This document shows, piece after piece, positions 1-64,000 of a stretch of DNA of 64,000 bases. This DNA comes from Mytilus trossulus. Lineage: Eukaryota. The stretch spans positions 77,066,001 to 77,130,000 of the forward strand of contig NC_086373.1 of NCBI RefSeq assembly GCF_036588685.1. Direction: 5' to 3'. The notes beneath the pieces were generated by a model. The model was not told the origin of the DNA, made no database searches, and saw only the letters and a list, made by a program, of their open reading frames with translations. Both the position numbers and the translations under genes were made by a program. Numbering within the stretch: the first letter of the stretch is position 1; each line of letters opens with the position of its first letter.

Positions 1-1290
1 GAGATCCAAGATACATATACATATCTTGGCTTGTTATTTAATTATAATGGTAATTTTTGTAAAGCCAGAAACAAATTAGTTGATCAAGCTCAAAAAGCTT
101 TATACAGTCTGTACCAAAGAATTAATAATATTAGTATCCCTTTAGATTTACAGATAAAACTATTTGATTCTTTGGTAGCCCCAATTTTGACTTATTCCTC
201 CGAAATCTGGGGATATGAAAATAAGATGAATATTGAGAAGATACATTTACAGTTCTGTAAAAAAATTCTTGGGGTGAGGTCATCGACCGCAAATTTCATG
301 GTCTATGGTGAACTTGGCCGATTTCCTATCGAAATTAGTATCAAGATGAAAATGATTTGTTTCTGGTATAAGCTTGTAACAAATGTTGATAAACTCTCTG
401 GAAAACTCTACAAGCTTATGTTTAATTTATGTGAAAATGGAAATAATTCTTTTAAGTGGATTAATTATGTAAAATCTGTATTTGATGAAACTGGTAACAG
501 TGAAATATGGCAGGTACAAGGAAACGTTAATTTGAATTTTTTAAAATTTAACGTTAAACAAACACTTCATGACCAGTTCATACAAAAATGGTTTTCGGAT
601 ATCGATAACTCATCAAGGGGGAAGTTTTATTCAAAATTTAAGACTGACTTTTGTATGGAACCGTATCTAATTAGACTCAGAAAAGTTCCTAGACTTTATA
701 TTTGCAAACTTCGTACTTGCAATATCAAATTTCCGATCGAAACAGGGAGATGGAATAGAATTCCAGAAATTGAAAGGAAATGTAAGCTTTGTAAAACTGG
801 TCTTGGAGATGAGTATCATTACATATCACTTTGTAACAATGCTGATGTTATTAAAATAAGAAATGCATATATTCCTAAATACTACAGAATCAACCCAAAT
901 ATCAATAAACTTTATGGAATGCTGAAATATTGCAATGTACATGTATTAACTAACCTTTCTATTTTCATACAAAAGGTTGAAAAACTACTGCTCTCTCTGT
1001 AAATCAGCACATGTGAATATATTTATATATGTTACACTTTCTGTTACTATCCATTATTATTTGATTGTGTTCATGTGATCACGTGGTTATTTAAGCTTAC
1101 ATATTGCACGGACTTTTTGTGATGTGGTCAATAGATTTAGTATACATTTAGCTTTGTAAAAATGTTTCATTGTATGTATTCTACTCATTTCACTTCTATG
1201 TTATTTGTAAATGTATGTGTATTTGTCGCTCCTGTTACGCAGGAAATCTGCGTCTGAGTGTATTTTGAATAAACAGTTAAACAGTTAAAC
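1..1290 (+). mobile_element. 3' end of a non-LTR retrotransposon (LINE, probably CR1/L2 group): C-terminal part of ORF2, 3'UTR and short tandem tail
   Basis: Uninterrupted ORF 31-1002 with post-RT motifs (YTYLG just upstream in frame, LFDSLVAPILTYSSEIWG, MVYGELGRFP, CKLC..GDEYHY...C). Small stem-loop at 1237-1253, AATAAA at 1268, then (AAACAGTT)n to 1290. The 5' part lies outside the window. Confidence 0.85.
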
Positions 1291-1568
1291 CAACACCTCA
1301 CATGACGTATTCTCGATGTTGAGGTATTGACAATATACAATCAAATTTATCAATATACAGCAAGTAAGTAATTTGGTGTTGAATGCCAGGAGATCAGAAT
1401 TTATTAATTGAACTTTACCTGTTTAAGGGGCAGTAGCTGGCAAATTCATGTTCTTCATCGATTTTAATAAAATTCACATAACCTGTATATAGTGTTGAAT
1501 TGTTTATAAAAATGTTACGCACAATCTTGGCTGATATGCATGAAACCATTATATTTCATGACACTGCA

Positions 1569-1731
1569 CAGGGGCGGATGCAGGAATTTTCGAAAGGGGG
1601 GGGGGGGGGGTGCTAACCCAGGGCAAAGGGGGGGGGGGGTGCAAAACATATGTTCCGATACAAATGCATTGATCGGCAAAAATAAAGGGGGGGGTGCGCA
1701 CCCCCGGACCCCCCCTCTGGATCCGCCAATG
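1569..1731. mobile_element. MITE with CAGGGGCGGAT/ATCCGCCAATG termini and 5-bp TSD
   Basis: Imperfect TIRs; CTGCA directly flanks both ends (1564-1568, 1732-1736). Related copies at ~2700-2838, ~3990-4035 and 35942-36084. Confidence 0.75.
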
Positions 1732-2383
1732 CTGCATGAAAAAGAAATTGACTTATCGCATAATACCAGAACCAGAAACATATATATTGTATCTAATATC
1801 TCTGCCAGAACTAAAAAATAAACTACCGTAAGTCCACATAAGAGGGTATGGATGTGAATTAACAGAATAGAGAACAAAGGACAAAGAAAAAAAGGAATAA
1901 AGAATAGTGAAAGAAAGAGAATAATGGAAAAAAGTGTAAGTTATTTAAAAAAAAAATATAACTAAAAAAAAAAGACAGAAAAAAAGACACCCCCGCCGAG
2001 ACGAGCCTTACATGCACTGTTGTTTGACGCTGCCGAGTTATTTTGAGATTGAGACATGTATTCGTAGTCAGCCCGTAAAGCCTCTTGCACCAATTTGAGG
2101 ATTACCCAAGGTTAATTTTACGGCTGCTCATTTTATTTTGGCTTAGAAATAATCATAATTGACAAGTTTCCTTCCCCTGCACTCTCGATCCCACATGTAA
2201 ATAGCACGGTGATTTCAAATAAGACATACACTTGCCGTCAGTTTTTGAATATATTGATTAAGAAGGTATAGAAGATTAATGCACGCACACTATTATCCAC
2301 CACTGGCATAAATAGTTAGTCCGCAAACAACGAGGGTCATAAAAACCCAGCACTTTGAACACAGCCACCGGCATGGGATGAAT

Positions 2384-2518
2384 TAGTCCAAATAATTATG
2401 ACGTCTGGCAAGGCTATTTTATTATTTTTCTGGGACGCCTTCCTACGACGTTGTAGGAAGGCGTCCCAGAAAAAAATAATTAAAATAGCCTTGCCAGACG
2501 TCATAATTATTTGGACTA
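2384..2518. repeat. Near-perfect ~135-bp palindrome (foldback/MITE-like)
   Basis: TAGTCCAAATAATTATGACGTCTGGCAAGGCTATTTT... is mirrored by ...AAAATAGCCTTGCCAGACGTCATAATTATTTGGACTA, centred on CCTACGACGTTGTAGG. Confidence 0.9.
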
Positions 2519-2902
2519 GGTGTGAATCTGAAAGCTTCCCACTATCCATTTCTACCAAAACTTTTTGCCTTTCATTTATCAAAAATTAAATATGTTGATA
2601 TTAATGGTATAAATGTATAAGAATTATTGGGGAATTCAAACCATTCCTATTGTAAGTGATAAAACTAAATTTATATCAGGGTGATTGAAATGAGGGGAAA
2701 AAAGGGGGGATCAGGAGTTCAGGGCCCCCTGTTTGGGAAAAAAAGGTTGATTATATATGGAATCACTGGCATGGCAGGAGCAGGCCCCTCTTAGGCAGTC
2801 GGTGGGCCCCCACTTATGAAAAATTCTGGATCCACTACTGTGGTCTTCAGTTGTATTATCTTTTTAAAAAAAAAATACACCTGTATATATATATATATAT
2901 AT

Positions 2903-3320
2903 AAAATTGAGAATGGAAATGGGGAATGTGTCAAAGAGACAACAACCCGACCAAAATAAAAAAAAAAACCACAACAGCAGAAGGTCACCAACAGGTCTTC
3001 AATGTAGCGAGAAATTCCCGCACCCGGAGGCGTCCTTCAGCTGGCCCCTAAACAAATATATACTAGTTCAGTGATAATGAACGCCATACTAATTTCCAAA
3101 TTGTACACAAGAAACTAAAATTTAAATAATACAAGACTAACAAAGGCCAGAGGCTCCTGACTTGGGACAGGCGCAAAAATGCGGCGGGGTTAAACATGTT
3201 TGTGAGATCTCAACCCTCCCCCTATACCTCTAACCAGTGTAGAAAAGTAAAAGCATAACAATACGCACATTAAAATTCAGTTCAAGAGAAGTCCGAGTCT
3301 GATGTCAGAAGATGTAACCA
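2903..3320 (+). repeat. Dispersed SINE-like repeat (AAATTGAGAATGGAAATGGGGAATGTGTCAAAGAGACAACAACCCGACC family), longest copy
   Basis: The same head recurs at ~4232, 9468, 15444 and 22820 (+) and at ~26640-26770 and ~30440-30770 (-). Confidence 0.85.
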
Positions 3321-3439
3321 ATAGTGTATATATCTATTAAAGTGTAAATCAAGGGAAAATAATGTAAACTATCTGCATTGAGACCTATTAAAAGGTATTT
3401 TGAGGGGGGAAGAAAGAAGTGAGGGTGAGTCCATGGGAG

Positions 3440-3975
3440 GTAATCCCCACCCCCTTCAATTTGAGAATATGCTATTATCTTGTAAACGGTACAGATCCCC
3501 ACCCCTAAACCATATATATTCGTGAATGGGACGATAAAACAAATGAAATGAAATTAAAAGGAGGTCTTTGGGGGTTACCCCACCCTGTTCAATTTGAGAA
3601 TGTGCTATTATCCTGTGAACGATCCAGATCCCCACCCCTAAACCATATATATTCTTGTCGGGGACAATAAAATGAATGAAATAAAATAAAAGGGAAGTCC
3701 CACCCCCTCTAGTTTGAAAACTTGTAAACGGTCAAGATCCACACCCCTAAACCATATATATATATTCTTGTACATGTTGTATAGAACAATAAAACAAATC
3801 AAATGAAATATAGGGAGAGTCCATGGGGTCACCCCCACCCCTACATGTTTGAGAAACTTTCAAATGGTTGAGATCCCCAGTGGTTAGGTGAAAAAATTTC
3901 CAGATCCCTGATCCCCACCCTCAAACCATATATTTTCTTGTATGAGACAATAAAACAAATCAAATGAATATAGGA
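3440..3975. repeat. Degenerate tandem repeat, roughly 110-165-bp units
   Basis: Motif AGATCC(C)CACCCCTAAACCATATATATT...ACAATAAAACAAAT recurs at ~3493, 3626, 3735 and 3902. Confidence 0.7.
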
Positions 3976-5134
3976 CCATCTCCTTTGTCTTGGGTTGGGA
4001 ACCCCCGCTTTTTAAAATGGTTGGATCCGCCCCGGCATACCATTTAGCTAGCTAGAAATCAAACAAGGAAATTAACAGTGTAGGCAACTGTTTTGAATTT
4101 TAAAAAAAGCCTTTTACATATATAACAATGTTAAATTTTTTGTGCATTTATTTTTGCTTACCGTATTTTCAATAATGGACAAATTGCATGATTGAATATT
4201 GTAATTTAAGAAAAATCAGCATACATGTTATAAAATGGGAAGTGGAAACTGGGAATTTGACAAAGAGACAACAACCCAATCAAAGAGCAGACAACAGCCG
4301 AAGGTCACCTATGGGTCTTCAATGCAGTGAGAAGATTTCGGCACTGGTCTTCAGCTCATAAATATGTATCAGAAATGAAAATGAGATACAGCTTTCAGTT
4401 GAATTAATAAAAACCTCACAATAAGTTCTGAATATCAGAATATACAGTATTGCAAGATTCTCTCAAAATGTACACATAGAGCTGAAAAACTGTAAAATTA
4501 ATCATGCTTATTTAACATTAAAGTCCATGGAGTCCATCTAAATATGCATAGTCTCGTACACAGGAATATAAGTATGCAGTAGACATCAAGTTTCCAAAAA
4601 TAAGAGTATCTATGCCATTAATTTACGACAAGATTTTCAATCAAGTAATAATTTCGGTTAGTTTAAATATTTTGGAGGTTAGTATGACCTCCATTTTGGT
4701 GATGATATTTTCGTTTTAAAGTTGAGAAAATTGTTTGTACCAACAAAAATAAAAACACAAAGTCAATCTAGAATTAATTTTTTATCATTTTTTTATGTTT
4801 AGGTTGTCAGCAAGATGAAAAGGACAAGTATGCAGTTCAAAATTCAAAATGTGGATAAGCTGAGGTTCAAGGTCTTACCTTTGCAGATTTTCATATTTTG
4901 CATGAATGAATTCAAAGGTTATATGATGGACGGCAGAGAAAGAAAAAAAAAACTTTTCAATTATCCTGCTCCTGGATAAATGTAAAACATCTTGTTTTTC
5001 GGTAAGTTTTATGCTCTGTTTTGATAGTGTTAGTGACTTCATCTGTCCAGTCTTTCCTCTAAATTGTATCCTCTTTTAGTTTTTGGTGAGTGTTCGCCAT
5101 GAATTTCAGTAAGTAATTTGTGGATTTACATGTA

Positions 5135-5340
5135 CTGTAAATTCAGAAATTATTGCGAGGTTTATATTATTGCGAATAATGCGACAGAGTTGTAAACGCA
5201 ATAAATAGAACTCGCATTTTGAAATATTTTAACTGAATTTAGCACGACTCTTCTCAAAATCGGAAAAATTAAAATCACATTCAAGTTTAAAATGACAAAA
5301 TCGCAATAATAAGTGCACGCAATAATTTCTGAATTTACAG
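5135..5340. mobile_element. Tc1/mariner-type MITE (TA TSD), copy 1
   Basis: TA|CTGTAAATTCAGAAATTATTGCG...CGCAATAATTTCTGAATTTACAG|TA. Confidence 0.85.
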
Positions 5341-6117
5341 TATATACTCAAAATTTAGTACTAATATAAATGGGATTTTAGCATGACATCCTGTCAAATG
5401 CTTGTTAATCATGTTTATGTTCCAGAACATACAAGTATTTGGACTGTACGCATACAGTCTGCCCAATTTTAAGAAGTTGGTCAAGTTTATTAGAAACAAA
5501 TGTACAGTACAGATCAACATAACTGAAATCTTTGACTTTAATATATTAATACAAAAAGTTTAAATGCAATTAAAATAAAAACACAGGTTTGGTCGAGCTG
5601 GTACCAGACAGTACAAGTATACTTAAATGGTCTGACTGTACACTTATGGTGGGACTGTAAGTTCTGGACCGTAAACGTAAGATCCAAATACTGATATGGT
5701 CTGGAACATTTATACATGTCTTAAAATTAATATCAAACACATTGGTGTTTTTGAACTTGGTAATAAGTTATTTTATAGAACTATAATGTTTTGGGATATC
5801 AAAATCAAAAATATGCCATTTTTACTTTTAATAAAGATGTATGTATAAATGTATATTAAAATGAGACAGCAAGCCAACAACACAACAAATAAGGATGAAA
5901 CATACATAATTTTTTTGTATCAATGTTATAATTTCCAATATGTTCAAAGAGTTCAAGGTATTTTTTCATTGAAATAAAACACAAATTGAAATTTGTCAGA
6001 ACTTCAAAAGCTTAAAGAAATATTGTTTCTGTTGTCTACATTTTGTATAATATATTGCAAATTCTTGTGAATAATGGAATGTTATTATAGTTGTCAGTTT
6101 TAACATTGATCTTTATA

Positions 6118-6315
6118 CTGTAAATTCATAAATTATTGCGTGCATTTTTAATTGCGATTCTGTCATTTTAGACTTAAATGCGATTTTACGATTTTGAGAA
6201 AAATCCTGTTTAATCCATATAAAATATTTCATAATGCGAGTTTAAATTATTGCGTTTACAACTCTGTTGCATTTTTCCCAATAAAAAAAAACTCGCATTA
6301 ATTCTGAATTTACAG
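6118..6315. mobile_element. Tc1/mariner-type MITE (TA TSD), copy 2, opposite orientation
   Basis: Same TIRs; the internal sequence is the reverse complement of 5135-5340. Confidence 0.8.
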
Positions 6316-7196
6316 TATATATATTATGTATACAACTTGGGAAAATACCCAAATGTTATAAAGAAGAACAAATTAATTAATTGTTATATGGTATTAGAAT
6401 AGGAAGATGTGGTATATTGCTTATTTGACAACCCTCCATCAGAGACCAAAGGATGTAGGCCTTTAGCAACTGATGACACTGGACAACCTTTAACAATCAG
6501 TAAAATCCATACCGCATAGCTATTTTTATGGAAAATCATATTATTGCTACATGTTTGCAAACAATTTTGTATAATACATTACTTTAGATTTTATTGGTTC
6601 TTTTTCAGAAGGATTGAAATTCACCACCTAGAATAAATGGAGAAAACATAAAAACAAGACCAGAATAAATTCAAAGACAAAAGTTGGATCAGTTATTATT
6701 TTCAACACTCAGTCAATGATTTGAAGTTCTTTTAAATACAAAAAAATATTGAAACCACAATATTGTCAAAGTTCTGTGCTGAATGACCAAAAAGTGGACT
6801 ATACCATCAAACAATGCTGGATGATAAGAAACTATTAATGTTTTGTGTTGAGGGATATTGTGAAAAAAAATAGATTTACTTAAATAGCTACTAGTACATG
6901 TAGTATATTAAGCCTATTAACAATAGAGTTTTTGTTGATTTCAAATGGGAAATAATTGTGTTTCAAGAAAGTATTCTATAATTCATGAATAAACATATAT
7001 TGATACTTACATTATCTGCTTTGTTGTTTAAAAGTTTAGTTTTGAACAGTTATAGAACAATATGCTAAATTAACATTTCCCAAGAAAAAAAGATATTCAA
7101 TTAAAAAGATTCATATTATAATAATTTACTACCAAATAGAATACATTGTAACATACACATTACTGTATATTTATATCTATATATTTACAATTAGAA

Positions 7197-7420
7197 TCCC
7201 ATAGGATTTTAATTTGTCCCATGGGATATTAAAAATCCCATGGGATAATAAAAATCCCATGGGATTTTTTTTGTCCCATGGGACAACAAATATCCCATGG
7301 GACTACAATTATCCCATGGGACAAAAAAAAATCCCATGGGATTTAACCAAAATCCCATGGGATAATGGTCAATCCCATGGGATTTTACCCTGTCCCATGG
7401 GATATTGAAAATCCCATGTT
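7197..7420. repeat. Phased array of the palindrome TCCCATGGGA with variable 9-11-nt spacers
   Basis: Perfect copies start at 7217, 7236, 7255, 7274, 7293, 7312, 7332, 7353, 7373 and 7393; degenerate copies at 7197 and 7412; period 19-21 bp. Confidence 0.95.
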
Positions 7421-8745
7421 TTTATAATTCAAATTGCAAAATAAATATGAAAAAAACAGTAGAAAACCAATGAAATTATTGAATCCCATGTAATTACGCA
7501 CATTTTGGTCATATACATGATATTGTAGCTTTTGTTTGAGGCGGCGGCGGATTTGCAAATGAGTGTTTTGCAAATTAAAAGTGTCCAGTGTTTACAGGCT
7601 TCTCATTTTGGACAGGCACATACATAATGTGGAGGGAGTTAAACATTTTTGCGAGCACCGATTCCTCCTTTTACCCCGGAAAATGGTGTAACACACACCA
7701 TAAGAACAGACTGAAAACTTTAAATGAAAAGAATTTTTCAGTAGAGATCAGCAAGAGGCACAAAGACCAAATAACATAGAAACCAAAGACACAAGACACA
7801 AATTATCGACATAAAAGTAGACGATGATACTAAAATCTAGTCGAAAGCCAATTACAACTAATAAATGAATAATAGTATCCAAGAACAAGAAAAAAATTTA
7901 TCAGTACACATTCAACAGCTTCAGTAAAAAAAATATCAAATATTTTGCACGGAATATATTATGAGGTGTTATGGTGTGAGATCCATTTAACAATAACGAT
8001 TCCTGTTGTAATGTAGATTTTTATTCATAATGACAGTTCTTTCGTAACAGAAGTTACTTTTGAATTGCGTTTTAACACCTTTTTTTTTTTTATATATATA
8101 TAATATATAAACAAATATCCCGAAACCTTCTTAGTACCTTTATCCTTTCCATTCATGATAAACCTGTATCCGAAGCAGGAAATGAAGTATCAAGTATATC
8201 TAATTTCCGTTAATCTCCCGCGTCCACTTCCGCTCATTTACATTAAAAATTTATTATTTTCTTCATGGTTGGATCATAGTATGGTGTCCGTGCATTTACC
8301 CGCTAAATCCAAAATGTATCAAATAAAGGCAACAGTAGTATGCTGCTGTTCAATAGTCATAATTCGATCAAACAATAATAAATCCGAGTAACAAACAAAG
8401 AACCTAGGGAAACACATCAATCATAAAAGGAAACTAACGACAACAGAGTTGGAGTATAATATATAGGAACGGGCTGCCATATTTCTGACTTGGTACAGGA
8501 CATTTTTACGGAAGGAACAACAGACATTGTTGCAGTACTAAATATTTATCAAAACTTTACTTTACAACAAAAAGATAACCAAAAACCGAAAAAGAGACGA
8601 ATAAACTTTTATTTGACACAAAAAGATGTCCAGCATCTACACATATGTTACAGGATATGTAGTGTATAATTTGTTAAAGTAGAGAGAAGTGAAGTGTTAC
8701 AAGGTTGATAATAATTTTGAAGTGTAAAAGTTTCCGTTGTTGGGG

Positions 8746-8751
8746 TATAAA
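8746..8751 (+). promoter_or_regulatory. Candidate TATA box for the transmembrane adaptor-like gene
   Basis: GGGG-TATAAA-TA about 70 bp upstream of the predicted ATG at 8820. Confidence 0.35.
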
Positions 8752-8819
8752 TATCGTCATCCGGATATAAATTATTGTTATACTCAATTACATAAAGTGA
8801 TGTGGATGATAAAGGTTAA

Positions 8820-11800
8820 ATGATGGGTAAGAAATCTAAATTTTTGTTTATCAAAATATTTTTAAAAGATTTCATAATTTATTGCATTTACGCTAGTTCA
8901 TCATAAGGCCGTCCTTGGATTATGTTACTTCATTATAAAAAGCGTTTAATAGCTAGCTGATATTTTTATTTAAAGGGCCATGTGAGCTTTTCTCACCACT
9001 TGGCGTTCGTCGTCGTCTGTTTTCGACCGTCGTTAACGTTCACAAAAATCGTCTTCTCTGTAACTACTTGGCCAAATTTTATCAAACTTGGCCATAGTCA
9101 TCATTTGGGTATCTGGTATATATTTTTTGTCCGAGACCAGGTTTGCTAACCGAGATGATCGACGTTGCTGAAAAAAGAACATATAGGCTAAACTGCCTAA
9201 AATTTTTGTCTTTTTTAAAGTTGTAATATCTGAACTGTCGTTTTATTTTTCCATCTATTTGGTCCTAGGTCTTTTATTAGTTTGTCCTGACTTTTTGTTT
9301 ACATTAATTGTCATCCTACCTTTTTTTCTCCAAGTTGCCCATCCTGCCTTTTTTAATCAAAACATCTGTGTTTCTTCAAATTGCATCCTAGCGTCCCCAC
9401 TCTTGAAAAATCAAATGGTAGCCCCTAAGTAAAACGTGAAAATATTTTAATAATGATATTCTAAATAAAATTGAGAATGGAAATGGGGAATGTGTCAAAG
9501 AGACAACAACCCGACCATAGAAAAAAACAACAACAGAAGGTCACCAACAGGTCTTCAATGTAGCGAGAAATGTCCGCGCTTAAATAACTACTTTCAGTTG
9601 TATGTTTTGTTTTTTTGTAAATTGACTCTGATTTTAGTGTAGCACTTTCATTATAATCGCCATCAGAAATGGTCAAAGCAAAAACCAGGGAAATCTATTT
9701 ATTGAAAAAGGCTCATGTCATTTTTGTGGTGCTGCATAAAACACTTCTTGTATATCTAGTATTTTTAAAGAAAAGTTTTAAGGTTGGACTTATATTTCAC
9801 ATTGAAAATGTAAAGAACTAGAGATTTTAATTTTCTGAAAAAAATGAATCTAAATGTTCTTTCATCTGTGTGTGAACCATTTTACTCTCATATTTGTCAA
9901 TCAAGATAACATAGCACTTTACACCTGATTTAATCACGCACAATAAAATATATATAAATATATGTCATCCCGGATTTAAGATAATTTGATGTAACAAAGT
10001 TTTCATGCATGTGATATAGTTACTTCCTCGTCAAAGCTAACTTTTAAACTTCCTTGTAAACATGTTAACTACCACATACCTATAAAAACATATCAAAATA
10101 ATAAAAGTAAAAAGTAAACGAATACAAATATCAAATATTTTGGCTCCAAGATTTCCTAATCAGTATGATCTTATAAATCTAGGCTGATTTTCCTTTAAAA
10201 AAAAGCTTGACAGTAATCGAATCAAAAACAGAACAATTATAATTATTAATTAACTCAATTGAAAGTCCTCGCAAAGAAAAGCATCAACACATAAAAACTG
10301 GGGTCACATTTGGGAAACATCAAGAAAAAAAATTATATAATTATTGCAATTATTCATGTATTTGTTCCAATGAACATTAGAACGAACAAACAAAATGTTT
10401 ACAGTTATCCATTGAAATTTTAATTACTTTTTTCGAAGGTAGGACTGGTGAGTTTACAGACTATGAAGAATTTTTCACCGCCAGAAAGGCAGGTATATTT
10501 GTTGGTGCTGCACTGTTTGCTGTGGCAGTTATAGTTGTAGTAGTTTCATCAGTATACCAAGCTATAGTCAGACGGTGAGTTTTTTTTTTTTATAGTGAAT
10601 ACACTAGTTATGTAAGAAAGGAAACCTCTTTTCACAACTAAAACATGACAAAGCTAACAAAAAACTATCCACAAATTGCTTAATTTGAACGCACTTGAAG
10701 AGTAATGACCAAGTTCATATCAATGTAATTTGTTTTAAATTGGTTTTGATGTGAAAAAAAAAATGTGAGCGAGCTAATATATTTCTTCTTTCTAAAAAAG
10801 TTTAAAAAAAAAAAAAAAAAGGAAAACATAGTTTCGGACAAAAAATAGACAAGACCTTAAACATAAAAACAGTACACACACTCTCCGTGTTTAATAATAG
10901 TCATTTCAAGAAGAAATCTGGTAATGTCTTAAACGAGACAAAAAGAACATATCTGGGTCATCTTTCACAAATATCCAGTATTAAACTGTGAAACAAACCA
11001 TGTTGAGTTCCATTAACTCTTATTATTACATTTGCACATTTTGTTTTAAGTTAGAAGGTTGCGTGTAAGCTTTCGACGAAATCATAATTGAAATCGCAAG
11101 CTTTTAAGTCTTCAATTGTGAGATATACTCATGTAGGCGATACTGGATGATTGCTGCTACATGAAAATGGAGAGTTCGCAATATGAAAATTAAAGGTTAT
11201 CTCTTTTGTCTTAATAAGATTGAGCTCTAAGTCAATTTATATATGTCTCTCAAGCTTTGAAGCAGATCATTTATCTTTAACTGTGTTTTCCTTATGATTT
11301 CAAGTACAACTTTGGAATAGGCGCGATCAATAAGCTCGCCAAACTTTGAATTATTTGATGCGAGGACATCATCCATGTAGCGTGAAGTTAAATATAATTA
11401 TAGATTGTTATTCTCCTTAAGAACCTATACCAATAATTTAACAATAAGAAGATGTGATATGATTGCCAATGAGAGAACTCTTCACTAAAGACCAAATGAC
11501 ACACACCCGCCTAATTTTAATAACGGAAAAACTATGTTTTTGGTTACTGAGTAACACACATGTCATGAGTTTCAAAACTTCGAATATACACTCTAACTTC
11601 CAACCCAGATGTTCTCTTGGTGCATTATATACACTCAAATGAGTTTGAAGCCTTTTGTCAAAAGATAAGAACAAGTGTGTATTCATGACTGATGATGGCC
11701 ATCTTAAATAATGTGGTATAATACTGTATAATGTAACCGTCTCAAAGCTATACCAACCAGATAGGATGTCCTTTTTAAAGATTAGACCTAATAACCAACT

Positions 11801-12437
11801 ATAGGGGTATTGACTACACTTTTATTTTTATTTTATTTTAAATCTGATGTATTGTACCAAGTTAAAATAAGTTCTTGATCTCTATTCTGTATATTCTAGA
11901 TGTTGTGCCTCAAAGAAAGACAATCCAAAAAAGATTGAAGAAGCTGTTCCAACGATTGCCGAAGAAACAAGACGTTCCTTCGAAAACCCTGTTTACTCTC
12001 AAGATATCAAAGAAAAGCAAGATATCAATGTACGAATTTCAACAGCGGATGGATATCTGTCCATTGAAAATCACGAATATGAAAATGCAACTCATCTAAA
12101 AAAGAGAACTGATTCGGACGCAGATAGTGACATAGATTATGAAAATCTCAAAGACAAGAAAATTGATCCTCCGAAGGAAAGAAAGAAGCCTCCAATGAAA
12201 AGCAAAACGACTAAAAAGGAGAAAGCAAACATACCAATAGATAATGATATTAATGGTGTCGAAGAAACAATTGAAACTTACGACAGGCCTCAGGCACCAA
12301 AGTCAATAAAGAAAAGGACGTTAGAACGTGTTGACGACGAGGACGAAGATGCACCCGACTATGATGTACCAAAAACATTTACAGAAGACGACGAGGAAAC
12401 ACAAGACTATGATGTTCCAAAATCATTTACTGAATAA
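8820..12437 (+). CDS. Single-pass membrane protein with a Tyr-motif-rich cytoplasmic tail (transmembrane adaptor-like), ~226 aa; exons 8820-8826, 10439-10574, 11900-12437
   Basis: GT-AG introns with matching phases (1, then 2). Translation: MMGRTGEFTDYEEFFTARK-AGIFVGAALFAVAVIVVVVSSVYQAIV-RRCC...FENPVY...YENA...YENL...YDRP...YDVP...YDVPKSFTE*. Exons 2-3 are well supported; the 7-nt first coding exon is less certain. Confidence 0.7.
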
Positions 12438-12834
12438 AAATTAGCGATACATGTACATGTAGAAATCATGACATCATCATTGAAATTTAAGTGTTTTCAC
12501 CACCATGAAATATACTTGTTGTTTTTCATTCAAAGCTATCTTTATTCCTTTGTAAGTTAACAAATCAAGTTTATACAAGTTTTACAGTTTCTGCTGATTC
12601 ATGTGTACTTAAACACTTCTAAGAATGTTCTGCAAAACATTTTATGTTCGTTAAAATAGGTGTGAATGAAAAATCGTCACTTGCTATAAATGTACCAGGC
12701 GCTCATATGTGAAAAAATTGAACTGTCTTTATCTTTCGATACCGTAATATTTTTTTTCAGTATCATCATAATCAATGAAATGATGTTAAGGTTCACAGTT
12801 TATTGGCATTTCTGAAAAACACAGTGTGTCAGTT

Positions 12835-13339
12835 AAGAGATAACTGTATTGTATTTGAAGCTTTAAGGACGTCCATCGGTAGTTTTACTGTCGCAAATTT
12901 AGTTTACCTGGCGACGCGGATGGACGTCCGCAAAGCTTCAAATACAATACAGTTATCTCTATTCTAATGCAAAACAAGTTCAATATTAAATTTCAATCAT
13001 TATTTCAGTGTAAAATCTTCATTAAAGAAAATTCCGCGAAAAAATGTTATCTTCTTTGGTCCCTACAATAGGTGACGTCATAGTTATGCTTCCGGCGTCA
13101 AACATAAACACCGGGCGTTTTATGGCTTCTGTGCCGCTTCAAAATGTAATAAAATTTGATAAAAAGGAGATTTTTAGGCGCAACAAGTGAGTTTTTTTGT
13201 TTATTATTGTAGAAATATCATGTCAATACATTCCGAAATTCAAAATGTCGGCTTCCCTAGTTACAGACAAGGAGATAGAGAATTTTACGCTTGCTGTCAT
13301 CCAATCAGAACAATGGTTACAAAATAATTGCATTAGAAT
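12835..13339. mobile_element. Non-autonomous element with a terminal hairpin and an internal inverted repeat (ATTCTAATGCAA...TTGCATTAGAAT)
   Basis: A closely similar second copy lies at ~57717-58257, inside the Penelope-like element. The copy here has lost part of the hairpin loop. Confidence 0.8.
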
Positions 13340-13678
13340 CTAAATTCTACATACATTGATCGAGTGTAAAGACATTACAAGACTTAAGAATTATTAAAGT
13401 TAATATAGAAGGTAAAATAACAAAAATACCGAGCTCAAAAGATTTTTTAAAAATTTTATTATTACAAAATACATTGATAGAAGATTTCCAACCAGAGAAA
13501 GGCTCATAACCTTCGATAAGTAGTCAGGACTTGATTATAAGTATGCAATGAAAGTAAATGAAAGTGAATTTAATAAATGTGAAAGAAACTACATTTCAAT
13601 AAATATATACCCCATACATTTGTATATTATAAATATGTAATATGCACAAGCCACAGATACAGACTTGAGTCCATATTT

Positions 13679-16600
13679 CTAATTTTCGGTGCATTCCCGT
13701 TTCGCTAAATATTCTTTGATTCTTGGATAACCTGCTATTCTCTGTCGATGAGCTAACAACTTGGGAAACTTGTCCAATAAATTTGTATCCTTTTGCAAAA
13801 CGCTGGTCAAACCTTCGTATACAGCTACATCAGCCATTGTAAGCTGAAATAAATAAAATGTTTACATTTGTTTAAATAAAAAAAAATACACGCTAAAAAC
13901 ACATACAGATATATACGGAAGCCCTGGAGTGCCATGCAAAAAAAAAAATACGATATATGTTAGATTTTTATCATGCAGTTTTGTCTATTATATTATGTTG
14001 TATCATTATTCTTTAACCTGTAGGAAGTGTAAAATGAACTTTTCTAAGATACAGTTTTCATAGTTGACAAAAGATGATCAATTCATCCTTAACATGAAAA
14101 CGGAAGTTATACATCACGTCGAAAAAAGTAGAAAAAATACTCTATCATTTACTTCTTCTTACCGTAGAACCAACAAAGAATCCATCTCCACCTTTGTTCT
14201 GTTTTAACCATTCCTCAAAAGTTGCAAGCTTATCAGGAACATATTCATTCAACAATTTCCGAAGCTTTTCCTCCTTAAATTAAAAAAATTTCAATGAACT
14301 TTCTCTATGTATAATAACTGGTAAATAATTGAGTCGGTGATTTCATTACCACACCATTATTTTACTTCTAAACTGAATGCGTTATTTGATACAAAAAAAA
14401 AATGATTTGAAAGTTTGCCTGAAATCTTTAATAATACAAACGGAGATATTGTAGATAGTACGATCCTTATAAAATACTTTCGATAATAGATGGATATGTT
14501 TTTGCATTTACGACAAAAGAATATCAGAAAAATATCTAATTCAAAAAAATTGAATGAAAATCTCATAATTTGTTGTTTGATCTGTAATTTATTGTGTTAT
14601 ATGAATTGTGGATTGCTATTTGTTGGTTAAGTAATGATCAATACTTTCTGTATTGTGTTTGGCGGATTGTTGTTTGTTTAATTAGGGTTGGATAATCTTT
14701 AGTTTCCTGTGCTGTTTTTTTAACCAATGTTGTATGTTGGGTTACTGTTAGTGTTGATCAAACTTAATGATATATGTGTTGTGTCAAGTTTGTGGATTGT
14801 TTGTTGGACTAGTGTTGTGTTTTGTGGATGGCTTGTTGTACTAGTGTTGTGTTTTGTGGATGGATGTTGAAATAGTGTTGCATTTTGTGGATTTTTTGTT
14901 GTACTAGTGTTGCATTTTGTGGATTGTTTGTTGTATTAGTGTTGTGTACTGTGGATTGTTTTGTTGTACTAGTGTTGTGTACTGTGGATTGTTTTGTTGT
15001 ACTAGTGTTGTGTTTTTTGGATTTTTTGTTGTACTAGTCTTGTGGTTTGTGAATTGTTTGTTGTACTAGTGTTGTGTTTTGTGGATGGTTTGTTGTACTA
15101 GTGTTGTGTTTTGTGTTTTGTTTGTTATTATAGTGTTGCGTATTGTGGATGGTTTGTTGTACTAGTGTTGTGTTTTGTGGATGGTTTGTTGTACTAGTGT
15201 TGTGTACTGTGGATTGTTTTGTTGTACTAGTGTTGGTCGATCTTGAGTTTCTGTGCTGCTTTTTAATGATTGTTGTTTGTTGGGTAAGTGTTGGTTGATC
15301 TTTAGTCATCTGTGTTATATTTTTGTGGATTGTTGTTTGTTGGTTTAGCTGGTTGATATTTAGTGTTTCTATGATTTGGTTTGTTGATTATTGTTTGTTT
15401 AAAACAATATACAAAAATCGAGTTACATATTTTATTATACTTAAATTTGAGAATGGAAATGGGGAATGTGCCAAAGAGACAACAACCCGACCATAGAAAA
15501 GACAACTGCAGAAGGTCACCAAAAGGTCTTCAATGTAGGCTAGCGAGAAATTCCCGCATACTTGCATTTACTGAACGCATTTGAATTTTATCTTTGATAG
15601 CCAAGAGTTGTAATCATTGGCTAGCGAAAATGCTGAAATAGAGCAACTGCGTGTTTTTTTTAAATTTATATGAAAATATATCGATTTCAGGTTAATCCAT
15701 CAATGATTTATTTAGTCTCTATAGAAGCAATGAATCACTGACTACCTCACCTGAACCAATTATTAGAAAAGTTGACAAAATCCTAAAACATTGACCTCAC
15801 GAATATTAATTTCTTTTCCGGTTGTATCTGTTGGTTTTCCTTTAAAATGATGAGGGCGATGTGTAATAGAATATAATGTATAGCTTACCTTTTTGTCAGA
15901 ATCTTTCTCGAGAAAATAGCTGTAAAATTGTTCTGTCAGGTCATTAGCGGTGTAAACAATCTGGTCCACCTGGGCCTGATCCCAGTCAGATTTACCTGCT
16001 AGTCCTAAAGTAAAAGGTTATAATTATATATCAATTATCTGAGACATGTACACATAACACTGGTCTAACAAGCCAAATGCAAGTATGAATATTTTGTAGT
16101 ATAATAATAGTTAAAAATGTACTGCAGAGATATACTTTGCTGATTAACTCATATTTGATATATTATTGCAAAATTAACGTGTTTATGTAAAAATATTCAT
16201 CGAAGGACAGACATCCTGCAGTGTATTATAAAAAAGAGGATATGATATGATTGCCAATGAGACAACTCTCCACAAGAGACCAAAATGACACTATTTGTTT
16301 GTTTCCGAAAGGTTATAACTTTCATTTCGATCAATAACAAAAAACTGAATTAGCCGTTATTATTTCAATTTCTGTTTTGAGTCATTCTCAGCAGATGCAT
16401 GATATATCATTTCCTGTTTAATAGGATGTATAATAAGTCGATCTATTTTAAATATAAAATATCTGATTTTGGTATGCTCATGTAGGTGTAAGTAACTTAA
16501 GATAGATCTAAATTGTAATCATATTGAATACAATTATTCATCAGTTCTCTCTTTTCCCCCCAGTTTTCTGACAAACTATAGTTATTTGGTTCAGTAACAT

Positions 16601-17981
16601 TTTCTGTTCACTTTCCAGTAGTTTTGTGATTTTGTTCTTAACATTTATAGCGTAAACTGCTACCCTATCGCGTATTCAGAAGAAGGAATTGCTGTGTCGT
16701 CTAACTTACCACAAGTTCTTGCAATAAACCGTGCAATGGCCAGGCTTTGTGTAAGATATTGTCCTTTGTACTCTAGCATTGGCAACTGACCATTAGGAAA
16801 AGCTGAATAATAAAAATATTTAATATCATAGCCAGGAAGAAAAAAAGCAGAAAACAAACAATAAAATATTGACTAGTTGTTCCTTATGCCAATAATGGTC
16901 ACTCAAAAGAATCCAGGCTGATTAGGTCCGGTAGAAGCCGGTTCTATACAAGTTTCTTAATTGTTCACACATATAATGATAGTACATATGTATAGCATCA
17001 GTCAGTGGTGTCCAGAATATCAAACACAAGTCACAAATAAAATTGTTTTTATAAAGGTTTAATGGCTCAATTTTTACAACAATGTGTATATTCATGATCT
17101 TTTCTGTAAATCACCTAAAATGTGAAAGAGGGGTGCATTTGTACATGTGTATATTGGGGACCATTTATCATAACTGTTTTATCAACTGATACTTTGCACG
17201 CTTTTTTTAAAATGAAATTGTAAAATCTACACGTTGAAGTAAGTTAAAAATATAAAGAGTGAAACATTTCGAATAAAAATAATAATGCCTGTTAAAAGGT
17301 TCTAGATGTTAATGAAGATTTGCTTGCCTCTCACATTATCTTGTCTAAGTTATAATAGACTTAAATCTTCTACCGCGTATTTGTTCGAAATACCTCCAAG
17401 ACATGGATGGTCATGATGGAGGCCAAGAAAAAATAAACCGAGCATTCCAATTTCAAATGACCTTGTATTAATTTTATCCCTATAACAGAATTTGACTTTA
17501 TGCATTCAACCGTTTTAAAGTTATTGATTAATCACCTCTTGTGGGAATTTTCTATAGGAATAAACAATTTGGGAAACAAGCCACGAAACCTTCAATGAGA
17601 TAGTGCAAGTGTTCTTTACTGCAAAGAGAAAATGTAACGAACGAGGAATCGTATTCAAATTTTATTCGCCGCGAGATTGTGAGTGTTGGCTCGGTTGTTG
17701 ATCCCCTTTACTATTTACCACGAGATTTAATGTACATCATTAAAATTTTAGTGTTTGCTCCCCCCTTTTCCCCCATACATCTTCGGATCAATCATTTTAT
17801 CCTTAAGTTATATCAGAATCTGTGCATTTTTAAAATAAATATACTTACTCTTTTTCTTTTCTGGAAATTCTGATCCTGGAATACGTATGTCGTCAAACTT
17901 AATTCCAGCAGCGACACACATAATTCTAGTTAGTTCAGCTCTACCACGAACAGGAAAATAATACAATTTATAATCGGCCAT
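13679..17981 (-). CDS. GST: Glutathione S-transferase, sigma class, 205 aa; exons (minus strand) 17981-17849, 16802-16710, 16004-15889, 14273-14163, 13843-13679
   Basis: Spliced translation MADYKLYYFPVRGRAELTRI...TFPNGQLPMLEYKGQYLTQSLAIARFIARTCGLAGKSDWDQAQVD...GFFVGSTLTMADVAVYE...FPKLLAHRQRI...RECTEN*. All introns are GT-AG with consistent phases; the N-terminal Tyr and the GQLP/QS glutathione-site motifs are present. Confidence 0.93.
14780..15240. repeat. Minisatellite, ~32-bp unit (TACTAGTGTTGTGTTTTGTGGATGGTTTGTTG), in GST intron 3
   Basis: More than a dozen tandem copies with degenerate flanks. Confidence 0.92.
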
Positions 17982-18231
17982 TGATGATGTCCGTATGTAA
18001 TGCTGTGTATTTTACTAAATAGTACTTGTATTAGAAATTAGAACATATAATAGGCTTTTTGATAATTACACAGTAATCTTTACTGGTTTAAAAAACCGTA
18101 ACATGATAGTCAATAGAAAGAACTCTCAAAACATTTACACAAAAACAGGTAAATGCTATTTTTAGAACTTTTGCTTGTTACTATATTTTGACCTACTAGT
18201 CGTTTTCATCTGTGGTATAAAAGTCAAGAGT

Positions 18232-21200
18232 CACTAGGGTAAAGCTGCATTCACGGTCATCCCAAGATGTCGGACGAAAAATTAGGTCAGTATTTTTATT
18301 GTCTGTTAAGTTGTTTCTACATCATTTTCTTTACAAAGCATACATTGGTACGATGTAAATTTATAAAAGATTCACACGGAAGTCACAAATCTCTTCTGAG
18401 GAACGTGTGTAGAACGGGAAATTGGATTTGAAAAATTCGCTAAGATGACCGTAAATCATCTTTAAAATATTTTCAAGATGACCGTAACATATAATAAGGA
18501 TGACCGTTATTGGTAAAATGATGACCGTAATTTCGAAAGGATGACCGTACCTTTCATAGTATAAACGTCATTCATTTCTAAGAAATATCCGTATTTGTAT
18601 TACCTTTTTTGTATCAAGTAATTAATCGTGTTGGTGTAAGACGTATTTATAAGACAACATAAGTTTAAACAATATTTATTCAGATAATTCATCATGATAC
18701 GATATTATACAACGGAAATAATATTCAGGATTCAGAAACAAGCAATTTGTTTTTACAAATCTGTCTCCTTTACAAAAATAATAGTGATGAAGCATTGACA
18801 TCAAGGGTTAAAACGTTTACTTTTAATAATATATGTCTGCACCAAACTAAATAAAAGACTATTTTGTTCATCTGAGAGTACCGTTGATCCAAAAAGTTTT
18901 AGTGTTAATTTGGACAGGAAGAACTGAAACAGGATCCATTAGTTCTTTTCTTAAATTAGTATATATAGGACAAGATAACAGGAAGTGAGAATTTGTTTCT
19001 ACATCACCACAACGACAATTTGGAGAGTCTACTAAGTTACGAAGGAAAAGGTGAGAATTCAATGAGCTTAAATCCACTCTTAAGAGAGCATGAAGAATTT
19101 GACCAAAACGATGTCCTATATAATAATACGCTGGGATCTTACTATTTTGTGTACTAATTTGTTTTTTGAATAATGATAAAGATTCACATTTTCTTATGCT
19201 TAAGTTAAGAGTGTTCCATAGTTTTGTTGTTGCAGGGATGAAATATTCAGAATATAAACGGGTCCGTGTGTTGACTTGTGAAATATTATTTCTCTGTCTT
19301 GTATTATGATCATGCCTACTGCCTACTGAATCAGGCAATAAGTCTCTTAAATACTCTGAAGTTTTATTATTCAAAATTTTGTGATAATGAGTTAGTCTGT
19401 GATTGCGTCGTCTTTCAGATAATTTTTCCCATCGAGTTTCAACATATAAATTTTTTATACTGGTAAGTTTAGTACCCCCGTGACGATACGCACTGCGTCA
19501 AGCTGAATACTTTCAAGTTTAGCAATCAAATTGTGATTTTGAGAGTCCCAAACGACATCGGCATATGCAAGAATTGGGCGAACAAATGATATGTATTTTT
19601 TTTCAAGTCAAAATCTATCAAGAACATTTTTCTCATTATATTTATTCTTTTGTAAGATTTAGAAACTATATATTCAATATGGTCGTTCCAGGATCCGTTG
19701 TTAGAAAAAAAGACACCCAGATGTTTGTGTTTACTTACTGTTTGTAGCTCTTGGGTGTTCATATTTAATGGAGGATGAAATGGTCTATTTTTGTTTTTGA
19801 AATTATCATACTTTCAGTTTTTTGGGCATTAAAATTAACAAACCATTTTTTTGACCAATATTATGACAAATCTTATCTAGATCGTCATTAAAATTTTAGC
19901 TGTTTCTGTTGGATTGTCAAACATAATATATAATGAAGTGTCATTTGCGAATAGCTTAATTTGAGCTTGAATGTCTTCTACAATATCGTTTATAAATATA
20001 AAAAAAAAATAGAGGGCCTAGAATGGACCCTTGTGGGACGCCTGCATTTACAGGTAACCATTCGGAACTTGAACCGTTAATAACAACCCGCTGGACTCTA
20101 ATTGTAAGATAATTTTCAAACCACCTTAGTAAAGAACCCGGTATGCCCGCTTGTTGAAGTTTAAATAGCAGTCCCTTATGCCAGACTCGATCAAACGCTT
20201 TACCTATATAACAGAATACTACCGGCCTTATTTCTTTACCGCTATCTAAAAGCCTTCCCAAAATCATTCGAAATGTTAATTAATTGATTAACTGCTGAAT
20301 CCCCCGTGTAAAGCCCGACTGATTTTTCGTTAAAATATTATTGCGCATAAAGTGATTGTAAACATTTTTATATACACATCGTTCCATTCACTTTGATATT
20401 ACACTCAACAAGGAAATAGGTCTATAGTTTTTAACGTCATTCGGTTTACGATTTTTATAAACTGGGGTAACATTTGCTCTTTTCCATTGATCTGGAAAAG
20501 TAGACGTACTTAACCATGTTAACGATAAGTTAAATAGTTTACATAGTGGATACTTTAAAACAGAAGATGCTTCTTTTAAGATCTTTTAACAATTTGGGAC
20601 TTCTGAGGTCTGGGCAAGAAGCTTTTGTGGGATTAACAATTTTTAATATATCTTCAACTTCAGTAACAGTAAGTTCTATATAACTAATGTCATCACTAAT
20701 ATTATGAAGTTCTTCAGGTAACACAGCACTTGGATCATCAATATTTGATTGGGAAGAAAAAAATCGATTAAATTCATTTGCCTTTTCGATTTCATCAAAT
20801 ATTTTAAAAGTTGTTATTAACCATTAATGGGGGTACATTTGCGTCGTTTGTTTTTAATCCGGATATTTGTTTAACCGTTTTCCACCAGTAATTAGTAATG
20901 GACGGGTTACTGTTCATGATTTTTTTGATTAAATTGTTGTTATAATCATCCTTCGATTTTCTTATTAAACTAGTAACTTCATTTCGTATTTTCTTAAATT
21001 TTGACCACTCCGAAGGGTTACATGTATTATATTTTTTTGCCTTTCTGTGGATTCTATTTTTTGTCCTTATCTTTTTTTTAACACCATTTGTTAGCCATGG
21101 AGGTTCATTTTTGGGAACAGTTATTATTTTTTTTGGAATACATTTTTCAGCAGCTTCTATGATAGTTTTTGTTATTTCGGTTGTAAACTGTTCAACGTTA

Positions 21201-22051
21201 TTTAAGTTAATTACGGAATCCCAATTTTTTTCAGATTAAATGTTACGATATATGTCATAGTCTCCTCGATCATATAGCCAAATTTTCCGCTTAAAAGTTT
21301 TTTGACGACATTTTGGAAAGTTCAAAAGACTGATTATAGGACAGTGGAAACGTATTTGGTCTAATTAAGGTGGCCCGACTCCACAGTAAGTTATTATGTG
21401 AGCATCATTTGTTATAAAAAGGTCTAACAATGATGACGACGATTCAGTAAAATGAGTAGGTTCATCTATCATTTGAGTAAGACTAAATTGGCTTAACAAA
21501 GGTGTAATTTTTGAAGACAAAATTATCCTAAAGGTAGACAAAAATAAGACGTGCTTCAAATACATGGTTCGTCATATGTAGCATCCAACTACAAGCCAAA
21601 TAGTTAAAAAGAACTAACCGAGCCCCTATTGCGACAAACTCAACAAAAACAATGTATACAAATATGGATAGTTCTTTCACTTGACGGTCATCCTTTTAAA
21701 TTTAGTCATTCTTTATAAATTACGATCATCCTTAACAATTTACGGTCATCTTTTAACCAATTACGGTCAGCCTTGTTATGAATCGCTAATCCTATTACGG
21801 TCATCTCGATTTCGATTTATGGTCATCCTCGCGAATTTTTCAAATCCAAATTCCCGTTTTATACACGCTCCTCGGTAGAGATTTGTGACTTCCGTGTGAA
21901 TCTTTTATATATTTACATCGTATCAAAGTATGCTTTGTAAAGAAAATGATGTAGAAACACCTTAACAGACAATAAAAATACTGACCTAATTTTTCATCCG
22001 ACATCTTGGGATGACCGTGAATGCAGTTACGGTCATCAGCTTTACCCCAGT
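18232..22051. mobile_element. DNA element with long (~230-bp) terminal inverted repeats and subterminal GATGACCGTA repeats, interrupted by a LINE
   Basis: 18232-18455 (CACTAGGGTAAAGCTGCATTCACGGTCATCCCAAGATGTCGG...) is the reverse complement of ~21815-22051 (...CCGACATCTTGGGATGACCGTGAATGCAG...AGCTTTACCCCAGTG). No clear TSD. Confidence 0.8.
18655..21530 (-). mobile_element. Degenerate, 5'-truncated LINE (CR1/L2 group) with endonuclease end, RT and C-terminal fragments
   Basis: ORF fragments EPTHFTESSSSLLDLFIT, KAFDRVWHKGLLFKL, GVPQGSILGPLFF, HKHLGVFF, CRCGDVETNSHFLLSCP, separated by frameshifts and stops. Confidence 0.88.
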
Positions 22052-23659
22052 GAAATATAAAGTCGGCGCAAATCATCGGAAAAAATGAAATCGGCGCAAA
22101 TGAAAGAATAAAAATTTTCAAAATCGGCGCAAATGTCATACGCCCAAATATATATATTCAACGCATTTGAACTTGTCTGTAGGCTCAAAACAGTTTTAAA
22201 CATATTTTTGTCACGATTGACCTAATATTTTAAAACTATAATGGATAAACTGTAATTTTGGACACAAAAAAAACCCGGTAAAATAAGATCTTTAAATAAT
22301 TCTTCATTTGACTTCATTCTTAAAGGAGAAGTATAATTCCCTGAACCATGTTGACCCCTTGGCTTCTTTTCATTTTTGCTTTTCATCCTAAAACTATAAA
22401 GAATAGACAAAAACTTGTGTAAGCAAAAATTACTAGTATTCAAATATTTTGACCCTTACAGTTTCCATTCTAATCATTGTTTTGGTTGTATTAAACCCCC
22501 AAAACATAGTCTGCACTATAATGAGGGGTTCGAAATATTTAACATTGACCGTTGAAGCTATATATGCAGAAAAATTGAAACAACTTATTTTCGTGAAAAG
22601 CACAAAATACCAACACAAAAATGTTGAATTATTTAAGGATCACTGATAACAGGTCTAGAACATGTATTTATTTACTGAACTTAATTTTAGAAAACGTAAA
22701 CAACAACTACATTCTCTATATACATTGTATCTAAACAAATGGAACCTAGTTAAAGATAACACGGAGAGTGCTTGAAAAATAATTTAAAAAAGGTCATTAC
22801 TTTTTAAGATTCGATAGGTCAAATTGAGAGTGGAAATGGGGAATGTGACAAAGAGACAAAAACCCGACCATAGAACAGACAACAACAGAAGGTCACCAAC
22901 AGGTCTTCAATGCAGCGAGAAATCCCCGCACCCGCGCCCGCATGCGTATGCATGTTTAAATGATCTCAACAACCTTAAATATGACTGGACAAAGAGTGAT
23001 AACAATGTTTAAAATGTTAAAACCACATTAGAATGAAGTCTGAATTTGTTTATCATAAGTGTATGTGTCTTTATAATACGGAATACAAAATGGTCTGGAG
23101 TGTAAAATGCCAGACTGCACAGTGGTCATACTGTACACAATTTGTTACGTTCAATTTGGTTAAATTTCAGATATCTTAACTATTGTGAGAATAGGCATTC
23201 TGACTCAAAAGCCTAAAAGCTTTTACATGTAAAAAAAAAACATTTACAAAAAAAATAAAACGCAAAGAATGATTATGTTTGAAATATCAAAGCGAAGATG
23301 TGAGTAGGATTGCTTATAAAGACAACTCATCAGAGTAGTTCCAAAATGACAAAGCAATTAACAGCTTTAGGTCACCGAGCGGCATTTAACAATGAGCAAA
23401 GCACAAACCGCATAGTTAGCTAAAAGGACTAAAGTTACGTTTGAAATACATGCAGTTGATTTGTTTTGTTTATTTGATGTCGCTATGCACTTTATTTATT
23501 GTTTATTACTGGTTTTTCTATTTGCACAAGGAAGTGTACTGTTTCTACAACTCAATGAATGGAGCCCGCTTTACTGTGTGGTATACATGCATGAATACGC
23601 AGAACATGGACACCTAACATGACAGGCCAGTATAACAGTGATACACCAGAAACTCTACA

Positions 23660-24150
23660 CAATTAATTACGAAAAAAGGGATGACTTTTCTTTCTCTATT
23701 GTTAATTTTCATTATTTGAACGATGATTTCCCGTATACGGTGTTTATTTATCCCATATCGTTTGCTATGCCCGTGTGTGTAGTGAATTTGTTTTCTCAAT
23801 GAGAATAATCTAGGTTCTACTTACAAATGATTAAGTCAAGGATTTCTTGCAACAAATTGCTTAAAAATCTACTTTTAAAACTCTTCCATAGAAGAGAAGG
23901 TTTGGTTTGCAAGTTTGGCTGTACCTCAAAAAGTTCATACGGAATAGCACATCCTTTTATTTTACGGCGATGATGTTACCGAACTCTTTAATTTAGATAC
24001 GAATTGGATAAATTATATATATTATCAATGATCCTTTAAATAAACTTATTCTTAAAGTTTACTAACTCAATACTGAAGTTACAATTTTGAATATTGTTTG
24101 TATTGGTATAGAGAAAAGTTGTCAGTAAATTAAAACCATACTAATATTCC
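23660..24150 (+). mobile_element. Old Penelope-like RT 3' remnant
   Basis: Encodes YEKRDDFSFSIVNF-like sequence. Related remnants lie on the minus strand at ~11040-11400 and ~43990-44480. Confidence 0.5.
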
Positions 24151-24519
24151 ACATACTGCAATACGCCGATACCTTTATTTGGTATCGTCAGTTGTTATTG
24201 GCTTTGAACTAGCTGTCAGTAACTGCGACTACTAGATCAGATCTGTTCATAGTATCTTTTTTGCTTTTAGGGATAGGGATGTATAATACCCTGCCATGTC
24301 CGGTTTGTTTTTTTGTTTAATGATTTTCTGCTTTGTATCTATTTTGATGAGTTAAGCCTTGTTCAACTGATATTTATAATACAATGTCTATACTTTAATA
24401 TGCTGTATTGTAACACCACTAAGGGGACGGTTGACACACACAAACATTCTGTATGTGGCTGACCTCAGTCAGAGGTCTGTAGTTCAGTGATAGTCTTTGG
24501 TTATATTTTTCGTGAAATG

Positions 24520-24845
24520 TTTTTATGCCCAACCTACGATAGTAGAGGGGATTTATGTTTTCTGGTCTGTGCGTCCGTTCGTCCGTTCAATCGTCCGTTG
24601 TAACGTTTGTCCGTCCGTCCGTCCCTCCGTCTGTCCCGCTTAAGGTTAAAGTTTTTGGTCAAGGTAGTTTATGATGAAGTTGAAGTCCAATCAACTTGAA
24701 ACTTAGTACACATGTTCCCTACGATATGATCTTTCTGATTTTAATGCCAAATTAGAACTTTTATCCCAATTTCACGGTCCACTGAACATAGAAAATGATA
24801 GTGCGAGTGGGGCATCAGTGTGCCAGGAACACATTCTTGTTTGTT
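24520..24845 (+). mobile_element. Helentron-associated (DINE-1/HINE-like) non-autonomous element with CCGT microsatellite
   Basis: T-rich start TTTTATGCCC, (CCGT)n-like tract, GGGGCAT inverted motif and CTTGTTT end. Similar elements at ~8960-9200, ~39300-39885 (-) and ~47380-48290. Confidence 0.55.
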
Positions 24846-25666
24846 ATCAATTAGTCCGTTATTTTTCTCAATTGAATCGTTTAACATTTTAAATTCGAGT
24901 GGGAGGCATTTGAACTTTGGTGGAAAGTGGTCTTATTGGCAACCATACCCATCTCCTTATTTTTACATATGGTATGCACCTATGAGACAGTTATCCAACG
25001 ACACAAAAAAAATCTAGAGGTGAGAATACGACCTTCAAGATACAATTTTGATTCACTAATGTCAAAATCATCATGCATAGCCTTCGTTGTTTGTTTTTTG
25101 GTTCAGTTTGTATCCATTTGTTATTGTCTTTCTATCTTTTTGTGATTCTTCCTGTTTGTTTTTATATTAGTATATATGTAGTAGTGTTACTATAGCATTT
25201 GTTGTAGTGTTGCCAAATTGGGTGCATGCTTATTTATATACAAAAAATGTATAATGAAATAAAATATCAAATAATACTGGCATGGATTTTAAACTATTGG
25301 TATCACGTTTCCTTACTTTGATGGTGATTACAATCTTTTAAATCAGCACATCTATTATGTTTTTTCAAACCTTCCACAACGTATCCACAATAACCCTGAC
25401 TATTGAATATTATCAGTCATTAATATCATTATATTCGTTAATGACATGCAATTAATTAAAAATGTACCTGTCATATTTCGAAGTCCCATTGCACCTTTGG
25501 CTTATTCGTATTTATTAGGTTTGAAAAATTCATTAAAATATGAAAAGATATTTGGCAGATATGTATTCTATATTATAAAATAGATTCTAAATAAACCAGA
25601 AGCTCTGTGGTTAGGTTGGTTACTTATGAAATCGGAAGGCCAGTCTGCCACCATTGGAATTCCATT

Positions 25667-28665
25667 ATGTCCGACGAAACTCGCAGACTCACACGTAGTT
25701 TATCATTTATTAAAGAAAACACAACTCAGATAGAAAAGATTTTAGACAAACTAATAGAGGATGGAATCATTGGTATGGATGAACGTTCACAAATCCTTGC
25801 AAATCCACTTTTAGAAAACCAGCTACATTCGGTCATTGAAAAGATCATCAGAAAGCAGGCTTATCAGTCTTTTTTGAGCGCGCTGAAAACTACAGGGAAC
25901 AACCATGTAGTGGATAAAATAATCGGATTGCATTTTCCAAAAGGTATTAATTCAAATTTCATTTCAATAATGCTATTTATTTCAAAATGTGTTCATACAT
26001 ATTTACAGCGTATCTGCTTGTTTATGCACAGTGCTAACCTATATGCATTTGACAATGGCTAATTGTTCGATTCTAACAGTATAAGAAACAAGACAGCATT
26101 TTATTCTGTTTTATTTTCCCATCTTTAATTGTACGTGGTTTTTTTTCGAACAATGGCGTGTCATTAATATTGATTTTATTTTAATCAAATGTTTTTTAAC
26201 GCAGATTATTTTCTACATTTCTGCAAGAGGTTATATGAGATATATCGTCCTTGATTTCTGTAACATTTTTTGTCTATTTTTTTTTCTTTCGATTGTATTG
26301 TTGTCTCTGTCTTTTGATTTATTTTGGTTATTTCTTTAGATCAAAAGGACAATCAAGGTATGAACAGAGAAAAAACGTACACTGTGAACTCGGTATGTAT
26401 TATATAAATATACAATTTATAAATACGTATATTGTTTTGTTAAAATTCTCTGTAATTAAAATTTTGAATTCATTTGAATCAAGAATCCTATCTCGATCAT
26501 GCGTGATTTTTTTGTATTGATTTTCCTCTACTATTTATCCTTTTGGGTTTTATCTTTTCTGTAACGCTTGCAATAAGTTTGGAACTTTTTAACTTTTTGG
26601 CCTCGAACATTAATTGTCGAAATACAGTAAATTTGGTACATCTGAATGACGCCTCCGGGTGCGTGAATTTCTCGCTACATTGAATACATGTTGGTTACCT
26701 TCTCTGTTGTTTTTTTCTATGGTCGGGTTGTTGTCTCTTTGACACATTCCCCATTTCCATTCTCAATTTTACATGTAATTTTTATGTTTTAAAATGAACA
26801 TTTTAACTTTACCAACGTTCATCAATAGATGAGTTTTAAAGGAAAACGTATTTAACTGTTCAAAATAAATAAACTTTTACAGGATAATCTCTCAAGTAGC
26901 AACTTTGTTGTTCTTATCATATGTTTGCCCACATATGTCAACTGAACATTGGGTTGACAATTTGCATACGCATAGGTATTCACACATTTATGGTTGATTT
27001 TAATGCTTAACAGTTTAGTGGCAACTATTTAATCCAGGCATGATTCCACTATTATGAGTGTTTAAAGGGAAACTTCGCAAACAAATCAAAAATTGATATT
27101 ATGTTCATTCTGAATAAAATGCTCAAATTCATAGATATTAAGGTTTTATTCCGCTAGATAAGCGATCACCATCGACTTTGAATTAAGAGTATCAATTCTC
27201 TGCGTTTGGCATTTTGATTTTGTCTTCTTTCCCGATTAATAACAACGACATGTCTACAAACCACAAAGCAACAAAGCTACAGTAAAAGATGTAGTCGTAA
27301 TTGCGTGTCGATATCTTGTTAATCGTACGGTTGTTTTATCCAACTAACTAACTTGATACGGAAAATATTTTTATTTTTTTCAAATAACCATGGTCTGTTG
27401 TTTTTAAACTGTTAATATTGGAATTAGGTAAAAAGTCAAAGTTGAAATCATAAATAAGTGTTCCGTAAAAATTGTTTTCGAAAATCTAATTTGTTCATAA
27501 TTCTATAAAGTAATAAACTTTTTTCAAATAAATTCTGATCTTCCCTCATCTGATCACCAGCATAGCTAAAGGTATTACTTCCAAAGGTATTGTGAGGGAT
27601 ATGAGGTGACACGTCCAGGTATTCAAGCGATTTCCTGTCGGGCTTGCAAGTTCATGCATCGTTTCACTTCCGCAGGTACACAGTGTACACGGCCGATAAC
27701 TTATAACTTTCCATTTTGAACTATCAGATGTATAATATACAACTCTGTCTTACTTGTCATTACTAAAACTCATACGCTTGTTTATAAATAACATTTCTGG
27801 TCTAAAGAATATTATTCATAAGAATATAAATAATACCCAAGAAATAAGATTTGATGAAATTAAAATCTATTTAAATATTTTTTTCCAAGGGTGAATTTGG
27901 GAAAATGTAATATATACTCATTGTCAATAGTGAAGGACAGATAGGAACATACCAGAAATATTAATACATGCTGTTTGTTATGACTAATATTGTTTCTTTT
28001 ACCAGATTGAAGAGGAGGGAGAAGAAAAGTCACATTATGAACAATATGTCAAGGAGAAAACATTAGAGGAACTGAAATTGGAAAATGACAGACTGAAAAC
28101 TCAGCAATCAATAGTTAGAGAACAACTGAACGAAAAGTACAAGAAAATTCAGGAGCTGAAAATCGAAGTTCGGAACTATAAAAGACAAAACACAGAATTA
28201 AACGAAAAGTTACAATCATATGAAGAATTGCAAGTTAGAATGGAAGGTATCGAAGAGGAACTTCAAGATAAGGATAAAATGAACAGAATAATAGAAATTG
28301 CACTTTGTGAGCGTAGCGAGGAGATTGATCGATTGCAGAGACAATGTGAAGAATTAAAAGTTGAGAGCGAAGAAAAATCTGAACAAATCTCTTATTTGTC
28401 AGGACAGATGGAACTCTTGAAAATAGAATTGGGAAAAGCTAGTGAAGATCGACATAGACTAAAACAAACTATCATTGACATGTCTAATAGTATGGAAGAA
28501 AAATTCGTGGACATGATGAGCGCATTAAACGATCTGAAGGCATACAAACAAGCGCAATGTGAAGTTACGACACCGCGCAACTCAAGTAGTTCTCGATACC
28601 AGTATGGCAGAAGAGGGCAACCATTGGTACTCGCAAAAACAAAATATCGAACGCAGCACAAATAA
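25667..28665 (+). CDS. Death-fold (CARD-like) domain plus coiled-coil protein, ~329 aa; exons 25667-25943, 26340-26392, 28006-28665
   Basis: Exon 1 has a CARD-like helical pattern (IEKILDKLIEDGII...QIL...AYQSFLSALKTTGNNHVV). Intron phases 1 and 0 join in frame to a heptad-rich E/K/Q/L exon. AATAAA at 28813. Confidence 0.75.
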
Positions 28666-28829
28666 ACTATGTACTATGTGAAAAAAATACCAGTTGTAAT
28701 GTTTATGCATTATTTTAATGAACATATTTTACATTAAACAATATTCTGTGTATATATTTATGTATATTTTGTGAACTTTTTGTAAAAAATTATCTATCAG
28801 AAACATGTTTTGAATAAACATGCCTTTGA

Positions 28830-30400
28830 TGATGCAAATTTTAAAATCGATAAAAGAGAAGCGAGACAAACAAATAGTACACAAGACACCATATAGAAAA
28901 CTGAAGACTAAGCAACGAAAAAACTACCAACCACTTGGGGTCCAACCAACCACTGGGGTCATCTCAGGTGCTCCGGAAGGGTAAGCATATCCTGCTCCAC
29001 ATTGTGGCACATGCTATTTTAAACCCGGTTAATAGTCTATTTCGGAAGGTCACATTCGAGAAAAGAGAACGGGAATGTGGTTACGACATAAAGAACACAA
29101 TCGATATCATCTGTGAAACGGATATTCCACAACGGTCAACTAACTCGTGATGGCGTCAGTAAAATTTACGAAGGGATGACTTCAACTTCACCATTTTGAA
29201 ATCTTAGTTTAATAGTTTCCTTGTGAGTCACTCGCAGCAATCCTCTATCAAGGAAATCAAGATAGGAAACACAAGCCCGGGAAGATCGTAATACTGATAT
29301 ATACTTCGTATGCAGGCTTGCTACATCGACATGGAAACTTCACAATTGGGAAGATGAAATAATCTCTTTTGTCTACAAGTATTGTTTTCAACCGACCTCC
29401 ATTGTCAATTTCTATATGCAAGTCAAGATATGAGGCAGACTTGACTGTATCTGTTGTATTATGAATCTATAGTTTGATTGGATAGATGCGTTCAACATAG
29501 TCACCAAATTTTGAATTTGAAGTGAGAGAACAACAGCTATATAACGGAAAGTAAAGTCAAAGGATATTGCTAACTTCTTTTCTTTCTTTATAAGAAGTTC
29601 ACGTTTGAAGTCAGTCTCACAAGAAAAAAAAACAAGTCGACAAGAAGAAGGGCACAGTTGATTCCCATGGGAATGCCGATAGGTTGTTGAAAAAAAAACA
29701 CGTTCTCAAAAGTCAACAAATATGTTGTCAATCATAAAAATCAAGCATCTTGAATTCAGTTTCAGAAAATTTTTTGCTTGAATCAGAGTGATTTTTTACA
29801 AAGTAGGATTAGTCCCTTCCTAAGACAAGATTCTTTTATCTACGTTGGCCATTATTGTTTATGAAACAAAGCAAAACCAACTCTTTCAATTTGTCTATAA
29901 GTTTGGAATGGGGAAATTCAATGATTGGGTTAAGTGTTGAAAAATCAAATGTTTTAATAATCATCAATACTTTTGCAAGAGTATGAGATTGTATGTACTC
30001 TAAAATATCCGTTGTTTGTTAGGATACGAAGTTTATGTAGTTTATGTATTCAATACTGGGATGGAAGATTCATTTCTTCATCTCTGACTTTGAAATTCCA
30101 AAGGTACAAAGTATAGACCTATGATTATCCAGGATTTCCTCTTCTGTAAGTATCGTGGGGTATATGTTGTGTTTCCAAGTGAATTTTCAATACCTAATTC
30201 ATTTATCAAGCAGTTTGGGTAATGATATTTACACACAATAACAATGCTGTTTGGAGCTTTATCTGCGGGTACAACAACATATTTGTCATGGAGGTAGGGC
30301 AAGTGTTTTGCAACAATTGGGTCTTTAGAGATTGTCGTAGCATGGGTATTGATAGAATAGTTTTTAAAATTAGCGTTGTGACTAAAATCAATCGTAAAGT
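28830..30400 (-). mobile_element. Degenerate, 5'-truncated Penelope-like retroelement
   Basis: YLHDKYVVVPADKAPN, FDFSTL and GIPMG motifs with many frameshifts; collinear with the element at 54893-58999. Confidence 0.8.
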
Positions 30401-33239
30401 TTGTTTTGCCGTGCGTATTGATATGTGTTCTTGTATTCTATTTTGGCTAGAGGTATAGGGGAGGGATGAGATCTTTCAAAACATTTTAACCCCACCGAAT
30501 TTTTGCGACTATTCCAAGTCAGGAGCCTCTGGTCTTTGTTGCATTTTTTAAAATTTTTAAGTAGTTCATCTATATGTTTTGGGGTTTGGTGTGAGATCAA
30601 TTTTCACTGAACTACATGTAGTACAAAGTTTTATTTAAGTGCCAGCTGATGACCACCTTCGGATGGTGCGTTGCAGACTACGACGCATTGGTGGCCTTGG
30701 ACTGTTATCTTTCTTTAGTCGCGTTGCTGTCTCTTGATTGACATAGTCCCCATTTCCATTCTCAATTTTAAAGTATCTACAATTTCCGTTTTATTTCATA
30801 TATGGTAAAGTTTGTTGAGTAGGATACCATGGTTCAGTTTATGTAATGTTTTGCAAAGAGGTAGGGCCAATTTGCCAGGGATTTTTTTCACAGAAGGGCC
30901 AATTTCAAAAAGTGCCGACAGAATAAAATTTACAACAAAAACCCAAAATAAAAATGCTTTTTAATCAATATACCGATTCACATATATAATGATATGTGTG
31001 ATCAATTATAGTTAATTTGATCCTAAAAAAGGTCCAATATGCGGATTTTCGGGTTTTTTATGTAAGCAAAACAGGGAATCCCTCCAGAAGGACATTTCAA
31101 ACCAAAAAAAAAGTTATGCTTTTTCAGACTGTTGTTATTTATACTACTTTTTCACTTAAAAAAATGAAATTGGTTTAGTGTGTCCTTATTACATAAAAAA
31201 CAACTTTTTAAAGAAAAAATTGTAACATCGATAAATTGTACCGACTGGATATAACTTCTTAATAACTGACATATATATGAGTATCGTCGTAGTTCAATCC
31301 GTAAAGTACAAAACTACTATTAAATTATAATTTTGATAAAAGGGTTCGAATCTCGCTCAGAAATATTGCTTTTTTTGTGTTTTTATATTAAATTTTAATG
31401 TCTCTTATCATATTTTTTTTTATGTTTGCTTAATTCATAAAGTCATTCTGGTTCATTTTGACTATATAGTTTACCAGTTTATCATTTTACATGTATCAAA
31501 GAAAAAATAATGTATCGCTTGTTGCGTGCATTCTTATGACTGTCCATACTCTTGACGCACTTTCTATTCATATGTTAACATTTATCACATATATTCAAGG
31601 AACAACTGCCGTTGAACTGAACATAACCAATAACACAAGAATTCATTTTATAGCAATGAATTCTACATGTCGCGGGTGTAATATACACATAACTTCAAAT
31701 AAGGCCATTGTATACAAGTTTCAAAACAACACAAACATATTTTCGAAACCTTTTAAGAAGATGGTATTATATGTAACAACAACAACAACAATGTTGTCGC
31801 CAATTCACAAACTGTATAGATACTAGTACTGAAATTTTTACCACCGTCCCTACACCGGTACCAAGGCATCAGAAAATAAAACAGCAGAACAGAACAAATC
31901 AGTTACACTACAAATGATTGAAGGTAAAACATCAAGAAGCTGTTGCATTTGTATCACAACGAAGGACCGACTTGTTAAAATGACAGAAACGACAATATAA
32001 CATTGATCTATGACCAACTGATGTAAGATGATCTCCGGTCAAAATATATACATGTATTATCTTATCTTATCTTATAGACGATAAAAAAAATAAAAGACCA
32101 GGACAAATACAGATATACATAAATATATATTCAGAATGAGAAAATCACGATTTGAATTTGTTCGATATTATTTGGCTCCTTGACAAGTTACGTAGTATGC
32201 CACCTTGCTTTAAGGATGTTAATAATAAAATAAAATCAATATTAAAAAAAAAAAGTCTTGGCCTTGTTTTTGTAGGAATACCTGTTCAAGGTATGAAAAT
32301 GAATAATGTGACGTATTTTTTTGTACTATAATTAGCATATATCGGGCTATTTAAAACATGATTTACCTATCTTATCGAATGAAACATATCTCCAGCCAAT
32401 TGGCCCTCCCTCTTTGCATCGAGGCAGTAATTTAGTCATAAAATCCTTAATTTCTTACTTTTTTCAATTACTCTTCGGCTTTAGAAATGCTGCACATAAA
32501 GATACTCCCTCTGTAAATTCACTTTGTAAACTTAAAATTTGTTAATGATATTTTTGTAAATTTCTTTTCACATTACTTCAACTCATGATAGATGAAAAAC
32601 AGGGATTATCTTATGCTTTACCTTTTTATAATTTCATTCTGAGTTTTGCTTTCTTCAGTCATTGTCAGAACAAATAGAAATAAGAAGATGTCATATGAGT
32701 GCCCGACTATCGATTCAAGTCACTGGCAATGTGTAAAAAGTCAACAATAATTATTGTTCGAAGTCTATATCAAGTCATATTTCTTTTTTTCTGCTGTTTT
32801 ATGACATAAAGCATTAAATGATCAAGGTCGCATAGCCGAGTGCTTTCTGAATCCGACCGACTGGATTTTTGTTACTAATAGTTTTTAAGAAATACTATTT
32901 ATCTGTCACACAAAATTATTAACATTCATGAAATGGTTAAATCCTGTATATATATATATATTTATATTTATAAGTGTTATAGTACTTGTGTGATTATAGC
33001 GGTGTTAGCTCGTGAAACTTTACCAACAATCAGGAGGTGTGCCTATGTTGGCAGAATTTAATTGGACACTGATACGGTAACAGGATAACCGCATTATTGA
33101 ACGTCTAACGAACATTTTCTTGTCGTATGCCTTAACAAGTATTAGAGACATCTTTATCTCAAAGCTTTATACAGTTGTTGTACCAAAGATTGGAACCGCT
33201 GCATGGACTGACATATGCGTTATTATAAGATCGTATAAC

Positions 33240-35300
33240 ATACCACAAAAACAAATAACACATAAAATGAAATTGCCTTGGATCACAGACCAACTAAGAA
33301 TCAAGATAAATAAAACTAAACGTCTGCACAAAAAAATCAAAGAAAAATCATCATCTGCTAATTAGATACAAACACATGAAAAAAACATTGCAGGCAGATA
33401 TGCGTTCAGCCTATTGGCATTATATTGAAAACATGATCCTAGACCTCCCAATTGAAGAACTTGGAACCACCAACAAAAAGCACACACCAAAAATATTGTT
33501 CTCATATATCAAGAGCATGAGAAATGATAATTCAGGTGTAGCTGCACTAAAAAAGGATGGATTGCTCGTAACAAACACCAAAGATAAGGCAAACAAACAC
33601 CAAAGATAAGGCAAACATCCTCAACCAGCAATTTCAAAAGGCATTCTCTACTGAATCATCTGCAGATCCAATACCAGTAAAAAACTTATCATCACATCCA
33701 CAAATGAATGAAATTAAAATATCAGAAAAGGGCGTCAACAAACTTCTTCACAACATTAATCCGAATAAAGCCACAGGCCCTGATGAACTATGTGGGAAGG
33801 TATTAAAGGAAATGAAAGATCATCTAAGTCCTATCATCACACTCATCTTTCAAAAACCTATTAACACTCATAAAATACCTACAGACTGGAAACATGCAAA
33901 TGTCTGTCCTGCATTCAAAAAAGGCGACAAAAACAATGCCATAAATTACAGGCCAATTTCACTAACATGTATTCTTTGCAAAATAATGGAGCATATCATA
34001 ACTAGTCAAGTAATGGAACATCTTGAAAAAAACAATATTTTATATGATTTACAACATGGCTTCCGATCAAAACGCCCTTGTGAGACACAACTATTATCTT
34101 TCATTCAGGACCTTGCAAGAGACAACAATATTAACATACAAACTGATGTCGTTGTGATGGACTTTGCCAAAGCTTTTGACAAAGTCCCTCACAAAAGATT
34201 ACTTTACAAATTAAAATACTACGGCATAGACAATAATACCTTGGAATGGATTGGTGACTTTTTACACAACCGTACACAAACAGTCATGCTAGATGGAGAA
34301 CAATAAAAAAAAATGGGGTAACATCTGGGGTGCCACAAGGCACTGTCCTTGGCCCAATTTTATTCCTCATTTACATAAACGATTTCCCAGAATATTTACA
34401 TCACAGCACCTCAAGATTTTTTGCCGATGACAGCTTCATCTATAGAAACATCAAAAACACAGATGATGCTGCCAAACTACAACAGGATTTAAATTCAGCG
34501 GCACAATGGGAAAAAGACTGGTTAATGTCATTCCATCTAGACAAATGTTCCATACTAAGAATTACACAAAAAAAAAGAAACCAGTCAACCATGACTATAT
34601 CCTGCATGGTCACATCCACCAAACTGAAACAGCTACAAAATATTTAGGCTTAACCATCCAATCTGATCTAAAATGGAATAAACACATCAATAACGTAATA
34701 GCTAATGCAAACAGACAACTGAATTTTCTCAAACGTAACCTTAAAGTTTCATCCCAAAAAATCAAAGAAAGGGCATACATGTCATTAGTTAGACCTAAGC
34801 TTGAGTACAGTTCTTGCGTCTGGGACCCTCACACCAAAAGTCAAATCAACCAAATTGAGATGGTCCAACGCAGAGCTGCTCGCTACACATGTAATAGATA
34901 TCACAATACCAGCTCTGTCTCAAACATGCTTGATCACCTACAGTGGCCTACATTAGAACTGAGACGTATACAAACAAGACTAGTGGTATTCTATAAGATC
35001 ATACACCAACACATAGCAATTTACCCTAAAGATTTTCTTGTTAAATCAGACAGTAGAACAAGATATAAACATACAAACCACTTTAAACAAATTCAAACAA
35101 ATAAAGATTCATACAAGTTTTCATTTTATCCACATACAATAGTACAATGGAACCTACTTCCTACATCAGCAATCCTTTGTACAACAGTCGACGGCTTCAA
35201 AGAGCAGATTTCTATATCTGCTCTTTCACAAATATTCTAAAAAATGCATAACATGTACATAGTTTTAACAAGAAATATACAAAGGATAACAATCCACAAA
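33240..35300 (+). mobile_element. 5'-truncated LINE ORF2 (RT) pseudogene
   Basis: KATGPD, NYRPISLTCILCKIMEH, QHGFR, DFAKAFDKVPH, GVPQGTVLGP, FADD, KYLG and YMSLVRPKLEY motifs in three to four frameshifted ORFs. Confidence 0.9.
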
Positions 35301-35941
35301 AAAAATAAATCACTGTTATATTTTTACTTTATTTATTTTTTCTAAGCACCAATGCAATGTAACGTAATATTACTGCAAATTTATTTATTTTTAATTGTAA
35401 ACAACTATCAATTTGCTTAATGCACATATTGATATATGTTGAGTGTACCTCTGTTGGAAATAAGAACACACAAACCTCCACCTAGTTTTAGTCAATGGAC
35501 AAAACATTCAAAACTATAAAATATTATAGATCTAAGACTTGTCAGTGTCTATTTACCATTGCAACTGAATCAGTGATATATGTATTGTACACATAATTAT
35601 ATACATGCAAGACTAAAATTATAAAGTACATACATGTTTGTATATAAGACTAAAACTGACATTCAGTCTTTACAATATCTTCATTCCCAAAGTCATTTTC
35701 AAATCTGACTTCATGGTAAAATAAGATTCCATATCTACAACCAATTAAAAGGAAAAATCCCTCTGATAGACTAGCATTTAAATCCGATTTCTAAAATGGA
35801 AGCTAGGTCACCATGGAACTTAGAACTAAAAAAAATCAAACAATATATCTGATATATTTCAAATGCATGTACATGAAATAATATAAATCTCTAAAATACT
35901 ATATTGTTCTCTTTTTCATCTTCTGTTAGATACTGTATATC

Positions 35942-36084
35942 CAGTGGCGGATCCAGAAATTTTCTTAAGTGGGGGCCCACTGAATGACCTAGGAGGGGGC
36001 TCGCTCAAGTCATGATTCAGTGATTCCCTATATAAGCAACCAATTTTTTTCTCAAAAAGCAGCCCCCCCCTAAATCCGCCTCTG
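35942..36084. mobile_element. MITE of the CAG(T/G)GGCGGAT family with 5-bp TSD ATATC
   Basis: ATATC|CAGTGGCGGATCCAG...AAATCCGCCTCTG|ATATC. Confidence 0.75.
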
Positions 36085-36596
36085 ATATCAACCTCTAGAT
36101 GTCTTTCAATTACATTCAGTTTAGTGTGGGTTGATCTTTGATTGTTGTACATGTTACAACCAGATTCCCGGCAGGGGGCAACTTTGTAAGACCGCAGATA
36201 CTCAAGCTTAGATTTTGAAATAAGGCGGAAAATGTAACCTTTTCAATTTATAAAACAGGTTCAACATCATTTCTATACATATATAAACATATTCTAAATT
36301 GTGGACACACCTTCATTAAATATTCTAATTCAATTAGTGGAGGAGATCAAATTAAAAAGTTGCAATGGTTAAATACTCCAATCACAGTCTTTCCTGCTAA
36401 AATCTCATGTGTAGAATGTGATAAACGGTTTTTGGGTCTATATATTGTCCTTGATATTGAGGTTATTTTGACACAGCAAAATATAAAGAAAATGTAAACT
36501 ATGATCTGGAAATTGACTTCGTTTTCCCAAAATAAGCCCACTTAAACTGAACTTTAAATGCAAAAGACCTCTAAATGGCTAACAGATATTGCTATA

Positions 36597-37034
36597 TGGT
36601 CCGAGACCACAATTGTCGTCCCTTGATTTATAGTCCCTAGTGTTAACAGTGGGTTACTTGCCATTAATTTTTATACCCCTTCCAAATTTATTTCTCCATG
36701 TTTAATGCCTCAAATTGTAAGTTGGGGGGTGAAATTACACTGTAAAAAAATTTGGGTTCAGAATTTTACAGGAAAGTAGTGATTTGGTCCAGCTGAAAAA
36801 GGTTAAAAATTAGCACTTCGGAAGCTGTCAAAAGATTTCAAGACACCCTAAACACAAAATTGTCCATATTTTGAGTTAGAGGCGATGAAGTTTTCTATAA
36901 TTTTGATATAATTTGTCCCAAAAATAGTACAACACACTGTAAAAATTTCATTGAGAAAGCGCAGGTGGGATTTTTTTTATTTTCATTTATGTTCTAAAAG
37001 AAATGCACTACGAATTAATTGTGTTCTCGGACCA
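36597..37034. mobile_element. MITE with TGGTCCGAGA(C/A)CACAATT TIRs flanked by TATA
   Basis: TATA|TGGTCCGAGACCACAATT...AATTGTGTTCTCGGACCA|TATA. Confidence 0.75.
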
Positions 37035-37280
37035 TATAAAAGAATAGTCCTTGATTATACATGTACATGATATTAAAGAATTCATGAAATTTACACTGAT
37101 TCTGTCAGTTGAATGGACTAGAATGAGATAAGTTATATACATGATAGACATAAAGGTTTTTTCCAACAGTTGTGGTGTAAATTAAATTAGTTGTATTTTA
37201 TGGATGATATATTTATGTATATACATGTATGTAAATCATTGGCTCTTCAACCAATGATATTTTACAATATCGATTATTTG

Positions 37281-37985
37281 TTTATTTTTCTAATGTTGGT
37301 ATTTTTCAGCATACTAAAAATGTTTTAACACAACACGAGCACAAGCTTGATAGGGTGTCCTCACACAGGGTTTCCGCTGGCGGTCCCCATTTTCCCAATT
37401 TGCGAAAAAATAATACTTGTGGCGATAAAAATTCGTCATTTGCTGAAGAATTTGGCGAAAGAAATATATAGAAAGATTTATTTTCCTCCTTCTTGTTTAT
37501 TTACTTTTTTCGTGTTTCTCTGACTTTAACTTATCAGACAATACTCGGAATTCACCTTGACGTCATTAAGATTTTGATAGAAAATCAATTATCAGCTGAT
37601 TGCAATTTACTTTATTTTTCTAATGTTGGTATTTTTCAGCATACTAAAAATGTTTTAACACAACACGAACACAAGCTTGATAGGGTGTCCTCGCACAGGG
37701 TTTCCGCTGGCGGTCCCCATTTTCCCAATTTGCGAAAAAATAATACTTGTGGCGATAAAAATTCGTCATTTGCTGAAGAATTTGGCGATAGAAATATATA
37801 GAAAGATTTATTTTCCTCCTTCTTGTTTATTTACTTTTTTCGAGTTTCTCTGACTTTAACCAAGGATTTGTATAGTTATATAACTATACAAATCCTTGCT
37901 TTAACTTATCAGACAATACTGGGAATTCACCTTGACGTCATTAAGATTTTGACAGAAAATCAATTATCAGCTGATTGCAATTTAC
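37281..37985. repeat. Recent tandem duplication of a 330-bp unit
   Basis: 37281-37610 is repeated almost identically from 37611; copy 2 carries an extra 45 bp. Confidence 0.92.
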
Positions 37986-40900
37986 AGCTATCGACAACCA
38001 AGGACTAATTAATAAAGGTGTTGATTGAATTGTTTGACAAAATGATATGGTTGAATGGCTTCCACTAAATGTCACATACAGGAGTTATTTACCACTTTTC
38101 GACTCACGTGTTTGAAGAACTCTTTTGACGTCTCCTCTCCATGTAAAGATAGTTTAGAAAAGAAAGCTGTTGTTGTGACAATAAATGTTAAAGGGCAAGA
38201 AAAATCTACGATTTAAAACTTGAATTATCCTTTGACTTTGATGTAAGTAATTGATCAGTGAGACTACTATAAAGTCGTTTGAGTGACACGCGTGTTTCAA
38301 GCAAGTTTTACGTCTCAACTTTTTCATTTAAGATGGTCAAGATGGTGGTTATGAAGAAAAGGGGGGGGGAATGCATTCTGGCGTCACAATTTCAAATGAC
38401 ATAGGATAACATATGATCTGTCCATATACATGTATGAGGGTAGAAATGGGGGTATCTTATTGAAGTATTCTTGCCAAATGAAGATTAAACAGTAATTCTT
38501 AGACATGACCATAAAAGAGGGGGATAGGACCTTTATCGGGACACCGGGATCGGGTGTTTTTAAGCTCGGGATTATACCCCCTCATAAAATGTACACTTTT
38601 TTCAAGACGATTAAAAAATCAGCTGAATTTGACAAATCACACTATTTGTTTTCCAAAAATAACCGTAATTGGATGGGGGTTCTGTGTATTCACATTATTT
38701 GAACAACTCTCCTTGGGCCGAGAAAAAAAAGATCTGTGTTTCAGGTAACCTGACCGACCCTGTGTTTTAGCCCCGACCCTAACTTTTTTATTGGATCTTT
38801 CAAAAAAAAAAAAAAATAATAATTATCAACCGCCCGTGTTTTTGACACAGGCTTCTGATAAAGGACATAATATTTTTTCTCTCTTGCTTCCTCTTGCATA
38901 GAAAGCCAGTAAAACATTTTATTAATGTCAAAAGGTATTCCAAATAGGTTAAAATCCAAGAAATTTGCACAGCAGGTGCTTCAAAAACATTGCAAATGGC
39001 CCAAGACCACAATAAATGACCCCGCTTTTCGTTGTTCACGAATGTAGTTCCTTTTAATTAGAGTGTATTTTTCCTTATTTTTTTTCTTTCCCTTCCCCAC
39101 TCATTTCTTAAGATTTTATTCTGTGGAAATGAAAGATGAGAGGTAAAATAATTTTTTGGATGTTGTATTTAAACTCATTTTGATATGGAATGAGTGATTA
39201 GGCCAAGTGCAAAAAGTTCATATTTACAGTTTTCGGATCATCTCTTGACTTGTCCATAGGGGTATGGATGTATATTGGCTAAATTTGTAAAAGTGATTGC
39301 TTCAATCTTTCTGAATATTGGATATATTTTTGGACTAGTGCTATACATAAGACACACAAAAAAATTGACAAAAGTGCATGGTGCAATTTTTTTAATGATA
39401 CAAAATGTTCTAAAGAAATGATAGAGAAATTAATTGTGGTCTGTGGCCAAATGGCACACTTCCCGTTTTTGAAACTAATTATGGATCCAGACTTGGAAAA
39501 AACATGATAAATACTCAATAACTCAAATATGAAATTTTGAATCATCACCAAAAAGTATACAGATATCAGTAAGATTAATGTAACTAAGAAGTGTTTAAAG
39601 TTTGAAGCCATTATCAAGAATTGTTTTTGAGATACGGTGTGACATGTGAAAAAAACACCCCCCTGTTTAAGTTACAATGTGCCGTAACTCAAAAAGTTTT
39701 AATCTTATTTTCACCAAAAAGTATACAGATCATGTGACCATCATAAGAAACAACTATATTAAGTTTCATGAAATTTGGATAAGTCGTTCTCAAGTTATGG
39801 TGCCACATGTTTACGCTGGACAGACAGACGGACACCTGACATTTGTATACCATAATACGTCCCGTCTTTGACGGACGTATAAAAAGCAGTACTAAGCGTG
39901 CATGTTACGCTAGAAACATATTCAAAGAATAAAGTTTTATAACTTCTTAATGTCATATCCAATATTTATCAAAACCTAAAGGGGAGTTACATGTATCTTA
40001 CTTCCTATATTTTTTCGTGGATGTCAATACACCTAATCGCTATATATTCCATACTGGATAAATTCTAAAATTACACAACTTTTTCATCCAGTTGAAGCTA
40101 TCTGGGGGCTGTTGAAACAATTCACCATGCACAATACTTTTTAATGAGACCCGTTTTAACTTATTGTAAATACTTTAAACAAAATAATTTTTTACTTCAA
40201 TTTTCAATTTCGAAAAATAGTGGATCATACTCTATTAAAGTTTCTTGATGATCGCTTTCTAAAGTTTTTCCTCCCTCAGCTCTCTAGTAAAAAAACCTTT
40301 ATTTTCAGTCGCATGACCCAAACAGAAAGTTGTACATACAGTGTATGACTGTTTTTCCCAGATTGGACAAATAGCGATAATTAAATAAAGTGTAATTTCC
40401 GGGATTGTTGAAAACTTGCATTTTCATCCCTATCTGATTTTGTGGTTTTAACAATCCAGACAGACAAATAGCAATAAGGTGTTTAGGAAAACATGACCTA
40501 AAACCTCCTTCATATAAGACAAAAAACATGGGAACTCATACTGGATGGTCAAATGTGTGCAATATGAAAATTTCAGTTAAGATGGTAAAATCACAAATCA
40601 GCCGTTAATGTAAATGGACTTTAAGTATGACTTTGGAGCAAATTTAAAGGGAAATGACGGGGAAGGGGCAAATTAGCTCTCAAGGGGAGCAAATGCTGTT
40701 TAAATTGGTAAGCGGGTTTTAAATATAGAGGGAAAGTGGAGTCATCTTTTTTGACTTTAGTTACATGTAAATATAACTTATGTAGACTTACCTTCTAATT
40801 CTATAGACTATTAAAAAAAAACCACACACAACTCGGAACTATTTCTAATTCACTTGGACTACTGATATGCAAACCTAAAAACAAAAACAAAAATATCATA

Positions 40901-42743
40901 AAATAGTGATTGAAAGATTCATAACACTTTGAAAGGATAATTCAGACACGTGACGTGTTACACGGGGAGCATGTTTGTTTACAAATAATAATGTCACATG
41001 ATCGCGCACTGACCTCGCATGCTGCATCACCCTTACAATTCACTAATACATGTACATAACCATTTTCATGCAAACATGCAACGTGAATGTGATTGGTTAT
41101 CAAATAATACAAAAATAATGCATAAACCGTTGAAGAAGAAATTATTTCATCAAATAGATTGGATTTTCACTTTCGACACGAATTATAGGTCGAGTTGACA
41201 TTCCTGTCATCGGAGATAGTATTGAGATAAATGGGATAAAACGGACCGTCAAAAAGGTCTAGAGAAGCACATCAGTAGAACCTTAACATAAATAAGTAAT
41301 ACTTACCAACATTTCTCTAATTGATAACATATAGAACTGAAATTACACAAAATACCGGTAAATAATTTTGTTGTGATGCTGGTAAATTGGCGCTAAATAA
41401 ATATTCTTACTCCTATTGCTTCATGTAAAAAAAAATGTATAGAATTGAATTCGACTACAGTTCAGAATAAAAAAAACGTGCATATGCAAAAGCAGGTAAT
41501 ATGTTAATGATAAAGTGTGTATAAATTTTCGTAAACGAAGTTACCCGTATACTTCACCAAGAATTACATTTGAGCGCAAAGTTCTGTATGTGTGATAGAT
41601 TTGGTTGGTTTATGTAACATAATTTAGACTGGGATCCTGGCTAATCTTGATCTTACGACGCGCAGCTAGATTGGGCCGGATCCCAGACTAATGTAACATC
41701 GTAGAACTCAAGGTAACGGATTTTTTTGCGTTGCTATCAGATGATTGAGGCCATCTATTTTTATTGCGGGTTCCACATATTTCCAGCAAAATATAAATAG
41801 GATGGAGGATCTGTGTATTCACATTATTTGTAAAACTCTCCTTATTCATGTGAAGCGTGTGCTTTACATCGAGGCTTATTCTTTACATCGAGGCTCCTTA
41901 TTATGCTAATCATTGACGCCACTGTACTTCAACCAAGCAGACAATGTTTATTTGGGGCATTCGATCGATTTTTACTCAGATTTTGGAATATTTCAATCGA
42001 AATTATAGAAAAATGGAATGTTGCTGGTACATATAAAATAGAAAATGATGAATACTTTTAGCTAAAGATAATTTGGATGGGGGTTCTGTGTATTCACATT
42101 ATTTGCACAACTCTCCTTACTGATGCCATATTTTGGAATTTCCGTGACCTAAATGGTTCGCGAAAATTAATATTTTTATATATAGTATAGTAATAAGCCA
42201 CACGCATGCAACGGCACGTAATAGTCAGAGTTGTGACTGAGTGCGGAAATATGAAGATAGTAACTCGAAAATGATACAATTAATCCTGGACTGTAGTCGT
42301 TTCGAGTGGTATCGTGTGTTAGAGAAAAATGAAATAAATTTGGTGGAATCAATCACTAGAAGCCTGTGTTACTCGCTCCATGAAAAGCGTACTGTGCTCC
42401 TTGAAAGTAAATAAACATTTAAAAGTTGTAAGGTTTACCAAACTCATAGGCTGTAAATAGATAAAATTGTTTAAAGATAATGTATAGTGACTGGAAACAG
42501 ATGTAAATATAAAGCAACAAAATTTTACTGGATGAACTCCAGGTTCTCCTGATAAAGGAGGGATTTACAGAAGGTAACAGGTAACAGGAACGTGCCTTTC
42601 CCCGAACTTAATTTTCCCTCTAAACATTAGCACATGATTTCTACACAAACAGACAAACAAACTCCTAATCAACAACTTATAAAGGATAACACGATGCATG
42701 ATATAAGTCATATTACACCTAAGCGAAAGTAGCTTAAACCAAT

Positions 42744-45700
42744 ATGTTTAAAATAGATGCTTTTCGCACTAAAATGTTACGTTCGTTGATTTCTAAGATT
42801 GAAACCTGTCGAATTTTGCCATGCCATATTCATTCTCAGAGCAATAAGACAGAGAGAGAAAGACTTTTAGCAAAACTGCTAACAAAGCATTATGTGCCTG
42901 ATATCGAGACTGGTAAGAAAATATGAATGATGGCGTTATACACACTTTATTATTACTGTCATGACGTGTGAACCTCTAGTTCTGAACATCTTCTGAAATA
43001 GTCTACAGTTTTCATTGTACACACAAATGTGCCCTCTTGCTACCAAAGTGAAATTTCTGTCTTCAACACAAAAGTCTTTCAATAGTCCATTGTCAATATA
43101 ACAATTACAGTGACAGCTAGCTAGTCTCTAAAGATTTCAAACGAATGTCAAATTATAAAATGTATGCCTAAAACTTAAAAGTATAATTTTTGGCAGGAAT
43201 GAATTATATGGAAAATGAATAATGAACAATAACTATCTTGATTGGATAAATCCGATAATCCACTGGTACCAATGTAAGAACCTATATATATATATTTAAA
43301 ACGAAGGCAATTATTAGTTGATCACCCATGAGACCTGTAAAATGCATATAAAATGAAAGCAGTTTTTATCTTGGTTAAATATAAAAAATCCCACATTTAA
43401 GACTAACTGCATTGTACATGTATCATTGTTGTTAACGTAAACATTTAAGAAAATTATGTACATGATCAACATACAAAATTCTCATTTCAGTAAAAAGTTA
43501 CAAAATAAGATTTCCTGAGCCTGTCAAACTGATAGAGGGATTATATCAGCCATTGAAAGAATCACGTAGAGTAGGAGCACTATCTTTTCACTGTACATCA
43601 AAGTTTGATGGCAGATTATGGAAGGCTTGTCTCCAGTTAACATTTCCATTAAGATTTACTTGTGTTGGTGTACATTCAGACCTTGATAAAGCTAAGGAAA
43701 ATGCATACCTTGAAGCCTGTGAAATGTATTGGGTGAGTAATTATAACATTTCTTTACAAAGAAAAGAACGAAATGTCCAATTTGTTGCAGGTTTGTGTTG
43801 TTTTTTCATACTATTATTTGTATATTTTAACTAATTTTATTTGTTAAAAAAAAAGTAACATGTTCAACTGTATTTTCAAATGTTGATTGATTTTGATTTA
43901 AGTTTTGTAAATTTATAAAATGATTTGAATTAAAGTAGATATCATTTATGTATATTTTTTAATCATTTATCTGTATGATTATAAAACATCTTATTGCAAG
44001 TTGGTGTATTCATACTGCATATTGTTTATGAAATCAATAATGATACCAATAAAAACAATATTCAAAGATCTAACAACCATGATAACAGTGGTGAATTGGT
44101 AAACTTTTATATTAAGTTAATTGAAAGAAATGATAATTTTAACCAAATTGTATCTAAATCTGGTCCCAGTAAACAACATCTTTGTAAAACTAATGATGTG
44201 CTATCCTGATTAAAAAAAAAGGTACAACCAAACTTGTAAAGCATAGCTTTGTATCTATGGAAGAATTCAGTCAAGGTTTTAGGTATTTTGTGGTTACAAA
44301 ATCTCTGCCTAGATATTTTACCCATTATACACCGATAAAGCTCATTTAAATCCAAAATGTCACAAAAACCAAAAGCATAGCAAATGAGTTGGGATATAAA
44401 TATATATGAAAGGAGCATCACCATCCAAGAAAGGAATAGTATCAACAGGGAACGAAAAATGTCCTTTTTGTTATACATATTTATTTTGAAGTTATATACT
44501 CGCACAACAAAGAAAACTTCTGATGACATTTTAATATTTAATTTCATAACAGTGTTAAAGTGATACTTCATAACCTTTCTTACTGTTTTATATCCAGTAT
44601 TTAGGTCTCTTATATAACAATGGGTGTGTAACTCCAGAGAGGCTTTGGGAACTTATAGAACAGATGTATGTAGAAATTGATGGACCACAAGTCAGACGAG
44701 AAAAAAACTTTTATTATTGTACTAGTCAAATTGTTATGGATGGAATTAGTAGCTGGTTGACAGAAATTAAAATTCGCTGGCCACTGATATTATGTGTGAA
44801 TGCAACTGGAACCTCTCCATACAACAGTCAGTTTGAAGCAGCATTACTAGCTGCTATACAGCTCAAGGTTAGTCTCATCATTAAAGCCATGTGGAGGTTA
44901 AAAAAAAATGCCACTTTGAATATCAATTCACCTAAAAAAATTGGTTGCATGGGTTAAACTTATAGATTATTTTGATTTTGAAAAAGAGAGGGATTTTCTT
45001 GGATTAAGGAGGCACACGGGTACAAAAATTTTGGCAAAAAAATTAAATATTTGTTTTTTCATTACAAATTTTATTTATTTCACTATTAGTTATTACTTTA
45101 TGATAGAGTACAAAAAAAAAACAATTAAAAAAATCTATTCGGTTCAGCTGCAGATGACTTTTAAAATGTTTATATCATTGAAAAATCTCCAAATTATCTC
45201 CCTTTGGTGCAAAAATGCCATTTTTGGCAGGAAAACTGAAATATCTTTTTAAACTCAACGGTGACCTTTATTTTTATTATTGTTTTCAAATGAGCTGTAC
45301 ATAAACCAAATAATTATTAAATTTAAGCGATTTCTGTAATTTAGTTCTTTTTTTATTTTTATTTTACCTCTATTTCTCCTATTAGTTCTACAGAAAAAAG
45401 GACATTTACAAAAATGTATGCTTCTTTTGAAGGCTGTTTGTGAGCTTAAATGAGTAGTGAACATATGACCTCAAAACGGGTTTGGTTAGATCTCTCACGG
45501 GACATATCAGAAAACGGGAGCGATGAGAGATTGGTTTTTAATTAGATTGGTCTGAAACGATGTGAAAATCAATGAAAATCTAAATATTCTAAAGAAATGA
45601 AGTGGCTTTTCCCAAAAAAACTGAACTCTGAGGAAAATTCAAAACTAATCAAATGGCAAAATCAAAAGCTCAAACACATCAAACGAATGGATAACAACTG

Positions 45701-46665
45701 TCATACTCCTATTTTATACAGGCATTTTCTTCATAAGAAAATGGTGGATTGAACCTGGTTTTATAGCCAGCTTATCCTCTCACTTGTATGATAGTTGCAT
45801 CAAATTCCATTATATTGACAACAATGTGTTAACAAAACAAACAGTCATAAGAGGTGAAAATGTGAAAAATATAACATAGCTACTTTTACTGTGTCAAGTT
45901 TAAAATAGAAATGAATGAAAAATATTACATAAAAGTTTTAATATCTATAGTTTAAAGTTTTGAAAAAGATGAAGTTCTTATATGAGATATTTTACTTTTC
46001 AGTGTCATTGCTTTCTTGATGGAAAAAATAACTTAAAATCTCCACAGAGGAGAAGTCTAAGGAAAAGTGTTTTGTTTAATGAATTTGTACCGAGTTTAGA
46101 GAATTTTGATGCAGATTGTATAATTCATGTAGATGCTTCCTTTTATGGATTTGGTGCATATTTGAACATTAAAAATGAAGGTAAGGTCCGTTGGTTTACA
46201 GAACTTTGGCCGCAGGAAGTACAATCGAAATACTTGTCTTTTCAAGTTAAAACCTTCAGTTCAAGGTTTGCAGAAATGTATGCCTTTGTCACAGCCTGTT
46301 ATACATGGAAACATAAGTTTGTCAATAAGCGTGTTCTCTGTTATTCGGACTGTCTGTCAACTGTAGACATTGTAAATAGAGGATTATATGTGAACAGGAA
46401 AATATATTCTAAATATTCAAAGTTAACAAGAATTCTACAATCATTAGTGGACAATTATAACATTGAATTTTTAGCCTGTCACAAGCAAAGAGAATCAAAT
46501 AGACTAGCAGATTTGTTATCAAGACATTGTGTAGAAGAATTTAGGAAAGAAATTCCAGAAGCTTTCCAGAAATCAAAGAAAGTTAAACAACTTACATTTT
46601 GTTATCCACTGGTTGAAAATGACAGAGTAAAAAATCTAGAAAACCATCACAAAGAAACAAAATAA
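42744..46665 (+). CDS. Putative mitochondrial protein: two DHX30-like dsRNA-binding domains plus a DIRS-type RNase H domain, ~447 aa; exons 42744-42912, 43491-43732, 44598-44867, 46003-46665
   Basis: Three GT-AG introns (phases 1, 0, 0) give a stop-free 1344-nt CDS. Motifs FPEPVKLIEGLY...LQLTFPLRFTCVG...AKENAYLEACEMYWYLGLL and IKIRWPLILCVNATG...FEAALLAAIQLKCHCFLDGKNN, then HVDASFYGFGAY...AEMYAFV...SDC...H...NRLADLLSR. AATAAA at ~46915. Confidence 0.8.
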
Positions 46666-47379
46666 AAGAAAGAAAATTTTATACAGATTCATAATTAAGC
46701 TTAATATCATATGCTTATTTACTGGTTATGAGGAAAATACCAAATTTGTTGTCCCCTCACAGATGCTGTCCAGGGGACTAATTCGATTGCTTTTATTTTT
46801 TGGTCACTGTAATGAATCTCAATCATCAATGGCAAAGAATTCTATTACCTAATACATCTAATAGGTCCAATATTTTTGCTAAAAAGTCAACATTACATAT
46901 ATTTTTGTTTAAATAATAAAGGTTGATCATGTCGATTTGTCTATTCATTTTGAGATAGGAACTTAATGTTAGCTAGACTTAATATTGACTATAGAGATGT
47001 TATGAGATATTGTATAAACGAGACAGAAAATACGTCTTTTAAAGGTCTTAATAGACAAGTGTCAACAGTGTTCTAAATCATTCATAGTATAGAATAAAAT
47101 ACTTAGTCTAGTAGATTGATTGATAATTGTTTTTTTTGTCCAGTGACAAATATGCCATGCATGTTCAGGACGAGAACAACTTTTAAAATAAATGCAATAG
47201 GGATGAACTGGGAAGACTGGTGGTAAATTTGGAATGCAACTGGACAATGATGATAAATTGGATTGGAAGAGAAACTTTCCCTTGTGGTGGCCTCTAGTGC
47301 GCCACATACTAACTCCTCAGGAGTTGTTGCAAGGGTTCTTATCCCTCTACACACTGATACATAATATTCAACGTTCCCA

Positions 47380-48290
47380 TTCTTTTACAACCACAAAAAA
47401 AAATGCGTTGTATAATGCCACCATGTTATCGTTGTTATCTGCGTCCTCGTCTGTGTCATCGTCTGAAGACGCGTTTAGTTTCAGGACAATAACTTAAGTT
47501 TTAGTAAATGGACCTCTGTAATTTTTTTTCCAGAAGGTTCAATACCACTAAAGGAAGGTGGGGATTGATTTTGGGGGCTATTGTCCGAATTGTTAAAGAA
47601 TTAGGGTCCAAAAGGGGGCCCAAACAAGCATTTTTCTTGGTTTTTGCACAAGAACTTTAGTTTAATTTTCAAATTGGTCTATATTAGGGTCCAAAATTAA
47701 ACTTAGTTCGATTTTAACAAAAATTGAGTTCTTGGGGTTCTTTGATATGCTGAATCTAAACATGTACTTAAATTTTTGATTATAAGCCCAGTTTTCAAGT
47801 TGGTGTAAATGGAGGTCCTAAATTAAACTTTGTTTGATTTCAACAAAAATTGAATACAAAATGTATATGGGGTTCTATGATATGCTAAATCTAACCATAT
47901 GTATTTAGATTTTTGATATTTGGGCCCAGTTATTAAGTTGGTCAGCATTGAGGTCCAAAGGTTTCAAAATTGAATTTACTTAGATTTAAAAAAAAATGAA
48001 TTCTTGGGACTCTTCAATATGCTGAATCTAACCATGTACTTTGATTTTGGATATTGGACCCATATAAATATGTTAATGTCCAATTTAAAAGTTTTTAAGT
48101 TTAAGTCCTTTGACCACATTCATTCTGTGTCAGAAACCTGTTTAGTGTCAACTATTAAATCACAATTCAAATTCAGAGCTGTATCAAGCATGAATGTTGT
48201 CCATACTTGCCCATACTTTTCAGAGTTTGACATCTGCTGTCGTATAAAACTGTGTTTGTGGAGCATCTGGTTGCCAGATGTGGCTGCAAA
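47380..48290 (+). mobile_element. Helentron-like non-autonomous element with internal tandem repeats
   Basis: About three degenerate ~125-135-bp units (GGTCCAAAATTAAACTT...GATATGCTGAATCTAA) downstream of a CGTC/TGTC-rich head. Confidence 0.5.
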
Positions 48291-49894
48291 TTACTACTTC
48301 CTGTACAGTCAAATAGATACCCACTTTTCTAGAACTAGTCGGAAGAAAAATGCGTAGTCACCACACATCTGTGTTGACATGAATTATGATTGATATGGTC
48401 ATAATTGACTGTTTACTAAACTTGAAAAATTTCGAAATATTAATGGTTTTCTCCCCTAGGTATAGATTACTTTGAGTGAACTGTTTGACAATGCCTTTCT
48501 TAATTTTGGGTTTTCAATGCTCTCAAACGTTTTTGATGAGTTTATCTATACCTAAGTCAACCATTGGGTTCATAGTATAGATACATGGTGAATCGTTTAA
48601 CAGTGGCTACCAAAGATTTGCTATCATCACCAAAGTTTGAGTTATTATGAAAAGGCCTTGCATTAAAGCAAGATGTTGTATTGTCCTTTCATATGTCAGT
48701 TGGAAGATTTTTGATTCTACATTCACTTAGCACAACTACGCATTTGGTATTTGTTATAAGTGATTTTTTAAATTAATCTGTATATATTAATCAAACTCAT
48801 GTGAAACATGGGATTTGGCTGACAGTTTTCTTATGATTTGAATGTTGCATATATCATTACCTTGTGAGCGATCATCTCCATGGAGCTTCATGTTTGAGGT
48901 TTCATATCTCCCTTTTAATCTCACACTTTGTCATGTCAGGGGTTTTACAGCTTACTTTACTGTATGGGCGTTTGCCCTTTGGTTGAAGAAAGTCGTGCAG
49001 TGACATGCAGTTGTTAATATCTTCGTCCGTTTGTCTATGATAGTTAGTTGTCTCATTGGCCATCAACCCCCATCTCCTTATCATTTTATATAGTAAACAT
49101 TTGAAAATAGTCAAAATCATATTAAACCGACTCAGTACATAACCCGTATATTATCTTTCACGGGATTTAAAACAAATAAAAGTAAAAGACATCATTTAAT
49201 ATTTCTGTTTTCATTATAACTATACGTATAAGGATCACAAAATAAATCAATTTTGATACGAGTCTGTATCCATCAACTTGTCTCTTAGTCTTTTTGGAAG
49301 CATCGTTGTCTTAGTCAAAACCCTGAAATATAAAAATAATATACATGTTACTAGAAATGATATTACTGACAGCCCCTTCTAAATGGTTAAGGTTCAAAAT
49401 CATACTCTCATACTCTCAATCTCTACTATTTATTCAAAATTAAATCATGTAAGTTGGACCATAAACGATGTTTATTTTTGTTCCATTATTCCGAAAATTA
49501 ATCGTTTTATAAAACCTGAATGTAAACCAAATAGAATAATACGTTTTTAGATTACAATGCAGATATTTCTTTAAACGCCAGCATTGAAAGCTGGCTATTC
49601 AGTGTTGCTTTTATAATTTCCAGTAAACACTTGTTTTAAATTATACGGGTATTTATACAAGTTAGAATATGTACCGCAAATTACATAGACTTGGGGAAAA
49701 TAGTAACCAGTTTGATGGATAGACTTATCTCTTGTTAAATACCGTACATTAACTTCGAAATGTCTCTTTTGTTTTTTTTGGTTTTTGTGGAGCTGTCGCT
49801 TTGACAAACACCAAATCATATGAATAAATAAATTGCCTATCGACCGGGACTTTTTTTTAAATCTATCAATATATTCAAACTAACCTTTTTCTGT

Positions 49895-52060
49895 TTAGTT
49901 GTCTGGTAAATTGTTTGTCAATCGAGTGTATTCTTTGTTTTGTCCTCGCCTTTTCTTTATGTAGATGGTCAGCACAATTGCAGCAAGCATCACTGCTCCT
50001 ACTGCAACCGTTGACACGACTATAATTGTCGTGCTACTCTGTCCGTTGGATCCACCGTTATTCTGATTATCAGGTACCTCATTGCTTAATTGTTGGTATT
50101 TAAGGTCAGCCTTTTCAAACGCCGTCAACTTTGAGTCTGAACCTGTTAATGATAGCAAGTTGATTGTTGCTGCTTCCATATCGGTCATTTTTACCATTGC
50201 ACTTGTTAAATCGTAAGGTTTGATTAGAGGTCTCTTCATGAAAGGTGGCCGAATGGCTTCTCTAGGCTCAAACACTGTATCTTTTGGATGAACGCTGCAG
50301 TAATAGATGTCAACGTTTTCATCGACTGTTGCTAGATATTTGGAAAATGTTCCTGGACATTTTTCTGCGTACTGATTTGTATCGTCAGAGTCATTTTTAG
50401 GATTGGGTCCAGCAAGAGGATTTCCAGACATGGAGCTGAAAAGGCCACCAAATGTAACGGCCTTGAGTCTATTTGCAGCAACATCATTTCCATAGCACAA
50501 GTTAAGATCTACTCCTAAGGTAATTTCAGAAAATCCGCTTGGACAATAGTTTCCACCAGTGACAGGATTATTTTGAAAAGATGGGTTCCACATTCCTCCG
50601 AACAGAAATCCTGCAGATTGTGCTGGTTGTCCTTGTGGAGCACTTGGAGAACACCAGTAAACGGAATATTCAAGCTCTGTATATTCGTTGATATTTTTAG
50701 AGTTTAGGAATGAACAAGACAAACTTTTAACTTTCATGTCACGGCAAATTGCACCATAAGATTTGTGCGCCTTCCAAAGACGAACTGTCCTGTACCCGGC
50801 AGGACAAGAATATTGGTTTGTGCGTGGATTAACAAAGCTGAAATGATCACATAAATGACCGTCGCCCTCTTCACAGGTTTGAAAAAATCCCCCGAATGAG
50901 AAGGAATCGCTTTTCAATCCACAGGTTCCGTCATCTATATTTGCTTTGCTATTGAAGTTAATTGCCTTTGGATCGGTACACCCATACACGCTATTATGTT
51001 TATAATAACCAGAAGAAGACATCAATACTAGGTTCTCTACTTTGAATACTGTTGTCGGTGACATTTCTGGGAGCGTGTATGGATTGATAAAATCAAACAG
51101 AGACTGTCCACGCCTATCAATAGCAACCAAATTAGATTCAAGTCCCTTTTCCCAGTTTTCCATACTAAATAGTCCCATATTAAATACAGGTCCGCCATAT
51201 GTGGTAACCTTTGAGTATTGTAAACTGTTCATGTACTTATCGGTGTCCGTTGCAGATTTTGAATTGTTTTGTGTAAAACTTCTACCTTCTGCTCCCTTCT
51301 TGAAAAAGAATTTATTGAAAGATTGTCCTGCTTGAAAGTTCATGCTACTTCTATCAGAAGCAGACACAGTGGTAGATTCGCTTGATTTTATAATATAATC
51401 ATTTTTTACTAGTAATCCACCTACCAATACATCAGACAAAACATGTGTCCCGTAGTCGCGAGTCAATAGTTCTGATTCGAAGGTTGCCATTTGATCTTGG
51501 CTAGTGTCCAACATGGCGGCTATTTTCTGTAACCGTCTACGAAAAACAGGGTCAAGAGGAGCATCCTCTTTTATTGTAATTCGGTAACGTGGGAAATTAG
51601 CAGTTACGCGTACCAATGTTGAATCTGTTTCGAGTTGCTTGTTCACTGAAAATTGAGCATCATTAGAATAAGAACCACTTATCTGAGATTTTTCGAACAG
51701 AGTTGAATCGCTGGCACAAAATTGCTTGTTCACGGATGCAGACGTTGCACTGGTAAATGAATTGTGGGTACTGAAAGTATCTGCAAAAATACTGATTTCG
51801 CTAGTTTTGATTGGCTCAACAGTAAATCCATCTGGAACCAGAAATTTCCGATCTGCAGTTGTTTGGCATTCATTGTAAGAAATATCAAGTACTCGATACT
51901 GCTCAGTGTTCTGTAAATTGTCCCAGCCAACTCCTGGAAGAACTTCAAAAATTTGCTTGGTGTCGGGAAGAGTTTTAAAACATTCCTCTGGGCTCTTTCT
52001 GACACCAGCTACTACGGATACACAAACAATGGCAATCAAAGCTAAGCTATGACTTTCCAT
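49895..52060 (-). CDS. MPEG1: Macrophage-expressed gene 1 / perforin-2-like protein, copy 1 (721 aa, single coding exon)
   Basis: Signal peptide, EVLPGVGWDNL, MACPF signature YGTHVLSDVLVGG, LVAIDR, YGCTDPKAINFN..AN.DDG.C, P2 domain (FGGFFQ, NPVTGGNYCP, FGGLFS..GNPLA), C-terminal TM and EYTRL tail. Confidence 0.96.
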   Translation of the reverse strand: MESHSLALIAIVCVSVVAGVRKSPEECFKTLPDTKQIFEVLPGVGWDNLQNTEQYRVLDISYNECQTTADRKFLVPDGFTVEPIKTSEISIFADTFSTHNSFTSATSASVNKQFCASDSTLFEKSQISGSYSNDAQFSVNKQLETDSTLVRVTANFPRYRITIKEDAPLDPVFRRRLQKIAAMLDTSQDQMATFESELLTRDYGTHVLSDVLVGGLLVKNDYIIKSSESTTVSASDRSSMNFQAGQSFNKFFFKKGAEGRSFTQNNSKSATDTDKYMNSLQYSKVTTYGGPVFNMGLFSMENWEKGLESNLVAIDRRGQSLFDFINPYTLPEMSPTTVFKVENLVLMSSSGYYKHNSVYGCTDPKAINFNSKANIDDGTCGLKSDSFSFGGFFQTCEEGDGHLCDHFSFVNPRTNQYSCPAGYRTVRLWKAHKSYGAICRDMKVKSLSCSFLNSKNINEYTELEYSVYWCSPSAPQGQPAQSAGFLFGGMWNPSFQNNPVTGGNYCPSGFSEITLGVDLNLCYGNDVAANRLKAVTFGGLFSSMSGNPLAGPNPKNDSDDTNQYAEKCPGTFSKYLATVDENVDIYYCSVHPKDTVFEPREAIRPPFMKRPLIKPYDLTSAMVKMTDMEAATINLLSLTGSDSKLTAFEKADLKYQQLSNEVPDNQNNGGSNGQSSTTIIVVSTVAVGAVMLAAIVLTIYIKKRRGQNKEYTRLTNNLPDN

Positions 52061-52914
52061 CTTTGGTTCGGATTGAGAAATAAGCCCGAATGTTGGATGA
52101 TTTATTTATATATATCTAGCTTGTTATCTTTGCTTTGATAATAAGATCTAATATACGGATACCTCAAGGTACATGTTATGATAAACGAGTTTGATATGTA
52201 TTTTCCAACAGATTATGCGTACTTTCAATTCTTAGTTAAGTGCACGGGTTTTACTAGTAAAATTGCAAGGACATATGACATATCTGTCTACAGATAATAA
52301 AAGATCAAATTCCAAAATTTCGTTAATTTGACGAGGTTTATGATATTGAACAATTGATAATTATTAATGAGATGGATTCTATTTGATAATAACACATATT
52401 AAAAATTGTTAGTATTGTCCCCCTCGTAGAATATTAAATTCTTGTAAGTTTTGTAGTTCTATTCGTGATGCGGAAATATTCACCAATATATGTGCAACAA
52501 CTGACGATAGCTGTATCCCAATTGTTGACTTTAATACCTACTATATCTGTTTTTTTGACTTACGCATAGTTTTCAGTATAATGTTGTTGTTTTTTGCGAC
52601 TGCCATACAAAAAAGTAAAATCACAAAAGTATTGAACTCCGAGGAAAATTCAAAACGGGAACTCCCTAATCAAATTAAATGGCAAAAACAAAAGCTCAAA
52701 CACATTAAACAAATGGACAACAACAGTCATGTTCCTAGCTTGTTACAGGCATTTTCATAAGTAGAAAACTAGAGGATTAAACCTAGTTTAAAGCTGGCTA
52801 AACCTCTCACTGGTATGATTTGATTTGATTTTTGGTGTTTTGACGGCACTTTTTAAGGACCGCATTTATGCTATTTCGTGGCGGCAAGTTTTTTTTTATT
52901 AGAACAAGTGTTAA

Positions 52915-53351
52915 GGTGGCACGGTAGTATTTGCATTCCAGAATTTAGGTTGCTCTTTTGTGTACCCTACTTAGGTTAATGTATTTAAACAATGTGATTG
53001 GACAAAAAATACAGTATCAACTGAACTTACTCTCCCAAACTGAGGGATGAATCAGGTGTAGAAAAATATGAAATATTTTTACATACAGATGAAAATGAAT
53101 TTTTGAGAATTTTTTTAAATTTTGTATTCACTGCACCATAAAAGACCTAAAAGTACTAGTGGCCTTAGGTTTTTAAAAATAGCAAAAAAAGTAAACGGTT
53201 ATGATACATATTCAAATTCAATTCTGAATAGTAAAATGAAAGTACTTCAGTTAACTGTGAATGTAGAATTTTTTGCAGTGTTAGAAAGTGGTGAAAATTC
53301 TAAAAAGGCTATCATTATCCCTTATGGGCCAGGAAATACTACCGTGCCACC
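52915..53351. mobile_element. MITE with TTAA TSD and GG termini (Kolobok-like)
   Basis: TTAA|GGTGGCACGGTAGTATTT...AAATACTACCGTGCCACC|TTAA. Confidence 0.8.
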
Positions 53352-53595
53352 TTAATACCTATTTATAATATTTACAAAAAAAACCGGTGCGGGCATTTTA
53401 CCTGATTACATTTCCGGATGCGGGAAGCGGGAATATTTAAAAATAAATCGTTTTGAAAACAATAGGTGCGGATGGGTCCGTCGAACAATGAATTAAATTT
53501 GTATGGCCATGTAAAAAATAAAGGTTCCGTATTCAAAGTTGTGTTATTATCTTTATCACTATAAAAACAAGCAGATGTATAAACAAACATTTACT

Positions 53596-54302
53596 GAGCG
53601 CCACTGGTGAGTCTTATGTAGACGAAACGTGCGTTTGAAGTATTTATTTTTCATCCTTGTACCTGTATAACTATGTACACCACTGGGTCTATGCCACTGC
53701 TGGTGCACGTTTCGTCCGCGAGGGTATCACCAGCCCAATGGTCAGCACTTCGGTGTTTACATGAATATCAATTATATGGTTATTTTTATAAATTTCCTGG
53801 TTACAAAACTTTGAAGTTTTCGAAAAACTAAAGATTTTCTTGCTTTATAACTATTTTGATCTGAGCCTCACTGATGAGTCTTATGTAGACGAAACGCGCG
53901 TATGCCGTATTAAATTATAATCCCGGTACCTTTGGAAACTATTTACACCATTGGGTCGATTCCACTGCTGGTGGACGTTTCGTCCCCGGGGGTACCACCC
54001 ATCGAGTGGTCAGCACTTCGGTGTTGACATGAATATCAATGATAAGGATATTTTGAAAATTTCCTGTTTACAAAACTTTATATTTTTTGAAAACTAAGGA
54101 TTTTCTTATCCAAGGCATAGCTTACCTAAGACATATTTGGCACAATTTTTTTTTGGAATTTTGGATCTTCAATGCACTTCATCTTTGTTCTTGTTTGGTT
54201 TTATATCTATTTTTATCTTAGCGTCACTGATGAGTCTTACGTAGATGAAACACGCGTCTGACTTATTAAATTATTATTCTGGTAACTTTGATAACTATTT
54301 AC
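53596..54302 (+). ncRNA. Non-LTR retrozyme array with three type I hammerhead ribozyme motifs
   Basis: CTGATGA-GTCTTA(T/C)GTAGA(C/T)-GAAAC cores at 53604 (mutated CTGGTGA), 53871 and 54227, inside tandem units of 267 and 356 nt. Confidence 0.85.
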
Positions 54303-54892
54303 CATGACACAATAACACAAAGACGAGATGTATCAGTACAGAGCATCGTCTCAGGCAAAAATAAATAAAAAAAACCAAAAAGGCACACAGACAAAGCACA
54401 TTAGAAAACCGAAAGACAAGAATACAGAAATTATCATAAAACAATAACACAATGACAGGATGTATAGGTATAGATCCACGTCATATGTAACCGAGAAACG
54501 CAAAAAGGTTTACAGAAAAAGTATGTTAGCGAAAAAGAAAGTCAAGAACTATCATAGAACAATAACAAAATGACAGGATGTATAAGTACAGAGCCACGTC
54601 AAATAATACATATTCGTGTTATTGTTTTACTTACGGAACTAAAGATAAGTTTGTTGACAGAATATGGAAAAAAGGAAACAAATGGAAACGCAAATGGACC
54701 GAAGCAATCATTTTATGAATCATAGATAAATAAACCACATGACTTACTTATCTAAGTATGACTTAACAGCTTATTCCAAATGGTCAATCAAGTAATACAG
54801 AACAAATATACTGAAAGCTTGAAAAGCAGTGAGAGACCTCAGACCTTGCTAGATTTCACTAAGTATTTATGGAGACATCTGACTATATATAG

Positions 54893-57800
54893 TAAAAGAG
54901 GGACGAAAGATACCAAAGGAACAGTCAAACTTATAAAAATCTAAAATAAACTGACAACGCCATGACTAAAAATGAAAAAGACAAACATAAACACAATAGT
55001 ACACATGATACAACATAGAAAACTAAAGAATAAACAACACGAACCCCACCAAAAGCTAGGGGTGATCGTAGGTGTTCCGGAAGGGTAAGCAGATCCTGCT
55101 CCACATGTGGCACCCGTCGTGTTGCTTATGTGATAACAAATCCGGTAAATAGTCTAATTCGGTAGGTCACATTCATGAAAGGGGAGGGGATTGGAGTTAC
55201 GACGTTATGAACATATCCGATATCATTTGTGAAACGGTTATTCCATAACGGTCAACCAACTCGTGAAGGAGTCCGTAAAATTTACGAAGGGATGATTGTC
55301 CCTTTGGTAACTTTCGTCCTATTTTTTTCAACTTCACCATTTGGGACTCTTGGTTAAATAGCTTCCTTGTGAGCAGCTACCATCTATCAAGAAAATCATG
55401 GTAGGAAATGCAATCACGGGAATATCGTATTAATTAGGAGATATATACAACGTATGTAGGTGCTGCTGGAATGTTGCTCGGAGTTCAGTATTTTTGTGTT
55501 TTTACTTTTTGCTTCTTAGAAATGGAAAGATCACAATTGGAAAGCTGAAATCTTCTCTTTTGTCGTAAAGTTTTGTTTTCAACCGACCCTTATTGTCAAT
55601 TTCTAAATGTAAGTTAAGATATGAGGCCGACTGAACTGTATCTGTAGTATCCTTTATCTCTAGTTCGATGGGATAGATGCGTTCCACTAAGTCACCAAAT
55701 TTTGATTTTTTTTTAGTGAAAGAACATGATCTGTATAGCGGAAAGTAAAGTTAAAGAATATTGCTAACTTCCTGTCTTTCTCCTTAAGAAGTTCCTGCAT
55801 GAAGTCAGGATAATAGAAATAAAGAAACAAGTCGGCAAGTAGAGGGGCATAATTTGTTCCCATGGGAATGCCGACGGTCTGTTGAAAAACACGTCCTCCG
55901 AACGTAACAAATATGTTGTCAATTAAGAAATCAGGCATCTTGATAATATCAGTTTCAGAGAATTTTTTGTTTGAATCAGAGCGATCCTTTACAAAGTAGG
56001 ATTTAACCCTCCCTACGACAAGATATTTGTATCTACGTTGGTCATTCTTTTTTATGAAGCAGAGCAATACCAACTCTTTCAATTTGTCTTTTAGTTTGGA
56101 ATGTGGAATACTTGTGTAAAGAGTAGAAAAGTCAAATGTGTTAATACTGTTACAAGATGAAAGCAAGTTAGATTGTATGTACTCTAAAGGATCTTTGGAA
56201 TTTTTAAGTATCCACATCTGATTCACGCCACCTCTAGAATAGGCAATAAAACAATAACTTTGAAACCCGTCTTTGATTGCTGATAAAATAGATTTTAATA
56301 ATTTAGAAAGAGGTTTCGTGGAGCACTTGGAAGACCCAACAATATACCGTTGTTTGTAAGGACATTTATGTAGTTTAGGTATCCAATACAGTGATGGAAG
56401 ATCCAGTTCTTCATCTTTGGTTTAAATTCCAAAGGAACATATAACAGACATATGATTATCCAGGAGTTCCTCTTTGGTAAATGTCGTGAGGGTATATGTA
56501 GAGTTTCCAAGTGAATTGGCAATACCTAATTCTTTTATGAAGCAGTTAATGTAATAAGTTTTACACACAAAAACGATGTTTTTTTAGCTTGATCTGCGGG
56601 GACAACAACATATTTGTCATGGAGGTAGGATAGGGGTTTTGCAACATTTGGGTCTTTAAAGATTGACGTAGCATGGGCATCGATAGACCCATTCAGTTTC
56701 TTAATTCTGATTTGTATCAACGACCTCACTGCCTTAATCCGTTTGGAAAGAGTGTCTACGTCTTCCTCCTCGCGCTTAGCCCATTGCCTGGCATAATCCT
56801 CGACTGAATCCATCAAAATTTTAAAGTTGTATTTCCAATTGATGGATTTAGGCTCACGAAATTTCGGACCTTTCGATAACACATTTCGGAGAGAAGTGTT
56901 ATTAACAATGTTGAGCTCACCGGTTATAACGTGAATTGGGAACTAGCACAAGTGCAATCAGGAGGGTTAGACTTGAAGTCGTCAATATCGAGATCCTGCA
57001 AAACGTGTTTGTAATTGAAAACTTTAGTTGCAATAGGTTTGGAATAGGTTTAAGAAATGATTGGTACAGACTGGTTTTCGAAATAAGGAGGTATTTTTGA
57101 TTGAACTAATTTATGATGAAGGGTATTGCCTAAGTTGACGCCATCGAGATCTTTGTTGGCAAATGAAATATCTTTTCTCTTTTTCATCCTTTCCAATGCG
57201 GACTGGCTTGAAAAGTCTGTGACTTGCAATAATCGAAATTATAGCTTCAAGTTTGTATTGGTATGACGGAGGGTTTGTAACAGTGGATTCCAAACATAAA
57301 TTGAACAGAGAATAAAGCTTTGAAAGGGGTAATGCATACAATTTCGTGCGAATGTGATGAATACCTAACGGCTTGTATAAATGGCAGCAAGTCATTAATA
57401 GAGGCATTATGCAAAGAAGGTGATGTATAATGACGATGACCATGACTGCGTCTACGTCGAGGTGTCGAGTTGAAAATATTCACCGAGTTACACGAAGAAT
57501 ACCTATACCATCAATTTTGTCATTACAACCATAAGGTGTCGCAGTTCCCAATTGTCTAACCCAGTAGTCCTCTTTTTGTTTACGGAGAGTGGTTGAAAGA
57601 TTAGGATTGTTAGAGCTATGGAATATCTTTTCGATAATGCGAACTGTCATAGAAATGATGGAATGATCGGGCTGTTTGAAATACTAGTATAGAATGTCGT
57701 AAGCATCGAGGTTAATTAAGAAATAACTGTATTGTATTTGAAGCTTTAAGGACGTCCATCGGTAGTTTAACTGTCGAAAAATTAGTTTACCTGGCGACGC

Positions 57801-58999
57801 GGTGCGGAGACAGGTAAAGTGGTATTTGCGACGGTAAAACTACCAATGGACGTCCTCAAAGCTTCAAATACAATACAGTTATCTCCATTATAATGCAAAA
57901 CAAGTTCATAATTAAATATCAATCATTATTTCAATGTAAAATATTCATTAAAGAAAATTCCGCGTAAAGATGTTATCTTCTTTGATCCCTACGTCATAGG
58001 TATACTTCTGGCGTCAAACATAAACACCGGGCGTTTTCTGGCTTCTGTGCCGCTTCACAAAATGTAATAAAATTTGATTAAAGGAAGATTTTCAGGTGTA
58101 ACATGTGAGATTTTTGGCTTACTATCGTAGAAATTACATGTCAATATATTCAGCAATTCAAAATGTCGGCTTCCTTAATTACAGACAAGGAGATACAGAA
58201 TTTTACGCTAACTGTCATCCAATCAGAACCATTGATACACAATAATTGCATTAGAATTGCACAAGTTTTGCAGCCTTTGGTCTCAAATTTTGAAATGCGA
58301 CCGTGTTGTACTGTGTCATCAAAAACCAAAATGTCTTTAAGGAGAACTGAATATGGCTGTATATGTGTAATATTCACTAGGACGATGATCTGAATGAGTC
58401 ATGTTTGAGATATTTGTCATATCTGGTGATGAGGGGACACCTGCCATATCAGACGACATCGTGTCCATGGTGACGTCTGTTTCGGACCTTTTTATACTGG
58501 CCGACGTCAGAGCCAGTTTCCTGTTTGATCTTCGTAAATTCATGCAGTTCAAGGGGTACAATCAAAATCACGTGATGGATATACACACACCGGAAGTTAA
58601 AGTCGAACTCGCCGCTTGAAAGGTTAGTAGTTGCATTTTCTTGTTTATATCAATTAAATTTTGATTAATAAGTTGGCACACCGAATGTCGGAAAGTATGT
58701 AGTTTTAAAATACACAATTGTTTTTGCTAGAAAGCGTGCAGTTATTGCAAACACTTCGACACAGTTATCTGGTGAAATTTTGGAACTGTGTCGAAGTGTT
58801 AGCATTAACTGCACGCTTTCCAGCAAGGATAATTGTGTATTTCAAAACTAGATAATATCCGACATTAGGTGCACTACCTTATTTATTAAATTTTATTGAT
58901 ATAAACAAGTAAATACGACTACCTACCTTTCAAGCGGTCTGCTCGACTGTTACTTCCGGTGTGTGTATATCCATCACGTGATTTTGATTGTACCCCTTG
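54893..58999 (-). mobile_element. Penelope-like retroelement with N-terminal GIY-YIG endonuclease (Naiad-like arrangement), decayed
   Basis: On the minus strand: GCKTC (~58270); GIY-YIG C-terminal half DHSIISMTVRIIE...KEDYWVRQLGTATPYGCN (57520-57700); then KGPKFR, VVVPADQA, FDFSTLYTSIPH, GIPMGTNYAPLLADLFL, KLYDKREDF. Several frameshifts and a nested element at ~57717-58257. Confidence 0.85.
58550..58999. repeat. ~450-bp imperfect palindrome at the 5' end of the Penelope-like element
   Basis: AAGGGGTACAATCAAAATCACGTGATGGATATACACACACCGGAAGT...ACACTTCGACACAGTT, a short loop at ~58767-58782, then AACTGTGTCGAAGTGT...ACTTCCGGTGTGTGTATATCCATCACGTGATTTTGATTGTACCCCTT. Confidence 0.9.
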
Positions 59000-59083
59000 C
59001 AGTTGTAATTTTGCTACTGGGCGGGTGATGTCCTCGGGAACAAAATGTCCATGCACCAGCAGAGACATCGACCCAGTGGTTAT

Positions 59084-59372
59084 TAAAGAGGGACGAAAGA
59101 TACCAAAGGAACAGTCAAACTCATAAATAAAATAAACTGTCAACACCACGGCTATGAATGAAAAAAGAAAAACAGACAAACAATATTACACATGACACAA
59201 CATAGAAAACTAAAGAATAAACAACACGAACCCCATCAAAACTAGGGGTGATCTCAGGTGCTCCGGAAAGGTAAGCAGATCCTTCTCCACATGTGGCACC
59301 CGACGTGTTGCTTATGTGATAACAAATCCGGTAAATAGTCTAAGTCGGTAGGTCACATTCATGAAATGGAAG
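59084..59372 (-). repeat. Direct repeat of the 3' terminus of the Penelope-like element (pseudo-LTR)
   Basis: Closely matches 54893-55180 (AAAGAGGGACGAAAGATACCAAAGGAACAGTCAAACT...GGTAGGTCACATTCATGAAA). Confidence 0.85.
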
Positions 59373-61357
59373 AAAACTTGCTCAAATATGTATCGAGAAA
59401 CAAAACATTTTGTTTGTCATAATTATTTAAGTGACTTCCGTTTCAAAGTATTCTTTAAAGTAGTATCTTTTATCTCTCCATTCATTGTGTAGTATGCATG
59501 CAAATTATGAAACATGAATTACAAATATCAAACATTCGTTGACATATTTTTTGTTTTTATAGTGATTAAGATTATAACACAATGTTGAATGATGTACCCC
59601 TATTTTCGATTTGTTTACGTATTATCACATATTTGAGTTGTTTTTGTTCGCACGTTGTTGTCAATATAACTTTTTTTTTATGCGACTGTCGTACAATTGA
59701 AACCTATTTTCTGCATAAGGAAATGCCTGTTATCAGTCAGGAATCTGACAGTTGTTTTCTGTTCTTTTGATGTGTTTGAGCTTTTAACTGTGTCATTTGA
59801 TGAGGTTAATACAACGTATTCAATAATAATGGTAAAAAAAAACACACTCCAAAGGTGACTGGGGAATTGTTATATGGTCACTACAGCTTTATTTCCGACA
59901 ACAGTAAGACCCTTGCTATAGTTAGTCGTTTGGCTGTGTGGGATTTACAAGTAACCACCACGTCCGATAAGAATTGGGAGGTTAATTCTGATGCATTGTA
60001 TAGATATTTGGCAACACCCTCTGCACGTTTAAAACCATTTTAACAACTCTTTGAGGGGTCCGAGTGTGGCTTATTGTAAACTTAATTTCTGTTCCTTTCC
60101 AATATACCATTATTTCAGTGGCAGTTATTGTGCTGAAAATGCATGCACTATTTGCAACTGTATGTTAAGCAACCAGCCATCAATCAATCAATGAAAAGCA
60201 TCACGTTTTCAATGAAAAATATGATATAACATTTCCTGTACTATACCAGTTTTATTTGGCTCTTTCAAGTTAGTTCGATTTGTGGTGAGGGTTAAGCAGT
60301 TAAAATAGGCTATACCCCGTCACATTTGTTATCTGTCTGTACCAAGCTTTAGGAACTTGTAATCCAGTGGATGGCACTCACTAGAGAAATAGTAACGGGC
60401 AAACGGAACATCTTAATACATTATTTGAAACGTGTAAAAAGAGGCTGAAATATTTGTTCATATATCTTTTTTATTGATTGTCAATCCACTAGTACTAAAA
60501 GTGGTGTTTTGGGGGTTGGGGCGAATTATTTCTGTTTTATGACTTCAATTTAAACGTTAACACTTTGTCCTGCCGGGACTTGTATAGCTTACTATACGGT
60601 GTTTTGGATACTGGTGGATAGTTTTGCAAAATCTACTCTTTTTTTTATATGTTAAACAGTTGAACATGGTCAATATCATCTTACACCGACTCGGAGCATG
60701 ATTCCTTTATTCATGAAAATTTCTCTATCTGTCATACGATTTAAAACAAATAAAAGTCACAAGATAACATTTAATATTTCTGTTTTCATTACAACTATAC
60801 GTATAAGGATCACAAAAAAAAAACTCTTTCATTAGCCAGAGTTCATAGAAAAACATGTCCTTCGATCTTTTTGGAGGCATACTTGTCGACATTAAAACCC
60901 TGAAATATAAAAACAATATAATTAGAGATTCTATTACGACAATTCCTTGCCCCTAAATCATACCATACCCTCAGTTTTATTTAAAAGTAAATCACCGTGT
61001 ATTAAAGGCCCACAATGAAAGCTGGATTTCCTGTATTACTTTTATAAATATGCCTTTTAAATTTCTGAAGAAAAAAACCTGAAAATATTGCTTATACAAA
61101 TGTATTCAAATTTTTGAAATAAAAATGGCATTCATACAAGTTAGGTTACATGAATTGCAAATCAACTAGACTAGTTTGATGTATCATAGACTTTATTTTC
61201 AGCTGTTGAAGACCGTATGTTAAAGAACTGTCCCCCCTCCGGGTTTTTTTAGTTGTTGCGCCCCTTCCTAATTGACGTACACCACGTCATATGAATATAC
61301 GAATTTACTAACTTCGTTAAAGTAATTTATCTATATTAAAACTAACTTTTTAACTGT

Positions 61358-63523
61358 TTAGTTGTTTGGTAAATTATTTGCCAACCGAGTGTATTCGTCT
61401 TTTTGTCCTCTCTTTTTCTTTATGTAGATGGTCAGCACAATTGCGGCAAGCATCACTGCTCCTACTGCAACCGTTGACACGACTATAATTGTCGTGCTAC
61501 TCTGTCCGTTGGATCCACCGTTATTCTGGTTATCAGGTACCTCATTGCTTAATTGTTTGTATTTAAAATCAGCTTTTTCAAAAGCCGTAAGCTTGGAGTC
61601 TGAACCTGTTAACGATACCAACTTGATTGTTGCTGCTTCCATATTGGTCATTTTCACCATGGCACTTGTTAAATCGTAAGGTTTGATTAAAGGTCTCTTC
61701 ATGAAAGGTGGTCTAATAGCTTCTCTAGTCTCAAAGACTGTATCTTTTCGATGAACGCTGCAGTAATAAATGTCAATATTTTCATCAACCGTTGCTAGAT
61801 ATTTCGAAAATGTCTTAGGACATTTTTCTGCAAACTGATTTGTTTTGTCAGAGATGTTTTTAGAACTAGGTCCAGCAAGAGGATTTCCGGACATGGAACT
61901 GAAAAGGCCACCAAATGTAACGGCCTTGAGTCTGTTGTCCGATACATCATTGCCATAGCACAGGTTAAGATCTACTCCCAAAGTAACTTCAGAAAATCCA
62001 CATGGACAATAGTTTCCACCAGTTACTGGATTTTTTTGGTAGGACGGGTTCCACATTCCCCCGAACAGAAATCCTGCAGATTGTGCTGGTTTTCCTTGTG
62101 GAACATTTGGAGAACACCAGTATACGGAATATTCAATCTCTGTATATTCGTTGATATTTTTATGATTCAAGAACGAACATGACAAACTTTTAACTTTCAT
62201 GTCACGGCAAAGTGCACCATAAGATTTTCTCGCTTTCCAAAGACGAACTGTCCTATAACTAGCAGGACAAGAATATTGGTTTGTGCGTGGATTAACAAAG
62301 CTGAAATGATCACACAAGTGACCTTCTCCCTCTTCACAGGTTTGAAAAAATCCCCCGAAAGAGAAGGAATCGCTTTTCAATCCGCATGTCCCGTCATCTA
62401 TATTTGCTTTGCTATTGAAGTTAATTGCCTTTGGATCGGTACAGCCATACACGCAATTATGTTTATAATAATCAGAGGACGACAACAATGCGAGATTCTC
62501 TACTTTAAATACTGTTGTTGGTGACATTTCTGGGAGCGTGTATGGGTTGATAAAATCAAAGAGAGATTTTCCACTCCTATCTATAGCAACCAAATTAGAT
62601 TCTAGTCCCTGTTCCCAGTTCTCCATACTAAATTGTCCCATATTAAATACAGGTCCACCATATGTGGTAACCTTGGAGTATTGTAAACTGTTCATGTACT
62701 TTTGGGTGTCCATTTCAGATTTGGTATTGTTTTGTGTAAAACTTCTACCTTCTGCTCCCTTCTTGAAAAAGAAATTATTGAAAGATTGTCCTGCTTGAAA
62801 GTTCATGCTACTTCTATCAGAAGCAGACACGGTGGTAGATTCGCTTGATTTGATGATATAATCATTTTTTACTAGTAATCCACCTACCAATACATCAGAC
62901 AAAACATGTGTCCCGTAGTCGCGAGTCAATAGTTCTGATTCGAAGGTTGCCATTTGATCTTGCTTAGTGTCCAACATGGCCGCTATTTTCTGTAACCGTC
63001 TACGAAAAACAGGGTCAAGAGGAGCATCTTCTTTTAATGTAATTCGGTAACGTGGGAAACTAGCTGTTACGCGTACCAGTGTTGAATTTGTTTCAAGTTG
63101 CTTGTTCACTGAAAACTGAGCGTCATTAGAATATGAACCACTTATCTGAGATTTTTCGAACAGAGTTGAATCGCTGGCGCAAAATTGCTTGTTGACGGAT
63201 GCCGCCGTTGCGCTGGTAAATGAATTGTGGGTACTGAAAGTATCTGCAAAAATACTGATTTCGCTTGTTTTGACTGGCTCAACAGTAAATCCATCTGGAA
63301 TCAGAAATTTCCGATCTGCAGTTGTTTGGCATTCATTGTAGGAAATATCAAGTACTCGATATTGCTCAGTGTTCTGTAAATTGTCCCAGCCAACTCCTGG
63401 TAGAACTTCGAAAAGTTGCTTGGTGTCAGGAAGTGTTTTTAAACATTCCTCTGGGGTCTTTTTGACACTAGCTACTACGGATACACAAACAATGGCAATC
63501 AAAGCTAAGCTATGACTTTCCAT
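61358..63523 (-). CDS. MPEG1: Macrophage-expressed gene 1 / perforin-2-like protein, copy 2 (721 aa, single coding exon)
   Basis: Same length and domain order as copy 1, with about 60 amino-acid differences by manual count. Confidence 0.96.
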   Translation of the reverse strand: MESHSLALIAIVCVSVVASVKKTPEECLKTLPDTKQLFEVLPGVGWDNLQNTEQYRVLDISYNECQTTADRKFLIPDGFTVEPVKTSEISIFADTFSTHNSFTSATAASVNKQFCASDSTLFEKSQISGSYSNDAQFSVNKQLETNSTLVRVTASFPRYRITLKEDAPLDPVFRRRLQKIAAMLDTKQDQMATFESELLTRDYGTHVLSDVLVGGLLVKNDYIIKSSESTTVSASDRSSMNFQAGQSFNNFFFKKGAEGRSFTQNNTKSEMDTQKYMNSLQYSKVTTYGGPVFNMGQFSMENWEQGLESNLVAIDRSGKSLFDFINPYTLPEMSPTTVFKVENLALLSSSDYYKHNCVYGCTDPKAINFNSKANIDDGTCGLKSDSFSFGGFFQTCEEGEGHLCDHFSFVNPRTNQYSCPASYRTVRLWKARKSYGALCRDMKVKSLSCSFLNHKNINEYTEIEYSVYWCSPNVPQGKPAQSAGFLFGGMWNPSYQKNPVTGGNYCPCGFSEVTLGVDLNLCYGNDVSDNRLKAVTFGGLFSSMSGNPLAGPSSKNISDKTNQFAEKCPKTFSKYLATVDENIDIYYCSVHRKDTVFETREAIRPPFMKRPLIKPYDLTSAMVKMTNMEAATIKLVSLTGSDSKLTAFEKADFKYKQLSNEVPDNQNNGGSNGQSSTTIIVVSTVAVGAVMLAAIVLTIYIKKKRGQKDEYTRLANNLPNN

Positions 63524-63658
63524 TATTGTTTTGGATTGACAAATAAACTAGAATGGAGAGTGATTTGTTTATATGGCTAGCTCGTTATCTTTGCTTTGAT
63601 AATAAGATTTAATATACGGGTACCTCAAGGTACATTATATGATAAACGAATGGGCTAT

Positions 63659-63717
63659 GTAATTTCCCATGGATTGTACGAACTTTCGATTCACACTTCA
63701 AGTACACGGGGTCTTCC
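63659..63717. promoter_or_regulatory. Candidate NF-kB sites upstream of MPEG1 copy 2
   Basis: GGGGTCTTCC (63708-63717) fits GGGRNNYYCC; GGGAAATTAC (minus strand, 63659-63668) is a near match. Both lie 135-195 bp upstream of the ATG. Confidence 0.4.
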
Positions 63718-64000
63718 GAGAGAAAACGACAAGGACGTCATATGAGATATCTGCCTATAGATAATCATAGATCAAATTCCGAAATTTCAGTCGTTCGATG
63801 TTGTTGATCTTGTATAATACTATTAATAGTAAATACAAACTATATATGGGAAAGGCTCTATTGGATAATTGCAGATAATGGTTAATATTTTCCCCCTGAT
63901 ACAAAAGTATATGCCACGAGCTTGTTAGCTCTGAAGATATTCTATTTGGCTTGGAAAATAATCACTATCAAGTTTGCAATAATTTATCTTTACATTGTAA

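What the first reader, a model, noticed from the sequence alone, without database searches (positions are those of the whole stretch)
8820..12437. LAT/NTAL/PAG-like transmembrane adaptor architecture in an invertebrate
Seen: about 19 residues precede one hydrophobic segment, with no signal peptide and an in-frame TAA directly before the ATG. After the TM come RRCC and a charged, low-complexity tail with FENPVY, YLSI, YENA, YENL, YDRP and two YDVP motifs. Known: FxNPxY binds PTB domains and drives endocytosis, YxN binds Grb2 SH2, YDxP binds Nck/Crk/Abl-type SH2, and juxtamembrane cysteines are palmitoylated in vertebrate raft adaptors. Inference: a convergent or remote signalling adaptor, possibly in hemocytes. 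The ORF track shows only its last 80 aa.
Basis: partly seen in the sequence, partly recalled or inferred. Interest (0 to 1): 0.7.

Follow-up and report, generated by a model that had tools for sequence, protein, structure and literature searches.

The report
Mussel LAT-like membrane signalling scaffold
Mussels have a real, spliced gene for a small membrane protein with almost no outside part and a floppy inside tail full of conserved tyrosine docking motifs, which likely works as a signalling scaffold like the LAT-type adaptors of vertebrate immune cells but probably arose separately.

Summary
Three coding exons (8820-8826, 10439-10574, 11900-12437) give a 226-aa protein, letter-identical to a RefSeq Mytilus model. 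Contigs of public runs join 8826 to 10439 in 5 of 8 runs laid (4 studies), and no listed contig joins another exon there. An in-frame stop precedes the ATG, so no ectodomain is added. Three divergent unnamed relatives (44-60% identical) start at the same place.

The protein has 19 N-terminal residues, one membrane helix with GxxxG, then RCC and a tail with no predicted fold. Six of its 7 tail tyrosines sit in FxNPxY, YxN or YDxP motifs. Motif positions are 96% conserved against 34% elsewhere; YLSI is not conserved.

It meets the structural definition of a transmembrane adaptor (TRAP) but is not a detectable LAT/NTAL/PAG homologue: no Pfam hit over cut-off, 3 exons against 11, and only 12 related clusters found. 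Best reading: a lineage-restricted, probably convergent phosphotyrosine scaffold recruiting Grb2 and Crk/Nck, with an endocytic FxNPxY. Phosphorylation, binding, palmitoylation and hemocyte expression are untested.

The parts
8276..8819 (+). 5' untranslated part of exon 1. A long form from 8276 has 8 upstream ATGs and 14 in-frame stops; a short form probably starts near 8800.
   Evidence: Contigs of X3 and X1 cover 8276-8825; those of X5, X9 and X4 begin at 8802-8804. ATGs and stops. Contigs cannot show a true start.
8746..8772 (+). Two TATAAAT boxes (8746, 8766); the second lies about 35 nt before the 5' ends of the short contigs. Candidate core promoter.
   Evidence: function inferred.
8817..8819 (+). 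In-frame TAA directly before the start codon
8820..8826 (+). Coding part of exon 1 (two Met codons plus one base; phase-1 intron follows). The second ATG (8823) has the better start context and matches the start of the divergent relatives.
   Evidence: the start-context rule is recalled.
10439..10574 (+). Exon 2: short N-terminal segment, membrane helix (about residues 20-46, G21xxxG25, no charged residue), first basic residues
11900..12437 (+). Exon 3 coding part: CC pair and the whole tail (residues 49-226) with FxNPxY, two YxN and three YDxP, to the stop codon
11979..11996 (+). FENPVY (F75-Y80), predicted PTB/FERM-binding endocytic or recycling motif; FENPxY invariant in 10 of 10 aligned sequences
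   Evidence: binding rule recalled
12078..12149 (+). YEN-A (Y108) and YEN-L (Y128), 20 residues apart; predicted Grb2-SH2 sites
   Evidence: YxN as Grb2 motif from PMC2196071
12279..12419 (+). YDRP (Y175), YDVP (Y202), YDVP (Y218); predicted Crk/Nck/Abl-type SH2 sites
   Evidence: the same YDVP repeats occur in this genome's Cas-like protein
12438..12856 (+). 3' untranslated region, at least this long
   Evidence: Contigs of X3 and X12 run on to 12856; the end was not determined.

Best explanation
This is a spliced three-exon mussel gene for a 226-residue protein with one membrane helix, only 19 residues before it and a tail of conserved tyrosine motifs, which likely acts as a LAT-like membrane scaffold that is phosphorylated by Src/Syk/Abl-type kinases and then predicted to recruit Grb2 and Crk/Nck. 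Shown: gene structure, splicing, no ectodomain, motif content and motif conservation. Predicted: N-out/C-in insertion without a signal peptide, and a disordered tail. Inferred steps: (1) C49/C50 are palmitoylated and steer it to membrane microdomains; (2) a neighbouring receptor activates a tyrosine kinase, which phosphorylates the tyrosines that have acidic residues upstream; (3) pY108 and pY128 (YEN) bind Grb2 and feed Ras/ERK; (4) pY175, pY202 and pY218 (YDxP) bind Crk/Nck and feed Rac or N-WASP-Arp2/3 actin assembly, with several sites allowing clustering; (5) FENPVY binds PTB/FERM adaptors that internalise or recycle it. It most likely arose independently of vertebrate TRAPs, possibly from a receptor tail that lost its ectodomain (the intron before the membrane exon is phase 1).
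For: Joints in 5 of 8 runs, 4 studies. Annotated models in five Mytilus species are 225-230 aa. 9 of 9 full-length sequences examined have one hydrophobic segment near the N terminus, CC at 48-53, GxxxG, a negative N flank and a positive C flank. AlphaFold gives a short helix 11-17, a long helix 19-49 and coil for the rest (pTM 0.17). No Pfam family over cut-off for any of 10 aligned members. Across four relatives 44-60% identical to the query, 17 motif-defining positions are 96% conserved against 34% for the 159 other tail positions. In YxN the middle residue varies (E, V, I) while Y and N stay; P0042 has four YDVP. 29 of 34 tail tyrosines in five divergent sequences fall in the three motif classes. 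The genome has Grb2-type SH2 exons and a Syk-type SH2 exon among 54 SH2 matches. A Cas-like protein of the same genome uses the same YDVP repeats. The ESM Atlas's nearest clusters are vaccinia A36 (0.90), SCIMP (0.87), LIME1 (0.86) and GAPT (0.83); these are leads only. The TRAP definition in PMC3342071 and PMC4861716 fits.
Against: There is no experimental evidence of phosphorylation, binding, palmitoylation, localisation or tissue. YxN alone is weakly enriched (4.3% of shuffles) and labile: Y128 is F in P0035, Y108 is missing in P0042, so two of four divergent relatives keep only one tail YxN. YDRP is YDSP in some relatives. The cysteines are CC, not CxxC. Nck was not identified in this genome, and the candidate Crk SH2 half-exon did not classify. 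Atlas scores are 0.90 or below with 152 or fewer shared features, in the range that shuffled proteins reach 4-10% of the time. The short N-terminal segment and GxxxG are conserved, more than an inert stub would need. PMC9333988 notes no functional evidence for Grb2 sites upstream of Nck sites in any integral membrane protein, which is the order found here.
Confidence: 0.7

Rival explanations
1. It is the signalling and endocytic subunit of a two-part receptor: the conserved N-terminal segment and GxxxG helix pair with a ligand-binding chain (works like FcR-gamma/DAP12, or like amnionless with cubilin), rather than acting as a free scaffold. This is compatible with the same tail chemistry.
For: The N-terminal 19 residues vary at 2 of 19 and the helix at 3 of 27 positions among six Mytilus sequences, against 12 of 40 in a linker. 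GxxxG in 9 of 9. Weak Amnionless matches over the helix and FxNPxY in 5 of 10 members (best E 0.0004, below cut-off).
Against: There is no charged residue in the helix, no outside cysteine and no ITAM. No partner was identified; the homodimer fold was not run. Short exon-flank constraints could explain part of the conservation.
Confidence: 0.14
2. It is mainly a trafficking protein: FxNPxY and the tyrosine motifs act unphosphorylated as sorting signals, and SH2 signalling is incidental.
For: The block around FENPVY is the least variable (0 of 11 positions among six Mytilus sequences; invariant FENPxY in 10 of 10). YDVP is not far from YxxPhi sorting signals (recalled).
Against: Y+2 Asn and Y+1 Asp/Y+3 Pro are what is conserved, which matches SH2 rules and not the YxxPhi rule. 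Acidic residues precede the tyrosines. The same repeats occur in the Cas-like protein.
Confidence: 0.08
3. It pushes or fuses membranes through actin, like vaccinia A36 or the reovirus fusogen p14, which use Nck and Grb2 sites in a short disordered tail.
For: A36 is the top Atlas hit (0.90). A36 and p14 use both adaptors with about 20-residue spacing (PMC9333988); here Y108-Y128 is 20 and Y202-Y218 is 16. All divergent full-length relatives begin Met-Gly.
Against: There is no sequence similarity to either protein. The order of sites is reversed. The N terminus fails the recalled myristoylation pattern in 3 of 4 lineages, and Gly is nearly forced by the splice and start context.
Confidence: 0.05
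4. The model is a truncated read of an ordinary receptor whose ectodomain exons lie further upstream.
For: The intron before the membrane exon is phase 1, as in modular receptors (general knowledge). Some table rows were cut (102 joints; 318 loose ends). One X1 contig continues 385 nt unlike the window beyond 10336.
Against: All listed spliced contigs reaching 10439 come from the 8826 donor, and contigs run unbroken across it. There are 14 in-frame stops upstream. Three divergent relatives start at the same residue. No longer relative was found among 1,249 candidates (weak evidence). The odd X1 contig follows the intron for 103 nt, so it is not a splice onto 10439.
Confidence: 0.03

Closest known systems
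Vertebrate transmembrane adaptor proteins (TRAPs): LAT, NTAL/LAT2, PAG/Cbp, LIME, SCIMP, GAPT, SIT
   Same: Tiny ectodomain (PAG 16 aa, NTAL 6, LAT 4; PMC3342071, PMC2196071), one helix, juxtamembrane cysteines, a non-enzymatic tail with several tyrosine motifs, YxN sites about 20 residues apart, and similar size (LAT 233 aa).
   Different: No sequence similarity over threshold (SIT 16.2 bits against a cut-off of 27.6). 3 coding exons against 11 in LAT/NTAL. CC instead of CxxC. Only 1-2 conserved YxN against five in NTAL. It adds an FxNPxY and three Cas-like YDxP sites, and has a conserved GxxxG. LAT and NTAL themselves share little sequence (PMC3342071), so homology is not excluded.
Vaccinia A36 (OPG164) and reovirus p14
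   Same: Single-pass protein with a disordered tail that combines Nck-type and Grb2-type tyrosines (PMC9333988); A36 is the top Atlas look-alike.
   Different: This is a spliced cellular gene with no homology to either. Its predicted Grb2 sites lie before the predicted Nck/Crk sites, the reverse of A36, p14 and YL126.
p130Cas/BCAR1 substrate domain; nephrin tail
   Same: Repeated YDxP/YDVP sites; the genome's own Cas-like protein has such repeats. Nephrin spacing of 17-24 residues between Nck sites (PMC9333988) resembles 16-27 here.
   Different: Cas is cytosolic with folded domains and nephrin has a large ectodomain (recalled). Here only three sites sit on a bare membrane anchor.
LDL-receptor family, amnionless and Draper/CED-1 tails
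   Same: FxNPxY close to the membrane (consensus recalled); weak Amnionless Pfam match.
   Different: No ectodomain; the match is below cut-off and covers only the helix and the motif.

Membership tests
TRAP class (architecture-defined) | Short extracellular segment of a few to about 20 residues | tested here: met
   19 residues (18 from the second Met); splicing and relatives agree
TRAP class (architecture-defined) | Single transmembrane segment | tested here: met
   One hydrophobic region in 9 of 9 full-length sequences; one long helix in the model
TRAP class (architecture-defined) | N-out/C-in topology without a signal peptide | tested here: inconclusive
   Charge bias fits in 9 of 9 (N flank -1 to -2, C flank +1 to +5); prediction only, no topology predictor or experiment
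TRAP class (architecture-defined) | Long tail without an enzymatic or folded domain | tested here: met
   No Pfam hit over cut-off, no PDB relative, coil in AlphaFold with a 10-sequence alignment
TRAP class (architecture-defined) | Several tyrosine-based docking motifs | tested here: met
   6 of 7 tail tyrosines in conserved FxNPxY, YxN or YDxP
TRAP class (architecture-defined) | Juxtamembrane palmitoylation motif (usually CxxC; optional, LAX lacks it) | tested here: inconclusive
   A conserved CC pair, not CxxC; palmitoylation itself not testable
TRAP class (architecture-defined) | Phosphorylation by Src/Syk kinases and binding of SH2 proteins after receptor triggering | not testable with these tools
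   Only the presence of Syk-type and Grb2-type SH2 exons in the genome was shown
TRAP class (architecture-defined) | Plasma-membrane or raft localisation; expression in immune cells | not testable with these tools
   Run tissues are not on record
LAT/NTAL gene family (homology) | Sequence similarity to LAT or LAT2 | tested here: not met
   No LAT, LAT2 or PAG Pfam family at E up to 1 for 10 members; the profile search returns 12 clusters, none named as vertebrate
LAT/NTAL gene family (homology) | Shared 11-exon organisation (PMC2196071) | tested here: not met
   Three coding exons, whole tail in one exon
SIT family (PF15330) | Pfam score over 27.6 bits | tested here: not met
   Best 16.2 bits, E 0.016, 2 of 10 members
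ITAM subunits (DAP12, FcR-gamma, CD3-zeta) | Charged residue in the helix and a two-tyrosine ITAM (features recalled) | tested here: not met
   None in residues 20-46; YLSI is followed by YENA, not YxxL/I
SUN-domain proteins (RefSeq label of P0001) | C-terminal SUN domain | tested here: not met
   No SUN family hit for P0001 at E up to 1; the label looks like a mis-annotation

The most novel reading that the evidence does not exclude
Mussels independently invented a LAT-like scaffold that sits downstream of Syk/Src in their blood cells and couples pathogen receptors to both Grb2-ERK and Nck/Crk-actin outputs for phagocytosis. It would be a host membrane protein carrying both kinds of site, in the Grb2-before-Nck order for which PMC9333988 found no functional example.
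Probability: 0.25. Interest if true: 0.78.

Novelty: new variant of a known kind. Interest (0 to 1): 0.52.

Why it matters
TRAPs are studied as organisers of vertebrate immunoreceptor signalling, and the SIT family is listed among novel vertebrate immune proteins (PMC5620054, one passage). Oyster hemocytes have an ITAM receptor-Syk-ERK pathway (PMC6994640); the passages I saw name no scaffold between Syk and ERK, and the text has 0 occurrences of Grb2 or BLNK. A bivalve TRAP-like protein would be a concrete, single-copy, testable candidate for that layer, and a case of convergence on the same design from short linear motifs. Because such proteins evolve fast and escape homology searches, it also suggests that invertebrate TRAP-like families should be sought by architecture. 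The limits: the family is detectable only in mussels and unnamed relatives, its function is inferred from motifs, and the design itself is well known.

Tried and rejected
Longer relatives with an ectodomain: 0 of 1,249 candidates (weak evidence). Paralogues in the own genome: 1 match among 18 tail candidates and 1 of 1 for exon 2, both the gene itself. The PF15330 search rang nowhere, controls included, so it is uninformative. The DYDVPK pattern gave 42 matches: 2 in this gene, most others one repeated string in pairs about 6 kb apart (probably LTRs, not examined). Of five distinct ones fetched, one is a Cas-like exon and four lie in open frames of 41 aa or less. P0043 (4,417 aa repeat protein) was dropped as a compositional hit. 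N-terminally short relatives (P0003-P0010, P0018) look like gene calls that start inside or run into the intron; they were not counted as full-length. No PDB relative (one hit at E 0.8). The Atlas structure search gave TM scores of 0.28 or less by query. No fold search was run because the model is mostly coil. Classifying half-SH2 exons as Crk (L034) or Grb2 (L030) failed, since SHP2 ranked first; the second-half exon L047 did classify as Grb2. A homodimer fold of the helix was not obtained: no verdict. No RNA holder is on record as RNA; the runs are 'RNA?' and are judged RNA-derived only from GT..AG joints. Contig depth was not used to rank expression. N-myristoylation was rejected as unlikely (recalled pattern fails in 3 of 4 lineages). 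A hemITAM-like reading of DGYLSI (consensus recalled) was kept only as a lead, since the motif is missing from 3 of 4 divergent relatives. Nine contig differences in exon 3 were 4 silent and 5 missense, none in a motif tyrosine; too few for a selection test. Upstream 40 kb: frames of 110 aa or more were listed and two were scanned (a reverse transcriptase, a GPCR); short exons were not examined. Literature: six accession or locus terms gave 0 papers; nine topical searches listed no title describing an invertebrate TRAP. PMC2192828 returned no passages, so the YDxP-Crk/Nck rule is recalled. Supplementary tables were not searched and may list the gene in hemocyte data. Three look-ups of earlier findings returned nothing.
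Full report
What was checked. The region was read and the proposed exons were spliced by coordinates in a script. Exons 8820-8826, 10439-10574 and 11900-12437 have GT..AG introns and give 226 aa. A TAA lies in frame directly before the first ATG, and 13 more in-frame stops lie upstream to 8277. The product is letter-identical to P0017, a RefSeq model labelled Mytilus trossulus, so the window is from a Mytilus mussel.

Is it transcribed this way? No run is on record as RNA, but contigs of eight runs were laid and show GT..AG joints. The 8826>10439 joint is in 5 of 8 runs from 4 studies. In the other three, the listed contigs begin inside exon 2 (two runs) or have 7 unplaced letters (one run). 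The 10574>11900 joint is in 4 of 4 runs where it could be seen. Contigs of X3 and X5 run unbroken through all three exons. Three runs begin at 8802-8804, about 35 nt after a TATAAAT at 8766; two begin at 8276. Contigs cannot fix a start site. Against completeness: 102 joint rows and 318 loose-end rows were cut, and one X1 contig follows intron 1 at 90% identity and then leaves the window's sequence.

Relatives. Single-sequence and profile searches of 5.8 billion proteins gave 11 and 12 clusters; the exhaustive search of 1.84 billion representatives gave 5 hits, one of them compositional. Named members are from five Mytilus species, 225-230 aa, annotated as uncharacterised or wrongly as SUN2-like. 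One M. galloprovincialis model has a different six-residue start and is still short. Three unnamed full-length lineages (P0035, P0011, P0042; 60, 44 and 45% identical) start within one residue of the same place, which rules out an ectodomain as a general feature. Their organisms are not given; other mussels is my guess. No named oyster, scallop or vertebrate protein appeared. The gene is single-copy as far as searched.

Anatomy. All 9 full-length sequences examined have one hydrophobic region, GxxxG at its start, CC just after it, a negative N flank and a positive C flank, which predicts N-out/C-in insertion without a signal peptide. AlphaFold with a 10-sequence alignment gives helices 11-17 and 19-49 and coil elsewhere, at low confidence. 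No Pfam family passes its cut-off; the weak hits are Amnionless and SIT. In the tail, motif-defining positions are 96% conserved against 34% for the rest. FENPxY and the two C-terminal DYDVP repeats are invariant in 10 of 10 aligned sequences, apart from a one-residue insertion in P0042. YxN keeps Y and N while the middle residue changes, but sites come and go: Y128 is F in P0035 and Y108 is absent in P0042. YLSI is missing from 3 of 4 divergent relatives. P0042 carries four YDVP. Shuffles put the YDxP excess far beyond chance and YxN and NPxY at 3-4% each, with the caveat that the motifs were picked after inspection.

Mechanism. By established SH2 rules (YxN for Grb2, read in PMC2196071 and PMC3342071; YDxP for Crk/Nck and FxNPxY for PTB/FERM adaptors, recalled), the tail is most simply a multivalent docking strip. 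The genome supplies Grb2-type and Syk-type SH2 domains, and its Cas-like protein uses the same YDVP repeats; Nck and Crk were not firmly identified. The spacing of paired sites (20 and 16 residues) matches the roughly 20 residues noted for LAT, nephrin, EGFR and A36 (PMC9333988, section 14). The model is therefore: palmitoylated anchor, phosphorylation by a receptor-activated Src/Syk/Abl kinase, Grb2 to ERK, Crk/Nck to actin, FxNPxY for uptake or recycling. All of these steps are inferred. The conserved N-terminal segment and GxxxG leave open that it is a subunit paired with a ligand-binding chain.

Comparison. It works like a TRAP by every structural criterion given in PMC3342071 and PMC4861716 (passages read); NTAL itself was also found by a database search on such criteria. 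It is not shown to be a member of the LAT/NTAL, PAG or SIT families: no similarity over threshold, three exons against eleven, CC for CxxC, and a mix of motifs closer to A36 plus Cas. The Atlas places it near A36, SCIMP, LIME1 and GAPT at lead-level scores. Since LAT and NTAL share little sequence themselves, remote homology cannot be excluded; I put it near 10%.

Papers seen. Passages: PMC5549309, PMC10199209, PMC7655920, PMC6994640, PMC4861716, PMC2196071, PMC3342071, PMC5620054. Passages and section 14: PMC9333988. No passages returned: PMC2192828. All others were seen as search listings only, and no supplements were read. Ten searches found no paper on this gene or on an invertebrate TRAP; the library lacks most subscription journals.

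Verdict. The feature is real and the architecture is as described. It is an annotated but uncharacterised, lineage-restricted family that probably converged on the TRAP design: a new variant of a known kind. Confidence in the scaffold mechanism is 0.7; the hemocyte and immune role is untested. Interest 0.52.

Noticed in passing
window about 2170-2265, 4803-5001, 6610-6848 (+): A separate spliced transcript upstream on the same strand: joint 2265>4803 in 2 of 4 runs and 5001>6610 in 4 of 4. Its longest Met-started frame is about 54 aa, so it is probably non-coding. Contigs stop at 6848; no listed joint links it to the adaptor gene.
   Followed up: partly
window 10336-10508: One contig of run X1 follows intron 1 into exon 2 at 90% identity, with exon changes matching the M. 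edulis-type protein, and continues 385 nt unlike the window; the same run also has a near-identical spliced form. Probably an unspliced copy of another allele; unexplained.
   Followed up: partly
window 15763-16872 (-): Exons of a glutathione S-transferase gene, convergent with the adaptor gene (GST_N over cut-off); a useful synteny marker.
   Followed up: partly
window 25595-26062 and 27988-28665 (+): A CARD-domain exon (E 1.2e-05) and a coiled-coil exon, probably one gene.
   Followed up: partly
window 49895-52105 and 61358-63547 (-): Two similar long open frames (736 and 729 aa) with a MACPF domain and a C-terminal hydrophobic segment; they look like tandem MPEG1/perforin-2 genes (name recalled).
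   Followed up: partly
G000:C7:77.52-77.57 Mb (L030, L032, L035, L047, L048): At least two near-identical Grb2-type SH2 genes and a third similar exon in a cluster, with an insertion in the first half of the domain: a local Grb2-like expansion.
   Followed up: partly
G000:C11:33.98-34.43 Mb (L018, L022, L023, L024 and further matches): A cluster of at least eight related SH2 exons, an expanded SH2 gene family of unknown kind.
   Followed up: no
L052:3-1544 (-): Exon of a p130Cas-like gene with many YDxP repeats and the Serine_rich domain.
   Followed up: yes
P0001 (RefSeq XP_071143457.1): The M. edulis orthologue is named 'SUN domain-containing protein 2-like' but has no SUN domain.
   Followed up: yes
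ESM Atlas: Unnamed arthropod clusters (285 aa, 134 members, score 0.85; 288 aa, 75 members, 0.89) resemble this protein by features; they could be further invertebrate adaptors of this design. Sequences not available here.
   Followed up: no
window 7200-7420; 18868-21235; 33081-35240; 45973-46665; 55502-56942: A short tandem repeat array, and broken reverse-transcriptase-like retroelement frames (RNase H-like match for 45973-46665).
   Followed up: no

Follow-up and report, generated by a model that had tools for sequence, protein, structure and literature searches.

A complete, spliced and expressed host gene of 447 codons, present as a single copy, lies on the plus strand between positions 42607 and 46954 of the window, by which we refer to the whole 64-kb stretch of Mytilus trossulus DNA that was analysed. 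The protein that it encodes consists of a variable basic leader, two homologous modules with the dsRNA-binding domain (dsRBD) fold, a type-1 RNase H and a conserved basic tail (Table 1).

Table 1. Parts of the gene and of its transcript, in window coordinates
Feature	Position	Strand	Remarks
Exon 1, 5' untranslated part	42607..42743	+	Longest transcript contig begins at 42607
Exon 1, coding part	42744..42912	+	56 codons + 1 base
Intron 1	42913..43490	+	578 nt, GT..AG; joint in 4/4 runs
Exon 2: module 1, DHX30-type dsRBD fold (alpha-beta-beta-beta-alpha)	43491..43732	+	Profiles; colinear with orthologs
Intron 2	43733..44597	+	865 nt, GT..AG; joint in 4/4 runs
Exon 3: end of module 1 helix and module 2, second dsRBD fold	44598..44867	+	AF2, Foldseek, ortholog-only profile
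Intron 3	44868..46002	+	1135 nt, GT..AG; mostly high-copy repeats (about 45000-45900)
Exon 4, start: last turn of module 2 helix and linker	46003..46098	+	Alignment to orthologs
Exon 4, RNase H domain, retroelement (DIRS-like) origin	46099..46569	+	Pfam, TE ORF matches, carboxylate columns, Foldseek
Exon 4, family-specific basic C-terminal tail, motif F.K..P.A....KK.K.L.F	46570..46665	+	Conserved in orthologs
3' untranslated region	46666..46954	+	AATAAA at 46915-46920; longest contig stops at 46954

Transcript evidence was taken from four public runs (X1, X4, X8 and X21), which belong to three studies and carry two organism labels. In all four, a single contig of 1540-1773 nt joins the four exons at 42912/43491, 43732/44598 and 44867/46003, and the unique stretches of the introns have zero depth. 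A preliminary description of this DNA had proposed that four ORF fragments are spliced through GT-AG sites with matching phases into a stop-free protein of about 447 amino acids, and the transcripts bear this out: each of the three joints that it had put forward for checking by transcript reads, including that between exons 3 and 4, was found in every run; the phases match; and the spliced coding frame of 1344 nt comprises 447 codons plus TAA with no internal stop. The donors of junctions 1 to 3 read CTG/GTAAGA, TGG/GTGAGT and AAG/GTTAGT, and each of the three acceptors is rich in pyrimidines and ends in CAG. An in-frame stop can be read in the window three codons upstream of the ATG. The stop codon (TAA at 46663-46665) is altered in one run by a T>A change at 46663, a stop loss that adds 11 codons. 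Among the transcript variants in exons 2-4, four are synonymous and none is non-synonymous; the non-synonymous variants number two in total, and both fall in exon 1. The leader encoded by exon 1 is basic and poorly conserved, with its second Met at codon 11. This exon gave no Pfam match and no alignment to the orthologs described below, and its leader may be an organellar presequence. A patch of high-copy repeat lies within intron 1 at about 43170-43323.

Exons 2, 3 and 4 are each single-copy in the 1.3-Gb genome, and no processed copy of the gene is present in the assembly. The preliminary description had named a multicopy TE fragment as one of the findings that would speak against a host gene, but exon 4 occurs once, and its nearest relatives in the genome, which are RT-RNase H ORFs, are only 33-41% identical to it over about 150 amino acids. 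When the DIRS-like RT-RNase H and recombinase ORFs of the genome were used as queries, no RT or recombinase match was found anywhere in the 64-kb window; the DIRS-like ORFs match exon 4 only, and solely with their own RNase H part, leaving the C-terminal tail of exon 4 uncovered. A DEAH helicase query found nothing in the whole window either, and a helicase domain (DExH core with HA2 and OB) is absent from all exons and orthologs. The earlier remark that no RT, recombinase or helicase lies nearby thus holds for the window in its entirety. As there is no RT or recombinase in the window and exon 4 is single-copy, it derives from an element of the DIRS order but is not itself such an element.

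Full-length orthologs with the same layout were found in unionid, venerid, dreissenid and pteriid bivalves, in limpets and in heterobranch gastropods (Potamilus, Sinanodonta, Mercenaria, Dreissena, Pinctada, two species of Patella, Aplysia, Elysia, Plakobranchus, Bulinus and Candidula), and they are colinear in at least 12 named mollusc species. These proteins are 419-481 amino acids long, or 640-775 in the heterobranchs. The window's exons are colinear with them, and exons 2, 3 and 4 are 56, 43 and 55% identical to P0186, a closer ortholog, which means that the three modules have been kept at similar rates. Profiles made from the orthologs only, with no sequence from the window's species, match exon 2 at E=1e-20 and exon 3 at E=8e-8, values that are far beyond chance. 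Intron positions are conserved in the family; the intron 3 acceptor has the same position in P0002 and P0003, where the ORFs read through into residues CH. The Dreissena gene model is split at a position matching intron 2. In the databases the orthologs are labelled 'uncharacterized', and some have been auto-named 'RNase H type-1 domain-containing'; those deposited entries that were looked up carry no dsRBD annotation, and several of the gene models are split. No publication describing the family was found in the literature searched. Bivalves and gastropods separated more than 500 My ago, and the presence of the same gene in both indicates an old nuclease family that has gone unstudied. We regard it as almost certain that this is a real, conserved chimeric gene.

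Exons 2 and 3 had been likened in the preliminary description to the N-terminal dsRBDs of DHX30 (alias KIAA0890), with the strings FPQPKNLL, LHIKWP, AERQAAAAAC and WGLL quoted for that protein. The family profile matches the PDB chain 2db2_A, which is the first dsRBD of human DHX30, at E=1.6e-6, with profile positions 77-163 aligned to chain residues 10-95, corresponding to module 1, and the HMMER alignment shows all four strings exactly as quoted. In this search no other PDB dsRBD was matched at E<10; the window's exon 2 alone gave no match to 2DB2, and the family profile was needed. The structure 2DB2 is cited for DHX30's N-terminal dsRNA-binding domain (PMC6943125). Comparison of the two modules by hhalign (97.3% probability, E=2e-11) shows module 2, which also has the dsRBD fold, to be paralogous to module 1, with homology to DHX30 established for module 1 only.

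Structure models agree with this assignment. In the AF2 model of the ortholog P0008, module 1 (H81-94, E102-108, E113-120, E126-132, H135-152) and module 2 (H170-186, E200-209, E212-221, E227-233, H236-253) both show the alpha-beta-beta-beta-alpha topology of a dsRBD, which spans about 70 residues, and have pLDDT values of about 80-95, and AF2 of the window's own exon 3 gave H13-28, E38-47, E50-59, E65-71 and H74-89. Nearly all of the top 50 Foldseek matches of the exon 3 model are dsRBDs; the modules of P0008 and of the window's exon 3 retrieved the dsRBDs of TARBP2, MLE, Loqs, R2D2, DCL4, Staufen, ILF3 and DHX9, and the P0008 model returned tandem-dsRBD proteins. Pfam dsrm (PF00035) and related models gave no match at E<=10 for the window's exons; dsrm matched no family member, and a faint Dicer_dimer match (E=0.07) among the orthologs was the sole Pfam hint of a dsRBD. 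Atlas feature matches to the dsrm, Dicer_dimer and DSRM_DHX29 clusters scored <0.9 and serve as leads only.

The basic residues with which dsRBDs contact dsRNA lie in helix 1 and in the KK motif that opens helix 2. In human DHX30N, R24 and K66/K67 are required for dsRNA binding; the N-terminal domain of DHX30 binds dsRNA with a Kd of about 40 nM and carries all of the anti-influenza activity of the protein (PMC6943125). In the mollusc family, the position aligned to R24 is proline in most members, the one aligned to K66 is never basic, and the one aligned to K67 is K or R in 9/16 (the window has D and L at the latter two). The net charge of the modules is close to zero, which makes canonical binding of dsRNA doubtful; they may bind protein instead.

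The RNase H domain carries four acidic residues exactly where the preliminary description had placed them: D at codon 271 (GAT, 46132-46134, context VDAS), E at codon 318 (GAA, 46273-46275, context AEMYA), D at codon 343 (GAC, 46348-46350, context YSDC) and D at codon 397 (GAT, 46510-46512, context LADLLS). These carboxylates, and an N, are invariant in all 16 of the full-length family members (16/16). The fold was read from the model of P0008, to which the window's exon 4 is linked by alignment at 40% identity. Its elements (E293-299, E303-309, E315-321, H335-349, E358-363, H366-374, H384-402, E406-411, H418-424) follow the type-1 order beta1-beta2-beta3-helixA-beta4-helixB...beta5-helixE, and the carboxylates sit in beta1, helix A, the end of beta4 and helix E, which are the canonical structural positions. 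Foldseek with this domain returned RNase HI of S. tokodaii, E. coli and Halobacterium as well as foamy-virus and HIV RT, with probabilities of 0.94-1.00; fold comparison had been suggested at the outset, and it recovered the dsRBD and the RNase H folds alike. The Pfam score of exon 4 is marginal for RT_RNaseH (PF17917; 25.0 bits against a cut-off of 24.8) and below the cut-off for RT_RNaseH_2 (PF17919; 28.5 against 29.8) and RVT_3 (PF13456; 17.8 against 21.6). Those of the orthologs are scattered on both sides of the cut-offs, and PF00075 gave sub-threshold matches in two orthologs only. The equivalent of H124 in E. coli RNase HI varies, being W in heterobranchs and Y in some bivalves. The domain is probably a catalytically active RNase H.

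Concerning the source of this domain, the TE copies L002 and L006 carry an ORF with RVT_1 and RNase H, followed by an overlapping Phage_integrase (PF00589) ORF that scores 31.7 and 31.4 bits, respectively, against a Pfam cut-off of 27.1. The distant TE matches are RT-RNase H without rve, and the single Gypsy-type match, P0133, is an outlier in the tree. By these comparisons, the nearest relatives of the exon 4 RNase H are those of tyrosine-recombinase (DIRS-like) retrotransposons, and the earlier classification of exon 4 as DIRS-type agrees with the RT and tyrosine recombinase carried by its nearest TE relatives. The tree with DIRS RNases H that had been proposed unites the RNase H domains of the family in a single clade (SH-aLRT 99), which is separate from the TE copies and has a long stem; P0059, the only unlabelled row inside this clade, carries the family motifs. 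Such a pattern fits one capture before the bivalve/gastropod split, followed by vertical descent. The motifs DAS..G.GA, E..A, SD and N..AD.LS are common to the family and to DIRS-order RNases H. However, the domain in DIRS-order TEs is the C-terminal part of a multicopy RT-RNase H ORF with a recombinase ORF next to it, whereas the mollusc gene is a single-copy, intron-bearing host gene that lacks both RT and recombinase and to which a conserved basic tail has been added. The genome holds more than 150 DIRS-like RNase H matches, many of them in 540-aa open frames, apparently intact copies. To our knowledge, no host gene has been traced to a DIRS-like element before, and the literature searched names none.

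In its layout the protein resembles eukaryotic RNase H1 (RNASEH1). In both, a duplex-binding module, which a mitochondrial leader may precede, forms the N-terminal part, and a flexible linker separates it from a type-1 RNase H with a DEDD active site; the expected chemistry, the cutting of the RNA strand of hybrids, would be alike. The convergence on RNase H1 that the preliminary description pointed out is upheld in the sense that the same layout is made from different parts: the binding module consists of two dsRBD folds and not of a hybrid-binding domain of the Cauli_VI type (PF01693 gave no match in the gene or its orthologs), and the nuclease belongs to the retroelement branch (RT_RNaseH, RVT_3; nearest DIRS-like) and not to cellular PF00075. 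Matches to the canonical hybrid-binding domain were found elsewhere in the genome, and one of them looks like an intron-split host gene; a canonical RNase H1 is therefore probably present, there would be no gap to fill, and the gene would be an addition and not the RNase H1 ortholog. With DHX30 it shares two tandem N-terminal modules behind a leader, module 1 being homologous to dsRBD1 (motifs FP.P..L, W.A.L...WP and GLL). However, R24 and K66/K67 are not kept, and as neither the gene nor the window has a helicase core, it is not a DHX30 ortholog. RNase III, Drosha and Dicer likewise combine a dsRBD fold with a metal-dependent RNA nuclease, and the best fold matches of module 2 in Foldseek include dsRBDs of RNase III, DCL4 and Dicer partners; the mollusc protein differs from these enzymes in its RNase H fold, in its N-terminal, non-canonical dsRBDs and in an expected substrate that is hybrid, not dsRNA. 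The vertebrate genes NYNRIN and CGIN1, with RNase H and integrase domesticated from LTR retroelements, are also host chimeras in which a retroelement RNase H segment has been fused to RNA-metabolism domains and long kept, but they arose in another host lineage from a Ty3/retrovirus donor, have NYN/R3H partners and retain the integrase.

Taken together, the core reading of the preliminary description, namely two DHX30-type dsRBD-fold modules and a DIRS-type RNase H with intact catalytic residues, is supported. That the RNase H took the place of the helicase core, as the preliminary description went on to infer, is a conceivable evolutionary scenario. Only some orthologs have a leader that resembles a presequence; its occurrence in several of them suggests an organellar (mitochondrial) site. 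DHX30 also works in mitochondria and has a link to their RNA granules. We propose that: the DHX30-type modules would tether the protein to an A-form duplex, either an RNA:DNA hybrid or structured RNA, or alternatively to an RNP recognised by DHX30-type domains; the RNase H domain would use the usual two-metal mechanism to cleave the RNA strand in hybrids; and the protein, with its targeting leader, duplex-binding module, linker and RNase H, would be a functional analogue of RNase H1. According to a 2026 preprint, DHX30 limits RNA:DNA hybrids and unwinds R-loops. We lean slightly towards the overall statement, function included, of a conserved chimeric gene whose active RNase H is tethered by DHX30-type modules. 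The removal of hybrids in mitochondria or the nucleus as its main role is put forward tentatively, as a proposal that may well prove wrong. Rather doubtful as a whole is the most far-reaching version, in which the gene would be the first host gene from a DIRS-order element, and this Cambrian-age fusion of the element's still active RNase H with DHX30-derived dsRBDs a second, mollusc-specific RNase H1-like enzyme that degrades hybrids where DHX30 unwinds them, be it in mitochondrial RNA granules or at nuclear R-loops.

Exon 4 shares ancestry with the RNase H of TEs and has marginal scores in Pfam, and the RNA nature of the runs is only guessed; one might suppose, then, that a decayed piece of a retrotransposon has been combined with ORFs that are there by chance, or that the gene is an artefact of assembly or annotation. 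However, the exact GT..AG joints in four of four runs from three studies, the single copy of the three domain exons, the colinear full-length orthologs in at least 12 named species and the matches of exons 2 and 3 to profiles from other species refute this idea, as do the conserved intron positions and a window free of RT and recombinase remnants, and we reject it as extremely improbable. Another role for a genuine gene would be defence, with the protein acting as a cytoplasmic anti-retroelement or antiviral effector: the modules would direct it to dsRNA of viruses or retroelements, or to intermediates of reverse transcription, and the captured RNase H would degrade the RNA template early, or cut dsRNA like some retroviral and archaeal type-1 RNases H. 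There are precedents for TE enzymes turned against TEs, and a dsRNA-cleaving side activity has been reported for Sulfolobus tokodaii RNase HI and retroviral RTs, which are among the best structural matches of the RNase H domain; moreover, DIRS-like copies that look intact abound in the genome. The homologous N-terminal domain of DHX30 binds dsRNA and holds anti-influenza activity (PMC6943125). However, the gene is single-copy and evolves conservatively, with no sign of the fast turnover or the expansion that immune genes usually display, several orthologs have a presequence-like leader, and the dsRNA-contact residues of DHX30N are not kept; we therefore consider a defence role unlikely.

The lack of those contact residues and of the canonical ones, the near-neutral charge of the modules and the failure of Pfam dsrm to match would be expected if the protein were a non-catalytic adaptor, in which type-B dsRBDs bind proteins and the RNase H fold is a scaffold for nucleic acid or protein without cleavage, for example in an RNA granule or a ribosome-assembly complex. 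Many dsRBD-fold domains do bind proteins, such as Staufen dsRBD5 and the Dicer dimerisation domain; Staufen and Dicer-dimerisation-type domains are among the fold and feature matches obtained here, and the varying His124 equivalent points in the same direction. Nevertheless, the four metal-binding carboxylates and the Asn have stayed invariant in 16/16 members from bivalves to gastropods, which is hard to reconcile with an absence of catalysis, and in the P0008 model the carboxylates occupy their canonical positions. An adaptor is thus improbable, and a tethered, hybrid-cutting RNase H is the reading that we retain.

The family is undescribed in the literature searched, and the author of the preliminary description knew of no described gene with this architecture, whereas the orthologs were already known as deposited, uncharacterized proteins. 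Host genes domesticated from transposons usually encode transposases, integrases, gag or env, and it is unusual for an RNase H to have preserved its catalytic residues from before the bivalve/gastropod split. By joining a duplex-binding module to an RNase H, the fusion reproduces with unrelated parts the principle on which RNase H1 is built. Its targeting modules are of the type found in DHX30, which has been connected with mitochondrial RNA granules, with antiviral restriction and, by the recent preprint, with R-loop resolution. With the dsRBDs unannotated in the orthologs and gene models split, the family could now be given a proper name and annotation. With an expressed, single-copy gene that also occurs in well-studied molluscs, Aplysia among them, the idea is directly testable, and the family offers a handle on what non-canonical DHX30-type dsRBDs recognise.

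The preliminary description read four open reading frame fragments in the window as the exons of one 447-aa protein. Their phases match, and in a local frame check they join through GT-AG sites into 447 codons plus TAA with zero internal stops (see the table). The three donors are GTAAGA, GTGAGT and GTTAGT, the acceptors are all pyrimidine-rich with a terminal CAG, and an in-frame stop lies three codons 5' of the ATG. The predicted joints were recovered in transcript contigs. In each of four public sequencing runs (X1, X4, X8 and X21, from three studies with two organism labels, their type only guessed to be RNA), all four exons lie on a single contig of 1540-1773 nt. After the stated shifts of the cuts, the contig joints fall at 42912/43491, 43732/44598 and 44867/46003 (4/4 runs). 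In runs matching the locus, roughly one third of its sampled words are present, a fraction equal to that of its exons, and depth is zero over the unique intron stretches in 4/4 runs. As exons 2 and 3 are present in one copy each in the assembly, there is no processed DNA copy there; given this and the zero intron depth, the joined form derives from transcripts. The earliest contig start is at 42607 and the latest end at 46954, with an AATAAA at 46915, a little 5' of that end.

Coding exons of the gene and the helicase frames found on C9 of the same genome
Feature	Sequence	Coordinates	Strand	Basis or composition
Exon 1, coding part	Window	42744-42912	+	Sequence reading and local frame check
Exon 2	Window	43491-43732	+	Sequence reading and local frame check
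Exon 3	Window	44598-44867	+	Sequence reading and local frame check
Exon 4	Window	46003-46665	+	Sequence reading and local frame check
DEAH11-like protein	L021 (G000:C9:3820001-3830000)	3246-8042	+	Two adjacent open frames, 428 + 1130 aa

The transcripts also carry variants. Four synonymous and zero non-synonymous variants were found in exons 2-4, and two non-synonymous ones in the leader; this small sample is compatible with constraint on the domains of the gene. The change 46663 T>A in X21 is a natural stop-loss allele, in which TAA becomes AAA and the frame gains 11 codons, ending at the TAA at 46696-46698. High-copy repeats occupy 43170-43323 in intron 1 and 45000-45900 in intron 3. Their summed contig depth ranges from tens to thousands in 4/4 runs, over many partial, mismatched contigs with loose ends; they probably represent SINE- or MITE-like elements that are transcribed at many loci.

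Window exons were searched one at a time, while full-length analyses used orthologs from the databases. An exhaustive HMMER protein search with exon 4 gave 239 matches, the first 34 of which form a distinct set (E from 1e-66 to about 1e-10), with the RT-RNase H proteins of transposons following from about 3e-10. Full-length members of this family are 419-475 aa long in bivalves and limpets (Potamilus, Sinanodonta, Mercenaria, Dreissena, Pinctada and two Patella species) and 640-775 aa long in heterobranchs (Aplysia, Elysia, Plakobranchus, Bulinus and Candidula). They are deposited as hypothetical, uncharacterized or auto-named “RNase H type-1 domain-containing” proteins, and the deposited orthologs have no dsRBD annotation. 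The heterobranch members P0021-P0029 have an N-terminal extension of about 250 aa and an insert of about 100 aa in module 2, C-terminal to the conserved motif GRGFKIILEQ (columns ~425-575 of the alignment A3), apparently within the loop between beta1 and beta2 of the second dsRBD.

Exons 2, 3 and 4 of the window are colinear with module 1, module 2 and the RNase H domain of the full-length orthologs. The transcript-derived protein P0186 (481 aa), a closer ortholog, shares 56, 43 and 55% identity with them, respectively. When profiles were built from other species only, exon 2 was matched at E=1e-20 and exon 3 was matched at E=8e-8. Exon 3 alone matched only a 97%-identical fragment among proteins. 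Two intron positions are common to the window gene and other species: the ORFs P0002 and P0003 run through the same acceptor into the residues “CH”, and in Dreissena a split gene model is interrupted precisely where exon 2 meets exon 3. Among 122 RNase H domains placed in a tree, those of the family group as one clade with a long stem (SH-aLRT 99), within which the subclades are consistent with heterobranchs, limpets and bivalve orders; the sole unlabelled row inside it, P0059, has the family motifs. Bivalves and gastropods split in the Cambrian, and the simplest history, as read from these sequences, would be one RNase H capture before that split followed by vertical descent.

Exon 4 had been described as a DIRS-type RNase H with four acidic residues, and the named codons indeed encode D, E, D and D. 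Pfam scores are marginal (RT_RNaseH, 25.0 vs 24.8; RT_RNaseH_2, 28.5 vs 29.8; plus RVT_3), and exon 4 had no match to PDB sequences at E<=1. The expected fold emerged from structure searches with an AF2 model of the ortholog P0008 (mean pLDDT 74; domains 80-95), for which Foldseek matched archaeal and bacterial RNase HI and the RT structures of foamy virus, HIV and HERV-K. In this model the catalytic residues occupy beta1, helix A, the terminal part of beta4 and helix E, which are the positions of D10, E48, D70 and D134 of E. coli RNase HI. The D, E, D and D columns and the Asn preceding the last Asp are invariant in 16/16 full-length members. The window keeps a histidine as the counterpart of H124; some lineages of the family have W or Y there. 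A basic tail with the motif KK.KKL.F, C-terminal to the RNase H domain, is conserved in the family and lies outside the transposon matches.

As to its origin, the sole full match of exon 4 in the 1.30-Gb genome is itself; the multicopy transposon fragment that would have spoken against a gene was not encountered there. Its next best matches share 33-41% identity with it and mostly fall within open frames of about 540 aa, which encode RVT_1 and RNase H. A second frame, for a tyrosine recombinase, overlaps them (PF00589 at 31.7 and 31.4 bits, cut-off 27.1). Judged by these frames, the elements with the nearest relatives of exon 4 are of the DIRS order, in agreement with the type first assigned. 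When the proteins of these elements were compared with all six frames of the window, exon 4 alone was matched, solely by their RNase H part. As had been claimed, the 64-kb window holds no RT or recombinase remnant in that search, and no DEAH helicase core. Because RT and recombinase are absent and the copy is single, the gene is not itself a DIRS element. Elsewhere in the genome, several chromosomes (loci L002-L012) carry numerous DIRS-like copies that look intact. Each copy has an RT-RNase H frame of 540 aa and, overlapping it, a frame of about 350-360 aa for a tyrosine recombinase. Since several pairs of copies are identical, the element family seems to have been active recently.

The N-terminal modules were said to be dsRBDs of the DHX30 type. 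A Pfam search of exons 1-3 gave no match. The family profile had one significant match among all PDB sequences, 2db2_A (“KIAA0890 protein”, E=1.6e-6), over module 1, and no other dsRBD entry at E<10. Exon 2 alone found only chance matches in the PDB and did not recover 2DB2, so the DHX30 link is visible only with the family profile. The DHX30 strings given in the preliminary description are present in the printed 2db2_A chain. Our literature search found no paper pairing KIAA0890 with DHX30; 2DB2 is cited for the N-terminal 152 residues of DHX30, a segment whose Kd for dsRNA is about 40 nM and in which the anti-influenza activity of DHX30 resides (PMC6943125). The search with A3, led by the 775-aa Aplysia protein, for DHX30-sized relatives returned only the query itself and one transposon.

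The predicted dsRBD fold was seen in models. That of P0008 contains two alpha-beta-beta-beta-alpha units, and Foldseek places the tandem-dsRBD proteins TARBP2, MLE, Loqs-PB and R2D2 among its best matches. Window exon 3, folded with the family alignment, takes the same alpha-beta-beta-beta-alpha form (pLDDT 75), and nearly all of its best 50 Foldseek matches are dsRBDs. A comparison by hhalign shows the two modules to be homologous (97.3%, E=2e-11), and an atlas feature search gave solely dsRBD-clan clusters, at scores <0.9 that serve as leads only. In human DHX30N, R24 and K66/K67 are needed for dsRNA binding (PMC6943125), and these residues are mostly not kept in the family: the R24 position usually holds Pro, no member has a basic residue at K66, and 9/16 members have K or R at K67. 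In the window, D and L stand in place of K66/K67, and the charge of the two modules is near neutral.

In the search for this genome's own DHX30, from a partial duplication of which the modules might derive, 18 OB_NTP_bind matches were listed. The intronless candidate on C9 was ruled out, being a DEAH11-like RING/IBR helicase with DEAD, Helicase_C, OB_NTP_bind, RRM, KH_DEAH11, RING and IBR domains, whose helicase part most resembles DHX15, DHX8 and Prp22. Five further loci (40 kb each) contained no module-like exon. Other matches lie within very long open frames, namely 1410, 1749 and 1762 aa in a cluster at G000:C10:59465009-59546002, and 3015 aa at G000:C1:80695252, about 3.6 Mb from the window; these frames are unusually long as exons for this genome.

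The gene is not DHX30, because it lacks the helicase, and it is not RNase H1, as it lacks the Cauli_VI hybrid-binding domain (PF01693), which is found elsewhere in the genome. There are 25 Cauli_VI matches, many of them inside open frames of about 700 aa resembling mobile elements, and one, in two pieces 2 kb apart (G000:C1:71157762-71159864, minus strand), looks like the intron-bearing host RNase H1. Since Cauli_VI domains occur in the genome, including this host-like match, replacement of a lost RNase H1 was set aside. Neither the family nor any DIRS-derived host gene was found described in the literature searched, in keeping with the earlier impression that no gene of this architecture had been described, and the orthologs are deposited as uncharacterized. 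The gene is a type-1 RNase H with an N-terminus of duplex-binding fold, derived from a domesticated transposon domain.

The results show the architecture, expression, age and intact catalytic set of the gene. In its layout the protein is an analogue of RNase H1, and on the favoured reading it would be an active RNase H, brought to RNA:DNA hybrids or structured RNA by its DHX30-type modules. Rival readings are a nuclease for defence against retroelements or viruses and a non-catalytic adaptor; the invariance of the four carboxylates across the family argues against the latter. By composition, its leader is basic and acid-poor in several orthologs and less clearly so in others. In Patella and P0012 the first acidic residue comes at 57-62, and in Mercenaria and Dreissena it comes at 38. 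According to a 2026 preprint, DHX30 limits RNA:DNA hybrids and also unwinds R-loops, which makes it plausible that the gene product would be a sibling of DHX30, one that may degrade hybrids where DHX30 unwinds them.
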